Assembly (NCBI GenBank): GCA_008632985.1
Contig: QPGO01000037.1
Location: forward strand, 124,001-188,000
Length of the DNA: 64,000 bases
Direction of reading: 5' to 3'
DNA from: Psammoneis japonica
Taxonomy: Eukaryota
In this document: one piece after another, positions 1-64,000 of the stretch
Position numbering within the stretch: position 1 is the stretch's first letter
Layout of the letters: each line of letters begins with the position of its first letter
The notes under the pieces: generated by a model
What the model was told of the DNA's origin: nothing
What the model saw: only the letters and a program-made list of their open reading frames with translations
Database searches by the model: none
Program-made: the position numbers and the translations under genes

Positions 1-999
1 TGTGGCTGTTTCTAGCTGGTTGTGTGTCTGCACACCACAGACAGGCTGCTCACCCTGTCCATGCCATCAAAAAAAGATCTCCCCTCTCTGCCAAACTCCA
101 AAACTGGGAAGGATGACACCAAACCCCCCCTTCCCAACATTTGCAACCACACTTGACAATGACAACAGCTCATGAATTGCTGGCTTGGACCAACTGATTG
201 TTTTTTGCTTCAGCAGACCCCACAGCTGTCAATGCCTTGGCAGCTGGCTGTTTGCCATCATGCCATTGGTTCTGCACCTCATTGTGCCCCCCAGTTTTGT
301 CTCACAGGCTCTTGATGTGAGAGTGTGAGTTGTCATGTGTTGGTCTCCCCCCTTCAAGACATTTTTAACATGACAGCTTTCCACCCCATGTTCTCAAAGG
401 TGGCAACCAGCTGCTCACTCTGTCACAGAGCAGTGGCAGCCAAGTCAGCAACTGATGTGAACTTTGCTGCAAACTGGATGACATGTGCACCAGCAAAAAA
501 GAGTGAGAAGAGGCAGGTCACAGAGAGATCTGGAACAGAAATGTCAACAACATTGCCCCATCATCTGACAGGCATGGCAGGCATGCGCATTGACCAAAGA
601 GCCTTGGCAAGGCAATTGCTTGGGTCAATCATGCCAGGAATGTGCTGAGTGACAACCTGCCTGGTGTCCTTCCAGCCATGGAGAGCAAACCACTGAATGC
701 CAATGTTTCAGGCATGGCAAAATGTTGAACATGCCATTGTCATGATTGGTCATGTGACAAAAGTTCTGTGCCAGCCAGTGTCACGCAACACCAAGAAATT
801 GACATCCAGGAAACACAACACAGCAAGAGACCACACATCTGGTGTCACAAACTTCAGAGCATGCTCCTCTTTAGCCTCCAGCAAAGAAACAAAAATGCAA
901 TGTCCCACCAGAGCCCACTGGAGTTGTTCAGGATCCAACCATCACCCAGGAGCAAACACAATCTAAAACACAGGAGGGTTGTCCGTGTCATGGAGGTTT

Positions 1000-2750
1000 G
1001 GAGTTCCCCAAGCACCTGATCACAAGCAAACACAACAATGCCATCAATTGAACAAGTGTGTGCACCCACAATCTTGTTGCAAGCAGTGTTGAGAGATGAA
1101 AAAAGGTGGGCCACAGAACTGCTGAACATTTGATGTCCAGCATGTAGACCTGATTCAAACTTGTCGGTCATCACCAGCTCCATGCAACACATGGGGCCCA
1201 AAATGGAGTGCTTCACAGTGCATGTTCAGAGTCTTGACAAATGGGTTGTTGCCAGTGAATTTCAAATGGTCAACCATGGTCTCCTTCAGTTCCTCTGGAA
1301 AAGATTTGCCATTCTGGGTGTGCTGCAGGTGGATGACATTCCGAGGGATTGCATCATGGGGCAAGCCATTTTCATTCTTTTTCAAACCAAACATGCTTCT
1401 CATTCTTGACCCAAGATGTTGCTGGGTCATGCCACAAAATGTTCTTGACAGTGTCAAGGAGACAACCAAGGACAGCACCCTTTGCTGAGTTGGGCCACAT
1501 TGCAGCAGCAGGACATCAATGGCAATTCTTGCAGACCCAAACACAGCAACCAAACATGCAAAATGCACTTTTGAGTTTTGTTCTTACCCAGGGTCACAGC
1601 AAGAGCAACAGGAGCAGTGCACTGATCCTTGGACATCCCCTGGGCTTGATTGGGAGCATTCACACCTTGCCCTTTCCACTCTCTCTGGGGCTCTGAAGTT
1701 TTTCTTGGCCAGTGTGACCCACTTGGGGATTGGACACACCTGCCTTTAATGCCACCTGGCCCGGGAACTGGGGAGCCAACCTTTGTCATGCTTGGACCTG
1801 CCTGACTCCTGAAGTTGTTCAAGATTTGAATTGGTCAGCAGATTCCTGCTTGCAACACAGGCAAGAGCAGACAGCTTGATTTGCTCAGACAGCTCTGCTG
1901 GAAAAGAGAGCTCAAGACCTTGCTCCCAATGCTGTGGCACCTTTGCTGCCTTCCTCACAATGACATCTGTGGTGTCAAAATTTTTTTGCTTTGCCAACAA
2001 TCTGGTGGTCATGCACCAGAAACCTTTGCTGCCTTCCTCACAATGACATCTGTGGTGTCAAAATTTTTTGCTTTGCCAACAATCTGGTGGTCATGCACCA
2101 GATCACAGCTTCTGGCTTGTTGTCATTTCCTGACTTGTGCACACTCTTGTTGAGAAGATCCACAAAATGGAAATCAAGCTTGGGTGCAGCTCACAAGTGG
2201 TGCATGTGCCTGGGATTGTTGGCATGGTCCAACAAATGACTGATGGGCTCAGCTGCAGCATCCAAGGCTGGTGTGTCTTGCATGAACTGGATGATCAGAG
2301 CCAACTCAATGTGGCTGTCTTTGAACCTCTGCTGCTGGACCACCAACTTGCAAGAACACTGTCTGCATCCTTTTGTCATTTTGCGTGGGTGTGCCAAGTG
2401 TGGGACTCAGCTTGGGATGCTTGACAAGTGTTCAACTGGTTCACAGCATGTTTCCTCCTCCTGAGGTGGCTCAACAACTGTCACTTTCCCTCTGATGACA
2501 CACATTGAGCACCTGCTTGCCATGTTGGCACTCTGCTCTTTGCTCCTTTGGTTGTCCCATTGCATTCAAGAGCTGCCTGCAGCCCATCCATTGGATCTGT
2601 GGACTCTTCTCCAGTCTCTGCCACACTCACCCCATTCCCACCATGACACTGCATTTTGGTCCTCACACGCACACCTTGCTGCATTCTTGCACTTCCAGGG
2701 TGGAGCCATGCCTCTTCAGGAGTGGTTCAGTGGCATGAACAACAAGGTTT
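1000..2750 (+). mobile_element. Decayed tyrosine-recombinase (DIRS/Ngaro-like) retrotransposon, RT/RNase H region
   Basis: Fragments in order: CWKRELKTLL (like SSNWREL), FCFANNLV (like F-F-TDN), QVVHVPGIVGMVQQMTDGLS (like HVPG..MI.QG.DGLSR), then PPEVAQQL near 2455. Broken by stops and frameshifts; boundaries approximate. Confidence 0.55.
1939..2102. repeat. About 82-bp tandem duplication
   Basis: acctttgctgccttcctcacaatgacatctgtggtgtcaaaa...ggtcatgcaccaga occurs at 1939-2020 and 2022-2102, differing only in T-run length. Confidence 0.95.
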
Positions 2751-3379
2751 CACTCCATGTGAGGTGCCACCACAGAGCTTTTTTTGCAATCCCTTGGTGA
2801 CTCCTTGCACTTTTGCCAAGCATGGATTTTCATTGGCAGCACCTTCTGCTCCCTGCATGGGGCTTGCTGCTGCTCAAAGTGTGTTCAAGCAGGACCGCCT
2901 TTCACCATTTGCCATCAGAAGGTGGGAGGGCTCACTTTGCTCCCAAACATTTGACAAATGGGCTCATTTCATCTGTGAAAAGTGCACAGTTCAAAGTGCT
3001 TGGATCAGCCACCAGGAACTTGCCTCTGTTGGCAATTGGTGCCTCTGAGCTTTGGAGCACATGCAGACTCTTGGCATGGTGCATGCTTGGTTGACAGGCA
3101 CTCACACAAAGAGTTGAAAAAGGCTCAATGTCCTCTGTTGGTTTGAGTGGACATTCCAGGTTCCAGCTTTGACTTCTGCACCTTCAGTTTGCCCCCCTTG
3201 TGAACTGGAAGTCACTCTTCTGTGGGCCCAGGAGTGTCACAGCCTTTGGACTGGCAAGGCAGGAGAGACCCTGTTGCCTTTGGTGCTGTTCATTAACTTT
3301 GTGGTGCTGCCTTGGGACATGATGACATCCAGGCCTGGCAATGCTGTTGTTGGCACCATTGATTGCTGCACATCCCTTG

Positions 3380-4030
3380 GCAATGGTGGAGTGTGATGTC
3401 CCACATGAGACATTTGTCTCCTTTCAGCAAATTGTGGAGTTGTCAACAGCAGGTCAATTTGGCACTTTGGTTGTTGTCCATTGGGTCAAAGGACACAAAG
3501 ATGATGAAACACCCTGTGAATCTCTGTCTCTTCCTGCCAAACCAAATGTCCAAGCTGACAAGCAAGCTGGTGACTGGGTGCCAAGGCCTGTGCCCTGGGG
3601 ACACTCTTCTGGCTCTGTGCGTGCTTCACTGCTCTGCCAACTCATCTGTTCAAGATTCTTCTGTCTCTTTCAAACACAAGTTGGTTCTTTTTTGTGTGAC
3701 CCCACCCACCCTCCTGATTGCTGTGCACATTGTCAACATCACATGAAGCGTGGAGATTGCACACTCCAGTGCACCCCCATGACATGGCCTGGCATCAAAA
3801 CTTCCTCCAAGGCTTCTTGTGCAAGAAGTGCAGCCCTGGTTTGACTCACTTTTGCTGTCTGCTCTGGAGTGTTGGTTTTGTGAGGAGATGATTTACACTG
3901 GTGATCTTCGCTGCAGTGTCCTCAAGAACATGCTCCATTCTCAGGACAGAGTTGGCTGGCATCCTCTGTTTGGTGGTCAATTTTTGTCCTGTCAGAAGAG
4001 CAACGCCCAAGAGCAATGAATGTGAAGGTC
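3380..4030 (+). mobile_element. Decayed non-LTR retrotransposon fragment (RNase H and C-terminal region)
   Basis: VVVHWVKGHKDD...SLSLPAKPNVQADKQA matches the RNase H HWVKGHQD...N..AD..A motif. It is followed by SQDRVGWHPLFGGQF, resembling the Q..IGW..F..G motif of diatom LINE C-termini. Confidence 0.65.
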
Positions 4031-6129
4031 CTCCCTGCAAACTGGCAGCAGTGACAACATGTGTGTGCTGGTGAGAAAGAACAGGAGAAGCAGATCTTGG
4101 AGAGACAGACAGATTGGCTCATCTGTCCAGGTCTGTCCATCACCCACAGAGTTGGTGTGGCTGCTGACTCCCTCCCCTGACATGTGATGTCTTGTGAGAC
4201 AATGCAAGGAGAGGTGCAACAGTTTGCCATGAAAAGCAGCCTTGCCAATGATGCAAGGCAGCACAAAAACCAGATGAGACCAGAAAAGGTCAGGCAGAAC
4301 ATGTTGGAAAGAGGCAGGTCACAAGGGGCAACATTTTTGCCAAAAACTTCCCAACGGCAGCAGGGCGTGCATGTGCCTGTCCATCTGAGTCTTTGACAAA
4401 AAAAGTCGAAGGCAGCTCCCAACAAATCTTCTGGATGAATCAAGTCTTGTGCCAAAGGACAATTTTGTCAATCTCCACAAATGATCAACCACAAAGAGAG
4501 ATTCTGGCAAGTCAAACTGTCACCAAAACTCATCGGGAGAGATGGGGCCAAAAAATGGAAATCCACCATGACAAATGATGCAGCAAAAATGAAGCAACAG
4601 CAGCCCACTGGACAAACCAATGCTTCTGCCACATGTTGCTTCACCCCTGAAAAACACAGTGGGCAAACAAAACATGTGGCAAAAGTGCTCAATGTCAGAA
4701 GAACATTGGTGTGTCGCAGGTGAGCATCAAATGACACATGCAAATCATGGTCATCAAGTGAGGCATCTTGGTCAAAGCCAGAATGCTCAACAGGCTTGCA
4801 CACTTTTGCTGAGCCACAGGGATCCTGCCATCTCCTGATCATCAAATGCAGGGTTGTCATTGGCAACGGTCAACAGGTCAGGAGCACCAGGAAAGCTGCT
4901 GTTCAACACCACAGCCATCCTTCCAGCAAAGGAAAGAGGTGTTGCAGCAGAAGGCAATGAGACTTGGTGGCCCTCTTTCAGGCTTGTTCCACTTCCATTG
5001 GTCTTGTGCACTTCCTTGTTGCTGCATTTGACCACCCCTCAACAAGCAAATGCAGTGTCATCATCAACAATGGAGGCCAACATGCCAATGGTGGGGACAG
5101 TGGAGGAACAAGATGGCAGAGCAGAAGGCAACCACATTTGGTGCAAGAGCAAACCACTGGAGAAAGCAACATGTTGCTGGCCCCTGAAAAGCTCACTGGA
5201 CAAATGGAGGGCAACCTGGAGTGACTCGATGTTAGAAGAAGGTGGGTGCTTGGCAGGTGAGCATCCAGCGATGTGCAAATCTTGGTCACCCAACAATTCA
5301 CCACTGGAAGAGTTGGAATGCTTGTCAATCTTGTGCACTTCCTCTGCACCACATTGCTCCTTTTCTAAAAAGAAACAGTCAAGATCAACAGACAAGACAG
5401 AGACAGTCATGGCCCAGTGAAGCAGTCACATTGAGGGCCACTTTTTTAAAGAGCAGTGCAACAGGAAATGCATTGACAGGGTCTCTGGTTGCCGGCAGGA
5501 TGTGCATGTTAAGAACCCACTCCTTCAACAATGCAACAACACCATTTTTGGATTGCACATGTTTCTTGGAGCAATCAAAAAACTGATCCAGCCCAAGAAC
5601 AATGCTGCCATGGTGAGTGTCACTCAGCTGAGGCTTTGCAGCTTCATGGTGATGAGATGATGTGGTTGGAACCCTGCACCATCTTCTCAAGGGAGACAAC
5701 AACTGCCTGTTTTGGCACTTGATTTGCCATGGTTGAAGTGAGCAAAAAGGTTGGTCATGCAGGCACAGAGAGTCAGCATTGACCTGCAGCTAAAATTTTG
5801 TTGTGGTTCCATGAAAAAAGAAACATTTTCAGGAACAAAAATGTGGCTGGCTCAATCAGCTCACAAACCAAACAAATCAAAAAAAAGAATTGCAATGCAA
5901 AGGAGTGTGGAACCTCACAAGATCACAACCTGTCAGAGCAGCAACAGCCAAGTCAGCAATCAACATGATCCTTCCCACAAATGGGTGACAATGGAGAACA
6001 TGTGTGCCAGAGAGAAAAAGTGGGAAGAGGCAGATCTCAGAGAGATTTGCTCTGACATCTAAAGAGAGCCTGGCTGGCTGTCATCTGCAAACAGTCTGAT
6101 TGCACATGGCACACCCAGTCAGCTGACAC

Positions 6130-6620
6130 CAACAGAGCCACTGCAAAGTCTCATTCTTGACTTTGGCCCAAGCCATGATTGTGAGCCCAGCTGCATGTCT
6201 GCAGCCTGGATGTGTGTGCATGTGCTGTGTGTGTGCACACTCAGGAGCTCTGTTGTGTGGTGCCTGCTGCTGCACAACAAGTGTGGAGGTTGTGTGTCCT
6301 TGACTCTGCTTCTCTCAGCACATCACTTTGGAGATTGTGTCAAACCAGGGAGGTGCCAGCCACCATTTTTGGCACTCTTGAGCCATGCCAGCTGGAACAA
6401 AGGGTTGGATCACTGTTCTCTCTCTTCTTCTCATTGTCAAAGCAAAACGGCTCAAAAAACACTGAGCCCACCAACACAAAGCATGGCTGCAAATCATGTG
6501 GAGCCAGTTTCAGCAGCAGCAAACAAGCACAGTCCTCGACAAGGACAAGTGCCACTTGCCATGTCATTGCTTTCATGACTTGTGCTCTCAACACAGTTCT
6601 TTTTCATGCTTCTTTCCCAT
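6130..6620 (+). repeat. Dispersed direct repeat, copy 1 (possible LTR)
   Basis: Shares blocks with 9945-10420: agccactgcaaa, gcccagctgc/catgtctgca, ctcagcacatcactttggagattgtg, tgtcattgctttcatgacttg. Confidence 0.75.
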
Positions 6621-6899
6621 CAACCCATTGCACGTTGGATCAATGCAGGGTCATTTGTTCAGCCCAACAAAACTGTGAGTGCAGCTGCTGTGCAGGCAGG
6701 GAACAGCAATGTCTCCAACAACAGAGTGTTTGGAAAATGAAGGGACTCAATTGCAAACAAGAGACCCCGCAGCATCTTGGGCATTTTTGCATGGACTCTC
6801 CTTGTTGATGAGCTGACATTGACATTTTGAGCAGGCTTTCTGGTTGTGCAGTGGAGATGGTCCAGGTGAGAATGCATCAGCTCCACATTGAATCTGTTT

Positions 6900-7860
6900 C
6901 TGAGCATTGTGCTCTGCATGGCAGCCCTTTCTTGCAAATGGCACTGGCAAATTGCGCTCATTGGAGCCAACAAGAAAGACTGCAGAAATGGAGGCACAGC
7001 ACCATGGCTCTATTTCCCATGTTTTCCAACACCATCACCATGTGTCTCACCCCATTCTTCCCATTGCAGGTTTGGTTTGTTGCCATTTAAAGCAGACATT
7101 GTTGGTGTTTGCAGGTGCCAAGGGCTTGGGTCCAACACTGAAGCCTTCCAATGACAATTCCTGAATCACTGTGTCCCACACTAATCTGCAAACATTGCAA
7201 ATCCAACCTTGTTTTTACAGCATCTATGTGCATGGCATGCGTCTGATGTCATTGACCAAATGGGTCCAGGCCATTCCCTTCCAAAGCATCCCAGTGTGAA
7301 TTTTCCCAAAGCCCCATTCTTTGGTGTTGTGTCCACTCCCACTTCTGTTCTTTTGCAGGTGGTTTCTTTTCCAAAGCAGCACTCAGTTCTTTTTGAGACA
7401 AAAAAGTGCCTTGCATGGGATGATGAACTGGGATTGGATTCAGAATTGACAAGTCTTGCAAATCCACCATCTCAGCCTCAAATGTCTCATCAGTGGTGGC
7501 ACAGGTGGCAGTTGCAGTGCCCAAAGAAAGCCACTTGAGGATCAAGCAGAAGAGCTTCCTGCAGTCTGAAGAGCAGCCAATGCTGCTGCACTGGAGGATT
7601 CTTCAGTCTCGAGAATGCTCAAGTCCTTGCCACCTTCTTGTTTGTTCACATTTGTTTCCTGATTGAGCTTGGAATCATTGTCTCTGCTTTTAGATTTTGA
7701 GTTGTAATCACTGCTTTTGGCTTCGGGGTTGTTGATTGCAGCTGCTGGAGCTGGAGCTGCATTGCACAGGTTTTGCAAAGCATTGGTGAGCTGCTCAAGG
7801 ATCTCATTGTTGTTGAGATCTTGAACACCAGCAACACAACTTTTCACAGCAGGCACCCCA
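6900..7860 (-). mobile_element. Possible decayed Ty1/copia (CoDi-like) gag remnant
   Basis: Minus strand near 7060-6980 reads like KNG..TW.WCWKH...WC.H...C across frameshifts (CoDi gag zinc-knuckle-like). Upstream QLTNALQNL..APAPAAAINNP is gag-like. Confidence 0.3.
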
Positions 7861-8630
7861 TTTTGTGGATTGCCAACAAAATCTCAATCAAGTTGCAGGG
7901 GTGCTGTGGCTGTGCATTGCCAGATGTTGGTTTTGAAACTTTGCTTCTCCTCACAGCTGCTGATGAGTTTGCAGCAGTCACTGATGGTGCATTGTCCTCC
8001 AATGCCACCCAAAAATGTCAAAACACATCACCCTTTGCCAAGCTTTGGACACCACAAAAAATGCTCATGGCCAATGACAAGAGCTTCAATGTTGTTCAGT
8101 TCAACAACACACCCCACTCAACAAACAATGAACAGCAGCACCGCTGTCATCAAAATTTGGTCCTCACAAAGCACCACCAGCACATTGCCACATGCAAGAA
8201 ACAACTGAAACACAGTTTTAAAGTGTGTGTTGATGCGTTTGGTCAAAGATTCAATGTTTTGAGGAGGACAGGTCAACAGATGAACAGAGAAAGGAATTGC
8301 AAAACACTGCAATTTTTGGCTGCCTGGAACACAGACTTTGACTTGAATCGCAGCACTGAATGTCCACTTTTGTAGTTTCAAGTTGTGTGGTTTGCACTCA
8401 AAATTAATCTTCAAAAGCATTTCCCTGCTCATTGCTCCCAAAGGGCAGAGACGTTGAAATCAAACAAATGCACCACTCTCATGCATGTCCAAAGAGGAGT
8501 GGACAATGTCAAACATGAATGGGAGCTGTCTTCTTGTGCCACAGAGAGGACCATTTGTCAACCAAGATTGCCCCACAGGCAAACTTTTCCTTTCTGCAAT
8601 GGCAACTCTCACACAGCCAAAAATGAAGTG

Positions 8631-9560
8631 AAAAAGGCACTTGATGACAGTGGCACAAGATTGAGGGATTTGAAAATCTGCAAGTCCCACAGTCACAACT
8701 TTTCCCAACTTGTTCCATTGAGGAGTCTGCCACGCAGCTGCAGCACTTTTTTGGCTGCACATGCTTTTTGGCCATGTCACCATCTCCATGTTTTGCCTTG
8801 TTCATCAACATTGTGTTGAGTGGAAGCTGCAACTCTGACACTTTTCCACACCTTGGCTTGCACATTTCTCATTTCCATTTCAAAACTTGTTGCTGTGCAT
8901 GCACGCCACTTTGTTGTGCAGAGCTCATTTTTGTCATTGTTGCAAAAGGCACTTGACAGTGGCACAACATTGAGGGATTTGAAGATCTGCAAGTCCCACA
9001 GTCACAACTTTTTCCCAACTTGTTTCTCATTGAGGAGTCTGCCGCTCAGCTGCAGCACTTTTTTGCTGCACATGCTTTTTTGGCCATGCCACCATCTCCA
9101 TGGGGTTTTGCCTTCATCAACATTGTGTTGAGTGGAAGCTGCAACTTTGACACTTTTTCACACCCCAGCTGGCACATTTCTTGTTTCCATTTCAAAACTT
9201 GTTGCTGTGCATGCACCACCACTTTCTTGTTGTGCAGAGCTCATTGTTGTAAAAAAGGCACTTGACAGCAGTGGCACAAGATTGAGGGATTTAAAAATCT
9301 GCAAGTCCCACAGTCACAACTTTTCCCAACTTGTTTCACTGAGGAGTCTGTCACTCAGCTGCAGCACTTTTTTGGCTGCACATGCTTTTTTGGCCATGCC
9401 ACCATCTCCATGGTTTTGCCTTCATCAACATTGTGTTGAGTGGAAGCTGCAACTCTGACACTTTTCCACACCTTGGCTGGCACATTTCTTGTTTCCATTT
9501 CAAAACTTGTTGCTGTGCATGCACTGCCACTTTGTTGTGCAGAGCTCATTTTTGTCATTG
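8631..9560. repeat. Tandem array of three units of about 310 bp
   Basis: Units start near 8631, 8944 and 9253 with aaaaggcacttga..cagtggcacaa.attgagggattt..a.atctgcaagtcccacagtcacaac. They give three repeated MEAATLTLFHT ORFs. Confidence 0.95.
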
Positions 9561-9944
9561 TTGTTTTGTGCTCTTGTTGCAGATTGGGGGGTGTCTTTGT
9601 GAGCTGGCTTTTGCTGACATGCTGTTGTTTCCAAATGACCCCCCACTGACAAACTCCTCAAACATGGAAGACCCCTCTTGACATTTGCAACGGCACTTGT
9701 TGGTGAACAAAAAAGGTGGCAACAATCTTGGTGGCTGGCAACTTGCTGCTAGCCTCAGTGTGCATGCTTGCCAGAGAGTGATTTTGTTTGTTCATTTGTT
9801 CAAGTTAGACAGACAGACAGAGAAAGAAAGTGCAGCAGCAAGTGATGGACAAGAGCTGCAGGCACAAAGTCTGTGCCCCCCACTGGAAGACATTTTTCAG
9901 CGCTGTGACAGCTTTTCCTTTGTCAAGGATGGCAGCTTGCTTCT

Positions 9945-10420
9945 GACAAAGCCACTGCAAAAGTCATGTTGCTTCCCCTGATGTCAGCCCAAGCCCATGG
10001 TTGTGTGCCCAGCTGCTGCATGTCTGCATCTTGAGTGTGTGCACACTGCTTGCTGGTGGCACTGCGAGTGACAGCCACGTTCTGACACACTCTCTGCTTT
10101 TTGACTGTGTGCTGCAGTGCTCAGCACATCACTTTGGAGATTGTGCCAAGCCATGCAGGCACCAGATGCTGTTCCTTTTGAGACTCAAGAGACACACTCC
10201 TCTTGCAGAAACACCAAAAACTTCTCTCCTCGAGCCTCAAAAGAGGAGGCGTGTCATCACAGCAGCCCCCCCCAAGACAGGAACCAGTTCGAGCAGCAGC
10301 AGCAGCATGCAAACATGGTGCTCAATGAGGACAAGCGCCACTCGCCACTCGCTTTGTCATTGCTTTCATGACTTGCACTCCTCGTCGGCTACACGGTTCT
10401 TTCTCGTGCTTCTTTCGCAC
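9945..10420 (+). repeat. Dispersed direct repeat, copy 2 (possible LTR)
   Basis: Homologous to 6130-6620; its right end retains CpG. Confidence 0.75.
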
Positions 10421-10632
10421 ACATGTTGTGGACCCGTGACGACGGCGATGCGCGGAACATCACGTTTGGTCAACACGAAAGGCGCGTTTCTTCAGTCCCG
10501 CGAAACCGAGAACGCGGCTGGAAGCGGGGGAAATGGCGGGGTCGACATTCGACATTTGCCGAAGGCCGTCACAAACTAAACAACGTTGTTGAAACGTCAC
10601 ACCTGGCACCACCAACGCCCAGCACCTAAACC

Positions 10633-11732
10633 ATGACCATTGAAGGAACAACTATTTTGACTCGAAAGGAAATTGAAGAAGAACTTGGCTGTGTGTCTCG
10701 CCAGGTACATTCTTCAATGATTCCAAAAGGAAAGATTTCGCCGATTAGTGAGTGTTGTTGAAGTAGTCAACGGTTTTTGTTGCGTTTTAGCAGAAGAGAG
10801 CCTTTCTCGTCTTACACATTATTTCTATGCACTAGCCGCCCAGAACAAGTTGATCATGTGATTGAACCAGATAAGCTAGACTTGACCGACTACATTCAAG
10901 ATCCCGCGATGATAACGCCAGAAACAGAGTTGATGCAGCCTTGGGGCGAGGGGATTTGGATTGTTGATGGGCCAGAAATTAGCGTCTATGGCTGCCCTTA
11001 TACGACACGAATGGTCGTGGTGCGCATGCACAGTGGTGGTGCATGGTTGTGGAGTCCAACTCCTTATTCAGTAGAGTTAGCACGAGAGATTGAAGGGCGA
11101 TGTGGCAAAGTCCGGTTCATTGTCGCACCAAATCAAAGCCATCACTTGCATCTCAAGGAATGGTCAGAGCAGTATCCACAAGCCAAAATTCATGCCCCTC
11201 CTGGATTGGTATGTGCACCAGTGAAGAGCTCTGCTTGACTTTGAAATTATGTCGGAAAGACTACAATACCAACACTAATCTCACACTCACATCGCTCTTG
11301 CCCCATTGATAGCCGGAACGAGAGGACATCACCGTAGACTTTCTCTTGACAGATGACGCGCATAAGGATTGTTTTTGTGATATCGATGCGTGTCTGTTTC
11401 GAGGCAGCTATTGCGACGAAGCCGTCTTCTTTCACAAGGCAAGCAGAACCGTAATTTTGCAGATTTAATTCAACGTCACTACCCGTGCAAGTGCAAGGCG
11501 CTGTTTCCGGGACCATCATGGAATGGAACAATGTTGTGGGTTCAGATGGTGGCACGCCTCCTCTGTGGAAACTCAGCTGGTGGTATCGAGGCGAGAAGGA
11601 GCTGGCTCGGAACGCCTTGCATGTGGTTCTGAAAAAGTGGAGACCTGAAAAAATCATTGTGGCGCATGGCGAATGCTCTTCACAGAATGCTACAGAATCG
11701 TAGCCAAGGCCCTTAGCTGGCTTATTTACTAG
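10633..11732 (+). CDS. DUF4336 family (metallo-beta-lactamase-like) protein, spliced
   Basis: IWIVDGP...PYTTRMVVVR...WLWSP...FIVAPNQSHHLHL.EW...YP.A and EAVFFHKASRTV..ADLI motifs. Probable introns near 10705-10835 and 11209-11311; apparent indels in the 3' part. Confidence 0.8.
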
Positions 11733-11829
11733 GCGACCCTGATCTCAAATAGCACTTTCGTGGTTTGTCAATTGCACCTACTCTGCTTAGTCCCGTACCT
11801 GCTATCTACTGCATCGCTACTACTTCATC

Positions 11830-14800
11830 TCAAAGCGAAGCCCAAAACTCTTCCTTGGAAAGCTCACTCGCTTCAAGCTTGGCCAAGAACTTGGCGTTGG
11901 CTCTCATGTTCTCGACGGTTTGTGCAATCTTTCGTGCACTCTGCGGCAGAGGGTGCTCTGAAAAGAACGCTTCAATCTCGTCAGCCTTGGTGTCGGAACA
12001 AAACGCCCCGGCGCAAGAAACAAAGCAAGCATCCATGAGAGACGGGCTACCCTTGCCAATCATGCCGCTGATCTTTGCAAATTCATCTTGAAAAAACTTC
12101 CAACTGATTTCGCGTCCCTCGCGTGAAGACCGTCCCACGGATCCCATGGCATAGAAGAAATCCTGCAGCTTGACTGCCCCCGACGTTGTCCATTCCAGGG
12201 TTTTCAACTTTAGAGCCGGGTCTTGGCTGGCTCCCAAGGACGCCAAGACGTGTTTGCGTTCTGCATTGTCTGTAGCAGTATCATAGTATGATTTACGTCG
12301 TCATACTCAGCTTCGCCACCATTCTTGAGCACAATCTTGAATACTGGAGTCCTCATATCACTAGGAAGGCTTTGACGTCATTGGCATCTTCACGAAACTT
12401 CGAAAAGCGATTCTTGGCCTCCTCTGCCACGGCGGGATCATCATAGCAAAACTGGCTCAACAGACCTATCATGATACCACGCAACAAGGTCGTCAAGTGA
12501 CCGTCCTTGTCAGACGCCTCCCAACCTACAGATTCCACCAACTGTAAGACAATGCCACGAGCAAACTTGTTGAAGTTCTCACTAATCTTGTCATTGTCCG
12601 ACAACACAGTGTCTAGGCCACTTAGCACACTTGCTAAACCTTCCCACACAATGTAGGAGTCCTCGTTTGAGTAGCTCGATAGTAGCTTTAGAAGAGTCTC
12701 GGGTTGCATGCTTCCAGCCTTGACCAAGGCGTAAGCATCACTCAACAATCCAGCTCGATCGCACGGAGGGAGCTTTTTGGATTTGATACCATCGGCCAAA
12801 CGAGATAGCATGGTGGGCGTAGGCATAACACGCATAGGTACTTCCTGGCCCGCATTGAGCTTTACCCATCCATCCTTGGGAATAGGCACAGTAATGGTGA
12901 CAGTTTTTTCTCGCATGAAAATCATATCGGCTTGAGCACCCTCCTCGGTACAAGTAAGAATGGGAATAGTCCACTTCTTTTTTGCCTCTTCCTCGGACAG
13001 TTCAGTGCCATCACTCAAGAACCACGACTGCTCTAATTCCAACGTGACCTTTGCGTCCGACCAATCCTCGGATACGACACACACCACGGGAAATCCCATT
13101 TGCTCGGTCCAACTAGCCATCATTTCGCGAATTGGCATGCCACTGGTTTCTTCCCAAGCCGTCCACAAGTCATAGGTTTCAGTATTACCATACGCGTGGC
13201 GCTTCATGTAGGTAGCCAAGCCACTCTGGAAGTTCTTAATGCCCAAGACTGCATGAATCATGCGCACAACACTACCTCCCTTGCAGTAGCTAATGGCATC
13301 AAAGACTTCTTCCACTTCGATCGCATTCTTGATCGGAACCTGAATGGGATGGCTACTCTTGAGCGAGTCCAAGCGCAATGCGGCAGACAAGTGCCCTGTA
13401 GTAAATTGATCCCACATGCTCCACTCGGGATAAATCTTGTCGGCGGCCCAATTTTCTGACCAACTCGCAAATCCCTCATTTAGCCAAAGATCATCCCACC
13501 AAGCCATTGTGACTAGATTGCCAAACCACTGAAATGGATGTCAGTAAACTCCATTCGTGGAGACGTCTTACGAGACGTTACGTAGCATACGAAACAACGC
13601 ACACTATTCGACGTACCTGATGAGCTAATTCATGCGTAACAACGGTACAGACTCGCTGTTTCTGACTGCTCGATGCCGTTTTGGGGTCAATCAAGAGATC
13701 CACTTCACGATATGTGACCAATCCCCAATTTTCCATGGCGCCCATCGCAAACTCGGGAATCGCCACCATGTCGAGTTTGGGGAGCGGGTACTGAATTCCA
13801 AAGAAATCATTGTACAAATCTAACGACTTGACGGCACAATCCAACGCAAACAGACCGGACTCCGTCTTGCCCGGTGGCGTGTACACCTTGATTAACACGC
13901 CGTGTTGGGTTTGGGCTTGAACAAAATCAAACTCTCCTACACAAAACGCCAAGAGATAGGTTGACATTTTGGGTGAATCCATAAAGACAACCTCCTTTTT
14001 CTTGCCACCCTCCAAGGTCACGTGATGACTCTCGGGCATGTTGGAAAAACACACCAAGTGCGTGGGGATTACCAACGTGACACCAAAGACGGCCTTGCGC
14101 GAGGGTTCGTCCCAACAGGGAAAGGCTCGGCGGGCATCGAGCGATTCAAACTGTGTGCTGGCCATGATTTTGGTTTCACCGTGAATATTGGTATAGGACG
14201 AGCGGTAGAAACCAGCCATTTGGTTGTTTAGAAAACCATTGTACATGATCATCAACGACATGGAGGAGTCTGCTGGAATGGCTTCCGGAAAGCAGAAAGT
14301 TACAGTCTCCTTGGCCCTATGAGTGTTGACTCGAATCTATGAATAACAACATTAGGTCAGTAACTGCGTTAGGCTTTCATAGTATGCATTGCAAACCTCT
14401 CTTTACGAATACTCACTTCTTCCGAGTCCATGCTGGATCCTCCATCAATCGTTAGTTTCGCAGATGCAAAGCAGAGCTCTTTGGCGTGCATAACAATTTC
14501 TTTGTGGTCCGCGGCAAGGTCCTTGCTCGAAGTGAGTTCAATCGTTACTTCGCCCGTAAAGGTAAAAGCATCCAAATCAGGTGTAATCTTGACATGATAC
14601 CTGGAAATCGCACAGAAAAAGCGTTTGTGTGAGCAACTTTTTGAAAAAAATTGTGAGCAAAAAATGACAGGGGTCGTCGCATAAGAACCCGGAAACTTGT
14701 CAATCAAGACCGCGTCTTCGTTCACACAGTACAGCACTTTGTTCTTCGATTTTTCTAGCTAGAACTGAAACAACTTTTTCTCAGATTCAAAACGACTTGC

Positions 14801-14865
14801 CTTGTCGGTAGAATGGTGGAAGGGAGAAGGACCCTTCCTTTTTGCTTTTCGTCGACAGCCGTCAT
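11830..14865 (-). CDS. Puromycin-sensitive aminopeptidase (peptidase M1), multi-exon
   Basis: GAMENWGL, VVTHELAHQ/WFGNLVTM, WLNEGFA and ERAP1-like C-terminus. Introns near 14601-14800, 14338-14415 and 13531-13617; one apparent frameshift near 12360. Confidence 0.95.
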
Positions 14866-15121
14866 GGCGGGAGTTCAAGTGACTCGTCCCGACGAGAAAG
14901 GAAGGCGGACGACGACTTTGGAAGTACGGGAAAGATCTTCAGTACTGATTTACGTAGAACCTACGGCGACGACACCTCTCGCGCGTAGTCGCGCGTTCAG
15001 TTCCCCCTGACCGCTCGCGTCGTTGAAAAAATTGAAGCCAGACGGCACAAAAAATGAGCACAACTACTTTTACTTTAGACGACTGGAGAGAGTTAAAGAC
15101 ACGTCAATACCTTGCGAAACA

Positions 15122-17096
15122 ATGAGCGACGATACTGCCATGGAGGAAGAATCCAATCACTGGTCAGAGTCATTGGAAAAAATTCAGGAATTTCTAAACA
15201 GCGACGACGATGAATCTCTGGAAAGTGCGATAACACTTGCGCAAGAAGCACTGAAGCGAAGCGATGATATTCCAATTGACGTTCAAACCACTCTCTACAA
15301 GATCTGGATTCAATGCAAACTCCATCTAAATCAACATGACGATGTTGGTCAAGAACGCCCCGTCGTCTATACCGCGACAATCCCTGCAGCCTCTGGTTGC
15401 TTATGCTTTGTATCGACAGGGCAAGTATGCGGAAGCCTACACCAAGGCGTCGACCAATCAGGATGAATCCAGTAGACACGTGCAAGCACAGTCACTCTTT
15501 CGTCTGTATCAAACAAACGAGGCGGTAGATTTGTATGAAGAACTTGTAGAGAATGACGACTCGAGCAGTAGTGAAGTTCTGACCAACGCTGTGGCTGTCA
15601 AGCTTGCAAACGCAACTCCCTATGTCGGGGGAAGTCCTCTAGCAGAGTCTATTGAACAAAAGATTCAAGAATTATTGTCAAATCAAAAGGGAGATGAGGA
15701 CTATCCTTATGACTTAGCTTATAATTTGGCCACGTGGCAGGTCCTATCGGGCAATGCACAGGGATATTCCCTCCTGCAACAAGCCCGTGATGGTTGCATG
15801 ACTACACTGGATGGAGAGGACGAGGACGTTGTAGAAAAGGAGGTTGCACCGTTAAACGCCAATTTGGATTGGTGTCGTCTCCTACAGGGTGGCAGCATGA
15901 CGGCCACCAAGATCAAGGGAGCCGCACCGGCGGTTCAAGCCGTGGTCCAAGCCAACGCCTTCAAAGGCACGCCCAAGGAACCACAAGAGCACTGGACCGC
16001 CTTGCAGCGTCGCATCTTTTTCTACAATCGAGCTCTTTTACAGTATCGTGCGGGAAAAGTCAAGGAATGTCGTTCCATTCTCGATGCACTCGTCAAGGAG
16101 CTTTTGCAAGAGCCGGGCAAAAAGAAAAAGAGTTCTCCGACGTTTGCATCCGCGTCGGCAGACGACATTGCTTGGTGGAAAGCACGTGTCAGTGTTGTGC
16201 GAGCGCATTGTCTAGTGGCGGAATCCAAAAAGGAAGAAGCCTGTACACTCTTGCAGAATCAATTGCAAGAATTGAAATCGCTCGGCAGCAGCAACGTGGT
16301 GGATCACGCAGTCGCTCATGTAGCCTTGCACCTGAACGAATTGTCCAGCGAGTCTAGTGCGCAAGAATTGTTGCAAAGCTTGCCAGAGTCGATTGGCTCT
16401 CAAAAGGCCGTGATTGCCACTCTGGCCTCCTTGTATCACGAGGCGGGAGAATCGTCCAAGGCCACAGCCTTGTTGCAAGAGTGCGGTACCGATGCCAATC
16501 AAGCCCTTGCCGACTTTTACATGTCGCAGCATGATTACAAACATGCCGCCAAGCTTTACGAAGAGCTCGATAGTGACGACAGTGCCATTACGGCAAAGTT
16601 GGTGCAAGCCGTGTCCTATGTAGACCCACAGCGGGCTTGTGACATTTGGAGCGAGGCTGGCATTGAGGAAGAAGAGTACGACCTGGATGCGGACGCTCTC
16701 GAAGCCATGGAACCACCACGTTTCAAAACGTCTCGTGCGGCCAAACCCATTTCAGTGGCTGCGGTTTCTCGTGGCAAGGAGCGACAAAAGAAGAGTCATG
16801 ATGCAGTCTTGAGGCAACGTGCCAAGAAACGTGACGCATACTTGGCCAGCAAGGGATTGACTGGCACAACAACAACACCGGATCCAGAAAGGTGGTTGCC
16901 CAAACACGAACGGTCTCGTGGCGGAAGACGTCGAAGACGAGGCCAACAACAACAGTCGCAGGGTGGTGTATCAGAACGGGATGCTGCCAAGTTGGATGTT
17001 GCTGCGCGAAAGAAGGGCGATGCTGCGCCAAATGTCAAGAGCACGGCACACATTACGGTAGCGTCTGATTCCAAACGAGGAGGAAGGCGTCGTTAG
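15122..17096 (+). CDS. SRP72: Signal recognition particle subunit SRP72
   Basis: TPR-like N-terminus (AYALYRQ, HVQAQSLFRL, YDLAYNLA) and C-terminal PDPERWLPKHERS RNA-binding motif. One frameshift near 15335. Confidence 0.92.
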
Positions 17097-17309
17097 AAGG
17101 CGTTAGTGATCTAAACATGGAAGGTTGTCTTTGCCCTTTCTTTCAATTGTAGCCTAGCCGTCCGTCAAAGCTATCCTATTGTTGTATAATACAGAGACAA
17201 CGTATGTACCGTAAGTTTCTAGGTTACCGTCGCCGCTAGAAGTTTCAAATTTTTTCTGTTGTTCTTCTGCAGATACTTGTCCATGCTTCTGTCACTTGGT
17301 CCAAAAAAC

Positions 17310-18524
17310 CTACATCCCCATGCCTCGGTGCAAGTTTGCAAACAAACTTTCCATTCCAGTGCCTCCCACGCCGGCATACTCGTCTTCTTCTTCACCCTGC
17401 CACTCGATTCGATCATGGCTAGATAGCACCGACACAAACCGTGGCGACAAGCACGAGTTTGTCGTTTCCACGACGAATGTAGACTTGACAAAGCCGTTAG
17501 CCAAGTCCTTGGCCAACACGGGGTGGTCATCTAGAATCTGAATCGAATCCAACGAGTAGCAACCCTGCAAACGAAGATACTCTAGACGAGGTGCCCAGAG
17601 AAACACCTGTTGAAGACAGTCAGAGCGATGCAAATGGATTTCTGTAAGGTCATTGCTTGCAAAGTAAATGGCATCCACGCCGAGCTTGTAGCTCCGAAAG
17701 GTCTGCAACTTTTTAGTTTTCACAAGCATTTCGTCGACCCAGAAGCAGTCTCCGTGATAATATCTCATGTCAAAATTCAACAGCGATGGACACGTGACTT
17801 GCATGTCACATTCATCTGGAATGTTTTGCATCTCGAGGTCTTGCAAGTTTGGAGTCAGCTCGGGGGTAAGTGCCACCTTTTGAAAGCAAACGTCGCTAAG
17901 AATGAGTTGCTCCAACTTTGGTAAGCAAACGTTAAGCGTAGGCTTGATCGTGTCGTCATAGCATCCACCGGTACTCTTGATGGTAAGGACTCGCACTTCC
18001 GTGTTGGCCAGCGCGTCGATTTTCTCCTGAACGTCGGACGTTGCCGAAATGGCAACAATGTCTGTGGCGATGCGCCTCTGGTCGCTCGAGGGCAGCCGCT
18101 TGACTGTATGGCTTCCTTGAAAACACCACTGGCTACCCGGAGGGTCGTATGTCCAAGGCAACTCGTTGCCCGAGTTCTCCATGAAGCTCATGGGCGCTCG
18201 CTTGGAAAAGCCCGTGTTGCAGGCTTCGCAAAAGTACGAATGCGTTGCTCCTTCGGGTCCAAACATGGAGCCACACTCTTGCAAAAGATGCTCTGGATGC
18301 TCCACCTTACACGTGCCACCCGCAACAATTGTTTCTAGGCAACGGGTACACGTCGAATTGGGCGCAATGCAATGCTTCTTGTGCGTGCTCCAATGCGATT
18401 TCTGACATTTTGCGTCGCAGTAGTGCACGGCGAGACAGCGGGAGCAACGTCTCGCTTCGTCATTTCTTTTGCCACACGAGGCACACAACTTGAGATCTTC
18501 ATTCGCTGAAGAAGAATCGGACAT
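17310..18524 (-). CDS. MYND zinc finger protein with LRR-like C-terminal region
   Basis: CASC...RCSRCLAVHYCDAKCQKSHWSTHKKHC followed by LRR-like repeats (LPKLEQLIL, TPNLQDLEM, APRLEYLRLQGC); 404-aa ORF. Confidence 0.85.
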   Translation of the reverse strand: MSDSSSANEDLKLCASCGKRNDEARRCSRCLAVHYCDAKCQKSHWSTHKKHCIAPNSTCTRCLETIVAGGTCKVEHPEHLLQECGSMFGPEGATHSYFCEACNTGFSKRAPMSFMENSGNELPWTYDPPGSQWCFQGSHTVKRLPSSDQRRIATDIVAISATSDVQEKIDALANTEVRVLTIKSTGGCYDDTIKPTLNVCLPKLEQLILSDVCFQKVALTPELTPNLQDLEMQNIPDECDMQVTCPSLLNFDMRYYHGDCFWVDEMLVKTKKLQTFRSYKLGVDAIYFASNDLTEIHLHRSDCLQQVFLWAPRLEYLRLQGCYSLDSIQILDDHPVLAKDLANGFVKSTFVVETTNSCLSPRFVSVLSSHDRIEWQGEEEDEYAGVGGTGMESLFANLHRGMGM

Positions 18525-18789
18525 GTTTGCCGCAGCACTTTGCTTTCCAGCAACGACGTGTCAATGAAACGCACAAGAGGGTTTGCTAGAAAGTAAGAGA
18601 AGGTTTGGAAGATGTTCTCAAGATCCAAGATTGTGCTGATGATTCCACAGAAGATCGCGAGTTCCAGATTTGCGAAGCTCTTTACCTCGTACAAATAATA
18701 ACGTACAGTTAGTAGGAACTCCTACTGTACCGTAGCGAACGCGCAGCGCCCTGGTACAAAACGTCTGCCCTCCACCCTAATCCCGTAAA

Positions 18790-20520
18790 GGGACATCTCA
18801 CCAAGAGGAGGTTTGCTTCATGCTTTTGAACTTCATTCAGCGCCACGGCCACTCACCACCAATCCAAAACACGATGGGTCCATCTCTTTCAACTGGTGGA
18901 AAGGGATTGACAGAAGAGACAAGAAAGGTCTCTTTCAGGCAGAGCCGTCACTCTCTTGACGTTGATGATGTGAAATGCGCGACAAGAGCTCGGGAAAGTG
19001 TCGGCTCGAGTCCACACCACAGGAGGATCAAAATCAAAGAGAGGTCAAAAAGATGACAAAACAAAAAATGAGCCAAGCCTGTCTTAGAGAGATGTGATGA
19101 AACTGTGAAAAGACTCTCCGGCTTTGTCCGAACAGCTCCCACAGAAAGGAGCGATCTTTTTGCCACCAATCTTTTCCAAATCAGACATTGCCAGCACAAC
19201 CACAGGGCAGGTGCACTGTGCCACATGGACCATCAGAATTGCAAGCACATTTGAAAAGCAGTGGCTGATTTCACTGCAGCAGCAAAAAGAGAGGAAATGG
19301 CAGAACCCCAACACCACCGCGAGAGGCACAGACAAGACGATGTGCCACAGGAGTGTGCGAGCAAATGTCGACAGCACCGACAAGCAGCCGCCCAAGGTGG
19401 CATTTGGCAGTGTTCAGGACAGGCCCAACCCCTCCATTGCTTTCTGTCACTTCTTGCTCAACAGCATCCAGCAACGTTGGAGTGCACAAAGCCCCAGCCA
19501 GCAGAATGGACACCAAAAAGAGAAAAAAGAAAAAAAGAGAGTTGTTGGCTGTGCTTGCCAATGCAGTTGCCCACCCAAGGACAGAGACTGCAAGAAAAAG
19601 AAAAAAACAACTGAGTGAAATGCACGAAGATGTCGTCATTTGCAAAAGCAAGAGAGCCCAACAACAAGGTGTTTGTGCTGCTGACCAAATTTAGAAACAC
19701 AGACATTGCATTTGCTGCAGTGCTTGGATCTTGCTTGGCAGTCTGCAAATTTGCACCACGTTGAACAATGTCAGCATCCCAGTGGCCTGCCCACATGGGT
19801 GTTTCATCATTTGGAAGAGGTGGTTCAGTGGAGGACAACATGGGCGGCACTCCTGTGATTTCTGGATCCATGGCAGCACTTGCCTTCCCCACAATGACAA
19901 TGTGGCAAGGATGCTCAACACAATGCTCCACTGCAGAGTGTCAAAGACACCAAATGGAAGTCACTGTGTCCTGTCTCTTTTCCAAGAACTGACTTTTTCT
20001 TGTGGATGACTGGCGGGCCATGCACAATGATGACGACAACCTGGCCCACACTGCTGCTGACCTCACACCATGTCTTTTTTCATGATTTTCAAAGTGTTGA
20101 GAGGAAGTGTCTGAGTTCCTGAACATCTCTGTGGTGGCCTTGTGTGTTGTTGAGCTGCTTGGTGGGGAAAGATGCTCCATCTCTGGCGGATGAAGCTGCT
20201 CTCCCGTGCACTGCAACAGATCAAGAGGGACCTGGATCCGGCCACGTTTGCACTCTCCACCATCAAGGAAGGTTCCCAAATGCTGATCAAGAAAGCAGTT
20301 GTCAATTGTAAATGCAGAATTGCTTTGGGCAGAAGCTGTCCAGACATGCCCCCCATGGCAAAGGCAGGGAGCGAGGCATCTCGACAGCAAACAGCAAACT
20401 GTGCAAAAAATGAAAAACTGCCAAAAACCAACAAAAACTTGCCAAAAAGAGAAAAAAAGCAAGCGCCAACAAGCGCTGGCGCTCTCCGCTGACTGATGCT
20501 GTCTTCGTCTCTCTGCTGCC
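18790..20520. other. CpG/TpA-depleted hypermutated domain (unclassified repeat remnant)
   Basis: TpA nearly absent; CpG partly retained at the left edge and scarce centrally; no credible ORF. Confidence 0.8.
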
Positions 20521-20982
20521 AACGCGACAATGATGCCGTCATTTATCGTCGGTTCTCGGTAAAGAATCGTCTCTTTTTTGTATTCAGCGCGTTCAATTCT
20601 TTCCAGGGTGGCAGTCATTTTGAGATTTTGTTTCGTTCTGAAAACAAGTGCGTGCTTTTTGGGTCGTAATAGGCCTGCGGTGTTGGACGAACGAATGTGA
20701 TTAGGAGTCCACATTATTTGTGCAGAGCAAAGGGAGGAAGACATGGTATGGGATAAACGCTCACTAGTTCCGAAACTAGTCGTCTGCCAGAGATCTTCGT
20801 CTGCACAAGCACAGGTCTAGGCCTGTTACAAGTACAGTACGAAAATTCTATAACAAACCAACTGATCCTGGTGAACTGAAGAGGAGAACATTCTCCCCAG
20901 TGATTGGGTTTGATATTATTGTTAAAGAACCTACAATTCATAATGTGGATATACAACATGCTACCATATGCAGACAGGGACA

Positions 20983-23136
20983 TTAAGACGCTTCGTCGAC
21001 AAGGGTAAGATTCGAAGGCCTGAGACTAAGCTGTTTGTTGCCTGGTCCAACTTGTGGCTTGACAACGATGCGGCCCTTTGTCTCGTCCCGACGGACGACA
21101 GTGGCGTTCGTTCCATTGTAATTCGTTGTGGATGATAGTCCTCTGATCCTTACAGTGTCACCGACCTTAAACACAGCTTCCAAGTTGGCAATCTTGATAA
21201 CTTTTTGGTCGTCATTTGAAAGCTCGACGATACGCTTGCCAGAGTCGTCATGGATACCAACTACTGTGCCAACGCGTCCATTCAGCGCAGTGTGAGTGAC
21301 GAGGCCGGTGATGCGTACCCTGGATCCAACATTGAAGTTGGTCGGCGGAGTGCCCGTAGTAGTGTCACGCGCTCGGTCACTACGAGCCTCGAGCTCAACA
21401 GGGATCGAGTCCGGACGGTCGAGACGCCAGAGCTTGTGGGAGCGGCTATGCGATCCTGCGTCATGGCAGTGCTGGCACATGTCGTAGTCAGCACACTGCA
21501 TGCACTTGTAGCGCGGTCCCTGGATCGTGTTCTTGCAGACGTCGCATATGCAAGTTTCATGCTTATTGCCTGCGTTGACTGTCTCGAGCTCAGAGAGCAG
21601 CCCTTTCCAACTCTGCTGCTCAGGGAACTGGACTTCGACGACGGCGCCGTCGTAGCGGGACGATACAACCAAACCAACGGAGGAGCGCGTGATTCCGCAC
21701 CAGCCATATTTGGGCACAGTAACGCCCCTGCGGACTTTGACCTTCTTTCCAGGGCGGACCAATGTGGCCTCAGGATCGACTTCGAGGTCGTTAGCTCGGC
21801 CCACCCAGCCATCACGGGAGGGGAAGTCGCAAATGTAGGAGTTACTTTCCGCCTGATAGCAGCGAACATAGCCCACCTCGCCTCTTTCCAAGCCCCCCCA
21901 CCGTGTGCTTGGTTCACGAACGGTCGATGGAACCCGAACAGCCATGCCTAGTTGCAGTCTTCCTGGCCAGTGGCCCCGGAACCGTCCAGAAAATGCTCCG
22001 TTATCGACAACTTCTAGCTCCTGAAGTTGCACGTTGTAGAGCTGTTCTGTGGCGCGTGCGTTTGGATGATGACCGAGCTGAAGCTGCACCCTACCGTCAT
22101 GGTCGACAGCAACCACAAGACCATGATGGTACTTGACGTAGCTTCCCCAACGATATCGTGGCTGGGTGACTGCTCTTTTGATAGCGACAAGAGCACCTGG
22201 ACGAACACGTTCTGCGGCAAGGTCGACATTGATGTCGCTCGGAGATCCACGCCAGTTGTCCTGGCTTGGAAAGTTGACAATGTAGTCGCCGTTCGAGTCT
22301 TGTCCCTTCAGAACACCAACATCGCCAATGGAAACTGTACTAACACTGTTGCGTCCATGTCCAATGCAACGAACGTGGAGACCGGTCGGTGAGGCGCCGC
22401 TCGGCGCAGCGCTAGCACCACCCGAAACTGGCACTCGAATTTCGGCGCGCTCTCGTGACATCCGAAGAATAACCTCGGTGAAGGCATCCGTGACCTGCTG
22501 AAGGTTTCTTGCATCGACGAACCGAGTCATAGATCCTCCAGCTGCCGACATTTCTTCCATCTTGTTTCGAGCGCTTCGGCCAAGGTTGACGCCGATCAAA
22601 GCGATGTTGATACCGAGCGACGGCACTTGACTGAGGGCACGAAAGACTTCTTTGACGTCGTTGAGAGTAGACGAAGACCTGTTGTCATCGCCATCGGTTA
22701 GAACAGTCAGCCAGAATGTCCCGAAGTCTTCATTGATGGCAGCTCCAGTCAAACGGGCTGTTGCTGTGATGTCGAGAACAATCTTAGCGGCTGCCAGGAT
22801 AGTGTCGTACATCTTGGTGGCTCCATTTGTTGTGATAGCCATGATTCTTGTCTTGATGGCCCGCCTGTTGGTTGCATTGAGGGCGGTGAGGCCGCCAAGA
22901 ACGTCTTGGATGTCTTCGCCAAAGGCAAGGACGGAGACGTGATCACCGTTCTCAAGTTCATCAATGATGGAACAGGCACCTTCACAAGCAACCTGGAGAC
23001 ATGTCTTCCTGACGCCACGAACAGGGTATTTACATTTCATGGAGTGGGACTTGTCGATCACCAGGAAATGTGTGACGTGACGGCGACTTGCGCTGATCGC
23101 GAGACTCTCAATGTCGAGACCGATGATGCCGCTCAT
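20983..23136 (-). CDS. vWA domain + MIB/HERC2-like SH3 repeats + ZZ zinc finger + two C-terminal SH3/KOW-like repeats
   Basis: MIDAS DKSHS, T and LTDGDDN motifs; repeats VRV..V..P..WG...G.V; CDVC...GPRYKCMQCADYDMCQHC...H; VGSRVRITGL and VGDTVRIRGL repeats. Intronless 717-aa ORF. Confidence 0.85.
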   Translation of the reverse strand: MSGIIGLDIESLAISASRRHVTHFLVIDKSHSMKCKYPVRGVRKTCLQVACEGACSIIDELENGDHVSVLAFGEDIQDVLGGLTALNATNRRAIKTRIMAITTNGATKMYDTILAAAKIVLDITATARLTGAAINEDFGTFWLTVLTDGDDNRSSSTLNDVKEVFRALSQVPSLGINIALIGVNLGRSARNKMEEMSAAGGSMTRFVDARNLQQVTDAFTEVILRMSRERAEIRVPVSGGASAAPSGASPTGLHVRCIGHGRNSVSTVSIGDVGVLKGQDSNGDYIVNFPSQDNWRGSPSDINVDLAAERVRPGALVAIKRAVTQPRYRWGSYVKYHHGLVVAVDHDGRVQLQLGHHPNARATEQLYNVQLQELEVVDNGAFSGRFRGHWPGRLQLGMAVRVPSTVREPSTRWGGLERGEVGYVRCYQAESNSYICDFPSRDGWVGRANDLEVDPEATLVRPGKKVKVRRGVTVPKYGWCGITRSSVGLVVSSRYDGAVVEVQFPEQQSWKGLLSELETVNAGNKHETCICDVCKNTIQGPRYKCMQCADYDMCQHCHDAGSHSRSHKLWRLDRPDSIPVELEARSDRARDTTTGTPPTNFNVGSRVRITGLVTHTALNGRVGTVVGIHDDSGKRIVELSNDDQKVIKIANLEAVFKVGDTVRIRGLSSTTNYNGTNATVVRRDETKGRIVVKPQVGPGNKQLSLRPSNLTLVDEAS

Positions 23137-23559
23137 TGTTCTTGAGGATATTTTAAAGGTTGTTTTAGGGTAAGTAAGAGGTGAAAGGTTGTTGGATCAA
23201 CACTTTTCGGAATTGTGACAGCCATTCTGTTGCCAAATTCAGGCTTGACGCAATCCTGGTGAGTCGTTCTTTATTGGGGGCGAGCCACGTTTGGTTTCAT
23301 TCGCGGATAGATGGGGCGGAAGGGTCGTGCATAACAAAGCCCAAGACATATGTATGTCTCGATGTATGACTCGGTCATTTTTTTGTCCATTCTGCTGTGT
23401 CGCGTGCAGGCACGCACACAAGCATCGCTCATCATTGACCAACATCGACAGAAAAAAAGGTCGTACTGTGTAGACAAAAACATTAAAAAAATGTCAAAGG
23501 GTGTTAGATTCAGCGAGGCGAAGGTTCGCCGAACGGTTTTGCCACTCGTGGTTCCAACA

Positions 23560-25430
23560 ATTTGGCAAATTGATGTTTTTCAAGTCTTTGTCTTTCCAGA
23601 TTTTGTGCTGCAGTCACAGTTGGCAATGCAAGCTTGACAGAGATGATGAGAAAAAACAACACAGGAGAGAGGCGCTGCCACACAAAAGAGCAGGAAGACA
23701 GAGCTCAGAGAGAAAGCAGCAGCTGGCGCTGCCTCTGCAGAGCTTCTTTGGGGGAAATGACAAGAGTTGAGCTCAGCACATCAGGTTTGGCAACTTGTTG
23801 AGAATGAGGGCACAACACCTCAAAGAGCTGGTGTGGAGGCTTTGCTCTCTCTCAAAGAAGTGGGCAGCCGCTGAACAAAAAAGCTCTCTCTGGCTTGTCA
23901 CAAGCAGGGCTGGTGCAGAGATGGCAGCAGCGCTCATCATGCAAAAAGCACTCTTGGGGGTTTCTGGAGCCCTGGCAGCATGCTGCTCAGTGCTCTGTGA
24001 GTGGCTGCAAGCCACAAAGCAAACAAAATGACAAAAACAATGTTGCAAGAAAATTCGCTGTGCAGACTTGGCAGCTCGTTGGTTTTTGACAACTGCGGTG
24101 TTTTTCGGCACACAGCAGCAGATCTTGAGCAGCAACAAGAGAGGCAGGCAGAGCTTCTGTGTGCTGCACCAGCTCCCAAAGTGTCAGAACCCAGAGCTGC
24201 CATGCTTTTGAGTGTGCGGCCTCTGCTGCAGCTCTCGCAAGCTTGTGGCCTCAGCACGATCCTCAGCGCTTGCTCTGGGGTTGTGTGCACTGTGCTGGAA
24301 CAAAAGGTTTCTTTCCTGGCCAGGTGGGGAGAGGGTTCTTTTTTCTCTCCTTTGCTTTGGCTGGCCAGTGCCGTGCAAGTTTTTTTCTGAACAGCTCCCT
24401 TGTCAATCAGCTGAAAGTGTGGAAGAGGGAAAAAACAGCACAGAGAGGAGAGTCTTGTGTCTGCCAAGCCTCATTTGACACACAATGTCAGTGAGTGCAC
24501 GTTGCTGGATTCAGGCAGAGAACCTCTGCTGAGAGGGGGTTTGCGGATCAGCTTTGACCTCCCTCAGTCACTCACAATTTTGTTCATTTGCCCCCACCAA
24601 ATGTCAACTTTTTTTTGTTGGTCGTCAGGGGAAACTGCCTGATTGCGCCTCTTGCTAGATTTTTTGGAATTGGGTTTTGAGTTTCTCCTGCGGAATGCAA
24701 TTTGGAGGTGGAAACGAGTGCGAGCAGTTTTCTCCATCTTTGCACTTTCACGCTCTTGAATTTTCCACCTGCCATCTTCAGACTGATGCCGGTTGTGACG
24801 GTGGAGGTGCCAAGGAGCGCAGCGCAACTCATCCGGCTTCTGTGGCAATTTCTTGATCGAATCTTTTCCAACCCCCAGCTTTCGCAAGAAAAGTCGTTTT
24901 TCATCAGGATTTGCAGGAAGACGAAACATGCCAAAGTGAGAGTGTCCAATGCCTTCGCAGACTGGATTCTCACAACAGCAAATCGCCGGTGCCGATTTGC
25001 CATTGCACTGTGGCATGTGCTTGGGTCCAAGCAGGCAATGACCCCGTCGCCCCTTTTTTTTGGCTTCCCTTTCCCATCCGTCAACCGAGGGTGCCAGCCA
25101 CGGCCATGAACAATGCAGAGCCCATGGTTTTGACAAGCTGCCAGGCAAACACAACTTTTTCCACTTGCACCCTTGCAAGTGAACTCGGTGAACGACACCA
25201 AGTCTGACGCGATGCCAAGAGCTTCTGCAAGTTGTGCCCGAGACCCAACCGAGCCAAAATCAACAGCACTCATTGCTTTCAGCAGTGAGATTGTGGACCA
25301 TGCGCAGTTTTGCCATACATCATTCATTCAACAGGACGGCAGCTGCTGTGACTTGCTCTTCGTCTCTGTCAAAAGTCATAAGAAGCATGTGATGACACTG
25401 ATGTTGATGTGCTGCAGTCTGCAGTGAAAA
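23560..25430 (-). mobile_element. Decayed DNA-transposon-like remnant with THAP-like and CxxxC..HG.G zinc finger fragments; TpA-depleted
   Basis: Minus-strand CCCENPVC...FRLPANPDEKRLFLRKL...LRCAPWH (THAP-like) and CKGASGKSC...CQNHGLCIVHGRG; strong TA depletion. Confidence 0.5.
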
Positions 25431-25810
25431 TTGAAAAATGAAAATTTAATTCAAATATAAATTTCCGGTTGTCGCCCAGTCTGTCCGTAAACAGGCCAAA
25501 ATCTTGAAAAGAAAAAAGGTCTATGATGTGCTCGTACTTGAATAAAAGATAAAATAACAGGGAGCTACGTGGAAGAAAAAAGCTGAAAGCGGTTGAACAC
25601 GCACGTACGTGTAGCTGCGTTGCGTGTACCAATCGCGTAGAAGTCTACGTGGCAGCGACGTCGGAGCCAACAATCGCATCATGCTTGTGTTGGGCGGGAT
25701 GAAGTGGCGGAAGCAACAGATCGCAACGACAACTTCCATCGCAAAATTCCACAACCATCAACAACGATTTCACAATGTGCCGTAACAATTCAAACGCAGA
25801 ACAAACAAGC

Positions 25811-26897
25811 ATGACACGAAAATTGCTAACAGCTAGTATTTTCCTTGCCGCTGTGTCAGGATCAGCCGCGTTTGCTCCTTCGAGAGGATTAAATTTTGAT
25901 CAGTCTGCTAGAATCCGCCAGTCCGCGGCGGTGTTCGAAAAACCCAAAATCCTTTTGAAAATCGACGAGGTTTGTCAAGAGGCGGTCCATTGCAGATGTC
26001 CGCAGCACCTGCCGCCATTGCAGCGATCACAAGTGCAATTTCAGGTGGTGTTTTTGCTGGTGGGTTGCATGCTGTCGCTGGTAAGTTGAGGGTTGAGGTT
26101 GAGATTTGCCGATCTGTGCACTTCTCGCCTTCTCGTAGAATTCTACAGGAGCAGTACTGCCACGTTGAAATTTTTGAATCACATTTTCGAACGCAAATAC
26201 GAGGGTGCTTCACTTTGACAAATCCTGTTTCTCAACTCTTGCTCCTTAAACTGCTCGTTTTCTAGGACCTGATCATTTGGCTGCAATCCTACCGAGATGT
26301 TGTGGACAAAGATGGTACCGTGCTGGTCGCATCGGCGCTCTTTGGGGTATGGGACACGGCGTGTCGGCGTGCTTGTTGGGCATGTTGGCCTTTGGTCTAA
26401 AGAGTCGCGTCACACAGTTTGCAGCTGCCAAAACTATTCTTAGTAGAGCATCACACCTCACTGAGATTGCGGTTGGTTTGTCTCTTATCGTGATTGGGCT
26501 GATGGGGATCAAGGAGGCACAGGAATGGAAGTCTGAAATGATGGAGGGAGCACCTGCGCAGTCGCTCTCTGCTGCAGCTGCCGACCCAGGTATGAAAACC
26601 AGTCAACGTCGTGCTGTAGTCTTTAACGGCTTGCTTCATGGATTTAGCTGGGACGGTGCTCCGTCTCTTGCTCCTGCTCTTGCCGTAGCAACCTGGAGAG
26701 GGAACCTGACATTCCTCTTTAGCTACGCGTTCGGGACAATGGCCACCATGGCTCTTACAACCACATTGATTGGCGAAGGAACACGAAGGGCGGGAGAAGT
26801 GCTGCACCGACCAGACATTCCTCAAAAGCTCAGCTTTGGATCGTCCATTTTTGCGATTGCTATTGGCGCAGTTTGGTGTGCCTTGGCTCTCAAGTAG
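25811..26897 (+). CDS. Plastid-targeted nickel/cobalt-transporter-like membrane protein (UreH/CGF-like)
   Basis: Signal peptide ending SAA-FAP; GGLHAVAG|PDHLAA, WGMGHG and GLLHGFSWDG motifs. Intron 26081-26265; apparent frameshift near 25960. Confidence 0.85.
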
Positions 26898-26966
26898 AGT
26901 AGATTCAAGAATCCCATTAATACAACTATGCATAAACAAGTCGTATCATCGTCTAATTATGGTTAC

Positions 26967-28433
26967 TTATGCATCACGTTCAAAGAAAATTCGTAGCGTT
27001 GTCTGAAAGGTGCAGCACACGGATGCTACCACTGAAAACACCAGGAGAAAGTAGCAAAACAACGACCATCCTCTTTTGACCCCTGTTTGGTCGTGGCGGA
27101 TGATGCTCAGATAACACACCGCCGGCAGAATAAATGCTATTAAAAAGCCATGCTTGATCCGCACAAGCTCCACACGACAGCCACCCCTGGTGCCAAGGCC
27201 GCACCAAAGTAACATGTCAACGCGATTGCGATTGTCATACCGTAGTGCCACAAGGGATTGTCGGCCAGGTGCTGACGAGAGAGCAAGATTTGGCTTTCTC
27301 GGGGTGAAAGAGGAGTCTGTTCCGAGGGAAGCGTGTAATCTTCTGAAGTTTTTCTGTATTCCCTCATACAATCCAAGAGTTCGAGGATGCTATCACGGCA
27401 CGGGAGTAGCATCATTGCCATGGCCAACATTATGGTAATTCCACACCCGAATCTACCTAACGTAATTATCCAGTCATTTGACTTGCTGACATTGAGTAGC
27501 ACGTTGCCGTCTGTAGCCGATCCAAAACAAAGATACCCCGCTAGGCCAAAGAGATACATGAGAAGAAAGCAAGCTGCGACCGCACCACCAATCACGCTTC
27601 GGACCCGTGGTCTTGTCGGATTGATTAAGGCCGACTGTATGGGCAATATATTGAAAATTGACAAGAAACTCAGCATGATGATGGGAATAGCAAAGAGTAC
27701 ATCACCGGCACTTGATGTCACTAGGATAACGTGGGGAGGGTCGTTAGAATGAAACTGCTTTTGGATGGCGTGATGACAAAGAGCAACGCAAAGAATTGAT
27801 ATCGATGCAAAGCCCATATAGCAATTGTATCGAAGCGCGTACAACTCCTTTTGGACCAAAAATGGTGCCATCAGTAGAATAACGCCCATCATGACAACGT
27901 CCCCTCGCGGATTATCAACAACGAGCCCGACAAATGGGGTCCAGATGTCTCTCAACAGTACCATGTACGCAATCAGTACAAAAATAAGAAATACAAACAG
28001 CAAAGTCGTGATGAACGTCTCCATTTTCGGCCCAAATGCTATGCTTCCAACCTCTCCATAACTGGGAATACCTCCGGCAAACAACGAATGTGAACAAAAG
28101 CGAGTATCACATGATGGCGTTTTGATAGAAGCAATGATCTTTCACTCACGAATGCACTCCTGTTTGTCTTGCGCAAAGACACAGAAGAAAAAGAGACATT
28201 TCCGTGATCAAAGCTGCCACTACAATGAGAATCGTAGCTAGAACGATGCCGCACTTTTGGAACGCCAGCGGCAAACTTAGAACGCCGCCCCCCACGATTG
28301 TGGCCACCAGATTGAAGGTGGCGACGAGTATCGTTGACTTTCTCTGGGGTGAGTCATGATCTGGGACCAGAATATCTTGTTCCTGGGGAAAGTTTGAGAT
28401 AGTATCGTGGCTACCTTTTGCCATCTTCATCAT
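26967..28433 (-). CDS. Amino acid transporter (AAAP/SLC38 family)
   Basis: FNLVATIVGGGVLSLPLAF, GYLCFG..TDGNVL and VVWSLCGS..AFLIAFILP motifs; many TM segments. Intron near 28074-28149; frameshift near 27140. Confidence 0.9.
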
Positions 28434-28937
28434 GGGTTGATGGAAACTCTGTGATCTTGGTTTTTGTGAGGCTTCGCACTTTCAAAAACTTGTGAGGGCG
28501 GGAACATCCGACCAGTCCGACCCGACGACGGCCAGTTTTTGTGGTTTTTCAACTTGCGGTCGGTTGGCGCAACTTGCTTTGCTCGTTCACTCTCCACCAC
28601 TCTCACTCTCTCTACTCTAGACTCTAGCTAGAGAGTAGAGCTAGCCACTCGTACTTCTAGAACTCTAGTAGAGAGAGTTATTCCGACACTTAATAGTGAT
28701 CGTTGTAAGAACTGAAGTATCCACTCTTAGTCATAGAGAACGGTGCACTGAAGAGGAACTGCCTCTGTCACGAGTCACCATAGTACAAATACCACTCGGA
28801 TCAGTAAAGGTGCGACAAACCCTGAAGAAAATCGAAAATCTATCTATTTTACCATGAACGACTTCGTCTAAACCTACTAATGTGCATTAAAAAAAATCAA
28901 AGTTAGGCGTAGAAAGAATGATGACCATGTGCTGCTA

Positions 28938-30744
28938 CTACTGTACTAGGATACGTACCGAAATAATGGACGACATGAATGCATCAAGAGCGCGTTCATT
29001 GATCATTTCGTCGCTATGGGGCTTACTTTTTGCCACACTTGAGTTCCTTCCAACAGAGTAGAACTCGTATCCAAGAATCTGCACAGCTTCGGCCTGTATT
29101 CTTGAGCGCACAGGGTCAAAATTATCGTAAAAGAGCTTTTCACATGCACCACGAAGGGTTGATGTAATATCTCGTTCATTGATTGATAACCCGTGCTGGA
29201 ACAACTTGGATGACTGCTTCGAAATGTCTATTCTCACACCGCTATTGACGTTACAGTTGTTATCGTCAGGGGGGTCCTCCTCAGACTGCTCTGCCATTAT
29301 CTTCTTCTTTTGCTCCTTCTGGTACGCTCTGACAGTGCTATCGATTGCCCGTTTTTCCCGATACATTGTAAAGTCCAAGAGTGTATCTCGGACCTTGTTC
29401 TCAACCGTGAATGCTGTTCCAACAAGTCCAAATGGCGAGTTCTTGTGGCCAAGAAACTTCTTTGCCTCAGATTTCAGTGCTGAACCAATGAGAGCGAGAA
29501 AGACCTCTCCAAAATCCCCTTTTGCAATGGCTTCAGCTTCTAGTTGACAAGAAGCTTGAAAGCACTCCAGAGTTTGCTTGCCATTGACAAAGTCTGAAAC
29601 GCGACTTCTCAAGTGCATCGCAATATTGAGCTCCCTTCTCCGTTGTTGCAATGTGTTCGGCAGTTGCTTCTTTCCGTACAAAAAGTCTTGTCCCTCCTCG
29701 GTCAACTCAAAGGTGCTATCCACAAACGAGGCGATCGCCAGCTGACCGACATATGGTTCGACAAGATTTGAGCCAAACATGATTGCAAAGAACACTTGTG
29801 GATCAACGTTTGGTTTGGATTGCATCTTGGCGTGAGCCCCTTGCTCATAGCATACAGCACCATTCTGGTCGTATGCCTCTCGCATTTCGTCGTCCATGAG
29901 CGTTTCATATACAAAATGAAGTCGATTAAACTTTTCTTGTGCATCAGGGTCATCTCGATGTTGATCCGGATGTACGTTCCTCGCCTCGCGGCGGTACGCT
30001 TTCTTAATGTCGCTGGCATCTGCATCGGACGGTACTTTCAGCATGTTGTAATACGATGAATCCTTGACGCGATTCTGAGAAGCTCGACGCAACTGTGGGC
30101 TCCTGCTTCCTCCCCTCGGAATTTCTCCCCGAGCGTCGAGGAGACGCTCTACTTCAGTAAGCTCTTGATCCATGGAATAACAACATAATCGGCGTTCTTC
30201 TCGTCCCACACTTTTCCCTCGGCAGAAGCTGCGATAGCTTTGGGCGTCATGGCAATACCCATTGTGAGTTGATATATGGACGCAGTCACTCCCGCGGTAG
30301 CAACGAGTACACTTGAAACAAGAGCAACAGGCGTATCTATCAAGACTCCACCCAATCCTTTCAATTGCCACCTCTCAAAGGATAGAAAAAGGCGACACTC
30401 ACAAAAGAATCGAGCGTGTTTAGCAAATTTGACATTGCAGAAGAGACCCCACTTATCGCATCTCGAGGACAATCTATGTTGAAAACTTTTGAGAATACCC
30501 GTTCCATGAGTTGCCGACGAAGTGTACGGAGTACGGATGATTCTTCGCTCTCGTATTCTTCCACTTGGGTCTCGTCTTGTTTCACGTCCATGGCTGAAGC
30601 GAGGCGTTCTGCATAATCGCTTACGGCTTCGTGTGGTCTGTTTCTCCTCTCTTTTGTATCAATAGCATATGACGAAGACCATACAAGTGCCAAAACAGCA
30701 GCTAATGCTTGCCAACGAGTGCATCTCATGAGTAAACACGCCAT
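28938..30744 (-). CDS. DnaJ domain protein with DnaJ-X domain and predicted signal peptide
   Basis: YYNMLKV...IKKAYRREAR.VHPD; FFAIMFGSNLVEPYVGQL. N-terminal RDAISGVSS block is homologous to the 38888-40973 gene; frameshifts in the 5' part. Confidence 0.8.
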
Positions 30745-30859
30745 CGCGACGCTCTTTTCTTCATGGCCAAAATCCAGAGAGAATTCAGAATTTTAATTTT
30801 TGGTGATGTCACGATGACATCACTTTCGTCTGATGCTAAACTCCGGGTTTTCTTTGGTG

Positions 30860-33420
30860 CATGAACACGGAGTTTGAGACATGTTCTGGTGACGACCTTG
30901 TCTTTGTCAAAGAAGTTTAGACTTGGTGAGGCACCCCAATGTCACTCTGCTCTTTGTTGGTTTTGTTTAAAAATTAAAATGTGCACACAGCTCTTCTCTG
31001 CACACGGTGTTGTTGGAGAGCAGAAGCCTTGCGAGAGCTGTTGCTTTTCTTCACATCTGTCAAAGTGCGCAAAAAGCAAAGAGAGACACGCTAAAAATGG
31101 CAAGCTTTTCATGGCCAGCTCTTGGCCCCTGATTGTCCACAGCTGCAATGCCAGAGCACATGATGCACAAATCAAGGCCCCACAGAGATTTGTGAGCAGA
31201 GCACATGATGTGTTTTCATCCCAGGTGAGAAACTTTTGGACACATCACGAGGTTTTCTACGTGTTTCTACATGAGACGTACATTTAGCACCAAAAATCTT
31301 AGTAAAAAACGAGCTCCAAGACACCAAAAATATATTTTTCCATGTCTCGAACCACAAACCACAATTCGCGCAAACCGAAAATGGCACCATGCCGTCGCCA
31401 TGAACTCGTCCATTCTCACACCAACGGATGTTGTGACTGAGAAGGCAAGAATGTCGAGACAGGTCAACAAGACAACGCTCAATGCGATGATGTGGTTGAA
31501 AAATTGATCTTTGTTTTTTGTTGTGCCTTGTGGATGGCCTTTTGACTCATGACATTTTTGATGCCTCTTTCTCTCTTCCTCAGCTTGCGAAGTGGGATTC
31601 TCATCAACGCGCCGCTCCATCTGCTTGACACCGGATGCTGACAACGAAGAATGTTTCTATGACACGTTGCTGTGATTCTTGCATGTATCGTCCGCACTTT
31701 GAGTCGTCATGGACGACGCTTTTGGGTCGCGCGACAACATCAGATTTCGCCACCGACAAGAGAATCGTCATGTGTTCGGTTTTGAGGGTGTGTGAGGATA
31801 AAGAATCTCAGATGCAAGTGTGACAGTTTCATCATTGTAAAGTAAAACAATGCCATTGGCGACATCTTGGTGTTGCAGCCATTTTGTTTTATTCTAAGAT
31901 AGAACTGGTCATTTTGAGCGGCGAAATTTTGTCAATGTTTCATCTTTAACTCTGCTTGGGCACATCAAATCACACAATGACCAGACACACATTGAACTTT
32001 GACGCTGCCATTTCAATCCTATTGTTTTATTCACTCAAGCATCCCACACAGGTTGACAAATCAGTCGATCTTTGAAATGGCCGATCGCGCAAAAAAATCA
32101 CGTGCGAAGTCAGTTCCCCGATTTTTCTTGTGCAACACAGAGTTAGAACGCGTTCTTTTTGGCATGAGCTCTTTATACAATGAATGATGCATGCATTCTT
32201 TCAAAGTAGTCAGATTCGGTGAAAGAAACAGCAGAACAGTCTCTCAAATGCACCAGAATGACAACAACGAGCAGACAGCTGTCAGTTTCACTCCAAAAAA
32301 TGCCGCTTTCGAGATGGCGCTTTTCTTGTGCGCACCCTTCAACCAATGAGAACAATGGCTGGCTTTTCAAAATAAACATGTCTGTGGAAGAAGAAACGAA
32401 AAATCAGGGGAAAGTCCAGTCAGATTGCTCGCACAAAAAGCACGGCGACGGAAAAGGACAGACGAAACGTCTCACCTCCGCAGCGCGTTTCTACTGGATG
32501 AAAACACATCACATGTGTGCTCCTGCTCACAAAATGTGGCTCAGCAAGAAAAAGCACATGTCACATGATGATGCTGGACTGATCCTGCTGCATGTGGCCT
32601 GTTCCAGCCCCAGCAGGTGATGAGACATCCATCATGTGAAAGGCCAATTTTCTGTGCAGTTCAGCACATCAAACTCCTTCAACTGTGATCGCTTCGAAAA
32701 TCGAAAGGCAAGTGCACACCCGAAAATGCATGTGAAGTGCACACTTGCCCTTCAATTTGGAAAAACAGGTTTTGAAAGAGTTAATGTGCCAAATGCAAAA
32801 ATGGGCAAACATGGGAATCGAACCTGTTCGCATCACCTGGAGCTGGAAGAGGCAAGAAAGCACAAAGCTTTGGAGCAGCAGAGAAAGGTGTGTGCAAATG
32901 CCGCCAGCTGGGGCCTTTTACATGAGCCACCCAAAAGTGCATAAAATGCCAGAAAATGTCAAAATTGCAAGTTTTGTGTGGTTGTTGTGGTTGCAGAGGT
33001 GTGCTCTTTTTGCTCCCTTTGTTGTCGTTTGAGAGCGCCAGCACAGCAACAAGAAGGAAAACACCAGCTCAGCAGGCCCAGTGTGGAACAGCCAAGCCAA
33101 CTTTGTATTTGGGAAGCACACCTTTCATGCTTTTTGCCACTGTGTAAAAAACAGCAGTGAAGCGCAGTGCCCATGCACAGCACAGGCTGCGGCAGGACAA
33201 AAAAAGAGAGAGCTTCACAAAAGAAGGGGCAGGAAAGCCCAGGCTCTTTGGAAGAGACAACGGTGTGGCTTTTTCTCATGTCTGCTGAAGCAACAGGGTC
33301 TGCCATGAATGAATGGTGATTCAAGCAAACAATTTGCTGCACAATTGGTTCTGTCATGGCAGGAGAGCGAAACGAGAAAAACGAGGTGCACCAGCGAAGC
33401 ACCAACCATGCGTTGGATTG
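30860..33420. other. Patchy CpG/TpA-depleted hypermutated domain (unclassified repeat remnant)
   Basis: TA-poor throughout with CpG partly retained (about 31340-31800 and 32060-32490); no credible ORF. Confidence 0.7.
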
Positions 33421-34073
33421 GCAGTTGAAAGCCGTTGACTGAACGTTGGGAAGGGCTCTGTTTATGCTATTGTATGTGCGAATTTCTCTATTTCTATGAT
33501 ACAAAATCAAGCGCTTTATACATAATCAAAGTAAAGATGAATTTATATTTATTTTTAAGTTGGAATATCTGAATACCATTCTTGTGGGTTTAATAATTGC
33601 GCGAACAGCGTCGTAACAGTCTTGTAGATTTCTACACAATCATTCCCACACCTCGTGAAGTCGAATGAAAGCTGAAGTGCACCCACTCGAGCGTTGATAT
33701 CACTTGTTTGTGTTTGGTTGACGCATTTCACTCGGAGACGATTTTTGTGTCAATTCTTTCGCTGCTTTCGGTCGCCTCACTGTTATTTTAATCGGCAGAT
33801 CAAGTTGTAAGTGATACGACGCTGGAACGCGTCGAAAAAATTGTTGCCGGAGAAGAGAGATTGATTGGTTGATCCTGCCGTGTTAGAATTTTTTGCGGGA
33901 ACGACGTTTCACGTAGCTCGTGGTACATTTCCACGTAGGATGACGTTGTTGTGAGAATGGCCTTCTCATCACCTCCTCCTTTTGTTCTTGTTTCTAACGC
34001 TTTCGGTTCTCTGTTGTAATTTTTCTTCCGCAGTCTGCTTTTAGTACTTTTAAGGAAAGCGAAACGTGTTCCT

Positions 34074-35768
34074 ATGATGGGAATGCCTCAAATGCCAGCG
34101 ACAAGGAATCATGAAAGAAACCCGATTCGGGGAGCAGTTGAGATCCTTCAGGTAAGGGGTGAAGACGTTCGTCGTAATAGTCACAAACTGCTGGCTAGAG
34201 TAGCGCTTCGTGTAGTGTTGGGTATTCTGACAGCAAGTCTTAACTCTACTCTCTATATCAGGATCGCTTATACTATGCCGCTTTGAAGGGCACACCCTCT
34301 CAGAATCACACAATATCTACAACAGCACGTGGGTCTGGCGAGATGAAGCATAAAGATATTCACTTTTTCAACATTGACACTGAATTGGTATACTGGAATT
34401 TCTTTCTGGACTTTGGGCCTCTTAATCTTGGGCAACTCTATCGCTTTTGTACGAAACTCAACGACAAGCTATCGTCGAAAGAACTGTCGACTCATGTGAT
34501 TTGCTTTTACTCGAGCATCGCCCCGGCCAAGCGCGCCAACGCTATTTACTTGATTTGCGCATGGCAAGTGTTATACTTGGGCCGGACCCCAGAAGAAGCG
34601 TTTCGTGGATTCATGAATGACGATGACGCGATGGATATTGTCTCGGATGACGGCGAAACACATTCGTCCAAGAGTAGTTCGTCTCCACCTCCCTCTCCTC
34701 GCAGTTCCATGGGGGAGGCAACCGTGTGCCCAATTCCACCCTTTCACGACGCTTCACCTTGCACATGTACATATGATTTGAGCATTCTTGATTGCCTTCA
34801 TGGGATTACCAAGGCGCGCATGTACGGTTTCTTTGACTTTGATAACTTTGACGTCCAGGAGTACGAACACTTTGAGCAAGTCGAGGTAAGAGCTGTTGCT
34901 GTCGTGAATGTGATTGGAGCAGGTGTATGTATATGTGTATGACTTATGCTTGTGCTCTCTTTCCTGCAATCAGAATGGAGACTTGAATTGGATTGTGAAG
35001 GATCGCTTCCTAGCCTTTGCTGGACCACACTACAAGCAGAACATGTCTCCTGAGGGCTACTGCACTCTCACGCCTGCGCATTACATTCCATACTTTAAGA
35101 AAAGGAACGTTGGGTTGGTGGTTCGTCTGAACAAAAAGTGCTATGATGAAAGACAGTTTATAAACGCCGGCATTAGACACTTGGAGCAGTATTACCTTGA
35201 CGGGTCGTGCCCACCGATGAAGATCCTTCACAAAGTCATTGAAGGATTTGAGAGTGTGCCATCGGATAAGGCGATCGCGGTTCACTGCAAGGCTGGTTTG
35301 GGTCGGACTGGAACCTGTATTGGGGCATACATTATGAAACACTACAAATTCACTGCTGCTGAGGTGATTGCATGGATGCGGATATGCCGGCCGGGTTGCG
35401 TTATTGGTCCGCAGCAGCACTTTTTGCAAGATATAGAACAGCAAATGTGGCAAGAGGGAAGTCTGATGACGACGAACATCAGCAAGAGTATTAAGCCCAA
35501 AGAAGCTCCGGAAGTGAACCAACGGAATGCGCAAAAGAAAGAATCTCTTGAGCTAGACAAGGCGAGGTCGTCTCGTGCTTCGTCCATCTTTTCTGGCTTG
35601 CATTTTGGCTCGCTGACTGTAAGAGATGGCAAGAATCGCCAACACCGATTGCATGAGGGAAAAGAAAAGGAGGAGGCGGAAGTGGGAAGGGTAGGTCAAG
35701 CAGAAGCCCTCTTGGCTGCGCGACACAAATCATCATCAACACCAGTATCAACCGGATTTGAGGTATGA
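34074..35768 (+). CDS. CDC14: Dual-specificity protein phosphatase Cdc14
   Basis: DFGPLNLG, ENGDLNWI and HCKAGLGRTG catalytic motif. Exons 34074-34151, 34262-34885 and 34974-35768 join in frame with GT-AG introns. Confidence 0.96.
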
Positions 35769-35981
35769 AAGCCAGAGCTACAGAAAGAGTACGTGGATAT
35801 AGATGAAAGCAGAAGATTTGAAGTGCTTCATGTGGAAGGATAACAATTCATAGTGTGTATTACATGTAATTTAAAGGTTCTTACAGAGTGCGCTTGAGAC
35901 TACCGGTGATGTAGCCGGTTGCGGTATGTGCTTTGAGAATAATGTGGTCCGTAGCTCTTGATTTTTTGTAGAAGATTAGCT

Positions 35982-36437
35982 CTAGCTTCTCTTTTTCAAA
36001 CAGCAGTCCTGAAAAGGCAACACAGATCCCACCTTATTCTCACAAACAACACAGTAGTGGTCTGTTGTTTTCATAATGTCTACGACGAGAGGTATCCAGC
36101 AAATCGGCCAGAACAACAAAGCTAGCGCAAGGACTGCCACCCAAGTGAGAATGCCGGGATAGGTGCGAGTTCTTGTTCTTGACTGAGCACCACATGCGGG
36201 GCATTGCTCCATGACCATAATTTTACGTCCAAAGGTTGGACCTCCAAGTCGTGTTGCTCGCGCTTCTTGTTGTGGTTGTGGCGAAATAGGCTTGACGGCA
36301 ACGCATGTGGCCTCAATCACCTCTGGTTTTTTCTTTGGAGGAGCCGCCGTAGGAGGAACAGCTACCGCACCGACAGGAGTAGCTACAGGCAGATCGCCTT
36401 CCTCCATGGTAGCAACGTATGGAGTCTTGTTGTCCAC
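35982..36437 (-). CDS. LITAF zinc ribbon domain protein
   Basis: CPAC, hydrophobic stretch, HYCVVC; Pro-rich N-terminus. True start uncertain (ATG at 36407 or an upstream exon). Confidence 0.88.
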   Translation of the reverse strand: MDNKTPYVATMEEGDLPVATPVGAVAVPPTAAPPKKKPEVIEATCVAVKPISPQPQQEARATRLGGPTFGRKIMVMEQCPACGAQSRTRTRTYPGILTWVAVLALALLFWPICWIPLVVDIMKTTDHYCVVCENKVGSVLPFQDCCLKKRS

Positions 36438-36751
36438 TTTTGTACAAGCAAAGTTACGAGCAAAACAATGTGAGAGGCGAAAACCCCACCACCTGTTTCA
36501 ACAGGTAAACAAAGGCATGATTTTTCAGATTGATGCATCATTAATCATCGACGATGCTTACAAGTACTCTCTTTTTCCTTTTTGGATTTGAAAAATCCCA
36601 TGGTTGCCGTCGGGAAAGGAAGCAGGTGATCAGAGAAAGGTCAAAGGCGATTTTCTCGAGGACATACAGTACACCGTTGTCGTGTGAGATGAGCTAATCG
36701 TCATTTTTTTCGTGTCGCCGAGAACGAGAGCGATGTTCATTTTGCGAAACA

Positions 36752-37350
36752 NNNNNNNNNNNNNNNNNNNNNNNNNNNNNNNNNNNNNNNNNNNNNNNNN
36801 NNNNNNNNNNNNNNNNNNNNNNNNNNNNNNNNNNNNNNNNNNNNNNNNNNNNNNNNNNNNNNNNNNNNNNNNNNNNNNNNNNNNNNNNNNNNNNNNNNNN
36901 NNNNNNNNNNNNNNNNNNNNNNNNNNNNNNNNNNNNNNNNNNNNNNNNNNNNNNNNNNNNNNNNNNNNNNNNNNNNNNNNNNNNNNNNNNNNNNNNNNNN
37001 NNNNNNNNNNNNNNNNNNNNNNNNNNNNNNNNNNNNNNNNNNNNNNNNNNNNNNNNNNNNNNNNNNNNNNNNNNNNNNNNNNNNNNNNNNNNNNNNNNNN
37101 NNNNNNNNNNNNNNNNNNNNNNNNNNNNNNNNNNNNNNNNNNNNNNNNNNNNNNNNNNNNNNNNNNNNNNNNNNNNNNNNNNNNNNNNNNNNNNNNNNNN
37201 NNNNNNNNNNNNNNNNNNNNNNNNNNNNNNNNNNNNNNNNNNNNNNNNNNNNNNNNNNNNNNNNNNNNNNNNNNNNNNNNNNNNNNNNNNNNNNNNNNNN
37301 NNNNNNNNNNNNNNNNNNNNNNNNNNNNNNNNNNNNNNNNNNNNNNNNNN
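36752..37350. other. Assembly gap (N run)
   Basis: Run of N characters. Confidence 1.
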
Positions 37351-37529
37351 GTAATACAGCCCTCTACTACTTGTACTAGCACCCTAGCTAGAGTCCTCAT
37401 GAGCCCTGCAGCAACGACGTTGCTGGAGAATCATCAAAGTATTCAGGTAGGACGTCAAGTCTCCTTCAATTTTTTCATCATATTACACAATTGAAGATTT
37501 GCACAAAGAAAGTCATTTAATCTCTAAAT

Positions 37530-38207
37530 TTACAACGTGACAGCGTTCAAAGGAAGAAATTGATCTTCGGTTTCGTTCTGCTCGTTTATTCTTCGTCTTC
37601 TGTTGAAACACCAGAGCACGGCAACAATACTTGTAACAACAAACAAGGCCCCAAAGCTGTCTTCAGAACGTGCTTGGCACATGTTCGTTTCCCACAATCG
37701 GCAGTACAAATTCAGTAAAAGCGACAAGATGGGAATGCCGGCCAACATGCCCAAAACGAATCTACAACAGAGAATGGCTTTTGCCTCTTCCATCGTGTCT
37801 TCGCATACTGCATATGCAAAAGGTATGCGACTCAGAATGACTTTTGCAAAGCTATAGATCCCCAGAGCTCCCGTCAGAGCTAGCGGTAAGCAAGAAATTA
37901 TCCAGCAGCCGAGAACCAAGTTGGAATACTCTTCGTTCTGCGCGTTGATATCAAGAACACTATAAATTGACCGCAGACAAGGTGCTTGAACCAATTGCAT
38001 TAACTGAGTGATGATTCCAACTGAACAACCAAAAAGTAAACTGAGGCTCTTTAATCGATTGAGACGTCCCTCGTCGGGAGAATAATACGTGGGCTCGGAA
38101 ACAGAACTGTTCGTCAAAAGAGGGGAAGAATTCGACTCAAGATAATCTGCATCATAGTAGAGTGGCGAATTCGTTTGGGAACGATGGGTATCGCCGCTTT
38201 GGAACAT
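37530..38207 (-). CDS. Hypothetical membrane protein (about 4 TM segments)
   Basis: 225-aa ORF of normal composition with four hydrophobic segments; no recognised family. Confidence 0.6.
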   Translation of the reverse strand: MFQSGDTHRSQTNSPLYYDADYLESNSSPLLTNSSVSEPTYYSPDEGRLNRLKSLSLLFGCSVGIITQLMQLVQAPCLRSIYSVLDINAQNEEYSNLVLGCWIISCLPLALTGALGIYSFAKVILSRIPFAYAVCEDTMEEAKAILCCRFVLGMLAGIPILSLLLNLYCRLWETNMCQARSEDSFGALFVVTSIVAVLWCFNRRRRINEQNETEDQFLPLNAVTL

Positions 38208-38887
38208 TGTCACTTTGAACTCTGTTGATCGTTTGGACTGGTACCTTCACTTGTGTTGGATTTGTACCACCAACAAGAATCGAAAGCCGACCAAGACGAA
38301 GACGAGAACAACCACCTTTTTGAGGGGAACTACAAAAAGTGAGCTTTTTGTTCGATCCCCTTTTTCGTATGTCGCTTATGGGAACGAGACGTTTCCCAAT
38401 CAGTTTTACTTATGAACAGCGTCGTTTTCATCAGAAGCATGTTGACAAGTATTTAACGGTCTTTGTTTTGTATATATTTAATATCGAAGATATATATATT
38501 ACTAAGATCGTTAAATGTCATAAGGTACATTGCGGGGCAACGCAAAAAGCAAAAGAGGTTTGGCCTGATGATCATGTTTTTTCGCTCGTACCTCTCTTGT
38601 GAAACACAGAAGCGGCTTAAATATGACCTCTTTGTACAGTACTGAGCTGGAGTACCGGTGTTGTAGCACTTGCAATCCAAGCTGGGAGTTTGGCTGTACC
38701 GCATCTCACGAAATGAGCCTTTGCCGCGTTCTGTTTGAAGTCCCAGTTGGGAGTTGCGCTTTAGCTTGCTGCATCTCGCCGAATGAGCCGTTTCCTGAGC
38801 TCTCGTTAAAGTACATAGCAGATTGTGCAACGAACGTATATAAAGAGTCGATAGCGGCATGATCTGTCTATTTTCCCAACCCATGTC

Positions 38888-40973
38888 CTATGACGTAGAC
38901 GCCGACTGTTGTGTCCCTCCTCCGGATGCCATTCCCATCGCCTGCATGCTCTTGGCTTGTTTTATGAGTTCTTCTGTATCTTTCTCAGAAACCTCTTGCC
39001 CTTGTGCTTTTGCCATTGTGGTCATGACGGCCACTTCTGCTCGAGCCTTAATTTCCTGCGTGTCGTGGTGCTTCAAATCCATTCCGCCTCCAGCTGCCGT
39101 TCCAATTTCATAGAAAACTCCTCCCAATATCTGCACCGCCTCTGCTCTCTTCGTTCTCACCTCAATCGGCACGGATGCATCTGTAAAGAGCCTTCTGCAC
39201 ACTCGTTTTAGAGTTCGAGTAATGTCCCGTACATTGATCGCCCAAGCTAGCGCCAGAATCTGGGGAAGCGACTCCTCGATCTTCTTTTGGGCCAAGGCGG
39301 CTTGTTCAGGATCAATTGAAACGCTCGTCCCATCGGCGCTGTTGGCTTTGTTTTCACTCTCAGACTTCGTGCGTGCTTCTTTTTGGACGGTTTCCACCTC
39401 TTTCATTGCTCTGCGACCAGCCCGAGCCGCACTTATACCAGCTCCAAGAATTTGCATGTTATTGGAGAAGTTCTTGGCATTCTTGCGAGCGCGAGCAGAA
39501 TGCCCCTCAACACCCAAAAACGAATTCTGAAATCCCAAGAACTCGTCTGCTTCCACCTGGAACGCAAAGCCAATGGTGGTACAAAACGTGTCTCCAAAAG
39601 AGCCTTCCACGATTTTCTTGGCCTCTTCTTGACAAGAGGTTTTAAATTCTTCAACCGTTTGCTCGCCATTCACAAATGGCGCGATACGTTCCCGTACATT
39701 CAGCGCACACTTTACCTCTCGCTTGCGTTGTTTGAACTTGGCTTCTTCCGATTGTTCAGCATGTTTCTTTGCCATTTCCATCGCATCCTTTTCAACGTCT
39801 CCCTCTTCGCCGCTCTCTTCAAACATTCCCTCCGAGGACGCATCCTTGATGAGGGCATCGGCCGTGTTTGCAATCCACAGCTCGCCAATATAGGGTTCCA
39901 CTAAATGCGACCCAAACATGACTGCAAAGAACACATAAGGATCAATTTCGGCCATGTCAGTCTCGGCGGATGTCTCTGGTTTTCCATTCTTGTCGTACAA
40001 TCTTCGGGATTCTTCGTTGCAGAGAATCTGATAGGCGTGTCCCAATTCTTGGAATTTCTTTGCCGCCTCTGGATCATCAGGGTTCTTATCAGGGTGACAT
40101 CGTCTCGCCTCCTTGTAGTAAGCTTTCTTGATTTCAGCCTGCGAGGCATTGGTGCTGACTTTGAGCAAGTCGTAAAACTCCCGATCCTTGACGGGACGCT
40201 CCGTAAGGGTTGCACCCGTCTCTGATTTACCGCCCGTCTTCTTTTCGGCTTCCAACCGCTCTACCTCTTCCATTTCTTTATCCAAATAGTAAAAATACCA
40301 TTCACGCTTTTCCTTATCCCACTGCATTCCCTTTCGACTGCTCTGCACGGCTTCTGCTGAATTCACAACACCCCGTCCCACCTGATAGGCACCGACGCAA
40401 ATACCAGTCACGGGCAACGCGACGGCTGAAACAACTCCTGTAGCAAGACCCGTCACAAAGCCCTTGGCACCATCCGCGTGCGCCCCAGCAATCGGTTGTG
40501 CAATCAAGGATGCCACTCCCGCGACCGTGCCCTTGGCAACACTCTTGAGACCTGAACTGAGACCGGCCCAACCGTCTTTGGGTCTCCGAGTCGAAAAGAG
40601 GGAGTCAAACACTTCCTTCGCCTATAACAATTAGTAATGCACAAACAAATTGTGTAAGTATGTTTCCCGGAACTTTTATACTACTAGAACGCACAAACAA
40701 AGCGTTCCGAGCTGTTGGTGCGGGCAACTCAGTCTTCCTCCTTTGAGTGACGGGACCAGCCATTGCAAAACGAGATTGGGCCGTCAAAGCATTTGAAAGA
40801 GGTACAGCGGCAGTCAGTACCATATATAAGCTGTTCCCTAAAAAAAAACTCACCTCTGCAACCTCCTTATCAAGCTCTTCTTCCCTTTTCTTAATGGCTT
40901 CGCTATCTACAAGAGACGAATCAGTGGCTGTCGATTCGTCCGCTTCTTGCTGCTGCTCGCTGCTGCTACTCAT
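38888..40973 (-). CDS. DnaJ domain protein with DnaJ-X domain
   Basis: FYDLLKV...IKKAYYKEARRCHPDKNP; FFAVMFGSHLVEPYIGEL. Exon 1 40854-40973 and intron 40622-40853 join in frame. Confidence 0.92.
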
Positions 40974-41563
40974 GCTGTTGTTTTGATGCAACGTTCTCGT
41001 TTGATACAGTTTTCTCGCGCTTGTTTTCTCAAACTGACGTGATAGAGTTCCTCTACTAGAATAATGACAAGATGAGAGCGTTCGTCTTCCTAGTAGAGTT
41101 ACAACAACTCCACGACTCGACAGCATGCACACAAGAGAAACGAAAAGAGAAAAATGCCACGACACACGACACCTCTGCATGCGTGCACACTGCGGCGCTG
41201 CACGTCGCGATTTTCGTTTCGAGCTCTTGCATCGAAGGATTGTGCGGAGGTCGGACAGACGTATACTGTGCTATCTCATCTTGCGATACTAAACTTAATA
41301 TAAATATTAAGTACATTATAACGTATTTTGGAAAGATCGATTATAAACAAAATTATCACTTCATACTTTAATTCGACAATAAATTCAATAGTATTATAGT
41401 ATATTGTTATTTAATTATGAGTGCATAATATTTACCAAATTTTTTGATGAGTCGTGTGTATCGCTTGCTCTGACATCATCTCACTTTTTCTCGCCGAAAA
41501 TTCGGCGGAGGCATCGCCAGAAGAGATGGACAAGTTTGTCACCATCTTATCAAATCATCGACC

Positions 41564-43699
41564 ATGTCGTCGTCGGAGGACCAAGCCGTTCCACGGGAGC
41601 CCAGTCAGGATGGGAGTTCTCAGAATGAGGATATTCCTAGCTTTGATGAGGATGAATGGTTGAGGGTGGTGGAACAAGCCAACGCCAAAATTGCACAGGA
41701 TGGAGACATGAGTCCAATGGCGAGTGCAGAAGACGCAGAACTTAGCACGCATGTGGATTCCCTTATAGAAGCTGCCAAGGTCCTGGTGAGCAAACAGAAA
41801 AAGCATGAGGACGATAACAACGATCCTTCCGTTGCCAGCTCGGAAGGATCTTTGGGAATGCCTCCCGACAGCAAGAAACCTCCAGAACGGAGCGACGTTG
41901 GTAGTCCTTGGACTTTAGCATCGGAACATGCCGATAATAGTACGTCCAGTCCATGGGAGCAAGTCGAGACAACTACAGTAGAAAAACGAAAAAGGAAGGA
42001 TCCCCGTCTTCCTCCTTCTGGCAAACCTTTTCTGATATCAAAACGATTCCTACTCCTCGCGATGACGACTCGTCTCTTGGATCTGGAAGCATGGACTTAG
42101 TTTCCAACGACGAGAAGAACCCCTGGATGATTACTCCGAACGAATCCATGGTGACTCCGACGAATCCCTCAAACGAAGGTGCAGCGGACGCGAATGAGGG
42201 AGGAGATGCGACTGCAACAGCTCCAATGTCACCGGTTCGTGACCAAGCTGGCATGGAGCAGCCTTCTCCCGCCCAACAGGATCCCAGTGTGATCAATGCA
42301 GCCCCGCTACCTACTACCAGTATGGACCGCAAAGCAACGGATTTTGTTCTCGTCGATGATACTGAACAAATGAGTGGGTCTCCTTCACCGCAAGATGAGC
42401 TCGAGTCAGGCGCAAGCCCTTCGAAGTCAGTTGTCCTTACACATTCCATGACACCAAGCTATGATATGATTGTTGAAGAGGTCCAACAACAGCCTCCAAT
42501 GGAAGCTCATTGTGACGTCTTGCCAACCCGGAGCGCCGCAAAGTCCGATCATCCAGGTGTGCCATCTCCCCTCACTTCTTCTGCAGCACAGAATTGGTTT
42601 GGTTCGATGTCCGTTGGAAGTCCGACTGCACTGTCCAAAGCTTCTCGGGACGGAAAATCCGCTACTCCTTTGCACGACACAACCAATCAAGGAAAAATAA
42701 GTAAAATTCAAAGTCGGGGAAGGCCTGCCATGATAGACACAAACATTTCAACTACAGGTACGTTTTTCCCATCACTATTCCAAAAAGTGTTTTTGCTTCA
42801 ATTCCTTACAGGTATGGTACTTTCTCGCTCTCTTGTCTCTCGGCTTTGCAGCAACAGGTCTCTCAAGCACGGCACAGGTTTCTCTTACTGAAGAAGATCA
42901 AGAATTATTTGTCCGAAACGCTGCTCTTGCCAAGAAGCGAGTGCGCGTAGTTCAGCTTCTTCTCCTTGGACTCCTCGGTCTGGGCATGGGCCTCTTTGGA
43001 ACTATCAATGTGCAAACTACCTGTAGCTTTGTGAAGGCAGAAGCAGATGTCGGCGCGCAGCAAGAGGCATTCGATATGAACTATGGCTTTTGGAAATACT
43101 CCCCAATCGATTCCGCCTTTGATGGACACTCGTATTGCACCGGCTACGACAATGAGTACTTGAGCAGCACAGCTCCGTATGTTTCACGTGTCGCTGGTGT
43201 CTTAGCGTCCATTTGTGGCGGGTATGCAGTTTTTGTGCTTTGGTACTATCTCCTCACGGGACGAGCCAAATATAGGGCTTGGAATTTGGCAGTGCGCTTG
43301 CTGATGGTAGCAGCCTTCATGCAGGCGACAACGTTCTTCATCCTTGCTGACAACATTTGTCAATATAACTCATGTTCCCTGGGTTCTGGAGCAAAGCTTT
43401 CCATTGCGATTGTCATCACTTGGCTTGTTGTAGCATATGAAATGAATGCTCAGAGACCAGTCTCCAACTTGATCCGACAACTCAATGAAACTGGTCCAGT
43501 TGAAAATCAGCTTGCCACTCTAGAAGTGGCGGACTTCAAGGAAGGTGTAAAGAATTATGTGTACCGTTTGACGGGGAAGGCGTCGATTCCCACGTTGAAT
43601 GCTGTTCAACGAAGACGAGGCTTTACTCCAAGGAGTGTCAAGAACGTGGATACGATGAGCCTTCATAGTCCAGCATACAGACCGCCTCCCATTGTTTGA
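41564..43699 (+). CDS. Hypothetical protein: long disordered N-terminus plus claudin-like 4-TM C-terminal domain
   Basis: S/P/D/E-rich ORFs followed by TM1, TCSFV...YGFWKY...C and three more TM segments. Probable intron near 42758-42858; frameshift near 41970. Confidence 0.7.
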
Positions 43700-43862
43700 G
43701 TTTTGTCTTGTACGAACCTTTCTGTACGGTACCTTTTATCTTTACATTTTCAAATAGAACAAAGGAGAAGAATTCATACTCATAAATTTATTATATAATT
43801 GTAGTTAAATCGATGGCATTCTCCCATCTCTGCGTCTCCGCCCAACGCTTTGAAACGAACTG

Positions 43863-44594
43863 TTAGATCCACGTTGACGCACGCTTCTCTCGCATAGCCT
43901 GAGATACCTTCCTCATTGCTTCCCGTTCTGAGAGTAGGAAGTATCGTCCAGTGTTGGGATCCTTCTTCACAAAGCGTCCAACATGCGACACAAGATAGCG
44001 TGCCGTCTCGTAGTTTTTGTGTGTCTTTTGCGCTTTTGTGATAGTCTTCTGCTTGGTGAAACGCGCAGAGTCTTGGCGTTTACTCATGATCACGCGGCGA
44101 TAAAGCCTGTTGCCCTCGTTATTATTGGATCTGCCACCACGCCCAACAAGAATGTCATGGTCTGTGGGTTCTGTAACATAAACACGACGGCTTTTGCTTG
44201 GCGAAAATTTGGGATCCTTTGGCCACAACCAACGAAAGTTTTGGAATAGCATTGCTTTGAAACTCTTGCTGGTGACTGCAAGTAGAAGTCGGGAGCGCAC
44301 ATCGGTAAACTCTACAATGAGGCTTAAGGTGTCATTAGGGAGCTCCGTGATTGAAAATCGGTTGCAGGAGGATTTGTCGGAGGAATCAATGTTGGAGAAA
44401 TCAAAAAGTTTCAGGATTTCATCTTCCAAATCGAGGTCATTCGGCAGGAATGAAAGGGCGAAGTCATCAACATCTTCCATTGGCAGTGGTTCAAAAGGAT
44501 CGGAAAGTTCCATTGTCAATCGTCGATCACTGCGATATCGTAAACTTCTGCTGGCAAAATTGTCATGGTCAAGCCTCGACTCAACTTTGTTCAT
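43863..44594 (-). CDS. F-box-like plus DUF6824 domain protein
   Basis: ITELPNDTLSLIVEFTDVRSRLLLAVTSKSF (F-box-like); PTDHDILVGRGGRSNNNEGNRLYR...GRFVKK...AMRKVSQAMRE (DUF6824). Confidence 0.82.
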   Translation of the reverse strand: MNKVESRLDHDNFASRSLRYRSDRRLTMELSDPFEPLPMEDVDDFALSFLPNDLDLEDEILKLFDFSNIDSSDKSSCNRFSITELPNDTLSLIVEFTDVRSRLLLAVTSKSFKAMLFQNFRWLWPKDPKFSPSKSRRVYVTEPTDHDILVGRGGRSNNNEGNRLYRRVIMSKRQDSARFTKQKTITKAQKTHKNYETARYLVSHVGRFVKKDPNTGRYFLLSEREAMRKVSQAMREKRASTWI

Positions 44595-44679
44595 TGAGTA
44601 TCTTCAACACCTTGTATGTTTACATGATTGACCCGCATGTAGAAAAGTACAATTCTTCCTACTCGCCAATCGTGCAACA

Positions 44680-47510
44680 TTTGGCACACTCATGGTGGGT
44701 GAACGACGAACAATGCACAACAACGCAGTGTGCATGAAGCAGCTCAATTTTTGCACATTCAGCTGTGGCCATGTTGATCCAATCACCTGGTCATGGTGCC
44801 TTCACCATCTGTTGATCAAGAAGATCCAGGCTTCCCCCTTCTTGGATTGCTTTGTTGAACAGGGGAGAAAGAGTGGGCCCTGGTCAAGGCACCCCCCTCC
44901 ATTCAAAAGAGGAGAGGGCTCAATCTTGGCAGCACTTGCTCATGACAATGTGGCAATGAAGCCTGTTGTCCTCATCATTGTCAGAGATCTCTGCACCCAC
45001 CATGCCCAACAAGGGTGTCATGGTCAGCGGGGGCTCTCTGCAGAACATCACACTCAAGAAGATGGCTTCTTTTGCTTGGGGGGCGAGAATTTGGGATCCT
45101 CTTTTGGCAGCAACCAATGAAAGTTTTGGAACAGCATCACTTTGAAGCTCTTGCTGGTGACTGCAAGTGGAAGTCAGGAGCACACATCAACAAACTCTGC
45201 AGTGTGAGGCTCAAGCTGTTGTCACGGAGCTCCTAGATGGACAGAAAAGCCAGCTGCAGGAAGGGGGTTTTTGTCCTCAGAGGAGTTTGTGTCAGAGAAA
45301 TCAAAGTTTTTAAGACGTGCCACTTCCAAATCAAGAGGTCATTTGGCAGGAATGAAAGGCCAAAGTTTTTGACATCATCCTCCATTTTTGGCAGCTGAAA
45401 AGGGCCAGAGAGCTCTGTTGTCAGCACGTCACATCGACCACTTCAGCGTGGCAAGCTTCTGCTGGAAAAGTGTTGTGTGGTGTCAACAATCAAGCCTCAA
45501 CTCAATTGTGCTGATGTGAGAATCTTCAACATGTGGTGCACATTTGCATGATTTGCCCACATGCAGAGCAGCACAGTTCTTCCCACATGAGGGTTTGTTT
45601 GAAAGCACAAATGCCAGCAGCATGAGAGTCGACACAAAAAACTCACTCCCAACCAACAGCTGCTCACTCTCCATCTCAACATTCCCGCAGCTTGTTTGGG
45701 TGCAATGAAAAAAGGAGATGCCCACCCACTCCTTTTGAGATAAAGACACCAAGAGGTTTTTCCGCTGCACTGTTGCAAGGAAGGCAAAAATGCCCACACC
45801 AAATGCATTGCTTGGTGGCAAGAAGGACAGTGTGGAGGAGGAGGCCAGAGGGCAGGGTCAGTGAAAATGACCTTGCCACCACAAGCAGGGGCTTTGAGTT
45901 TCTGTTGTGGAAGTGTGCTGGAGAGCAGCTGGGGTTAACAGAAAGGAAAAATTTTGTGAGTTGATGAGAAGGCAGGGGCAAGACAAGCAAGCACATCATG
46001 GATTAGAAGAAAGCAGTCTGGCCCCAGTGTTTGAGCTTGTTGCTGGAAACAAAGGGCACACATGTGCCTTGAGAAACCAGCACAGAGAGGCAGAACAAGG
46101 GAGAGATGGACAAATGCAGAGATTTGGGAAAAAACAACAACTCAAAGTGCCAAGAAAAATGGAGCATTGGACAAGCTGAGCAAAGCGCCAAGAGTTGCTT
46201 TCAAACCAAAGAACTCCATCAGTTTTCTTTTCATGCAAAATGCCCAAGCAACAGAGCCACAATAAAAAACAACACAAGAAGCAAAATGAAGCAGAGTTGA
46301 GAGCCAATGAAGTGGGCCCATGGTTGGAGAAAAGTTGTGCTGTTTGCGCGATGGCCACAACTGCAGCTGACAATTAAAGTGGCATCATCAACAGCATGGG
46401 TTGATGCAGCAACCAAAAATGAGCTGTTTGCCAAAAACAAATTGTTCAGACAAAACATCTCTTTTGCTGCAGAGAAGTTGCCCCGTGTGTGCTTGAAACA
46501 AGCAAGAGTTTGCTGCATGTGGGATGCTGGGCGGGGGCAGCACAAGATTTGGGTGTTTGGCTTGTTTAAAAACCTGTCTGGAGAGCTCAGAAGGTGACAT
46601 GCTGGACACCCAGTGTGGGGTCAAGTGGCAATGCCTGTACATTCATGAAAAAAGAAATCTGCTCTTCAGCGCAGATGAGCTGTGTGAAACAAGAAAGATT
46701 TTGCTGCACACACAGCATCAGGGGGGCCTCTCTGATGACATCAAAAATGGTGCACGGGGGGGGGGGGCATTTTTGCATTGAAAATTGGTTGGGGAAATGC
46801 TGCTTCAAATGGCATCACAGCCACATTTTTTTCTGCAATGGAGCTGTCTGAACAGCCCCAGGGAGCCCAGCAGGTGTGCGCGGAGGCGGCTTGTTTCTGT
46901 GAAGTTCTTGCTCCCCAAGTGTGCGCGCATGTCCTCCAGACACATGCTCCTCCATCTTGTTTTGTTTCTCTTGCACACACAACACACACGGCTCTCATCT
47001 GTGAGTGCCGTGCACTCCTCTGTTTCCTGTGGGTGTGTTTGCCATGCCTCTTTTTCTTGGGTGTGCACACCACATCTATCACAAAACGACAAACAAATGG
47101 GTTCTCATGTTGACAGTGAAAAGGTTTTGCAAAAGCAAGTGCATTGCTGTTTTCTCCCTTCTCCCCCCTCCTGTCGATTTGTTCTCTCGTGTGGCAGCAT
47201 TGTTCGCCGTGGAGAGCCAGCCAGCACGGCAGAGTTTTCTTGCTTCAACACCGCTGCCTTGGCACACTTGGAAGTTCGATTCTCCAGAGCCTGATGGCAC
47301 CTTTCCAAGGAGTGACTGGAGTATGAATGAGGAGAACACTCCAGTCAGTCCTCTCCTGTCTAGCAGCAGAGCGTGAGGTGGGCCCCTCTCTATCTGCCCC
47401 AGGAGAGAGCGCTGAGCAGAGACACACCCCTGCTGAAGACGACATGCGTCAGCGGTCGCACACTGACGCGCGCAGAATCGCGTGGTGGACGCTGATGAGG
47501 ACCGATCGAA
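44680..47510. other. CpG/TpA-depleted hypermutated domain
   Basis: TA and CG nearly absent; CpG returns near 47440 before TpA does. Confidence 0.9.
44920..45590 (-). pseudogene. Hypermutated tandem duplicate of the adjacent F-box/DUF6824 gene
   Basis: Colinear with about 44070-44662 (e.g. ctcttgctggtgactgcaagt, ggcaggaatgaaagg, cttccaaatc); many indels; CpG and TpA replaced by TG/CA. Confidence 0.92.
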
Positions 47511-47699
47511 AAAACTGAGAAAAGCATAGGAAGAACTGAGAACGATCATCATCGTCAGAATCTTTCCTTACATACATACCAGTGACGTTGTCACTGATCG
47601 GTTTTGACAAGCAGAGAACCCTTTTTCGTATCGTTGTGAGCACTGAATTGCTCTTGTGGTACCGATGCATTTACGGCTTCTTTCAACACGTGGTTCATC

Positions 47700-50600
47700 A
47701 TGTTGGCGGCGGTGTCCACCAAATTCTTCGTTGCTGCATCACGTTCTAGCAATGGCAAGTCGCTTTTGTTGTCACGCACGGCTTTTGTGACGCCATCTTT
47801 TGGTGCGAGACAACATTCGTGTCTCGGCGTGCTGCTGCTGAACAATGAGTGGACTACCGACAAAGTTCGGTCGACTTTGTCGATTTTTTGCGGACAAGGA
47901 TCACACCCGGCAACCATCAAGCGCATGCGCACCCCTGAATGATCCCACCCTGTTGTTTACAAATGCTGGAATGAATCAATTCAAGCCCATCTTTTTAGGG
48001 CAGACCGATCCTTCCTCTCCTCTGGCTTCTCTAAAGCGAGCAGCGAATTCTCAGAAATGCATTCGAGCGGTGGCAAACACAATGATTTGGAAGACGTGGG
48101 TCGAGATACTTATCACCATACCTTTTTTGAAATGTTGGGAAGTTGGAGCTTTGGTGATTACTTTAAGAAGGAAGCGATAGATTATGCATGGGAGCTCTTG
48201 ACAAAAGTGTATGGGTTGGACCCCGATCGCATGTACGCAACTTACTTCGAGGGAAGCGACACGCTAGAAGCTGACAATGAGGCAAGGGATTTCTGGCTCG
48301 AGTACCTGCCACCCGAGCGTGTGATTGCATGTAGCGCAAAAGACAACTTTTGGGAGGTAAGTGTTTTTCAGAATATGGCTTTTCGTCGCTCTAGTGTTTT
48401 GCTCTGCTCATTCATTTTCTCTTGCGAATCGATCATACTCTCTAGATGGGAGAAACAGGGCCTTGCGGACCATGTTCCGAGATTCACTATGACCGAATTG
48501 GCGATCGTGATGCTTCGTCTCTTGTGAACGCTGATGACCCCGATGTGATTGAGATTTGGAACCTCGTTTTTATTCAGTACAATCGTGATCCATCAGGTGA
48601 CCTTGCAAGCTTGCCTCAAAAGCATATTGATACTGGTATGGGCTTGGAGCGGTTGGCGAGCATCTTGCAAGAAAAGAGCTCCAACTACGATATAGATATC
48701 TTCCAACCCCTTTTTGATAAGATAGCAGAACACTCACAGGTGGGACCATACACTGGGTTGGTTCTGGAGGATGATACGACCCTCAAGGATACCGCTTATC
48801 GTGCCATTGCTGATCACGCTCGGACCCTTGCTTTCGCGATTGCGGACGGCGCCGTACCAAATAACGAAGGCCGAGGATACGTGCTTCGGCGTGTTCTACG
48901 ACGAGCCACTCGATATGGACAGCAAATACTAAAGGCTCAACCAGGCTTCTTCTCCACTCTCATCCCAGGTTCGTTGGTTGTTTATTGCGTCTAAGCCTCG
49001 AGAAAAATTGCCGTCGGCTCTCATGTTCTTTCCATTGCATAATCGCGCCTTTTCTTTTTAATACAGTTGTGGTGGATACCTTCGGGGAAGCATTTCCAGA
49101 ACTAGTGAAGAACCAACAAACAATCCAGGAGATCGTGGACGAAGAGGAAAAGGCTTTCTCGACCATGCTGGATCGAGGTATCAAGTATTTTGCAGAACTT
49201 GAATCGGAACTCAAGGAAGAGGGTAAGAAAGAGGTGTCGGGTGACAAGGCTTTCTTTCTCTACGATACTCTAGGATTCCCAATTGATTTGACGGAACTTA
49301 TGGCTGAGGAGGCCGGATTAGTGTTGGATGTAAAGGGATTCAATAAGGAAATGGAGGCGCAAAAGCAGCGATCGAGAGAGGCACGCAGTGCTGCCAAGTC
49401 AGGAGGCGCGCCTCGTCTCGAATTGATTGCGGAACAAACAGCATGGCTCTCAGATAATGGTATTGAAGCTACCGACGATGAGTCCAAGTATGAGTGGGAT
49501 GTACAATTGCCAGCCACTGTAAAGGCAGTATTTGGGCCCGATGGGTTCCTCACCGAGGGTGCAATCGCAAAAGCTGGAGACACAGTGGGTCTGATTCTGG
49601 ACAAACGTCTTCTATGCCGAAGCAGGAGGTCAGGAGGCGGACATTGGAATCATCTCGATTATTTCCGGCGATGGCGAAGTCACCGGAAAGTTTACTGTCA
49701 CTGACGTTCAAACCTACGGAGGATTCATCTGCACAGCGGTCAGGTGGAGGAAGGGGAGATCAATGTTGGCACCTCTGTAACATGCGAAGTAGATTACGAC
49801 GACGTCGTTTGATTGCGCCAAACCATTCCATGACTCATGTCCTTAACGCTGCACTTCGTGAGGTTCTTGGGGATGGAGTAGAGCAACGTGGTAGCTTGTG
49901 CAACGATGAGAAGCTTCGATTTGACTTCTCACACAAAAAAGCCATGACTGCCAAACAGTTGCGTGCAACAGAGAAATTCTGTCAAGATGCCGTGGCCAGT
50001 GCAGAACCCGTCACCAGCAAGGTGATGCCCCTCGATGAAGCCAAGGCAATTGATGGCGTTCGAGCCGTGTTTGGCGAAGTTTATCCCGACCCTGTTCGTG
50101 TAGTATCTGTTGGTGATGCAACTTCTGTTGAGTTTTGTGGGGGGACTCATTTGGAAAGTACTGCAGAAGCCAAGGCATTTGTCGTTGTGGAAGAGACGGC
50201 GGTGGCAAAGGGGATTAGAAGAATTACTGCCGTAACCAGGGATGCAGCTGAGAAAGCGATAGAAGAAGGTTCGTAGCGTGCTAGGAACATCGTTTTTATC
50301 GATTGACACAGAGAGGCTGGTAGCTGAAGTTCTGTTTTTCTCCTTTGTTCCTTTTATCCAGGTGCCGAGTTTGAGGCGACTGTGGCCGAGAATGAGGAAT
50401 TGAGCGCTGACACACCAGGGCTTGACAAAAGAGCAGGTGCACTCAGAAAAGAACTCGACGCAGGCTTTTTCTCAGCACCACTCAAGGTGGAGCTCCGTGC
50501 TCGGATTGAGGCAATTCAGAAGAAGGCAATCGAAGCCAAAAAGGCTGCCCTGGCAGGGCGAGTGGATAAATGTCTCAATGACGTGAAGACCCAAATAGAT

Positions 50601-50969
50601 GCGGCTGCAGCAGATGGAAAACGAGTCATTGTGTTGAACGTGGATATTGGCGCCGACTCAAAGGCATCACAAAAAGTCATGAACGCCGCAAGAGCGGCTG
50701 CACCAGATATGGCCTTTATGGGTCTTAGTGAAGAAGAAGCAGGCAGTGGTGGCAAGCTAATGGCGTTTGCGCTGGTACCTGATGCACTTGTAGAGGAAGG
50801 CTTCAGAGCAGATGAATGGGTTCGGGCGACACTAGAGGTCTGTGGAGGACGAGGAGGTGGAAAGCCTGGTAATGCACAAGGGCAAGCCAAGGAATGTACT
50901 GATGTAAACGCAGTTATTGATGCGTCCAGCGCTTTTGCCGAATCAAAAGTCGGCGCAGCTGCGCTTTGA
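47700..50969 (+). CDS. AARS: Alanyl-tRNA synthetase with probable organellar N-terminal extension
   Basis: [73 protein letters not shown] and GGRGGGK. Introns near 48357-48445, 48969-49066 and 50269-50361; several 1-nt indels. Confidence 0.96.
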
Positions 50970-51692
50970 GCTTGGGCTCTTTTTGTAAAAGTGAAAAAGT
51001 AAAGAATAAAGTACAGTACTGTACTCACTGCCCGTTTGGCTCCCACTACACTACTCTCTAGAGCTAGCTACTAGCTAGTAGCTAGAGTAAAAGTTGGATT
51101 TATGGTGCGGAGAAAGAGTGTGCCGGTACCGGTACGTACAGTATTGCAGACATACTGGTACACACGTAGGGCCCTACGGTACGGCTGATCCTTGCAGTTG
51201 TACAGTAACCCGGTTTTTGTGACGATTCCTCAGAAGTATGTAAATAATTTACTGTTGCTATATATCCAGTTACTTAGCTTTATTATTCAAGGCCAACTTC
51301 AAAAGTACTTATATAACCAATGCAAAGGAATGTCTTAGGCCATAAGTATTACGTCACAAGCTCCGTGTCACAGAAGGGAACTTACTAACTACCGTTGATG
51401 TGTGTCGTGTTCACTCGTCCACCGAAGACGAGCCACATCAACCGGTGGAGGAAAGGTTGGGGTTGATAATATGTATGTATGTTGTGAGCCACTTACAATT
51501 CAATTCAATCTTTACACCTCTGTTCTTCCTCTGCAACAAAAGGAAATGTGATAGAGCTATTCTTCGGATTGGGTAGAATTTTGTGGTCAACTTGAATACT
51601 TTTTGAGCTTCGTTCCAATTCAGTCAAGGCAGCCTCTCCGAGCTGCCACAGCCTCTGGGCAACTAGGAATACTATTTTTGAGCTTCGTTCCA

Positions 51693-53215
51693 ATGGTCGC
51701 ATCCGGTTGGAATCCTACGCAGCAAAAGGTTGTCGCGATAATACCAAAATTCACAGCCAGTTTTTCGATAATTGGCTCGTCTTGTATTATTTATGAGGTT
51801 TTATGTTTTGACCGACGAAAGCTCGGTCGGGTATATCATCGCATCTTGCTTACAATGAGCTTGTGCGATGTGCTGGAGAGCTCTTGGAACTTTGCAAGCA
51901 CGTGGCCGATTCCCGAGGGAACAGAGGGGGTAGCATTTGCCAGTGGGACTACGTTAACGTGTTCCATACAAGGTTTCATTCTGGAATTCGGGTTGGCGAT
52001 ACCGGTACTCAACATGTGCCTCAGTATATACTACCTGCTAGTTATCAAATTCTCTTGGACTGAGCGAGATATAAAACGAAAGGTGGAGCCATGGTTTTAT
52101 GGGATTGCGTTAGGAATAGCATTGGCCTTCAGTTCAGCGAGTCTTGCCTTGAAATTATTCGTAAGTTCAGAAGCTACGCCGTTCAGTGTTCAGTGGTAGC
52201 TCTTTATATCTGCTTTCTGTGCTCAGAATATCGTTCGTTTCTTGCTGACTGCTGCTAAAAAACTAGAACAACGCGAATCTGTGGTGCTGGATAGCACCGC
52301 TGCCTTTGGATTGTTTAGATTCGTTTCGACATGGAGATGAAGGCAACTGCATTCGAGGAGACAATGCATGGATATATCGTTGGGCATTTTACTATGCTGA
52401 GCTCTGGTTTTGTATACTGTTTGTAATGTTCGCAATGATTGGTGTTTACTTGGAGGTACGGCGACTTGAGAAAGCCAACGAAAGATTTGAGTTTCAATCG
52501 CAACAACAGAGCGCCACCATGCGAGACTCTGCCACAAGACGGAGGCCATCCAAGAGCCGGCAAGTGGCAATACAAGCACTTTGGTATGTCGGGGCCTTTT
52601 ACATCACCTTTTTGTTTGCAACGATCAATCGCGTCATTCAGCAAGTTGCTGGAAAAACTTACTTTGCATTGACGGTTCTCCACACAATATTTGAGCCTTC
52701 ACAAGGGTTTTTGTAAGTGCCCTCGTGTCTCGGAGCTGGATTGAAGCTCACTTCTTGTATTCTGGTGGTTCTTAAACTCGCGGTTTTTTTTCGTACTGCC
52801 GTACTACATCAGCAACTACCTCGTCTACATTCGGCCACGCTATATTAAGTATAGAGCAAGGAATCCAGAGGCGTCTCGTTCTCTCGTGCTGACACGAGTC
52901 ATGTTCCCAAAGGAGGAGGTGGAATCCAGAAAAAGTAGCGAGTACGTGGATGATGATCACGAAGATGAGGATTTAGCGAGAACGGAGCTTTCGAGATGGC
53001 GACGGCAAGTCAGAAGAGGATCGTTTTCGGGAGGAGCCAGAGAAAGTGGAGTTATGCGATTTCTAGCTGTGTCGGAGCCGTTTGGAGAAGCAAGCTTTGC
53101 CAAAAGAGATGAATTTGTCGAAAACCCAAGCAATGGTCTTCAGCGTGGGCATTCACATCCGACAATACAATTTGCAACCGAAGAGAAAAAAGAAGAGGTG
53201 GATGAAGAACTGTAA
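51693..53215 (+). CDS. GPCR-like 7-TM protein (Git3/cAMP-receptor-like, diatom family)
   Basis: SFSIIGSSCII, YHRILL.MS..D, CSIQGF, LSIYYLLVI, LWCWIAP, VAIQALWYVGAF and PSQGF motifs. Introns 52161-52266 and near 52713-52812. Confidence 0.85.
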
Positions 53216-53420
53216 GATTCTGACCAGCAATGACCTGCCTCGAAGGCAACTGCTCGATTTATTTGTACAATAGTATCGACAAGAATTGCCAAACAGGTAC
53301 ATTGTGGAGAAACGCATCTCTAAGTACGACGCTCGTTACTTACACTCAGACTTTTAGGTCTACCCACTTCGTCACTACTGGCATTCACTGCTTGACATTG
53401 TCAACTTGAGTTATATATCA

Positions 53421-56400
53421 TTATTTCAGCCAGTTCTTGATTTCTTCATCCGTCAAGGGCGGATTCTGCGTAACAGACCGAGTTTCGCAAAGAGGAACGA
53501 GAGACTTGCATCCTTGCCTGGAGAAAACGAGAATGAGACAGTTCACTGTCTGTGACAAGAAGCCAGCCTCACAATAACAGAAATAATAGTTCCAAACCCG
53601 CAAGAAAACATCGTCGAACCCAAGGTCGCGCACGAAGTCTTCCTTTGCGTTGAAGCGCCTTCTCCATTCGGCAAGAGTTTCAGCGTAGTGGAGACCAATG
53701 TTGTCAATGTGCTCCAGAGTCAAGCAAGACTCTTTGTATGCAGCATCGACAAGAGCATGAAGCGAGGGAGCACATCCTCCAGGGAAAATGATCGTGTTGA
53801 TGAAGTCCGTTGTTCGGAGATAGTTCTCGTAGCGCTGTTCTGGGGTGGTGATTGCCTCCATCACCAAAATGCCGTCGTGTGCAAGCACCTGTTCAACAGC
53901 CCAAAAGAACTCCCCGAGGTGATCATGACCAACCGCCTCGATCATTTCGCAACTTAAGACTCGGTCAAACTTGCCCAGGTTTTCTTCCCGACGGGCAAAA
54001 GTACGGTAGTCGACCACCTCAAACGTGATGAGATGGTCGAGACCTTCCTTTGCCACCCTCTCTTCCGCAAGTGCCTTCTGCTCGACGGATAAAGTAATGC
54101 CAAAAACTTTGCAGTCGTATTTCTTGGCAGCATGCAGGGATAACCCACCCCAACCGAACCCAATATCGAGCAGCGTTTGTCCGGGTTGCACCTGGGCACG
54201 ATCCAACAGCGTGTCAAGTTTTCTCCACTGGGCCTCTTCGAGAGAGCCTCTAAAAACCAACCCGCTCTGTCCAGTGGGTGCCTTTATGGCGTCAAAGATA
54301 GCCGAAGAGTACATCAATGTTTCCTTGTCCAAGAAGCTGGTAAACAAGTCGTTCGAAAGGTCATAGTGAGCACGAATGTTCTTAAGGCTGCCACCGCGCT
54401 CAGAGTTGTCCATTGTCAACCGAAAGTACAGAAAGTTCACCAAGGCGCCGATTTTAGCAATCAAGAGGCCTGACGCATTTGTCAAGGCGTGCGAGTACCA
54501 ATGAGCGCTGCCTGATTTACGGGGATGATGTTTGCCGCTTGGGGCATCGCGATTGCCAATAAGTAGGAGGATGAGTCGAGTTAAACCGATAGGATCTCCC
54601 AAGGAAATTGTAGTCTCATCGGTAGAATTCGGAGGACGTACTACCTGGTTATACATCTTTGGGTCAGGCAACGGTTCAACCACAATTTGACCAGCCATGT
54701 ACGAACTGCAAAGTTACAAGTAAAACAAAAGAAGAACGCTGACTCAGACCCCAAGCTCAGTGTTAAGAAGCAGCATCTTGACAAGTGAGGTAATACATAC
54801 CGTGCCAAGCCAAGATCATATTCTAGCGCTGTCTTGACGAAGAACCAATCTTCAAAAACACGAATCGTAACGGGACTGTTGTCGCCGCCGCAAGGACTTC
54901 CATCTCCAAAGCTCACGCTCGTACCATCATTAAACTTAAGCTTCAAGGTACCGTGTTTTATAGCATGGTTGAGGAACTGCAAGATGAATCTTTTGCACAA
55001 TGCGACCGGCAACGTGTACGTTAGGGTGCGGTGCAACTTGTGAAGCGCCCTTCCAATGTAACCGGTCGTTTCAGTGGATGTGGTTGACAAATCCGGGGCC
55101 GCGAGAACCAAGTCGGTCGAATTCTTTTCACACCATGGAAGCGGGATATTGGACATTTGGGTCGCAACCTGAAAACCAGAATAACAGCCATCCTCGTGAA
55201 AGCCATACCCCGCCCAAGCGCCACAAAACCACAACCCGTCCTTCCCTTGGAACTTCTCCATGAGTGCCTGCCTGGCGCGAAGTGTAGATGCGCTGAACTG
55301 AGGATGCGCCAGAGTGATGCGTTTGTGGGTCAACGCTTCATCAGGACGAGTGTGCGGATTGAGTGACACAAAATATCTTGGTCGGTTCCAAATTCTGCAG
55401 CCGATTCAGCCAATATGTCACGTACACGGCCTTCATGCGCCCGTTTTCTCCATCCAGCTCCTCCAGCTCCATCGATTCTGATTTTGCACCAAAGCCAGAG
55501 TGACCTCCTTCGATGGCTTCTTCTTTGGAGGCCTTGTGCGTTTGATGCATTGACAGCAGACTGGATTTTCCAATACAATTCCAGGAGGCCCACGCCCTTT
55601 TTCGCGCCGGCATGAGCTTTGGATCCGAATGCACGTAAATTGCATTGTCCGCATACGAGATCTGGCTCAAAAGCTGTACAAGTTCCGAATCAGCGCCGCC
55701 TTGTTCTAGCATGGAACCAGTGGTTGGTGGATGACAAGCAAAAATGACTTGGTCGAAAACCCCAACTGATTTGTTGTTCGTAGTGAAAAGCTCATACTTG
55801 GCATTTTTGGTCTTTTTCACCGTAAGAATTGGGGTAGATAGATGAGCCTTTTCCCCAAGAACACTTTTCATCTTCAGCGTGTACGACTTTGAACGGTTTG
55901 CAACAGTCTTCCACTGTGTTAAAAATAAGGCAACAAAAAATAATGAGTAAGATAGTCGCAAACAGAAAGATACATCGCGAAAGATCCGACATCAATTTAC
56001 CTGAGGCCTTCCAAGAATCTGCAAAAGCTTGTGATTGCAAAAGAATGCAATAAGCTGCTCCGCAGGAAACTTGTAGACTTCTTCAATTCCAGCGGACCAC
56101 ACAGCCGCGATCATGGGAAACAGATAGAAATTGCAAAAGGCTTCAGAATAATCGTGGTCCCGAAGATACTGCCCAATAGTTACAACTCGCCGTGGGTCGT
56201 CTTTGGCAGATGAAGGATTTCAGGAGCATGCTTGTTAAATCGAAGCATATCCGACAAAAAGGAGTAAAAGGAAGGCTTTAGCGCTTGCGTTCGGTTCGCC
56301 AGCAGACCGTTGAGCCCATCAGAATTCCACTCGACAGTCTTGCCACCGTCTAGGCTCACAGACAAACTCATGTCACTGTTTTCCTCCTCCACACCCAAGG

Positions 56401-56629
56401 TCTCGAACCACCGCGTCATGTTGGGGTAGTTCCCGTTGTTGTACACCATGAAACCAACGTCCACATCCACACCGTTCACTGGAAGCGTATATGCATGGCC
56501 GCCAAGGCGATCCTCCGCCTCAAAGACGTGTACATCATATTTGTTGCAATCAAGATGCCACGCCGCCGACAAACCAGCTACACCTCCGCCGACAACGGCA
56601 ATCTTCTTGCCTTTTCCGCTATCTCCCAT
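53421..56629 (-). CDS. Cyclopropane-fatty-acyl-phospholipid synthase fused to N-terminal FAD amine-oxidase-like domain
   Basis: VVGGGVAGL...FEAEDRLGGHA, VDVGFMVYN, WASWN and GYGFHEDG; then NIRAHYDLSN, MYSSA, LLDIGFGWG, EMIEAVG, IFPGG and WNYYF.YCEAGF. Spliced, with indels. Confidence 0.92.
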
Positions 56630-57136
56630 TGTTCTACACCTTGTTCCACACCTGAACCGCAAACAACTTTGAGTGATGTCGACTTTTTTAGTGCGATTTC
56701 TCTGGTTGGTACAAGAAGTTTGAAAATGTTCAATGCTTCCAGCTTCGTTCTCGACAACGTTCAGTGAGTGACGAACGATCCAGATCGGTGGGAGATCGGA
56801 TTTTTCACGTGCGTTTTGTATTGGCTTCTACGTCGCGGATTTGGGGCGGGGTGCGCTGAGTCAGCTTAGTCGCATTAATCGGGAAGAAATATAATACGGC
56901 AGGCAATCTACTCTACTCTACTACTGACTCTAGAGTAGCTAATAGCTAGCTAGAGATTACGGTACTGTACAAACTCTCTAGTCTAGCGAATATGAAAATG
57001 AAGTTACAAGTACGAGTAGTTAGTAGAGCTAGCTAGCTAGTACCGTAGCGAACACCGCAGGAAACAAGGCAAGCGAGCTACTACTAGCTAGCCTCTTGTT
57101 ACTTGATAGCACCATACAGGACAGGGCTTCAGCGCC

Positions 57137-58345
57137 TTACTTGCCTGCGAGACCCAAGATGGACTTAAGATTGGCTTCCTTCTTTTCGAATTCGGCAACC
57201 TGTTCTAATAGAGAGGCTTCCTTGGTCTGGTAGTCTCCAATCTTGGTCCAGAGCTCATTTTGTTTCGCCTTGATCACTTTATTCTCAGCCGTGAGTTCAT
57301 CCTTTTCCGCCTTAAGCTCGAGTTGAGCAATCATGAGGGTAGCGTTGGTTTTCAGAAGCTCCTCTTGCTTTTCCTTGTACGTTGCATTGTCGCTTAGAAG
57401 CTCCTTTTCCTTTTTCAGAAGCTCCTCTTGCTTTTCCAGAAGCTCCTCTTGCTTTTCCTTGTACGTTGCATTGTCGCTCAGAAGCTCTTGTTCCTTTTTA
57501 TCGGAAGCCTCAATTTTTTGTTCGAGCTCCCACTCTGTTGCCTTGTGCGCTGCAATATCCGACAATAGCGATTCTTGGACGGCCTTGAATGTTGAAAGCT
57601 CCTTCGAAAGCTCATCTTCCTTTGCTTTGGTTTCGGCATTTTCCTTCGAAAGCAACTCCTTTTCTTCGGTGAGCTTTTCAATGCTCTCGGAGAGACTCTT
57701 TTCTTTGCTTTCGAGTTCAGCGTTCTTGGTGACGAGTTCTTTGTTCTCAGTGACAGCGGAAGCGAGTAGAACCGTCATTTTCTGAAGCGAATCAATTGCC
57801 TCTTCCTTTTCCTTCTCATACACTTGCAAAGCATAGTGGGTTTGTCCTTTCTGGAGAGCCTCGATGATTTCGTCGGAAGACGAAGTACTCATTGCAATGT
57901 CAATAGGACGATTGGACCACCTATTTTTCATTTCGAGGGATTCTGGATAGGCAATCAACAGGTGCTGCACGACGACCAAAGACGCGTTGTTTTCAACGGC
58001 GTGATGAATAGGAAGTTGTCCATCAGAATCCTTCTCGCGGACACCCTCTGGATAATGCTTGATGAGAGAAACGATGATTTCTTCACTGGGGTCATGCATA
58101 CATGCTTCATGGATAGGGAGGCGACGGAAGCTCTCCATAAAGCCAAGAACTTTGTGAGAAATCCATTCGGCCGCGACGGAGGGATCGGCTTCCAAACGCT
58201 CCACCGCTGTATCCCAGTCCTGCCTCTCTAATGCTTTGAGAAGTCTGGTATCCATTTGAGAGACTTGCGGGGATGCCGAATCAAACGACCCCCCAACGGC
58301 AGGGCCCGCCATAAAGGTGCATGGGTTGATTAAAAAGTCCGTCAT
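57137..58345 (-). CDS. Ankyrin-repeat plus coiled-coil protein (paralog 1)
   Basis: RLPIHEACM, DSDGQLPIHHA and NRPIDIA; E/K-rich coil with repeated ELLSDNATYKEKQEELL. Confidence 0.88.
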   Translation of the reverse strand: MTDFLINPCTFMAGPAVGGSFDSASPQVSQMDTRLLKALERQDWDTAVERLEADPSVAAEWISHKVLGFMESFRRLPIHEACMHDPSEEIIVSLIKHYPEGVREKDSDGQLPIHHAVENNASLVVVQHLLIAYPESLEMKNRWSNRPIDIAMSTSSSDEIIEALQKGQTHYALQVYEKEKEEAIDSLQKMTVLLASAVTENKELVTKNAELESKEKSLSESIEKLTEEKELLSKENAETKAKEDELSKELSTFKAVQESLLSDIAAHKATEWELEQKIEASDKKEQELLSDNATYKEKQEELLEKQEELLKKEKELLSDNATYKEKQEELLKTNATLMIAQLELKAEKDELTAENKVIKAKQNELWTKIGDYQTKEASLLEQVAEFEKKEANLKSILGLAGK

Positions 58346-58794
58346 GTCTTGTGTCTTGACTCAAAGGTTTTTGATGAATGCTCGAGGACTACAACTTGTG
58401 ACACAAGTTGCTTTTCGAACTCCAGCTAATATTTGTTATTAGGCATTTTAAAATGTGTATAGCATTTGGGCGAGTCACAGATTGAAAAGATGGCGACGAT
58501 CATTTGTTATGCTAAAATATGGAGAACAAAAGATGTTTTGCATCTCGCTTACGGCGAGAACAAAAAAGTGAGATGAATTTCAATTTATTTAGGATTTGAA
58601 TAAAACTATGATCAACTGAACACCTTCGTATTTATATAATGTTAATAAATTTGAACGTCAAATTCTATCTCTAAAACCGTATGTTATGAATATCCGTACA
58701 GTACGTACTTCGACCGCGTTAATTAGGACCACGCGATGCGACGTGCTTTAGCAAGATCTTCCGTTTCTGCTGAGCGCTACATGTAGTCGCGAAG

Positions 58795-59754
58795 TTAAAG
58801 CCACCCAGGATGATCGACCTGCAAAATATGCAACATTTGTGATTCCTTTGACTGATATGCAGCATTTTCCTTGACAAGTTCTTCTTCTTTACCCAGATAC
58901 AAAGAATTTTCTTTCAATAGAAATTCTTCCTTTTTTTCGAGCGATGCTATTTTGTCCAAATACTCTTCTTCTTTGGGTGTGTGCGCAGCAATGCCCTTCA
59001 ACAGCATATCTTGTTTCGCTTTGAGCTCTAAGTTTTCCTTCCTTATTCTTTCATGCTTTGACTTTAACTCGTTAACCACGCCCAGCAACTCGTCTTCTCT
59101 TGTCGCTAGCTCTCCAGCTTTTTGCAACAGCATGTCGTTTTCTTTAACAACCGACGACACCATGTTGGCCAATTGCTTGTTAGACAGAATCAATTCCTTC
59201 CTTTCGTCTTTGTACATTTCCAAAGCGTAGTATGTAGGCCTTTTTCGAAGAGCCTCGACGACTTCCTCTGAACTCCTACTTTCCGCGATATCAATAGGCA
59301 GATATCCTCGCGCGTTTTTCACGTCTATGGAATCTGGAAATGATTTTAGCAGCTGATTTATCACTGCGATAGATGCAGCGTTCTCACAAGCGTAATGAAG
59401 AGAAAGGTTACCATTGGAGTCAAGTTTGCTGACACCATCGGGATAGCTTTCGATAAGAGCAGCAATTACGTCACCTCTGGCTTGATTCATGCACGCCTCA
59501 TGAATCGGCAGACGACGACAACTTTTTAATCCCCCAAGCCCCTGAAAGCTGACCCACTTCTTAGCCTCATTAGAATCCTTTATCAGAATGTCAATAACGA
59601 AGTCCCAATCGTGAATTTCAATGGCCCTGAACAGTCTTGTTGTAACCGCAGTGTCGGGTCCTTCTGTAGATTCAATGGAATCAACGATTTCACCGCTAAC
59701 ATCATGATCATGAATGGGGGATCCCAAACAAGCACATGGCATGAATAGGTCCAT
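58795..59754 (-). CDS. Ankyrin-repeat plus coiled-coil protein (paralog 2)
   Basis: RLPIHEACM, DSNGNLSLHYAC and YLPIDIA. Start placed at MDLFMPC by homology; the ORF extends to 59856. Confidence 0.85.
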   Translation of the reverse strand: MDLFMPCACLGSPIHDHDVSGEIVDSIESTEGPDTAVTTRLFRAIEIHDWDFVIDILIKDSNEAKKWVSFQGLGGLKSCRRLPIHEACMNQARGDVIAALIESYPDGVSKLDSNGNLSLHYACENAASIAVINQLLKSFPDSIDVKNARGYLPIDIAESRSSEEVVEALRKRPTYYALEMYKDERKELILSNKQLANMVSSVVKENDMLLQKAGELATREDELLGVVNELKSKHERIRKENLELKAKQDMLLKGIAAHTPKEEEYLDKIASLEKKEEFLLKENSLYLGKEEELVKENAAYQSKESQMLHILQVDHPGWL

Positions 59755-60396
59755 CGTTGGTAAAACGTCAGGCACCAGAGCGCACGTTACAGTTCTTATG
59801 ATAAGGGCCAACTTACTGCCATTCCCGTCGCCGTCTCTGACTTCAAAGCAACGCATCTTTCAGCGTTGGCGACGAAAATGTGACGACAACACGATAAGAT
59901 TTTCTACCTCATTTCAAAGATGTATAAAATATATTAGTTTTACATAGGACATACTTTTTATTACTATTTGTATATATAAGTAAATTCGTGAAAATCGAAC
60001 CACGAGCCACACACACATGACACATGCACTTACGCAACATGAGATCATGAGATCATGAGATAGGGCCCTACCGGTACGCTGGATAGGCCCTACCCTACAT
60101 ACAGTAGCGGCGCAACAAAATCAGTGTTTTAGATGCACGTATCGTACGGAAGAAGTACGGTACCAGGGTCGAATAGAGAAGGAAAGTAGGCTCTCTAAAT
60201 GTAGATAGAGAGCTAGAGTAGGGCCATAGAGTCCAATTGACCGGAGACCGCGTCGTGTTAGGTGGGACGACGATCTGTTGGCGTTTTTGCACGAAAACAA
60301 AAACGCACGAAATAAAAGTGTGTCCTTTGAGAAAGGAACGTCCTCAAGAGAGATTGAGGAATGCAACGTGAGTGCTACCTTCTGTATTCAGCGGTT

Positions 60397-61478
60397 ATGA
60401 AGTCTCTCACCAGAAAACTTGTGGTCGGAGCTGTTTTAATTGTGGCCAGTCGCGGCGTTTTCTTTATGTCCGGCCTCCATCATTCTCGTCGTTGATGGTC
60501 GAAAGCTCGCAAAATGGAACGAAGACGGCTGGCTCGACAAATACAACAACCATGCATCACACAGCAGAAACTACAACACTATCCGGAGTGGATGCCTTTA
60601 AGGATCTTCTCATGACAAATCAAAAAGTCTTTCTTTTTGAGTTTGGAGATACTGTATCTCAGCTTCGGGTCTGTTTTCATGCAAATCATACTGTTCCAGC
60701 TATATTTTTCGGAAACGGCAAATCGAACCTTAGTAGTGGATCAAAGTCGATTTGAACAGTACCGTCCAAACAACACTCATGGCTTGTGTACGTGCTTTCT
60801 CATGACAGACTTTTCCGTTCTGAAAGCTTGGTGGCCCGATTTTCGACCTTCAGACGAAGTACCCATAGTGACCGTTTCCATGTCGACGAATCGACAATGG
60901 AACACTTTCTTTGTGCTACTCCGAAAGATTCGTGGCTATTTTGAAGAAACGCGTTCGAATATATCACCCTACTGTATATGGCAGTGTGTCGCCTTTGGCG
61001 TGCAATTTGAAGATTCGTCCGGAAAGAGCACTCGGTGGCTTTCCATGTACGACGAGGGGATAAGATTCTACGAGAATCGAGACCGTTCAAAGCTCAAGAT
61101 TACGTGGATCAACTCACCAATCGGTTGTCTATTGACGACTTGTCCAAAATTCGTTCCTGCTATTTAGCCACTGATGAACATCTCGTCGTACCCAATAATA
61201 ATATGACGGAGGCCTTACGCAGGGCATCCATCAACTGTACGCTGTACACGTTGGCCCGGAGTGATTACCATACGACACGAGATGGTGGACACACCGTGTT
61301 TTTGCTGGCCGACATCAAAATGTTAATCAGTGCCACGTACTTTGTGGGGAGCTTCAACAGCAACATCGGGCGAGTGACTGCTTTGTGGCGTGCCTGTGAC
61401 GATTCGAGACAGACATGGGCATCGGAGAGCAACGGATTCAACCATTTTATTTACAAGAAGAATGGAGGCCCTGAGTGA
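60397..61478 (+). CDS. Alpha-1,6-fucosyltransferase-like (GT23) type II membrane protein, frameshifted
   Basis: N-terminal TM (KLVVGAVLIVA); FHVRRGDKI, YLATDE and LADI.ML..A.YFVGSFNSNIGR motifs. Confidence 0.7.
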
Positions 61479-61943
61479 TTCAGAGTGGTCGACGTCATGG
61501 CTCTTTGCAACGACAGCACAATGCCAAGAACGCACAGATCTCATCGATTTGAAGTTGACTCGAACGAGCATGTATGTACATGTACAGCAACATATATGCA
61601 ACGAGCAAGCCTGTAGAAAGGCATTGTATCTGTTGATCCTACACCAGATTGTGAGGGCCACGAACTGTGGATTTTAACAAACATATCATAAACAGAAAAG
61701 CACATAGTTGTTTGATCCTGAAGAATACCAATGCATGGTGCTCGGACTTGCTACACTTCGAATACCGAAGTTCCGCTTGATTTCTGATAAGCGGAAGACA
61801 GCTACCCGAGGTAATTCATGATTTACTTTCCACCAAATTTACGCAGTTCAAAATAGAGATGTTTCCTTCGACGTTAGTCTAACAGATACGATCCGACAAT
61901 GCAACTAAAGATATAACACATAGAGTTCAACACAGCAAGGCCT

Positions 61944-62648
61944 TCATTCTTTCATGTTGGTCTGCAAGAGCTTCAAAAGCTTTTCTTCTTTTTGAACGTG
62001 AAACGAGTTTCTCTTCACGAGCTGAATCTCCTTCGCCCTGCGCACCTGATTCTCCTCTGTGAGATGCTTGTTTTCGGTTCTAACCCGATTCAACTCAAGC
62101 TTCATTTCCTTCATACTATCCCTGTAACTCTCAACAGCATAGTATGACGGCCTTTTCTTGAGCGCTTGGATGATTTCATCGGCAGTCGACGGATCGCTCG
62201 TGGCGATGTCGATAGGGAGGTTTCCCCAGTTGTTCCGAACATCAAGGGAGTCGGGACAAGCAAGAAGAAGCCGGTAGATTACACCATATGATGCGCCATT
62301 AGCGCAAGCATGGTGAATGGGGAGTTGTCCATCGGAGTCCTTCTCTCGGACACCGCTTGGATGGGCTTTGATCAAAGCAGCAATGATGGCCTCCGTGGGC
62401 TGGTGCATGCACGCTTCATGAATGGGGAGACGCCAAAACCCACCGTACCCTTGGTGCTTCACCCAAATGGATGCCTCTTTTGGATTCGTCTCTAGAATGC
62501 AGGCAGTGGTGCCCCACTTCTGAATCTCAATAGCCTTGAAAAGCTTCGTGGAAGCGGCGTCGTAGTCCTGGACGCTAGAGTGGGGGATTTCGGTTGTTTC
62601 ACCAAAGGTGGGGCCGAAGCAACCACACGGAAAGAGAAGATCGGTCAT
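61944..62648 (-). CDS. Ankyrin-repeat plus short coiled-coil protein (paralog 3)
   Basis: RLPIHEACM, DSDGQLPIHHAC and NLPIDIA; N-terminus MTDLLFPCGCFG. Confidence 0.88.
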   Translation of the reverse strand: MTDLLFPCGCFGPTFGETTEIPHSSVQDYDAASTKLFKAIEIQKWGTTACILETNPKEASIWVKHQGYGGFWRLPIHEACMHQPTEAIIAALIKAHPSGVREKDSDGQLPIHHACANGASYGVIYRLLLACPDSLDVRNNWGNLPIDIATSDPSTADEIIQALKKRPSYYAVESYRDSMKEMKLELNRVRTENKHLTEENQVRRAKEIQLVKRNSFHVQKEEKLLKLLQTNMKE

Positions 62649-62979
62649 GATAAGGCCTTTCAATTGTCAGGACTCGAGAATTGTGAGACGTTGTGCGCTT
62701 ATTTGGAAGCGTGTTCCGAAATTGAATTCGGCGAATGCCAAAAAGTGACGCTGGATTTATTGATTAATCACATATTTATTGGTGAAGCTTTTTATATATC
62801 ATTAAATGCCGTGGTAAGGCCGTTGAACGGAGAGTTGGTTAATTAGTTATTCAGCGTTGTAGCGTTTATATTAAAATCAACGGACAAGCTACTGTACGTC
62901 GATAATTTTTGGCGATCTTTTCTTTGGGACCATGGAATCCTCATCAGCATCGATCGATTGCTCCTAGAGCTAGCCTGGC

Positions 62980-64000
62980 ACAAAGCCTTGAAAATCTGGT
63001 GGGGCAGGGTTGTCCAGGATCAAAAGTGATGGACAGGCACAAGTGTTGTGCAAACTCAGTCAGCTGCACGTCACAGTTGTTCTCAAGAAAGCGAGGGGAG
63101 GAAAAAACCAGATGCAATGTGGAAAAAGTCCCTTTTGTTGCTCAAGCCATCTGTGCTTTTTAAACCCCCGAGCAATGACATTTAAAATGTTTGCATTGTT
63201 GCTCATGGCTGCAATGTTGTCAATGGAAATTTCACAAATCTGGCAGCTTTGATTGTGACAAAAAAGACTGTGTGGGTTTGCACTGCACATGCTTTGCCCA
63301 CACCCTGTTTGGACTGTGTGTGACTCTGCCAGGTGTGCTGCAAAGCAACAGCTCCTTTGTAATTTTGAACAGCAAAATTTTTTAGATGCTTGGCTTGCTG
63401 TGTTTTCTCTAAGTCTTTTTCTTTGTTGATCTTTGAAAACCTCTTTTTGACTTTTTGGCTCAGAAAAAAGTCTGCAGTGCTGACATGAGAGAAACCCACA
63501 GTTCACATTGTTGAGCTTCGCACAGTGGGCAACTCTTTTAATAAAATTGCTGCCATGCTGTGGGCTAGCTTGCATTGGGTTGCCCTGAAAACAGAAGTTC
63601 TCTGAAACAAAATTGCTCAAGAAGGATCTCGCAAAGCATGGCGCAAAAGGACTGAGAAAGAAGCTGTGCCAAAACTCACAAAACAAAGCTCTGGACAAGG
63701 CCTGAAAAGCCCAGACAATAAAAAAGCAGAGAAAAAAGTGTGAGATGACAAGCAGCAGAATGACAAGCTTCCACAGCAGTGCAGCCTCCAGAACTTTAAA
63801 ATGTTGCAAAAAAAGGCAGGTGATGCACACCAAACACATTGTCAAAACTGCAAACTGTTGAGCTGGCAAGTTAATGCCACCACAAACAAATTCTGTTGGG
63901 GTTCCTGTGCTGTTCAATGTGCTTGCCTTGCAATCTGCAGCAGCCATGGGTTGACAAAGCTGTCAAGAATGCAACTGCAAACTTGCACAATGACAGCTGT
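62980..64000. other. CpG/TpA-depleted hypermutated domain (runs off the window)
   Basis: TG/CA-rich with scarce CG; the few TA are mostly in ttaa/taaa contexts; Tyr-poor spurious ORFs. Confidence 0.8.

Follow-up and report, generated by a model that had tools for sequence, protein, structure and literature searches.

Within a window of 64,000 bases (the whole stretch of DNA analysed here), we find seven blocks, together 18,970 bases or ~30% of this gene-dense sequence, in which nearly all TA and most CG dinucleotides have been replaced by TG and CA. We put the probability at roughly 0.65 that these blocks result from a local, context-specific transition hypermutation that acts on DNA, in silent repeats and pseudogenes. 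What is established is the signature, the direction of the changes, the fact that they fall site by site on both strands, their locality, and the loss of TA ahead of CG. The best explanation of the blocks themselves is that they are silent DNA rewritten in place, namely pieces of repeats, a satellite-like array and one or more dead copies of genes.

The signature is clearest in the largest block, which occupies positions 1..10333 and continues past the window start. By dinucleotide counts, the observed/expected ratio (O/E) there is 0.04 for TA and 0.08 for CG, and nearly twofold for TG (1.85) and CA (1.87), compared with 0.57, 0.96, 1.16 and 1.18, respectively, in the 44,775 bases of background. 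An earlier note on this DNA had proposed a TA- and CG-less, TG/CA-rich domain at 1..10400; the domain is real and the depletion stronger than claimed, the TpA ratio being 14 times lower than in the background. Bases 1-10390 contain 29 TA and 49 CG, where ~700 TA are predicted from base composition. The longest run without TA is 1,547 bases (1747-3294), in contrast to a TA every ~25 bases in the background, and a Poisson estimate for such a run is ~e^-60. The G+C content of the block (0.481 vs 0.474) and its number of pyrimidine-purine (YR) steps are those of its surroundings: 239.1 YR steps per kb in 1-10390, 238.8 in the background, and 237.7 (sd 7.8, n=35) in 2-kb windows of the background. 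Since the YR total is constant, TA and CG were converted to TG and CA via transitions. In all purged blocks AT dinucleotides are also down and GC dinucleotides up.

The consequences for translation are largely those that had been expected. In six-frame translation tyrosine makes up 0.04% of residues vs 2.20%, TAA and TAG together number 2.3 vs 17.0 per 1000 codons, and Cys, Gln and His (as well as Trp) are enriched 1.55-1.75 fold. The accompanying claim of many spurious ORFs holds only modestly, with TGA up to 24.2 per 1000 codons, a stop-to-stop mean of 36 codons and a maximum of 224 aa. Coding capacity was undetected in every purged block. None of 85 ORFs of at least 70 aa contained a TE domain (a sub-threshold UPA was the one Pfam hit with E <= 0.01), Pfam searches with the six read-through frames of 1-10500 gave nothing at E <= 0.1, for the multi-copy part phmmer returned only 3 spurious matches to repetitive proteins, and no homologue was found for a 247-aa ORF in the block at 23540-25440. 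The DIRS/Ngaro-like, LINE-like and copia remnants suggested earlier are thus unsupported (0 Pfam TE domains), in a test of low power that also missed the relic of a DUF6824 gene in 44726-47318. Because Pfam failed to see this known relic, its silence is weak evidence either way; the purge plausibly hides sequence identity from homology searches.

Blocks were called with a 3-state HMM run on pyrimidine-purine steps. It assigned 1..10333 to the state in which both TA and CG are lost (29 TA, 44 CG, 1159 TG, 1238 CA) and found six more blocks, so that the feature extends past the coordinates first reported. These lie at 18794..20521 (TA O/E 0.02, CG O/E 0.29-0.43; multi-copy, with contig depth 302 and 175 vs ~55), at 23540..25440 (with a sub-block, 24656-25316, of TA O/E 0.03 and CG O/E 0.68), at 31098..31247 (a mini-block of 150 bases with zero TA and zero CG), at 32220..33460 (TA O/E 0.09, CG O/E 0.48), at 44726..47318, and at 62976..64000 (62976-63999 in the HMM; 11 TA and 6 CG in 1,024 bases), the last continuing past the window end. 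The seven blocks are mutually unrelated, even after purine/pyrimidine recoding, yet the signature is common to all. Their edges, which adjoin active transcription units, are sharp on a scale of 100 bases: TA per 100 bases falls to 0 from 9 at 18.8 kb and from 5 at 44.7 kb, where the block begins no more than ~120 bases from the start codon of a gene described below, with the final TA at 44660 and the final CG cluster at ~44727. Outside the blocks TA is retained by five introns (57/kb) and seven spacers (39-154/kb), and the purge is therefore not the neutral equilibrium of the genome. Immediately before the first spliced transcript contig, which starts at 10569, lies an edge zone, 10334..10577, that is TA-poor (1 TA) and CpG-rich (CG O/E 1.47); taken alone it is not significant, as equally long TA-free runs occur in normal coding DNA. 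Purged blocks were absent from 236,574 bases in 44 metagenomic loci of distant relatives, a point against our reading.

A host gene and its duplicate give the direction of change. The parent, at 43863..44603 on the minus strand, is of normal composition and encodes an F-box (E 2.3e-4) and a DUF6824 domain (Pfam PF20710, E 7e-14). A purged, frameshifted copy lies in tandem and in the same orientation at 44936..45590 (minus strand; blastn 70% identity, 42 gaps), and the parent ORF is intron-less in the aligned part. In tblastn the match is spread over several frames, with 53-59% across 90+46 aa, and after RY recoding their identity is 87-91%. There are 20 TA and 26 CG in the parent at 44080-44665, and 2 TA and 7 CG in the tandem copy. 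In this pair, the only one within the window that joins purged to normal DNA and one that offers 45 informative dinucleotides, 0 of 20 parental TA were kept (10 became CA, 6 TG and 4 other) and 2 of 25 parental CG (13 became CA, 7 TG and 3 other). As the parent is normal and the copy purged, the direction is from TA and CG to TG and CA. Double hits were rare, only 1 of the 20 TA having become CG. Sites other than TA and CG differ at 90 of 496 positions, with transversions at 35 of 496 (7%), and transitions in the pair total 56 for A>G plus T>C and 37 for C>T plus G>A. Along the alignment, sites that became TG alternate with sites that became CA, showing that both strands were hit; a process working through RNA or cDNA of one strand would not leave this pattern.

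Three purged-purged repeat pairs have 5, 2 and 4 TG-vs-CA discordances (404, 118 and 107 aligned bases), compared with 0 in a normal paralogue pair (301 bases); the sites were thus resolved independently after duplication. The five belong to a dispersed direct repeat, possibly LTR-like, with members at 6166..6619 and 9987..10419 (both plus strand, 404 bases aligned), the right end of which coincides with the end of the purged block. The tandem array previously noted in 1..10400 is present at 8629..9563 (plus strand; TRF, period 312, 3 copies). Its copies are all purged, differ by 2 TG/CA discordances per pair, and were amplified mostly after the purge. An 82-base tandem duplication at 1939..2102 (plus strand; blastn 98.8% identity) has 0 mismatches in 81 aligned bases and so postdates the purge. 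The segment 4003..5336 is multi-copy (summed contig depth 734 and 404 vs ~52-103 elsewhere), and six contigs each stop at 4474 and 5006, continuing into TA- and CG-bearing sequence. Both refutations offered in the earlier note fail: TpA O/E lies far below background, and beyond the match the flanks of other 4474-5006 copies have TA and CG close to background, although these flanks comprise only 4 short consensus ends and are weak evidence.

TA was lost independently of CG and before it. Across the blocks CG O/E varies from 0.08 to 0.68 while TA O/E in the main blocks stays within 0.02-0.15, and in sub-block 24656-25316 TA loss is complete where 68% of CG is kept, which indicates two separable processes. 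In the parent/copy pair the context of the changes looks enzyme-like. The A>G rate is 0.47 after T, 0.16 after A, 0.14 after C and 0.10 after G, and it is 0.22 before T, 0.20 before C, 0.09 before A and 0.04 before G; the C>T rate is 0.41 before G, 0.13 before A, 0.09 before C and 0.02 before T. T occupies 51% of the flanks of the 69 TA left in purged DNA, compared with 22% for TA in the background (chi-square p 2e-16). The prediction that the adenine before a pyrimidine is the one changed was borne out at 8 of 12 informative sites, which is not significant. Trinucleotide balances suggest that TCG was lost more than GCG, but 5 of 6 TCGG in the pair changed on the other strand; given that the pair contradicts a 5'-T preference for C>T, we claim no CpG-flank preference. 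No run clustering of TG and CA is seen in 1-10390 (runs test z 1.12). Finally, TA/(TG+CA) in purged DNA is only 0.008-0.05, and since TA has not re-accumulated despite the 7% transversion divergence of the dated block, the process seems to persist.

These results support the earlier proposal of a post-insertion process that affects a domain, or repeats generally, rather than a bias of one element's reverse transcriptase: the seven blocks are unrelated, one includes a purged host-gene copy, both strands are affected, and introns and spacers keep their TA. On our reading, two activities can be told apart. The first turns A:T into G:C at TpA, most strongly when a pyrimidine follows the adenine (T-A-Y, read as R-T-A on the opposite strand), with a weaker A>G at A-Y in general, and runs to saturation. 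The second turns C:G into T:A at CpG and lags behind in what looks like a clock-like manner, as deamination of methylated cytosine would. One hit per TA or CG, on either strand, produces TG or CA, which is no longer a target; TG/CA thus forms a sink and the number of YR steps stays constant. The driver may be an enzyme directed at silenced chromatin, and we favour as a candidate a TadA/ADAT2 or AID/APOBEC-like deaminase acting on adenine and (methyl)cytosine. The purge could serve genome defence in the manner of RIP. That a dedicated genome-defence mutator attacks the adenine (or the paired thymine) of TpA in double-stranded chromosomal DNA, beside CpG deamination, is a tentative idea to which we give somewhat less than even odds. 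The dated pair is old, so that slow passive decay could also reach saturation, and the window fits a fast or a slow process. Such a mutator, if it exists, would amount to a non-fungal counterpart of RIP whose signature is reversed, and to a natural chromatin-targeted DNA A:T>G:C editor that turns all self-complementary YR steps into TG/CA. We found no description of such a TA/CG purge in the literature.

Several known systems share part of this behavior. In RIP of the Neurospora type in ascomycetes, as in the blocks, silent or repeated DNA carries local, context-specific transitions with sharp edges by intact genes, coding capacity is destroyed, and the dinucleotide signature is found by sliding windows (RIPCAL), according to the available portion of PMC2621366. 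RIP, however, makes only C:G>T:A changes, mainly at CpA, creating TpA and AT-rich DNA, whereas here TpA is erased (O/E 0.04) and G+C unchanged. The leading change here is A:T>G:C, the route by which 16 of the 20 lost TA went, and cytosine changes fall at CpG. RIP is triggered by homology and mutates both members of a duplication; here the parent is spared and intact and its tandem paralogue saturated. RIP acts before meiosis and requires a methyltransferase of the RID / DIM-2 type. This form of RIP belongs to ascomycete fungi, and the host here is non-fungal by gene content. The purge is best read as resembling RIP in its logic and opposing it in its signature. A RIP-like process in basidiomycetes (Microbotryum) makes C>T changes at a CpG-containing target (TCG) in TE copies and leaves a TG/CA excess, like that seen here, but the accessible part of the report describes no A/T component or TpA loss (10.1101/2022.08.03.502670). 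For one eukaryotic enzyme to yield both transition types there is a precedent in ADAT2/3, of the TadA fold: the amphioxus enzyme deaminates DNA C (TCG preferred) and A (GAA preferred) in vitro and in E. coli, and trypanosome ADAT2/3 is cited for C-to-U on DNA, as far as the available text of PMC10354150 goes. The adenine preference described there is GAA, as opposed to T-A-Y here, and the activity was demonstrated in those assays rather than as a genome-defence system.

Methyl-CpG decay, as in vertebrates, plants and others, is likewise limited to silenced DNA and graded by age, and here CpG>TpG/CpA is confined to the blocks (CG O/E 0.08-0.48 vs 0.96 outside). The CG part of the signature is probably due to it. 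It spares TpA, whereas here TA loss exceeds CG loss, and it does not explain the signature as a whole, TA loss in 24656-25316 being independent and ahead. A purely passive account would instead invoke heterochromatin that bears 5mC at CpG and, at TpA, a further symmetric modification such as N6-methyladenine or a thymine oxidised or glucosylated by an enzyme of the TET/JBP type. Such bases would miscode or deaminate spontaneously, at perhaps 50-100 times the usual rate, and a dedicated mutator would not be needed. TpA and CpG are both self-complementary, like the dinucleotides used by maintenance modification systems, and J-type thymine modification occurs at TpA of kinetoplastid telomere repeats; we found no literature linking 5-hydroxymethyluracil with TpA. 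The graded, clock-like loss of CG (O/E 0.08-0.68) agrees with passive decay, as do the age of the dated copy (7% transversions) and a TA/(TG+CA) of 0.008-0.05, which fits a steady state. Moreover, when the window is compared with contigs of run X1 in 1-7445, 7 of the 10 single-letter differences listed involve a CpG in one of the two, although CpG makes up ~1% of these bases, fitting ongoing CpG hypermutability. We nevertheless think this account unlikely. Intermediate TA loss is found in no block (TA O/E 0.02-0.15 in the main ones, as if all-or-none), and the absence of TA at 68% CG retention requires a TpA rate several-fold above that of methyl-CpG; we know of no passive lesion that outpaces methyl-CpG several-fold at TpA. 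Eukaryotic 6mA, for its part, has so far been described at ApT instead of TpA in the available part of PMC12695648.

The composition could also be native to a mobile element or endogenous virus selected against TA and CG, for nuclease or RNA-sensing escape, and inserted already purged. CpG and UpA avoidance is known in RNA viruses, parts of the blocks are multi-copy, and the right edge of the main block is the end of a direct repeat. But a purged host-gene copy that lies tandem to its normal parent and differs precisely at parental TA/CG sites makes this very improbable, as do the undetected coding capacity of all blocks, their lack of relationship (RY recoding included), the TG-vs-CA discordances at sites resolved independently after duplication, and the TA and CG in the flanks of other 4474-5006 copies.

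Still less credible is hyper-editing of repeat transcripts (A-to-I at UA, C-to-U) followed by their reverse transcription into the genome. ADAR/APOBEC editing of retroelements does leave clustered transitions in mobile-element copies, as here, and the 5'-neighbour order of A>G (T > A > C > G) is that of ADAR. ADAR prefers a 3' G, however, the opposite of the 3' preference for Y over R, with G lowest, found here; to our knowledge ADARs are confined to animals. ADAR/APOBEC marks are strand-specific, arising from RNA or cDNA, and one edited strand would yield only sense TA>TG, whereas outcomes here switch strand within tens of bases and the affected gene duplicate stands beside its parent in tandem, not dispersed. 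In an ADAR/APOBEC-edited retrocopy the changes would be confined to one strand, whereas TG and CA alternate here (runs test z 1.12).

The least probable explanation is that the reference assembly contains systematic errors of base calling or polishing where motifs are modified, of the kind that methylated motifs cause in some long-read assemblies: the purged gene copy has indels and 7% transversions too, blocks end sharply beside normal DNA within the same contigs, and separately built k-mer contigs of X1 (possibly the source sample of the assembly; ~55-70x depth, longest contig 315 kb, which noisy long reads would not give) carry the main block almost letter for letter, with 3 differences in 1,968 bases, 5 in 2,493, 1 in 760 and 2 in 2,145, making an assembler artefact unlikely.

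The depletion of both TA and CG that the earlier note reported for positions 1 to 10400 was confirmed. In 2-kb windows across 1-10000, observed/expected ratios (O/E) were 0.02-0.06 for TA and 0.05-0.09 for CG (1.75-1.94 for TG and 1.75-1.99 for CA); outside it, further purged stretches excepted, they were mostly about 0.5-0.7 for TA and 0.8-1.0 for CG. Positions 1-10390 hold 29 TA, 49 CG, 1,163 TG and 1,243 CA (TA O/E 0.04), and the background (44,775 bases) holds 1,755 TA (O/E 0.57) and 2,419 CG (O/E 0.96). Since the background has one TA per 25 bases, the longest TA-free run (1,547 bases) would have a probability of about e^-60 by Poisson arithmetic, ruling out chance. A three-state HMM over pyrimidine-purine (YR) steps delimited the main block at 1-10333 and extended the finding to six more, at 18794-20521, 23540-25440, 31098-31247, 32220-33460, 44726-47318 and 62976-63999; all seven sum to 18,970 of 64,000 bases (30% of the window). 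Their edges are sharp: at 18.8 kb the count of TA per 100 bases drops from 9 to 0, and at 44.7 kb it drops from 5 to 0.

Otherwise the window is ordinary gene-dense eukaryotic DNA, with genes for an M1 aminopeptidase, an SRP72-like protein, a zf-MYND protein, two DnaJ-X proteins, a Cdc14-like phosphatase, an alanyl-tRNA synthetase and a CMAS methyltransferase, together with ankyrin genes and an F-box/DUF6824 gene. TA stands at 57 per kb in five introns and at 39-154 per kb in seven ordinary spacers between genes, so the purge is local and not the equilibrium of the genome. Introns in the window, as seen in spliced contigs of sequencing run X2 (transcriptome-like in behaviour, though not recorded as RNA), are 80-104 bases long. 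The X2 joints at 10747-14800 define short introns in a DUF4336-like and the M1 aminopeptidase gene, skipping 88, 104, 88 and 80 bases with GT..AG or CT..AC ends; a fifth joint there spans 200 bases with CC..TG ends. The purged blocks lie between transcription units, spliced X2 contigs starting at 10569 and ending at 18585, just beyond two block edges. X2 contigs give no cover over most of 1-10005 and no RNA dataset is listed for 1-10000, neither of which can be read as silence. Following the main block, and ahead of the first spliced transcript contig (which starts at 10569), is a 244-base stretch (10334-10577; CG O/E 1.47, G+C 0.57, a single TA) that looks like a CpG-island-type promoter spared CG loss. 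Sampling of the lineage is poor, with 44% identity to the best SRP72 relative; we take the window to be diatom/stramenopile-like from the occurrence of DUF6824, a family on which our literature search found nothing.

Transitions leave a purine a purine and a pyrimidine a pyrimidine. Positions 1-10390 contain 239.1 YR steps per kb against 238.8 in the background (237.7 per kb, sd 7.8, n=35, in 2-kb background windows). What is lost as TA (from 39.2 down to 2.8 per kb) and as CG (from 54.0 down to 4.7) returns as TG+CA (from 145.5 up to 231.5), as expected if conversion was by transitions alone. The same conversion can be followed in a tandem pair. Window self-comparison aligned 44080-44662, inside the normal-composition F-box/DUF6824 ORF (43863-44603, minus strand), to 44936-45586, inside a purged block and in the same orientation; its many indels and several frames mark the latter as a dead gene duplicate. 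Over 586 aligned bases, none of the 20 parental TA is retained in the purged copy (fates: CA 10, TG 6, TC 2, CG 1, AA 1) and 2 of the 25 parental CG are (CA 13, TG 7, other 3), while 90 of 496 sites outside TA/CG contexts differ, 35 of them by transversion. Along the copy, TG alternates with CA as the outcome and one TA only was hit twice, so the process works at individual sites on both DNA strands, and a site that has become TG/CA is no longer a target. Editing of one RNA or cDNA strand is thereby excluded, as are long processive one-strand tracts. Processive single-strand deamination was also dropped on a flat runs test in 1-10390 (z 1.12); the TG-CA variance per 200 bases is 1.8x binomial, which original strand composition could explain. 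A coding-strand bias of outcomes in the pair (23 vs 13, p about 0.13 by binomial arithmetic) was likewise set aside.

Within the parent/copy pair, A>G rates by 5' base are 0.47 after T, 0.16 after A, 0.14 after C and 0.10 after G, the first being a saturated value since one hit per TA is enough; with a non-T 5' base, they are 0.22, 0.20, 0.09 and 0.04 before T, C, A and G, respectively. Among the 69 TA surviving in purged DNA, 51% of flanks are T (TTA/TAA), the figure for background TA being 22%, and there is a shortage of R-TA-Y contexts (chi-square p 2e-16). The pair rates and survivor flanks together point to T-A-Y (R-T-A on the opposite strand), that is, a TA whose adenine precedes a pyrimidine, as the best target. 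The changed adenine in the pair was the one preceding a pyrimidine in 8 of 12 cases, the expected direction, though not significantly so. A weak A-Y preference also accounts for the lowered ApT (34-52 per kb vs 61) and raised GpC (71-91 vs 61) of every block relative to background. C>T rates in the pair by 3' base are 0.41 for G, 0.13 for A, 0.09 for C and 0.02 for T; a flank rule for CpG was abandoned, as the parent/copy pair and trinucleotide balances disagree.

Three dispersed repeat pairs in the main block carry 5, 2 and 4 sites with TG in one copy and CA in the other (over 404, 118 and 107 aligned bases), compared with 0 in a 301-base normal paralogue pair. Adjacent double differences of this kind arise when an ancestral TA or CG is resolved separately in each copy, and these copies were therefore mutated in place, after duplication. 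In a 312-base tandem array the purged state is common to the copies, with only 2 TG/CA discordances per pair, and an 82-base duplication has 0, so both were amplified later. Of the earlier interpretation, the view that the process is post-insertional and not specific to one element is borne out. The DIRS/Ngaro, LINE and copia labels attached to the block gained no support: Pfam found no TE domain in 85 ORFs, no family at E <= 0.1 in six read-through frames of 1-10500 and no credible match in 30 read-through frames of five shorter blocks. The sole Pfam matches over ORFs and read-through frames, UPA (E 0.0046) and Host_attach (E 0.031), both fall below the cut-off. These tests are of low power, since the known DUF6824 relic, found by tblastn against its parent at 53-59% identity, was also missed by Pfam. 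A word-indexed search gave no homologue of the 247-aa ORF at 24584-25324(-) among 509 candidates, and phmmer with the read-through of 4003-5400(-) against 1.84 billion proteins gave 3 matches, all repetitive proteins with 6-13 short stretches each, which we judged compositional. When 177 ORFs from normal DNA were compared with the purged blocks by tblastn, the DUF6824 pair was the only match besides ORFs overlapping block edges, and a purine/pyrimidine-recoded self-comparison with a reversed-sequence decoy yielded no further purged-versus-normal pair; Rfam and tRNA searches each gave 0 matches.

Contig depth shows that 4003-5336 (734/404) and 18677-20000 (302/175) are multi-copy, values elsewhere being about 52-103. 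Other copies of 4474-5006 continue into sequence with near-background TA and CG (from few 30-base consensus ends), a hint that some relatives of purged DNA elsewhere in the genome are unpurged. A diverged paralogue of 7139-7447 is present both in run X1, whose contigs match the window, and in transcript-like X2; with its 22 listed differences applied it has TA 4 and CG 4, the window copy TA 3 and CG 1. The main block ends on the right where a direct repeat (6166-6619/9987-10419) ends, and the 44.7-kb block starts at the end of the duplicated gene unit. Purging may thus have the inserted or duplicated element as its unit, and not an arbitrary domain.

Within the window TA loss is all-or-none (O/E 0.02-0.15 in the main blocks), whereas CG loss is graded, from 0.08 to 0.48 by block. 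In sub-block 24656-25316, TA is gone (O/E 0.03) with CG at 0.68, so the TA purge is independent of the CG purge and runs ahead of it. The CG component has the look of ordinary methyl-CpG decay; when X1 contigs nearly identical to the window are compared with it over 1-7445, 7 of 10 listed single-letter differences involve CpG in either sequence and 1 involves TpA. X1 differs from the window by about 1.4 per kb in purged block (six listed near-identical pieces, 1-10870) and by about 3.8 per kb in two neighbouring-gene pieces. The ratio TA/(TG+CA) is 0.008-0.05 in all blocks, although the purged gene copy has gathered 7% transversions. Had purging ceased long ago, more TA should have been restored at TG/CA sites by the usual G>A and C>T changes, and the continuing scarcity of TA suggests that purging is ongoing or ended only recently. 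By arithmetic that includes an inferred step, its rate would be roughly 50-100x the ordinary per-site transition rate.

What the data show is a transition process that is local and context-specific, makes single hits on both strands, has TG/CA as its sink and takes TA before CG. We infer that the changes are two deamination-type transitions, in which adenine would become hypoxanthine (read as G) and cytosine or 5-methylcytosine would become uracil or thymine; we favour an enzyme-driven process that would be aimed at silenced chromatin. Amphioxus ADAT2/3, described in PMC10354150 as deaminating DNA C (TCG preferred) and A (GAA preferred), is a precedent for one eukaryotic enzyme acting on both DNA bases, and that article cites C-to-U activity of trypanosome ADAT2/3 on DNA. 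The adenine context it describes, GAA, differs however from T-A-Y. The chief competing explanation is that a TpA-specific base modification and 5mC decay passively, which fits both the palindromic targets and a steady state but requires a TpA lesion more mutable than methyl-CpG. The remaining rivals (an invading element selected to avoid TA and CG, RNA editing with retroposition, and technical artefact) are each contradicted by the pair, the strand pattern or the read data. The purged block recurs in independently built X1 contigs, which differ from it at 3 of 1,968, 5 of 2,493, 1 of 760 and 2 of 2,145 bases, excluding an assembler or polishing artefact, though X1 is possibly the window's own sample and so not independent biological replication.

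Silent or duplicated DNA riddled with transitions resembles the outcome that repeat-induced point mutation (RIP) yields. Ascomycete RIP, however, makes only C:G>T:A changes, prefers CpA>TpA with rising A+T and hits both copies of a duplication; when tested for, all three were lacking here. To our knowledge, targeted point hypermutation of repeats is firmly established in fungi only, and for cytosine only. The Microbotryum-type TCG process, as far as it is described in 10.1101/2022.08.03.502670, has the CpG half alone in common, and methyl-CpG decay explains only that half. In the openly accessible literature searched, neither TpA-directed hypermutation nor a combined purge of TA and CG from repeats was described. 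The process belongs in our view to a kind already known, targeted hypermutation of silent DNA, and there is a substantial chance that the adenine/thymine-directed half represents new enzymology or a new DNA modification.

A block-limited process erasing TpA by A:T>G:C transitions would extend defence by repeat hypermutation to another eukaryotic lineage. Its existence would imply either that nature has a mutator aimed at adenine (or thymine) in DNA or that there is a TpA-specific DNA modification so far undescribed, and it would also explain how a large genome share (30% of this window) escapes homology-based repeat and pseudogene annotation. Loss of TA and CG with constant YR-step density provides a simple detector for any genome, the question is open to experiment in a culturable alga, and natural enzymes with T-A-Y specificity would be of interest for base editing. 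No purged block was seen in 44 metagenomic loci (236,574 bases) of distant relatives, a weak negative as the contigs are mostly short and genic; the loci were chosen around SRP72 homologues with 24-39% identity over long matches, the last six matching 14-43 residues only. The metagenomic TA-free runs of 456-659 bases all fall in three contigs with G+C 0.69-0.73.

Finally, several minor features of the window may be recorded. The main block contains three occurrences (426-532, 4027-4106 and 5934-6049) of a short element, about 80-116 bases long, with 88-94% identity in purine/pyrimidine coding and a less clear match in plain DNA. An assembly gap (599 N) occupies 36752-37350. Two DnaJ + DnaJ-X paralogues (28938-30374 and 38888-40621), both of normal composition, lie on the same strand 8.5 kb apart. 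At 53421-56827 the CMAS gene (cyclopropane-fatty-acid-synthase-like methyltransferase, E 5.6e-74) adjoins a flavin amine-oxidase-like ORF on the same strand. Three ankyrin paralogues follow at 57137-62666, and the coding part of an ankyrin-repeat gene includes a tandem repeat (57345-57554; periods 21, 42 and 84 bases).

What the first reader, a model, noticed from the sequence alone, without database searches (positions are those of the whole stretch)
24600..25430. TpA loss is decoupled from CpG loss
Seen: in this stretch of about 800 bp CpG is still common (gagcgcagcgc, aatcgccggtgccg, ccccgtcgcc) while I find only about three TpA. Similar CpG-retaining, TpA-poor zones occur at about 10380-10620, 18790-19150, 31340-31800 and 47400-47515, mostly at domain edges. 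Inference: TpA mutation is a separate mechanism that acts earlier or spreads further than 5mC-driven CpG decay, so it is not a by-product of methylation decay.
Basis: partly seen in the sequence, partly recalled or inferred. Interest (0 to 1): 0.85.

Follow-up and report, generated by a model that had tools for sequence, protein, structure and literature searches.

The report
TpA hypermutation outruns CpG decay
In this alga, most likely a diatom, silenced junk DNA first loses every TA step through a fast, targeted A-to-G mutation process and only later loses its CG steps, so the flagged stretch is a young transposon fragment caught between the two stages.

Summary
In 24600-25430 there are 3 TpA (52 expected) and 33 CpG (51 expected). 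No background window of that size has fewer than 13 TpA.

The window, from an ochrophyte alga that is most likely a diatom, holds six domains where TpA and CpG were converted to TpG/CpA. The TpA+CpG loss (0.082) balances the CpA+TpG gain (0.078). Each CpG-depleted tract lies inside a TpA-depleted tract: 2850 bp are TpA-only and 16 bp CpG-only.

The flagged zone is a separate unit. It is the N-terminal part of a PIF/Harbinger-type transposase, on the minus strand, cut off at about 24685. A sister copy about 94% identical appears in public-run contigs. Of 26 listed differences, 15 are sister TA against window CA/TG and 5 are sister CG against window TG/CA. TpA loss was therefore complete while most CpG remained.

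TpA loss hits both strands independently and prefers RTA over YTA about 3.5-fold. CpG survivors show no such preference. In the older core, CpG changes still differ between the window and the run.

The one precedent I found is a 2026 preprint on TpA-only hypermutation in Bigelowiella natans, which mentions neither CpG nor diatoms.

The parts
24623..25315 (.). TpA-only zone, the core of the finding: TpA 1, CpG 31 in 693 bp
   Evidence: Two-state HMM segmentation run separately for TpA and CpG. TpA-free gap from 24656 to 25316.
24564..25256 (-). Decayed reading frame for the N-terminal Cys-rich domain of a PIF/Harbinger-type transposase. It has 0 Tyr in 230 codons.
   Evidence: 75 homologues with E down to 2.8e-18. 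Full-length ones carry DDE_Tnp_4 and HTH_Tnp_4. Alignment A1. All 75 homologues have at least 1.2% Tyr. tblastn finds this family only here in the window.
24685..24686 (.). Left junction of the transposon fragment with the older decayed DNA. The step in CpG density falls here.
   Evidence: Contigs of the sister copy in X1 and X2 stop matching at 24685 and continue with unlike sequence (table 7). CpG per 100 bp rises from 0-4 to 3-6 at about 24600-24700.
23506..24622 (.). Older part of the same domain, poor in both TpA and CpG. The HMM CpG-depleted segment 23548-24622 has TpA 0 and CpG 15 in 1075 bp.
   Evidence: Seven of 8 listed differences between the window and run X1 here are CpG against TpG/CpA.
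25316..25525 (.). TpA-retaining stretch to the right of the zone, with TpA at background density or above. It is probably the terminal, upstream part of the same repeat, and the last 35 bp or so are multi-copy.
   Evidence: TpA counts per 100 bp. Summed contig depth of 204 in bin 25491-25607, and three contigs diverging at 25522-25526.
1..10576 (.). TpA-depleted domain D1 (TpA 30, CpG 73). The nested CpG-depleted part is 1-10230 and the TpA-only edge is 10231-10576.
   Evidence: A repeat unit at 6116-6873 matches 9930-10673; the edge copy has CpG where the core copy has TG/CA.
18787..20543 (.). TpA-depleted domain D2. The nested CpG-depleted part is 19390-20463 and the TpA-only edge is 18787-19389.
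32208..33462 (.). TpA-depleted domain D4, the weakest one. The nested CpG-depleted part is 32487-33367. The region 30750-32200 to its left is partly TpA-poor.
44661..47526 (.). TpA-depleted domain D5. The nested CpG-depleted part is 44725-46878 and the TpA-only edge is 46879-47526.
62972..64000 (.). TpA- and CpG-depleted domain D6, running off the window end (TpA 11, of which 8 are YTAR; CpG 6).
43866..44603 (-). Intact F-box + DUF6824 gene (copy A), the unmutated reference for the direction of change.
   Evidence: Pfam DUF6824 E 7e-14, F-box E 2e-4.
44930..45629 (-). Decayed tandem paralogue (copy B) of that gene inside D5. Every aligned TpA and most aligned CpG of copy A read TG/CA here.
   Evidence: Alignments. 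No Pfam family detected in any frame.

Best explanation
Two different mutation processes act on silenced selfish or duplicated DNA in this alga, and they run at very different speeds.

Process 1 is a targeted, DNA-level hypermutation. It changes the A of TpA to G on either strand, so TpA becomes TpG or CpA. It prefers RTA over YTA, is near-saturating and has sharp borders. The enzyme is inferred, not shown; an adenine deaminase acting on DNA is the leading candidate.

Process 2 is the slower CpG-to-TpG/CpA decay. It is most likely deamination of 5-methylcytosine in methylated repeats (inferred). It follows Process 1 and is still segregating as polymorphism.

The flagged stretch is a young, truncated copy of a PIF/Harbinger-type transposon lying next to an older decayed repeat. 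Process 1 has run to completion in it, and Process 2 has only begun.
For: Shown directly:

1. Dinucleotide balance. In the domain cores TpA falls from 0.0409 to 0.0032 and CpG from 0.0536 to 0.0091. CpA+TpG rises by 0.078, against a combined loss of 0.082. GC is unchanged.

2. Direction from a gene and its decayed copy. Copy A is an intact F-box/DUF6824 gene. Against copy B, TpA in A aligns with CA 10, TG 6, TA 0 and other 5. CpG in A aligns with CA 14, TG 8, CG 2 and other 8. In 376 well-aligned columns all 11 TpA and 14 of 16 CpG are converted.

3. Sister copy of the zone in public-run contigs. It has 37 substitutions over about 660 bp, of which 26 were listed. Sister TA against window CA/TG: 15. 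Sister CG against window TG/CA: 5. Window CG against sister TG: 1. Other: 5.

4. Protein-level direction. The window copy has 0 Tyr in 230 codons, while all 75 homologues have at least 1.2% Tyr. At residues 80, 84 and 105 the homologues have Y or F and the sister has Y, but the window has H or C.

5. Nesting. TpA-only DNA totals 2850 bp and CpG-only DNA 16 bp.

6. Both strands, at random. CA and TG outcomes are intermixed: 8 runs observed, 8.2 expected.

7. Flank rule. Survival is 1.2% at RTAY, 5.7% at mixed sites and 29% at YTAR (chi-square 77, p 2e-17). The geometric mean of the two extremes, 6.0%, matches the mixed class, as expected if the two strands are hit independently. CpG survivors lack this pattern.

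8. CpG decay is ongoing. Seven of 8 listed window-versus-X1 differences in the older core are CpG against TpG/CpA.

9. The zone is read-supported. X1 contigs match it with 0 differences (records 3-6).

From the literature (preprint read): in B. natans mutation-accumulation lines, 230 of 231 mutations in two integrated viral regions are A-to-G or T-to-C, and the text says these GC-biased mutations all fall on TpA. The rate there is about 1000 times the genome baseline.
Against: 1. At residue 30 the sister has Y where 14 of 17 homologues have C (the other 3 have a gap), so at least one sister TpA is derived. Not all 15 differences need to be changes in the window lineage.
2. Only 26 of the 37 substitutions were listed.
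3. Methylation was not measured, so '5mC-driven' is an inference.
4. The TpA-free tract stops at 25316, about 200 bp inside what seems to be the same repeat. Targeting is therefore not simply one copy at a time.
5. The TpA-only zones at 18787-19389 and 24623-25315 adjoin promoters. Lack of methylation there, rather than youth, could explain the retained CpG.
6. Seven metagenome loci carrying the same transposase family show normal TpA (O/E 0.48-0.91), so the process is not general for this family.
8. Run X1 may be the data the window was assembled from, so it is not independent of the assembly.
Confidence: 0.7

Rival explanations
1. Position, not age. The TpA process covers the whole silenced domain, but CpG methylation stops short of the domain edge near active genes. 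Edge CpGs are then simply unmethylated and never decay. The decoupling would be spatial, not temporal.
For: TpA-only zones sit at one edge of each domain. Two of them, 18787-19389 and 24623-25315, adjoin the 5' ends of genes at 18560(-) and about 25790(+). The edge zone 10231-10576 has CpG at 92 per kb, above the background of about 54 per kb and like an unmethylated island.
Against: In the flagged zone the step in CpG density coincides with a junction between two sequence units at 24685. Against its sister, the zone shows 5 CpG losses and 1 change in the opposite direction, so its CpGs are already decaying faster than other sites, which show 5 other changes in about 660 bp. This rival does not exclude the best explanation, because both say the two processes are separate.
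Confidence: 0.2
2. One enzyme, two substrates. A single DNA deaminase, for example an ADAT2-like enzyme able to deaminate both A and C, attacks TpA efficiently and CpG less efficiently. CpG loss would then be the slow arm of the same machine, not methylation decay.
For: Both losses occupy the same domains, both end in TpG/CpA, and both hit either strand. The B. natans preprint cites ADAT2 enzymes reported to edit both A and C in DNA (I read only the preprint's statement, not the cited papers).
Against: Flank dependence differs. RTA is favoured for TpA, while for CpG the trend is none or the opposite. CpG changes still segregate in the old core long after TpA is exhausted. In B. natans, 230 of 231 hypermutations in the viral regions are A-to-G or T-to-C, with essentially no C-to-T. 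Metagenome relatives of the transposon show CpG depletion (O/E 0.3-0.6) with normal TpA, so CpG decay occurs without the TpA process.
Confidence: 0.08
3. Nothing special. The TpA scarcity reflects local base composition, coding constraint, an intrinsically TpA-poor element, or an assembly or base-calling artefact.
For: TpA is under-represented throughout this window (O/E 0.42), and real coding ORFs have TpA O/E 0.38-0.68.
Against: O/E is corrected for composition. No background window comes near the zone, with a minimum of 13-14 TpA against 3. The sister copy and all 75 homologues carry TpA or Tyr. Run contigs at depth 28-47 match the zone exactly. If both strands of a palindromic site were miscalled, the consensus would be mixed and would include TA, which is not seen (inference).
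Confidence: 0.02

Closest known systems
TpA-specific hypermutation of integrated viral DNA in Bigelowiella natans (Mettrop et al., bioRxiv 10.64898/2026.01.13.699255). I read the abstract, Results and Discussion, plus term searches; supplements were not seen.
   Same: The change is the same: TpA to TpG or CpA on either strand, with an AT-to-GC bias. It is confined to sharply bounded regions of selfish or foreign DNA. Its long-term footprint is TpA depletion with CpA+TpG gain. In B. natans the TpA-poor coding sequences are enriched in DDE endonuclease and reverse-transcriptase domains.
   Different: The host is a stramenopile, most likely a diatom, not a rhizarian. The targets seen here are a DNA-transposon fragment, a tandem gene duplicate and unidentifiable repeats, not giant-virus or virophage inserts. 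Depletion is near total here (O/E about 0.03-0.06), against Rho 0.45 in the B. natans NCLDV region. Here it is accompanied by, and precedes, CpG decay, and it shows an RTA over YTA preference. The preprint's main text contains no mention of CpG, diatoms, or flanking context. No mutation rate was measured here.
Repeat-induced point mutation (RIP) of Neurospora and other ascomycetes
   Same: It is a near-saturating, dinucleotide-specific transition hypermutation. It degrades repeated or duplicated DNA inside sharp borders, acts on both strands, and is later joined by DNA methylation.
   Different: The chemistry and direction are opposite. RIP turns CpA into TpA (C to T), so it creates TpA and lowers GC. 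Here TpA is destroyed (A to G) and GC is unchanged. In this window only one member of the tandem gene pair is mutated. RIP details are from general knowledge and from the listing of PMC7296669.
CpG decay by deamination of 5-methylcytosine in methylated transposons (vertebrates, plants, and diatom TE methylation; recalled)
   Same: CpG changes to TpG/CpA in the domain cores and is still polymorphic there.
   Different: This process cannot touch TpA. It is the slower of the two processes here, and it occupies only the inner part of each TpA-free domain.
ADAR-type A-to-I hyperediting of repeat RNA (metazoa)
   Same: There is a 5' neighbour preference for U/T. A weak secondary preference for A is hinted here: A-to-G at ApA 12 of 72, against CpA 5 of 55 and GpA 6 of 53.
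   Different: The changes here are fixed in DNA, on both strands and intermixed within tens of bases. They occur in a DNA transposon and in a tandem gene duplicate, neither of which passes through an RNA intermediate. ADAR preferences are as cited in the preprint and recalled.

Membership tests
TpA-specific hypermutation (B. natans type) | Changes fall on TpA and give TpG or CpA | tested here: met
   Sister copy: 15 of 26 listed differences are TA against CA/TG. Gene and pseudogene pair: all 11 TpA in 376 well-aligned columns are converted. Mass balance: 0.082 lost against 0.078 gained.
TpA-specific hypermutation (B. natans type) | Confined to bounded regions of foreign or selfish DNA | tested here: met
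   Six sharply bounded domains. One holds a PIF/Harbinger transposase fragment and one a decayed gene duplicate. The remaining domains have no recognisable Pfam domains.
TpA-specific hypermutation (B. natans type) | De novo rate orders of magnitude above the genome baseline | not testable with these tools
   Only indirect evidence: TpA is fully lost at about 1% other divergence from the sister copy. This needs mutation-accumulation or parent-offspring data.
TpA-specific hypermutation (B. natans type) | Almost no C-to-T accompanies it | tested here: inconclusive
   Cores also lost CpG. The young zone shows TpA loss with little CpG loss, which is compatible with a separate CpG process.
Fungal RIP | C-to-T at CpA, creating TpA and lowering GC | tested here: not met
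   TpA is destroyed, CpA and TpG rise, and GC is unchanged at 0.48 in both compartments.
5mC-driven CpG decay | CpG changes to TpG/CpA | tested here: met
5mC-driven CpG decay | The cytosines concerned are methylated | not testable with these tools
   No methylation data. The runs found are stored as contigs only.
RNA-level A-to-I editing fixed through retrotransposition | Changes on one strand only, in an element with an RNA intermediate | tested here: not met
   CA and TG outcomes are intermixed: 8 runs observed, 8.2 expected. The element is a DDE transposon relative. A tandem gene duplicate is also affected.
PIF/Harbinger DNA transposon (identity of the zone) | DDE_Tnp_4 transposase | tested here: not met
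   This copy holds only the N-terminal domain. Four of the 10 homologues scanned (P0127, P0130, P0143, P0146) carry DDE_Tnp_4. No DDE part is found anywhere in the window. The zone is therefore a fragment of such an element, not a whole member.
PIF/Harbinger DNA transposon (identity of the zone) | Terminal inverted repeats and a 3-bp TWA target duplication | not tested
   The left end is missing because of the truncation at 24685. The right end is placed at about 25522-25526 only from diverging contigs.

The most novel reading that the evidence does not exclude
Diatoms have a RIP-like but chemically opposite genome defence. A DNA-level adenine deamination, aimed at RTA on either strand, erases every TpA from newly silenced transposons and duplicated genes. 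This destroys all Tyr codons and many others, and it happens before CpG methylation decay takes hold. Rhizaria (Bigelowiella) show the same TpA signature, so the system would be old within the SAR supergroup. The TpA-free tract ends within about 26 bp of the end of the sister copy's contig. That contig comes from a run in which another contig joins two gene segments across a GT..AG interval. Targeting might therefore follow the transcribed part of the element, either RNA-guided or coupled to transcription.
Probability: 0.4. Interest if true: 0.85.

Novelty: new member of a known kind. Interest (0 to 1): 0.72.

Why it matters
Targeted TpA hypermutation of selfish DNA has so far been reported, in the library I could search, only once: a 2026 preprint on a chlorarachniophyte. 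Finding its footprint, far more complete, in an alga that is most likely a diatom would extend it to one of the most important groups of marine primary producers. It would also hint at an old, widespread eukaryotic genome defence based on A-to-G DNA editing.

This window adds three things that can be tested directly.
- An order of events: TpA loss first and fast, CpG decay later and slower. Together these make a two-clock system for dating repeats.
- A sequence preference: RTA over YTA, with the two strands hit independently. This constrains the enzyme.
- Evidence that a transposon fragment and a gene duplicate, not only viral inserts, are targets.

Practically, such domains contain no TAA or TAG stops and no Tyr codons. 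They therefore create long false ORFs and hide transposons from domain searches, which matters for annotating these genomes.

Tried and rejected
- **Whole-genome meta-profile:** not possible, because no genome is held for this window.
- **Pfam on six-frame read-throughs, stops as X:** D1 and D3 and D2 and D5 gave 0 families in all 24 frames. The nature of most of the depleted DNA stays unknown.
- **Word-indexed protein search with the zone's frame:** no hits at near lengths (61 candidates, none scored) or at longer lengths (209 candidates, none scored). The sister copy's protein could not be fetched. Only the exhaustive representative search worked.
- **Metagenome scan for the transposase family:** 85 pattern matches, 7 confirmed loci (two of them largely the same sequence). 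None is TpA-depleted (O/E 0.48-0.91). The pattern allowed Y or H but not C at the conserved Tyr, so some mutated copies could have been missed.
- **Sequencing runs:** no RNA holder is listed. X3 laid nothing. Run X2 is recorded as 'DNA?', so I do not use it as evidence of expression.
- **Joint 24686 to 25566 (skips 879 bp, one X1 contig, depth 23, 30 letters on the short side):** it could be an allele without the insert or a paralogue. Unresolved, and not used.
- **'Pulse then re-accumulation of TpA':** considered because D6 has more TpA (11 per kb) than CpG. Dropped because 8 of its 11 TpA are in the resistant YTAR context.
- **Tandem-repeat copies inside D1 (8629-9563):** only 2 TG/CA discordances per pair, too few to time the duplication against the hypermutation.
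- **Protein-atlas look-up:** gave only bacterial-dominated CMAS clusters and no help on taxonomy (the first try was unanswered).
- **Earlier-findings look-ups:** nothing on this genome, and only unrelated phage notes.
- **Literature searches:** no paper on TpA loss in diatom repeats. The only relevant hit was the B. natans preprint, whose supplementary tables could not be seen and may hold flanking-context data.
Full report
**1. The observation**

The stretch 24600-25430 (831 bp, GC 0.497) has 3 TpA where base composition predicts 52 (O/E 0.06). It has 33 CpG where 51 are predicted (O/E 0.64). TpA is under-represented across the whole window (O/E 0.42), but nothing in the ordinary part comes close to this:
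- Among 30,236 background windows of the same size, the fewest TpA is 14 and the median 33. CpG has a 5th percentile of 35 and a median of 44.
- With a narrower margin the TpA minimum is 13.
- The longest TpA-free gap in ordinary DNA is 227 bp (1556 gaps). The zone has gaps of 1151 and 660 bp.
- Twelve real coding ORFs have TpA O/E 0.38-0.68.

Coding constraint and GC content therefore do not explain the zone.

The zones 10380-10620 and 47400-47515 are too short to be significant alone (1.9% and 3.4% of background windows are as low). They do lie inside longer TpA-only zones.

**2. The setting**

A 500-bp profile shows six sharply bounded domains. In these, TpA and CpG both almost vanish and CpA+TpG rises to about 1.9 times expectation, while GC stays near 0.48. 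In the cores:
- TpA falls from 0.0409 to 0.0032 of dinucleotides.
- CpG falls from 0.0536 to 0.0091.
- The combined loss is 0.082 and the CpA+TpG gain is 0.078.

The domains are what ordinary sequence becomes if every TpA and CpG is turned into TpG or CpA.

The genes between the domains are eukaryotic: M1 peptidase, SRP72-like, DnaJ, an amino-acid transporter and ankyrin proteins. The best named relatives of a CMAS-type methyltransferase are diatoms and other ochrophytes, including Leptocylindrus danicus at 86% identity over 77% of the query. The organism is most likely a diatom that is not itself in the protein database. No whole genome is held for it.

**3. Direction of change**

The window contains a natural control. 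An intact F-box/DUF6824 gene lies at 43866-44603(-) (Pfam). A decayed tandem paralogue lies at 44930-45629, inside domain D5.
- TpA in the gene aligns in the paralogue with CA 10, TG 6, TA 0 and other 5.
- CpG in the gene aligns with CA 14, TG 8, CG 2 and other 8.
- In 376 well-aligned columns, all 11 TpA and 14 of 16 CpG are converted.
- A-to-G is also somewhat raised at ApA (12 of 72), against CpA (5 of 55) and GpA (6 of 53).

The domains are therefore the derived state.

**4. What the flagged zone is**

The minus-strand frame 24564-25256 has 75 homologues (E down to 2.8e-18). They share a Cys-rich N-terminal domain (alignment A1). Of the 10 homologues scanned against Pfam, four (576-836 aa) carry C-terminal DDE_Tnp_4, and three of those four also carry HTH_Tnp_4. 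The zone is thus the 5' part of a PIF/Harbinger-type transposase gene. No DDE part is present anywhere in the window.

Contigs of two public runs of the same organism were laid on 22800-26300.
- X1 contigs match the zone exactly (records 3-6, 0 differences). The TpA-free sequence is therefore present in reads at normal depth, although X1 may be the assembly's own data.
- Both runs also hold a sister copy covering 24685-25342, with 37 substitutions and 11 gap letters.
- The sister copy stops matching at 24685 and continues with unlike sequence.

That breakpoint coincides with the step in CpG density. The zone is a separate sequence unit abutting older decayed DNA.

**5. Kinetics**

Of the 26 listed differences to the sister copy:
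- 15 are sister TA against window CA or TG;
- 5 are sister CG against window TG or CA;
- 1 is window CG against sister TG;
- 5 are other changes.

At roughly 1% ordinary divergence, the window copy had already lost every TpA and only about an eighth of its CpG.

Protein-level direction agrees. The window frame has 0 Tyr in 230 codons, while all 75 homologues have at least 1.2% Tyr. The sister restores 7 Tyr. At residues 80, 84 and 105 the homologues have Y or F, where the window has H or C. One site goes the other way: at residue 30 the homologues have Cys, the window has Cys and the sister has Tyr. At least one sister TpA is therefore derived.

In the older core to the left, 7 of 8 listed differences between the window and X1 are CpG against TpG/CpA, in both directions. 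CpG decay is still segregating there, long after TpA was exhausted. At the two TpA borders (23475 and 25389) the window has CA or TG where X1 has TA. These are only two sites, but they hint that the borders are still moving.

**6. Spatial relation**

Separate two-state segmentations gave six TpA-depleted segments, each containing one CpG-depleted segment. In total 16,443 bp are depleted in both, 2850 bp in TpA only and 16 bp in CpG only.

The substantial TpA-only zones each lie at one edge of a domain:
- 10231-10576
- 18787-19389
- 24623-25315
- 32208-32486
- 46879-47526

At the D1 edge, a repeat unit carries CpG where its copy in the core has TG or CA, and both copies are TpA-free.

**7. Properties of the TpA process**

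The outcomes CA and TG are intermixed at random along the zone: 8 runs observed, 8.2 expected. TG and CA counts are similar in the cores. This points to a DNA-level process hitting either strand, not editing of one RNA strand.

Surviving TpA are strongly context-dependent relative to background density (chi-square 77, p 2e-17):
- RTAY: 3 survive of 241 expected (1.2%).
- Mixed: 23 of 403 (5.7%).
- YTAR: 39 of 135 (29%).

The geometric mean of the two extremes (6.0%) equals the mixed class. That is what independent hits on the two strands predict, with RTA about 3.5 times more susceptible than YTA.

Other observations fit this rule. All 15 sister TpA sites have a purine at -2 on at least one strand, and the only TpA left inside the zone is CTAG. 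In D6, 8 of the 11 remaining TpA are YTAR. CpG survivors show no such pattern (17%, 10% and 9%), which is a further sign of a different process.

**8. Mechanism**

Shown: two context-specific transition processes with different speed, extent and flank dependence.

Inferred:
- The TpA process is deamination of adenine in DNA (A to inosine, read as G).
- The CpG process is deamination of 5-methylcytosine in methylated repeats.

Unexplained: the TpA-free tract ends at 25316. That is about 200 bp inside what seems to be the same repeat, whose end near 25522-25526 is multi-copy, and it is close to the end of the sister contig (25342). Targeting is therefore neither simply one copy at a time nor simply domain-wide. 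Guidance by, or coupling to, the transcribed part of the element is a possibility I could not test.

**9. Comparison with what is known**

The only matching report in the searchable library is a 2026 preprint on Bigelowiella natans. I read its abstract, Results and Discussion.
- In mutation-accumulation lines, 230 of 231 mutations in two integrated viral regions are A-to-G or T-to-C, and the text says these all fall on TpA.
- The rate there is about 6e-7 per site per generation, roughly 1000 times baseline.
- TpA-poor coding sequences are enriched in DDE and reverse-transcriptase domains.
- An ADAT2-like deaminase is proposed.

Its main text does not mention CpG, diatoms or flanking context. 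Its supplementary tables could not be seen.

Fungal RIP is the functional analogue but runs in the opposite chemical direction (CpA to TpA). It therefore fails the membership test here.

Seven metagenome loci carrying the same transposase family have normal TpA. Some of them have CpG depletion. CpG decay thus occurs without the TpA process, and the TpA process is a property of the host, not of the transposon family.

**10. Verdict**

TpA loss is a separate, faster and more extensive process than CpG decay. The flagged zone is a young transposon fragment caught after the first process and early in the second.

What remains open:
- the enzyme;
- whether retained CpGs in the other edge zones reflect youth or lack of methylation;
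- how widespread the process is in this genome and in other diatoms.

The kind of process has one recent precedent in another lineage, so I rate this as a new member of a known kind. The new information is the order of events, the strand independence and the sequence preference.

Noticed in passing
window 25790-26897 (+), interval 26080-26264: The gene to the right of the zone starts with a signal peptide ending in an ...SAAFAP-like motif; its plastid-targeting meaning in heterokonts is recalled, not tested. One X2 contig joins 26079 to 26265 across a GT..AG interval of 185 bp. This looks like a spliced intron, although the run is recorded as 'DNA?'.
   Followed up: partly
window 24687-25565: One X1 contig (depth 23, 30 letters on the short side) joins 24686 directly to 25566, skipping 879 bp that include the whole transposon fragment. 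This could be an empty-site allele, which would make the insert polymorphic and young, or it could be a paralogue.
   Followed up: no
window 23475 and 25389: At both borders of the TpA-free tract the window has CA or TG where the X1 contig has TA. This hints that the edge of the hypermutated tract differs between haplotypes or strains.
   Followed up: partly
window 8629-9563: Three tandem copies of a unit of about 312 bp (85-92% identical) lie inside the fully depleted domain D1, with a few TG-against-CA discordances between copies.
   Followed up: partly
window 1-10200 and the other depleted domains: With TAA and TAG gone, almost all stops are TGA. In D1, TGA and its complement occur 223 and 271 times, against 16/16 for TAA and 8/9 for TAG. 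Long spurious ORFs appear in all six frames, which is a trap for gene callers.
   Followed up: partly
window 50751-51500, 56751-57250, 59751-60250: Short TpA-rich islands (O/E 1.15-1.31) lie between genes, the opposite extreme of the depleted domains.
   Followed up: no
window 28938-30374 vs 38888-40621, and 57137-58360 / 58795-59859 / about 62000-62700: Paralogous gene pairs or groups (DnaJ + DnaJ-X proteins; ankyrin-repeat proteins) keep normal TpA and CpG. Duplication alone does not trigger the hypermutation.
   Followed up: partly
protein P0134 (homologue of the transposase domain): It has His at the otherwise conserved Tyr of the IGYSHEGMF motif (16 of 17 homologues have Y), the same change as in the window copy. 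It may come from another TpA-mutated copy in some other organism.
   Followed up: no
window 36752-37350: An assembly gap of 599 N.
   Followed up: no

Follow-up and report, generated by a model that had tools for sequence, protein, structure and literature searches.

Near-complete conversion of CpG and TpA to TpG and CpA in gene-free blocks of a diatom nuclear region

How can a tandem gene copy be stripped of nearly all its CpG and TpA dinucleotides when the intact copy beside it keeps its own? This question is raised by a 64-kb stretch of nuclear DNA of the diatom Psammoneis japonica (assembly GCA_008632985.1, contig QPGO01000037.1, positions 124,001 to 188,000; hereafter the window), which contains one 599-N gap and is the single region to which all block data given here refer. 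A sequence-only reading had noticed the gene pair and proposed a joint, "reverse-RIP-like" hypermutation of TpA and CpG to TpG and CpA. The observation itself was confirmed, its extent is larger than first noted and the pattern lies far past chance. The best named match of one of the window proteins was a Leptocylindrus fragment (86% identity), and exact matches in the protein collection were found for 0 of 10 window proteins.

Six sharply delimited, gene-free blocks occupy 17,354 of the 63,401 non-N bases (17.4 kb, 27% of the window). These are: B1 (positions 1-10343, cut by the window edge; 45 CG, 29 TA, 1159 TG and 1239 CA), B2 (19008-20474; 24 CG and 3 TA), B3 (23531-24656; 19 CG and 0 TA), B4 (32469-33395; 18 CG and 6 TA), B5 (44730-47175; nearly free of CG and TA, and flanked by two divergent genes) and B6 (62956-64000, cut by the window edge; 6 CG and 13 TA). 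The pooled observed/expected (O/E) ratios within the blocks were 0.14 for CG, 0.05 for TA, 1.80 for TG and 1.78 for CA, with the G+C content unchanged at 0.48; the values for AT, GC and AA/TT were 0.72, 1.29 and 1.29, respectively. The longest TA-free run spans 1547 bases. Ordinary intergenic spacers are rich in both dinucleotides (30-43 CG+TA per 250 bases vs 0-8 in the blocks) and coding regions have a CG O/E of approximately 0.9-1.0, synonymous sites included; the depletion is therefore regional and not genome-wide, and the blocks form a compartment separate from ordinary spacers. It might be supposed that no targeting is involved, and that old DNA free of constraint has settled, in the blocks, at the neutral mutation equilibrium of the whole genome, with selection holding CG and TA elsewhere. 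The absence of recognisable genes in the blocks and their old appearance, as judged from gene-pair divergence, would suit such an equilibrium, but the composition of synonymous sites would not, nor would the short non-coding spacers, which have the highest CG+TA content of the window, the block edges, at which the transition is accomplished within 100-300 bases, or an intact gene that lies 70 bases off a block and retains 27 CG and 20 TA in 600 bases. This explanation is thus considered very unlikely.

That intact gene is the "before" member of the pair. It encodes an F-box/DUF6824 protein of 243 aa (positions 43863-44594, reverse strand), was recognised as an ORF with Pfam matches to DUF6824 (52.5 bits, cut-off 27) and F-box (21.4 bits, cut-off 20.5; F-box-like, with 17.2 bits, was under its cut-off of 24.3), and has a normal CG and TA content. 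The "after" member is a decayed, frameshifted tandem copy within B5 (44905-45586, reverse strand), from which the last ~65 codons are missing and in which ~68 bases of the 5' flank are included. Local alignment of the intact sequence (44059-44662) with the decayed one (44905-45586) yielded 601 ungapped columns of 78% identity and 84 gap columns. Among 27 CG sites, 2 were kept and 20 had become TG or CA, and among 20 TA sites none was kept and 16 had become TG or CA, the remaining four being changed to TC (twice), AA and CG. The other 14 dinucleotides were kept at 349 of 530 sites (66%), against which the losses of CG and of TA were each significant (Fisher p ~1e-9). Counted per strand, A>G changes were found at 18/38 TpA positions vs 35/268 elsewhere (p=3e-6), and C>T changes at 20/54 CpG positions vs 15/193 elsewhere (p=7e-7). 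All four CG (44233, 44290, 44296 and 44303) and all five TA (44247, 44283, 44306, 44313 and 44325) examples aligned by hand in the sequence-only reading are present in the sequence, as are its further examples at 44093-44104, 44621, 44640 and 44660, and its claim that the TA loss requires an A:T>G:C process strongly enriched at TpA is borne out by the above counts.

The direction of change is also as had been assumed, the decayed copy being the derived one. Three changes were polarised with three distant DUF6824 homologues, which were all the homologues found for the F-box/DUF6824 protein: the Arg of GRGGR (R in 3/3 outgroups; codon CGT>CAT), a Tyr (Y, Y and F in the outgroups; TAT>CAT) and a further Arg (R in 3/3 outgroups; CGC>TGC). 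Outside CG and TA, the two copies diverge by ~17%; the pair is old, and a steady 10-60x bias is enough to account for it without bursts of "hyper"mutation. When two rates alone were added in a simulation, setting transitions at ~25x (CG) and ~60x (TA) the background transition rate, the CG, TA, TG and CA values of the blocks were reproduced, but those of AT, GC and AA/TT were not. Double changes between TG and CA, which betray a transient CG or TA intermediate, were recorded 7 times in the gene pair, 3 times among the copies of a tandem repeat in B1 (312 bases, 3 copies, 8629-9563, forward strand; the copies differ by these changes, among others) and once as a polymorphism.

A second pair consists of promoter-region DNA. 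The "before" copy (10335-10525, forward strand) has a normal composition and is located immediately beyond B1 and upstream of a gene starting near position 10634, and its decayed "after" copy lies inside B1 (6540-6715, forward strand). In this pair 1 of 13 CG sites was kept, and 9 of 13 had become TG or CA.

The CG component resembles the decay of CpG by 5-methylcytosine (5mC) deamination known from vertebrates and plants, in which CG passes into TG or CA on both strands, regionally, and unmethylated genes are exempt. Here, 20/27 and 9/13 CG sites of the two pairs were converted in this manner, and the CG O/E was 0.14 in the blocks and ~1 in genes. In mammals CpG is typically depleted to ~0.2, hence the depletion in the blocks is the stronger of the two. 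Decay of 5mC explains one half of the pattern and none of the TA loss.

The two losses can, moreover, be separated. At four of five compared block edges the TA-free zone extends ~60-700 bases past the CG-poor one: at B5 it starts at position 44661, ahead of the block start, and B3 is continued by a TA-free extension (24657-25315) in which CG is partly reduced (O/E 0.5-0.9). There was no TA overshoot at the right edge of B2. An ORF-poor zone at 31300-32468 has a TA O/E of ~0.15-0.3 with approximately normal CG. As TA loss is wider than CG loss and also occurs where CG is normal, two processes must be distinguished, and the initial idea of one system for both losses is not supported. A single chemistry could have been envisaged, in which both thymine and 5mC of silent chromatin are oxidised by a TET/JBP-type dioxygenase; T>C would follow from the mispairing of 5hmU or 5fU with G at TpA, and action of the same family on 5mC would speed the CG loss. 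Such a 5-methylpyrimidine chemistry would cover both palindromic pyrimidine-purine steps, which are lost together, and 5hmU of dinoflagellates is preferentially placed at TpA. It would, however, also have the T of TpG as a target, and so predict a gain of CG, and it sits badly with the separability of the two losses; a search of the literature on 5-hydroxymethyluracil in diatoms gave only a dinoflagellate review. We therefore regard it as decidedly improbable.

The sequence context of the A>G changes is informative about the TpA process. In the gene pair they were found at 8/12 TAC, 4/8 TAT, 4/12 TAA and 2/6 TAG, and outside TpA at 26/120 NAY vs 9/148 NAR (p=2e-4); the process favours T-A-Y. 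The proposed TpA mutator thus holds as regards enrichment at TpA and not as regards exclusive TpA specificity, A>G being raised also at N-A-Y elsewhere. The TA that survive in the blocks are distributed correspondingly, with 39/61 in the form YTAR (315/1761 outside) and 2/61 in the form RTAY (537/1761 outside), and surviving block CG sit in G+C-rich flanks (GCGC, CCGC), a feature shared with 5mC decay. By 5' neighbour, A>G changes amounted to 18/38 at TA, 18/108 at AA, 9/80 at CA and 8/80 at GA. Given the W-A preference of DNA polymerase eta, this order would be expected if the TA loss were side damage of repair, that is, if T:G mismatches arising from 5mC deamination were resynthesised in long patches by a pol-eta-type polymerase, whose A>G errors at W-A remove TA, CG being mostly restored. 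Losses of TA and CG in the same blocks, and a TA loss more complete than that of CG, as if each repaired CG had its cost in TA, would also fit. Nevertheless, the difference between AA and CA+GA was not significant (p=0.20), AA/TT is enriched in the blocks instead of depleted, transversions at TA were few (3-4 of 20) and the zone at 31300-32468 lost TA at normal CG. Furthermore, the mutations described in the available part of a preprint on Bigelowiella natans (Mettrop et al., bioRxiv 10.64898/2026.01.13.699255, 2026) are solely at TpA and solely transitions. Repair damage is consequently judged an unlikely source of the TA loss.

As the sequence-only reading had maintained, the changes are strand-symmetric transitions at the DNA level: TA>TG and TA>CA alternate along the decayed gene copy, and no clustering of TG and CA by strand was seen (runs test z=1.0, with a modest over-dispersion of 1.3-1.75). 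This bears on whether the blocks could be edited retro-copies, produced by ADAR-like RNA editing with a U-A preference and subsequent reverse transcription and insertion. The end of the decayed copy, ~68 bases ahead of the ATG, is a possible transcript end, and the B. natans preprint (10.64898/2026.01.13.699255, available part) remarks that ADAR prefers a 5' U. A single edited RNA would, however, give one direction of change, and not two strands hit equally; the gene copy is a 3'-truncated tandem copy including 5' flank, the second pair is promoter DNA, and the CG loss would be left unexplained. An origin by RNA editing thus seems extremely improbable.

Equally, the decayed sequence could be artefactual, from mis-assembly or from base-calling errors where bases are modified; it could be foreign DNA born without CG and TA, or a product of selection against these words. 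The N gap in the window could be a sign of assembly trouble, but the decayed sequence is also present in a contig of 5203 bases, assembled independently from reads at a word depth of 57, which covers positions 42161-47358 and differs from the window in 15 letters and 5 gaps. Further objections to these readings are that the decayed copies, which contain indels, come from host sequence nearby and that ancestrally they had both CG and TA. These readings are hardly credible. At positions 45507-45508 (forward strand) the window has TG and the independent contig CA, and this single dinucleotide flip polymorphism hints at continuing activity.

With regard to content, Pfam analysis of 146 stop-free frames of at least 70 aa in the blocks revealed no viral or transposon domain, and its five matches (among UPA, DHHC, EPF and zf-RRPl_C4) were all under the cut-offs and were read as Cys-rich noise out of TG-rich DNA. 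The long block ORFs at 63063-63962, 19941-20744 and 24584-25327 were rejected as genes, their translations being low-sense and Cys-rich; long spurious ORFs are expected in the blocks because TGA is the only stop codon left. No tRNA or Rfam family was found. Searches with blastn, tblastx and a purine/pyrimidine-coded alignment, which masks transitions, detected no repeat family common to the blocks within the window: the top between-block alignment score was 34 (null 24-29), and internal duplications of B1 stood out with 67.

These results allow a comparison with fungal RIP, which shares with the present case heritable, dinucleotide-specific transitions that irreversibly ruin non-genic or duplicated DNA and are demonstrated by before/after copies. 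The direction is opposite, since RIP turns CpA/TpG into TpA and lowers the G+C content. RIP also mutates both duplicates, in contrast to the spared intact copy described above, and its targets differ from the blocks, which have no repeats in common within the window. With an intact copy that escaped, and with blocks that are no repeats within the window, there is support neither for the "reverse-RIP" label nor for a homology-driven trigger.

Hardly any case is known in which chromosomal DNA undergoes natural, targeted A:T>G:C mutation; the sole report found is the above preprint, by which the claim that the process is undescribed is outdated. According to its available part (10.64898/2026.01.13.699255), TpA>TpG/CpA hypermutation affects silent integrated viral DNA of B. 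natans and is proposed to be a defence; in mutation-accumulation lines, two silent viral inserts together acquired 231 mutations, of which 230 were A>G/T>C and located, without exception, at TpA, the mutation rate of the inserts was ~1000x that of the genome, with bursts in some lines, and the genome contains 124 TpA-poor, CpA+TpG-rich clusters. The present blocks share with B. natans the A:T>G:C change at TpA on either strand, its delimitation to certain regions (silent there, and probably silent here), the long-term TpA-poor, CpA+TpG-rich footprint and a G+C-raising direction of the TpA change, against the usual bias. Unlike B. natans, a chlorarachniophyte, the host here is a diatom, and those targets that can be identified are copies of host sequence, not of viruses. 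The TA depletion is nearly total (O/E 0.05, vs 0.45 in the B. natans viral region), and the equilibrium fit suggests a TA rate of ~60x the background transition rate, vs ~1000x the genome rate de novo in B. natans. CpG is lost in the same blocks here, whereas a term search of the available text of the preprint returned no mention of a CpG component; likewise, the 3' pyrimidine preference is not reported for B. natans in that text. In the literature searched, no report of joint CG/TA loss or of TpA hypermutation in a diatom or other stramenopile was found.

Context-specific deamination, usable against selfish nucleic acids, is a property of APOBEC3 (retroviral cDNA), ADAR (double-stranded RNA) and TadA/ADAT (tRNA U33-A34). 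A T or U ahead of the edited A is common to ADAR and TadA/ADAT substrates and to the changes seen here, and engineered TadA prefers Y-A-C. The known deaminases act on single-stranded DNA or RNA in strand-coordinated clusters, whereas the changes in the blocks are heritable, chromosomal, strand-mixed and cumulative.

The data establish the conversions, with their direction, strand symmetry, flank preference and restriction to blocks, and the separability of the two processes; methylation, targeting by chromatin, a deaminase and a role in defence are inferred. Taken together, we consider it probable that two dinucleotide-specific transition processes have run near completion on both strands of a gene-free, silent compartment, and that the TpA one is enzyme-driven. 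The gene-free stretches, of 1 to >10 kb, are set apart from ordinary spacers. For CpG>TpG/CpA, the simplest source would be deamination of 5mC in methylated silent chromatin, in line with published papers which, in their available parts, confine diatom 5mC to transposons and silent regions. The TpA>TpG/CpA process, that is, A:T>G:C at TpA with T-A-Y favoured, may most likely be ascribed to adenine deamination in DNA, and would be aimed at silent chromatin and not at sequence homology. Any DNA landing in a block would then be converted, as were the tandem F-box/DUF6824 copy and the promoter-region copy; the functional neighbour of the tandem copy, tens of bases off, has stayed unconverted.

Whether such blocks are widespread among relatives was addressed with metagenome loci around the orthologue of CMAS. 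Among 28 diatom-like contigs of similar G+C content (~213 kb) no such block was seen, and the longest TA-free run was 283 bases; the trait is therefore not general in diatoms, or it is missed by metagenome assemblies. The other 52 CMAS-orthologue loci were prokaryotic-looking, with long TA-free runs only at a G+C content of 0.64-0.72.

The TpA signature, driven to saturation, is now seen in a second, distant algal lineage. New here are its action on host-derived copies besides viruses, the extended T-A-Y motif, and its defined position relative to CpG decay, the TA zone being the wider one. As a tentative proposal, diatoms (and, with Bigelowiella, a wider part of SAR) may possibly carry a chromatin-guided DNA adenine-deaminating system that prefers T-A-Y, permanently rewrites silenced host and foreign DNA and, together with CpG methylation decay, erases both self-complementary pyrimidine-purine steps; this would be a heritable defence opposite to RIP and not triggered by homology. 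If general, the phenomenon would destroy pseudogenes and transposons by a new route and create compositional domains that are neutral in G+C. It would also confound gene finding, since TGA is the sole stop codon in TA-free DNA and long spurious ORFs result. A natural DNA adenine deaminase, or an enzyme equivalent to it, would further be indicated, of relevance to base-editing research, and the before/after pairs provide a direct readout for its discovery by knock-out.

Sliding windows over the whole window revealed six gene-free blocks in which CG and TA are both nearly gone: B1 (1-10343), B2 (19008-20474), B3 (23531-24656), B4 (32469-33395), B5 (44730-47175) and B6 (62956-64000), summing to 17,354 of the 63,401 non-N bases (27%). 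Pooled observed/expected (O/E) values in the blocks are 0.14 for CG, 0.05 for TA, 1.80 for TG and 1.78 for CA, with AT at 0.72, GC at 1.29 and AA/TT at approximately 1.29; their G+C content (0.48) is the same as that of the genes. The longest TA-free run in the window is 1547 bases. A rival explanation is that this composition is a neutral equilibrium reached genome-wide. Short intergenic spacers, however, have the highest CG plus TA counts of all (30-43 per 250 bases, versus 0-8 in the blocks), coding DNA has a CG O/E near 1, composition switches sharply (within 100-300 bases) at the block edges, and a TA-free zone lies only approximately 70 bases from the start of an intact F-box/DUF6824 gene. 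The blocks thus form a compartment of their own, mutating under a separate regime, and are not merely all of the unconstrained DNA.

This intact gene (43863-44594, minus strand) encodes 243 aa, with a DUF6824 domain (52.5 bits) and a marginal F-box (21.4 bits, cut-off 20.5). The region 44059-44662 aligns locally with 44905-45586, inside B5, at 78% identity over 601 ungapped columns, and this alignment, with its 84 gap columns, shows that the second copy is a frameshifted tandem duplicate; approximately 68 bases of 5' flank are present in it and the last approximately 65 codons are absent. Every conversion that the sequence-only reading had named from a hand alignment of the two copies was found in the sequence. 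Among the 27 CG of the intact copy, 2 are retained in the decayed one, 14 became CA and 6 TG, while none of the 20 TA is retained (10 became CA, 6 TG, two TC, one AA and one CG). The 14 other dinucleotides are retained in 349 of 530 cases (Fisher p of about 1e-9 against CG and TA each). Counted per strand, A>G occurred at 18/38 TpA sites versus 35/268 elsewhere, and C>T at 20/54 CpG sites versus 15/193 elsewhere. A second before/after pair is formed by 10335-10525, located just outside B1 and upstream of a gene, and its copy within B1 (6540-6715), in which 1 of 13 CG is retained and 9 became TG or CA.

The direction of change was polarised, as the sequence-only reading had proposed, with outgroups, here three distant DUF6824 homologues aligned over the conserved core. 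The Arg of GRGGR (R in all three; CGT in the intact copy, CAT in the decayed one), the Tyr of NRLYRR (Y, Y and F; TAT to CAT) and the Arg next after it (R in all three; CGC to TGC) agree with the intact codons, so the intact state is ancestral at these three sites. A separate argument for this direction is that a functional gene could not be free of both CG and TA. An artefact was weighed against an independent contig (5203 bases, word depth 57) built from a public DNA run. The organism or sample behind this run is possibly the same, but the short-word assembly was made separately and its sequence departs from that of the window. Across 42161-47358, which includes all of B5, the two differ by 15 letters and 5 gaps, and the depleted sequence is not an artefact. 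At 45507-45508 the window has TG and this contig CA, a two-base flip between sequences 99.7% alike; this single observation is a hint of continuing activity. Of the 15 single-letter differences, 6 interconvert CG/TA with TG/CA; 10 fall in the 2.4-kb block, 6 of them transversions.

In a simulation that added two rates to a background of transitions and transversions, the block values of CG, TA, TG and CA were matched when transitions at CG were approximately 25 times, and at TA approximately 60 times, the background transition rate; the AT deficit and the GC and AA/TT excesses were not reproduced. TG<->CA double changes, of which the gene pair contains 7, would arise wherever a newly formed CG or TA soon mutates to one or the other. 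In this pair, A>G affected 8/12 TAC, 4/8 TAT, 4/12 TAA and 2/6 TAG, and outside TpA it was more frequent before a pyrimidine than before a purine (26/120 versus 9/148, p=2e-4). YTAR makes up 39/61 of the TA surviving in blocks (315/1761 outside) and RTAY 2/61 (537/1761 outside); a 3' pyrimidine follows 24/122 surviving TA per strand, versus approximately 39% predicted from block composition (p=6e-6). T-A-Y is therefore the preferred context of the A>G process. Among surviving CG, GCGC and CCGC are over-represented, as expected for deamination. RNA editing followed by retro-copying is another rival, and a single edited RNA or single-stranded episode is excluded, since TA>TG and TA>CA are interspersed along the decayed copy with no strand clustering of TG versus CA (runs test z=1.0). 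Both strands were hit, at the level of DNA, in many independent events.

Of five block edges compared, four show the TA-free zone overshooting the CG-poor zone by approximately 60-700 bases (TA-free to 44661, ~18787, 25315 and 10389; CG-poor to 44725, ~19000-19100, ~24600 and ~10231, respectively); at the remaining one, on the right of B2, both stop near 20400-20500. The stretch 24600-25400 has 3 TA per 800 bases at a CG O/E of 0.5-0.9, and the ORF-poor 31300-32468 has a TA O/E of 0.15-0.3, raised TG/CA and roughly normal CG; the latter is possibly a target that the TA process reached more recently or that is unmethylated. TA loss is thus independent of CG loss, and faster or wider.

The only identifiable contents of the blocks are host-derived copies. 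No credible Pfam domain was found in their 146 stop-free frames of at least 70 aa, nor any tRNA or Rfam match, and within the window no repeat family common to different blocks was detected by blastn or tblastx. With transitions collapsed, the best between-block score was 34 (null 24-29), again without a common family, and internal B1 duplications (score 67) were the only outlier. One B1 array (8629-9563) comprises three tandem copies of a 312-base repeat (88% matches) with 3 TG<->CA double changes; being TA-free and nearly CG-free, it arose or was homogenised after depletion. Long ORFs are expected in the blocks because TGA is the sole stop left, and three lie in TA-free DNA on the minus strand: 63063-63962 (300 aa), 19941-20744 (267 aa) and 24584-25327 (247 aa). 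Their Cys-rich translations look meaningless and lack Pfam domains. With neither TAA nor TAG possible in such sequence, gene finders will probably predict spurious genes in blocks of this kind.

Judged by the domain content of its ORFs, the window is eukaryotic and gene-dense (M1 aminopeptidase, SRP72/TPR, MYND, DnaJ-X, amino-acid transporter, dual-specificity phosphatase, CMAS methyltransferase, ankyrin). None of ten window proteins looked up was present in the protein collection. The best matches of the CMAS protein share 79-86% identity (the best named is a Leptocylindrus danicus fragment), versus approximately 50-58% for brown-algal and other ochrophyte proteins; on this basis the source was taken to be a diatom. 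The M1 aminopeptidase gene (12353-14261, minus strand) consists of two ORFs (13578-14261 and 12353-13507) separated by approximately 70 bases resembling a short intron. Two DnaJ/DnaJ-X paralogues (28938-30173 and 38888-40327, both minus strand), approximately 9 kb apart, are similar in DNA over 76 bases only and normal in composition. Three consecutive ankyrin-repeat paralogues (57137-58345, 58795-59856 and 61944-62648, all minus strand) share 64-66% DNA identity, the first with in-frame tandem repeats of 21/42/84 bases (57345-57554). A scaffold gap of 599 N (36752-37350) is flanked by sequence of normal composition.

A full-text literature search found no published report of such loss in diatoms or other stramenopiles. 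TpA hypermutation has nevertheless been described, contrary to the sequence-only reading. According to the available text of a 2026 preprint on Bigelowiella natans (10.64898/2026.01.13.699255), two silent integrated viral regions mutate at approximately 1000 times the rate of the remaining genome in mutation-accumulation lines, 230 of 231 changes being A>G/T>C, all at TpA; 124 clusters in that genome are TpA-poor and CpA- and TpG-rich, and its authors suggest that an ADAT2-like adenine deaminase is responsible and that the process serves defence. A term search of that text returned no mention of CpG, diatoms or flanking bases. Relative to it, the diatom blocks differ in their near-total TA depletion, their host-derived targets and their additional loss of CpG, and the T-A-Y preference is new. 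In ~213 kb of diatom-like metagenome sequence, from 28 loci surrounding CMAS orthologues, TA-free runs did not exceed 283 bases and CG and TA were nowhere depleted jointly; therefore, the trait is either not universal or lost in metagenome assemblies.

The initial observation, TpA and CpG both turning into TpG/CpA, thus held and extends to six blocks, while its interpretation was only partly supported: the analogy to a reversed RIP fails, as the diatom process differs from RIP in direction and in homology dependence, whereas CpG loss by 5mC deamination is consistent with the data and with reports, as far as available, of diatom methylation limited to transposons and silent regions. Collateral error-prone repair and thymine oxidation are further rivals. 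With moderate confidence, we favour a compartment-specific, strand-symmetric pair of processes, in which methyl-CpG would be deaminated in the blocks and a Bigelowiella-type, probably enzymatic A:T>G:C process would be directed at TpA. For the diatom, this presumably entails methylation of the blocks, their targeting through chromatin, an enzyme and, if any, a defence function.
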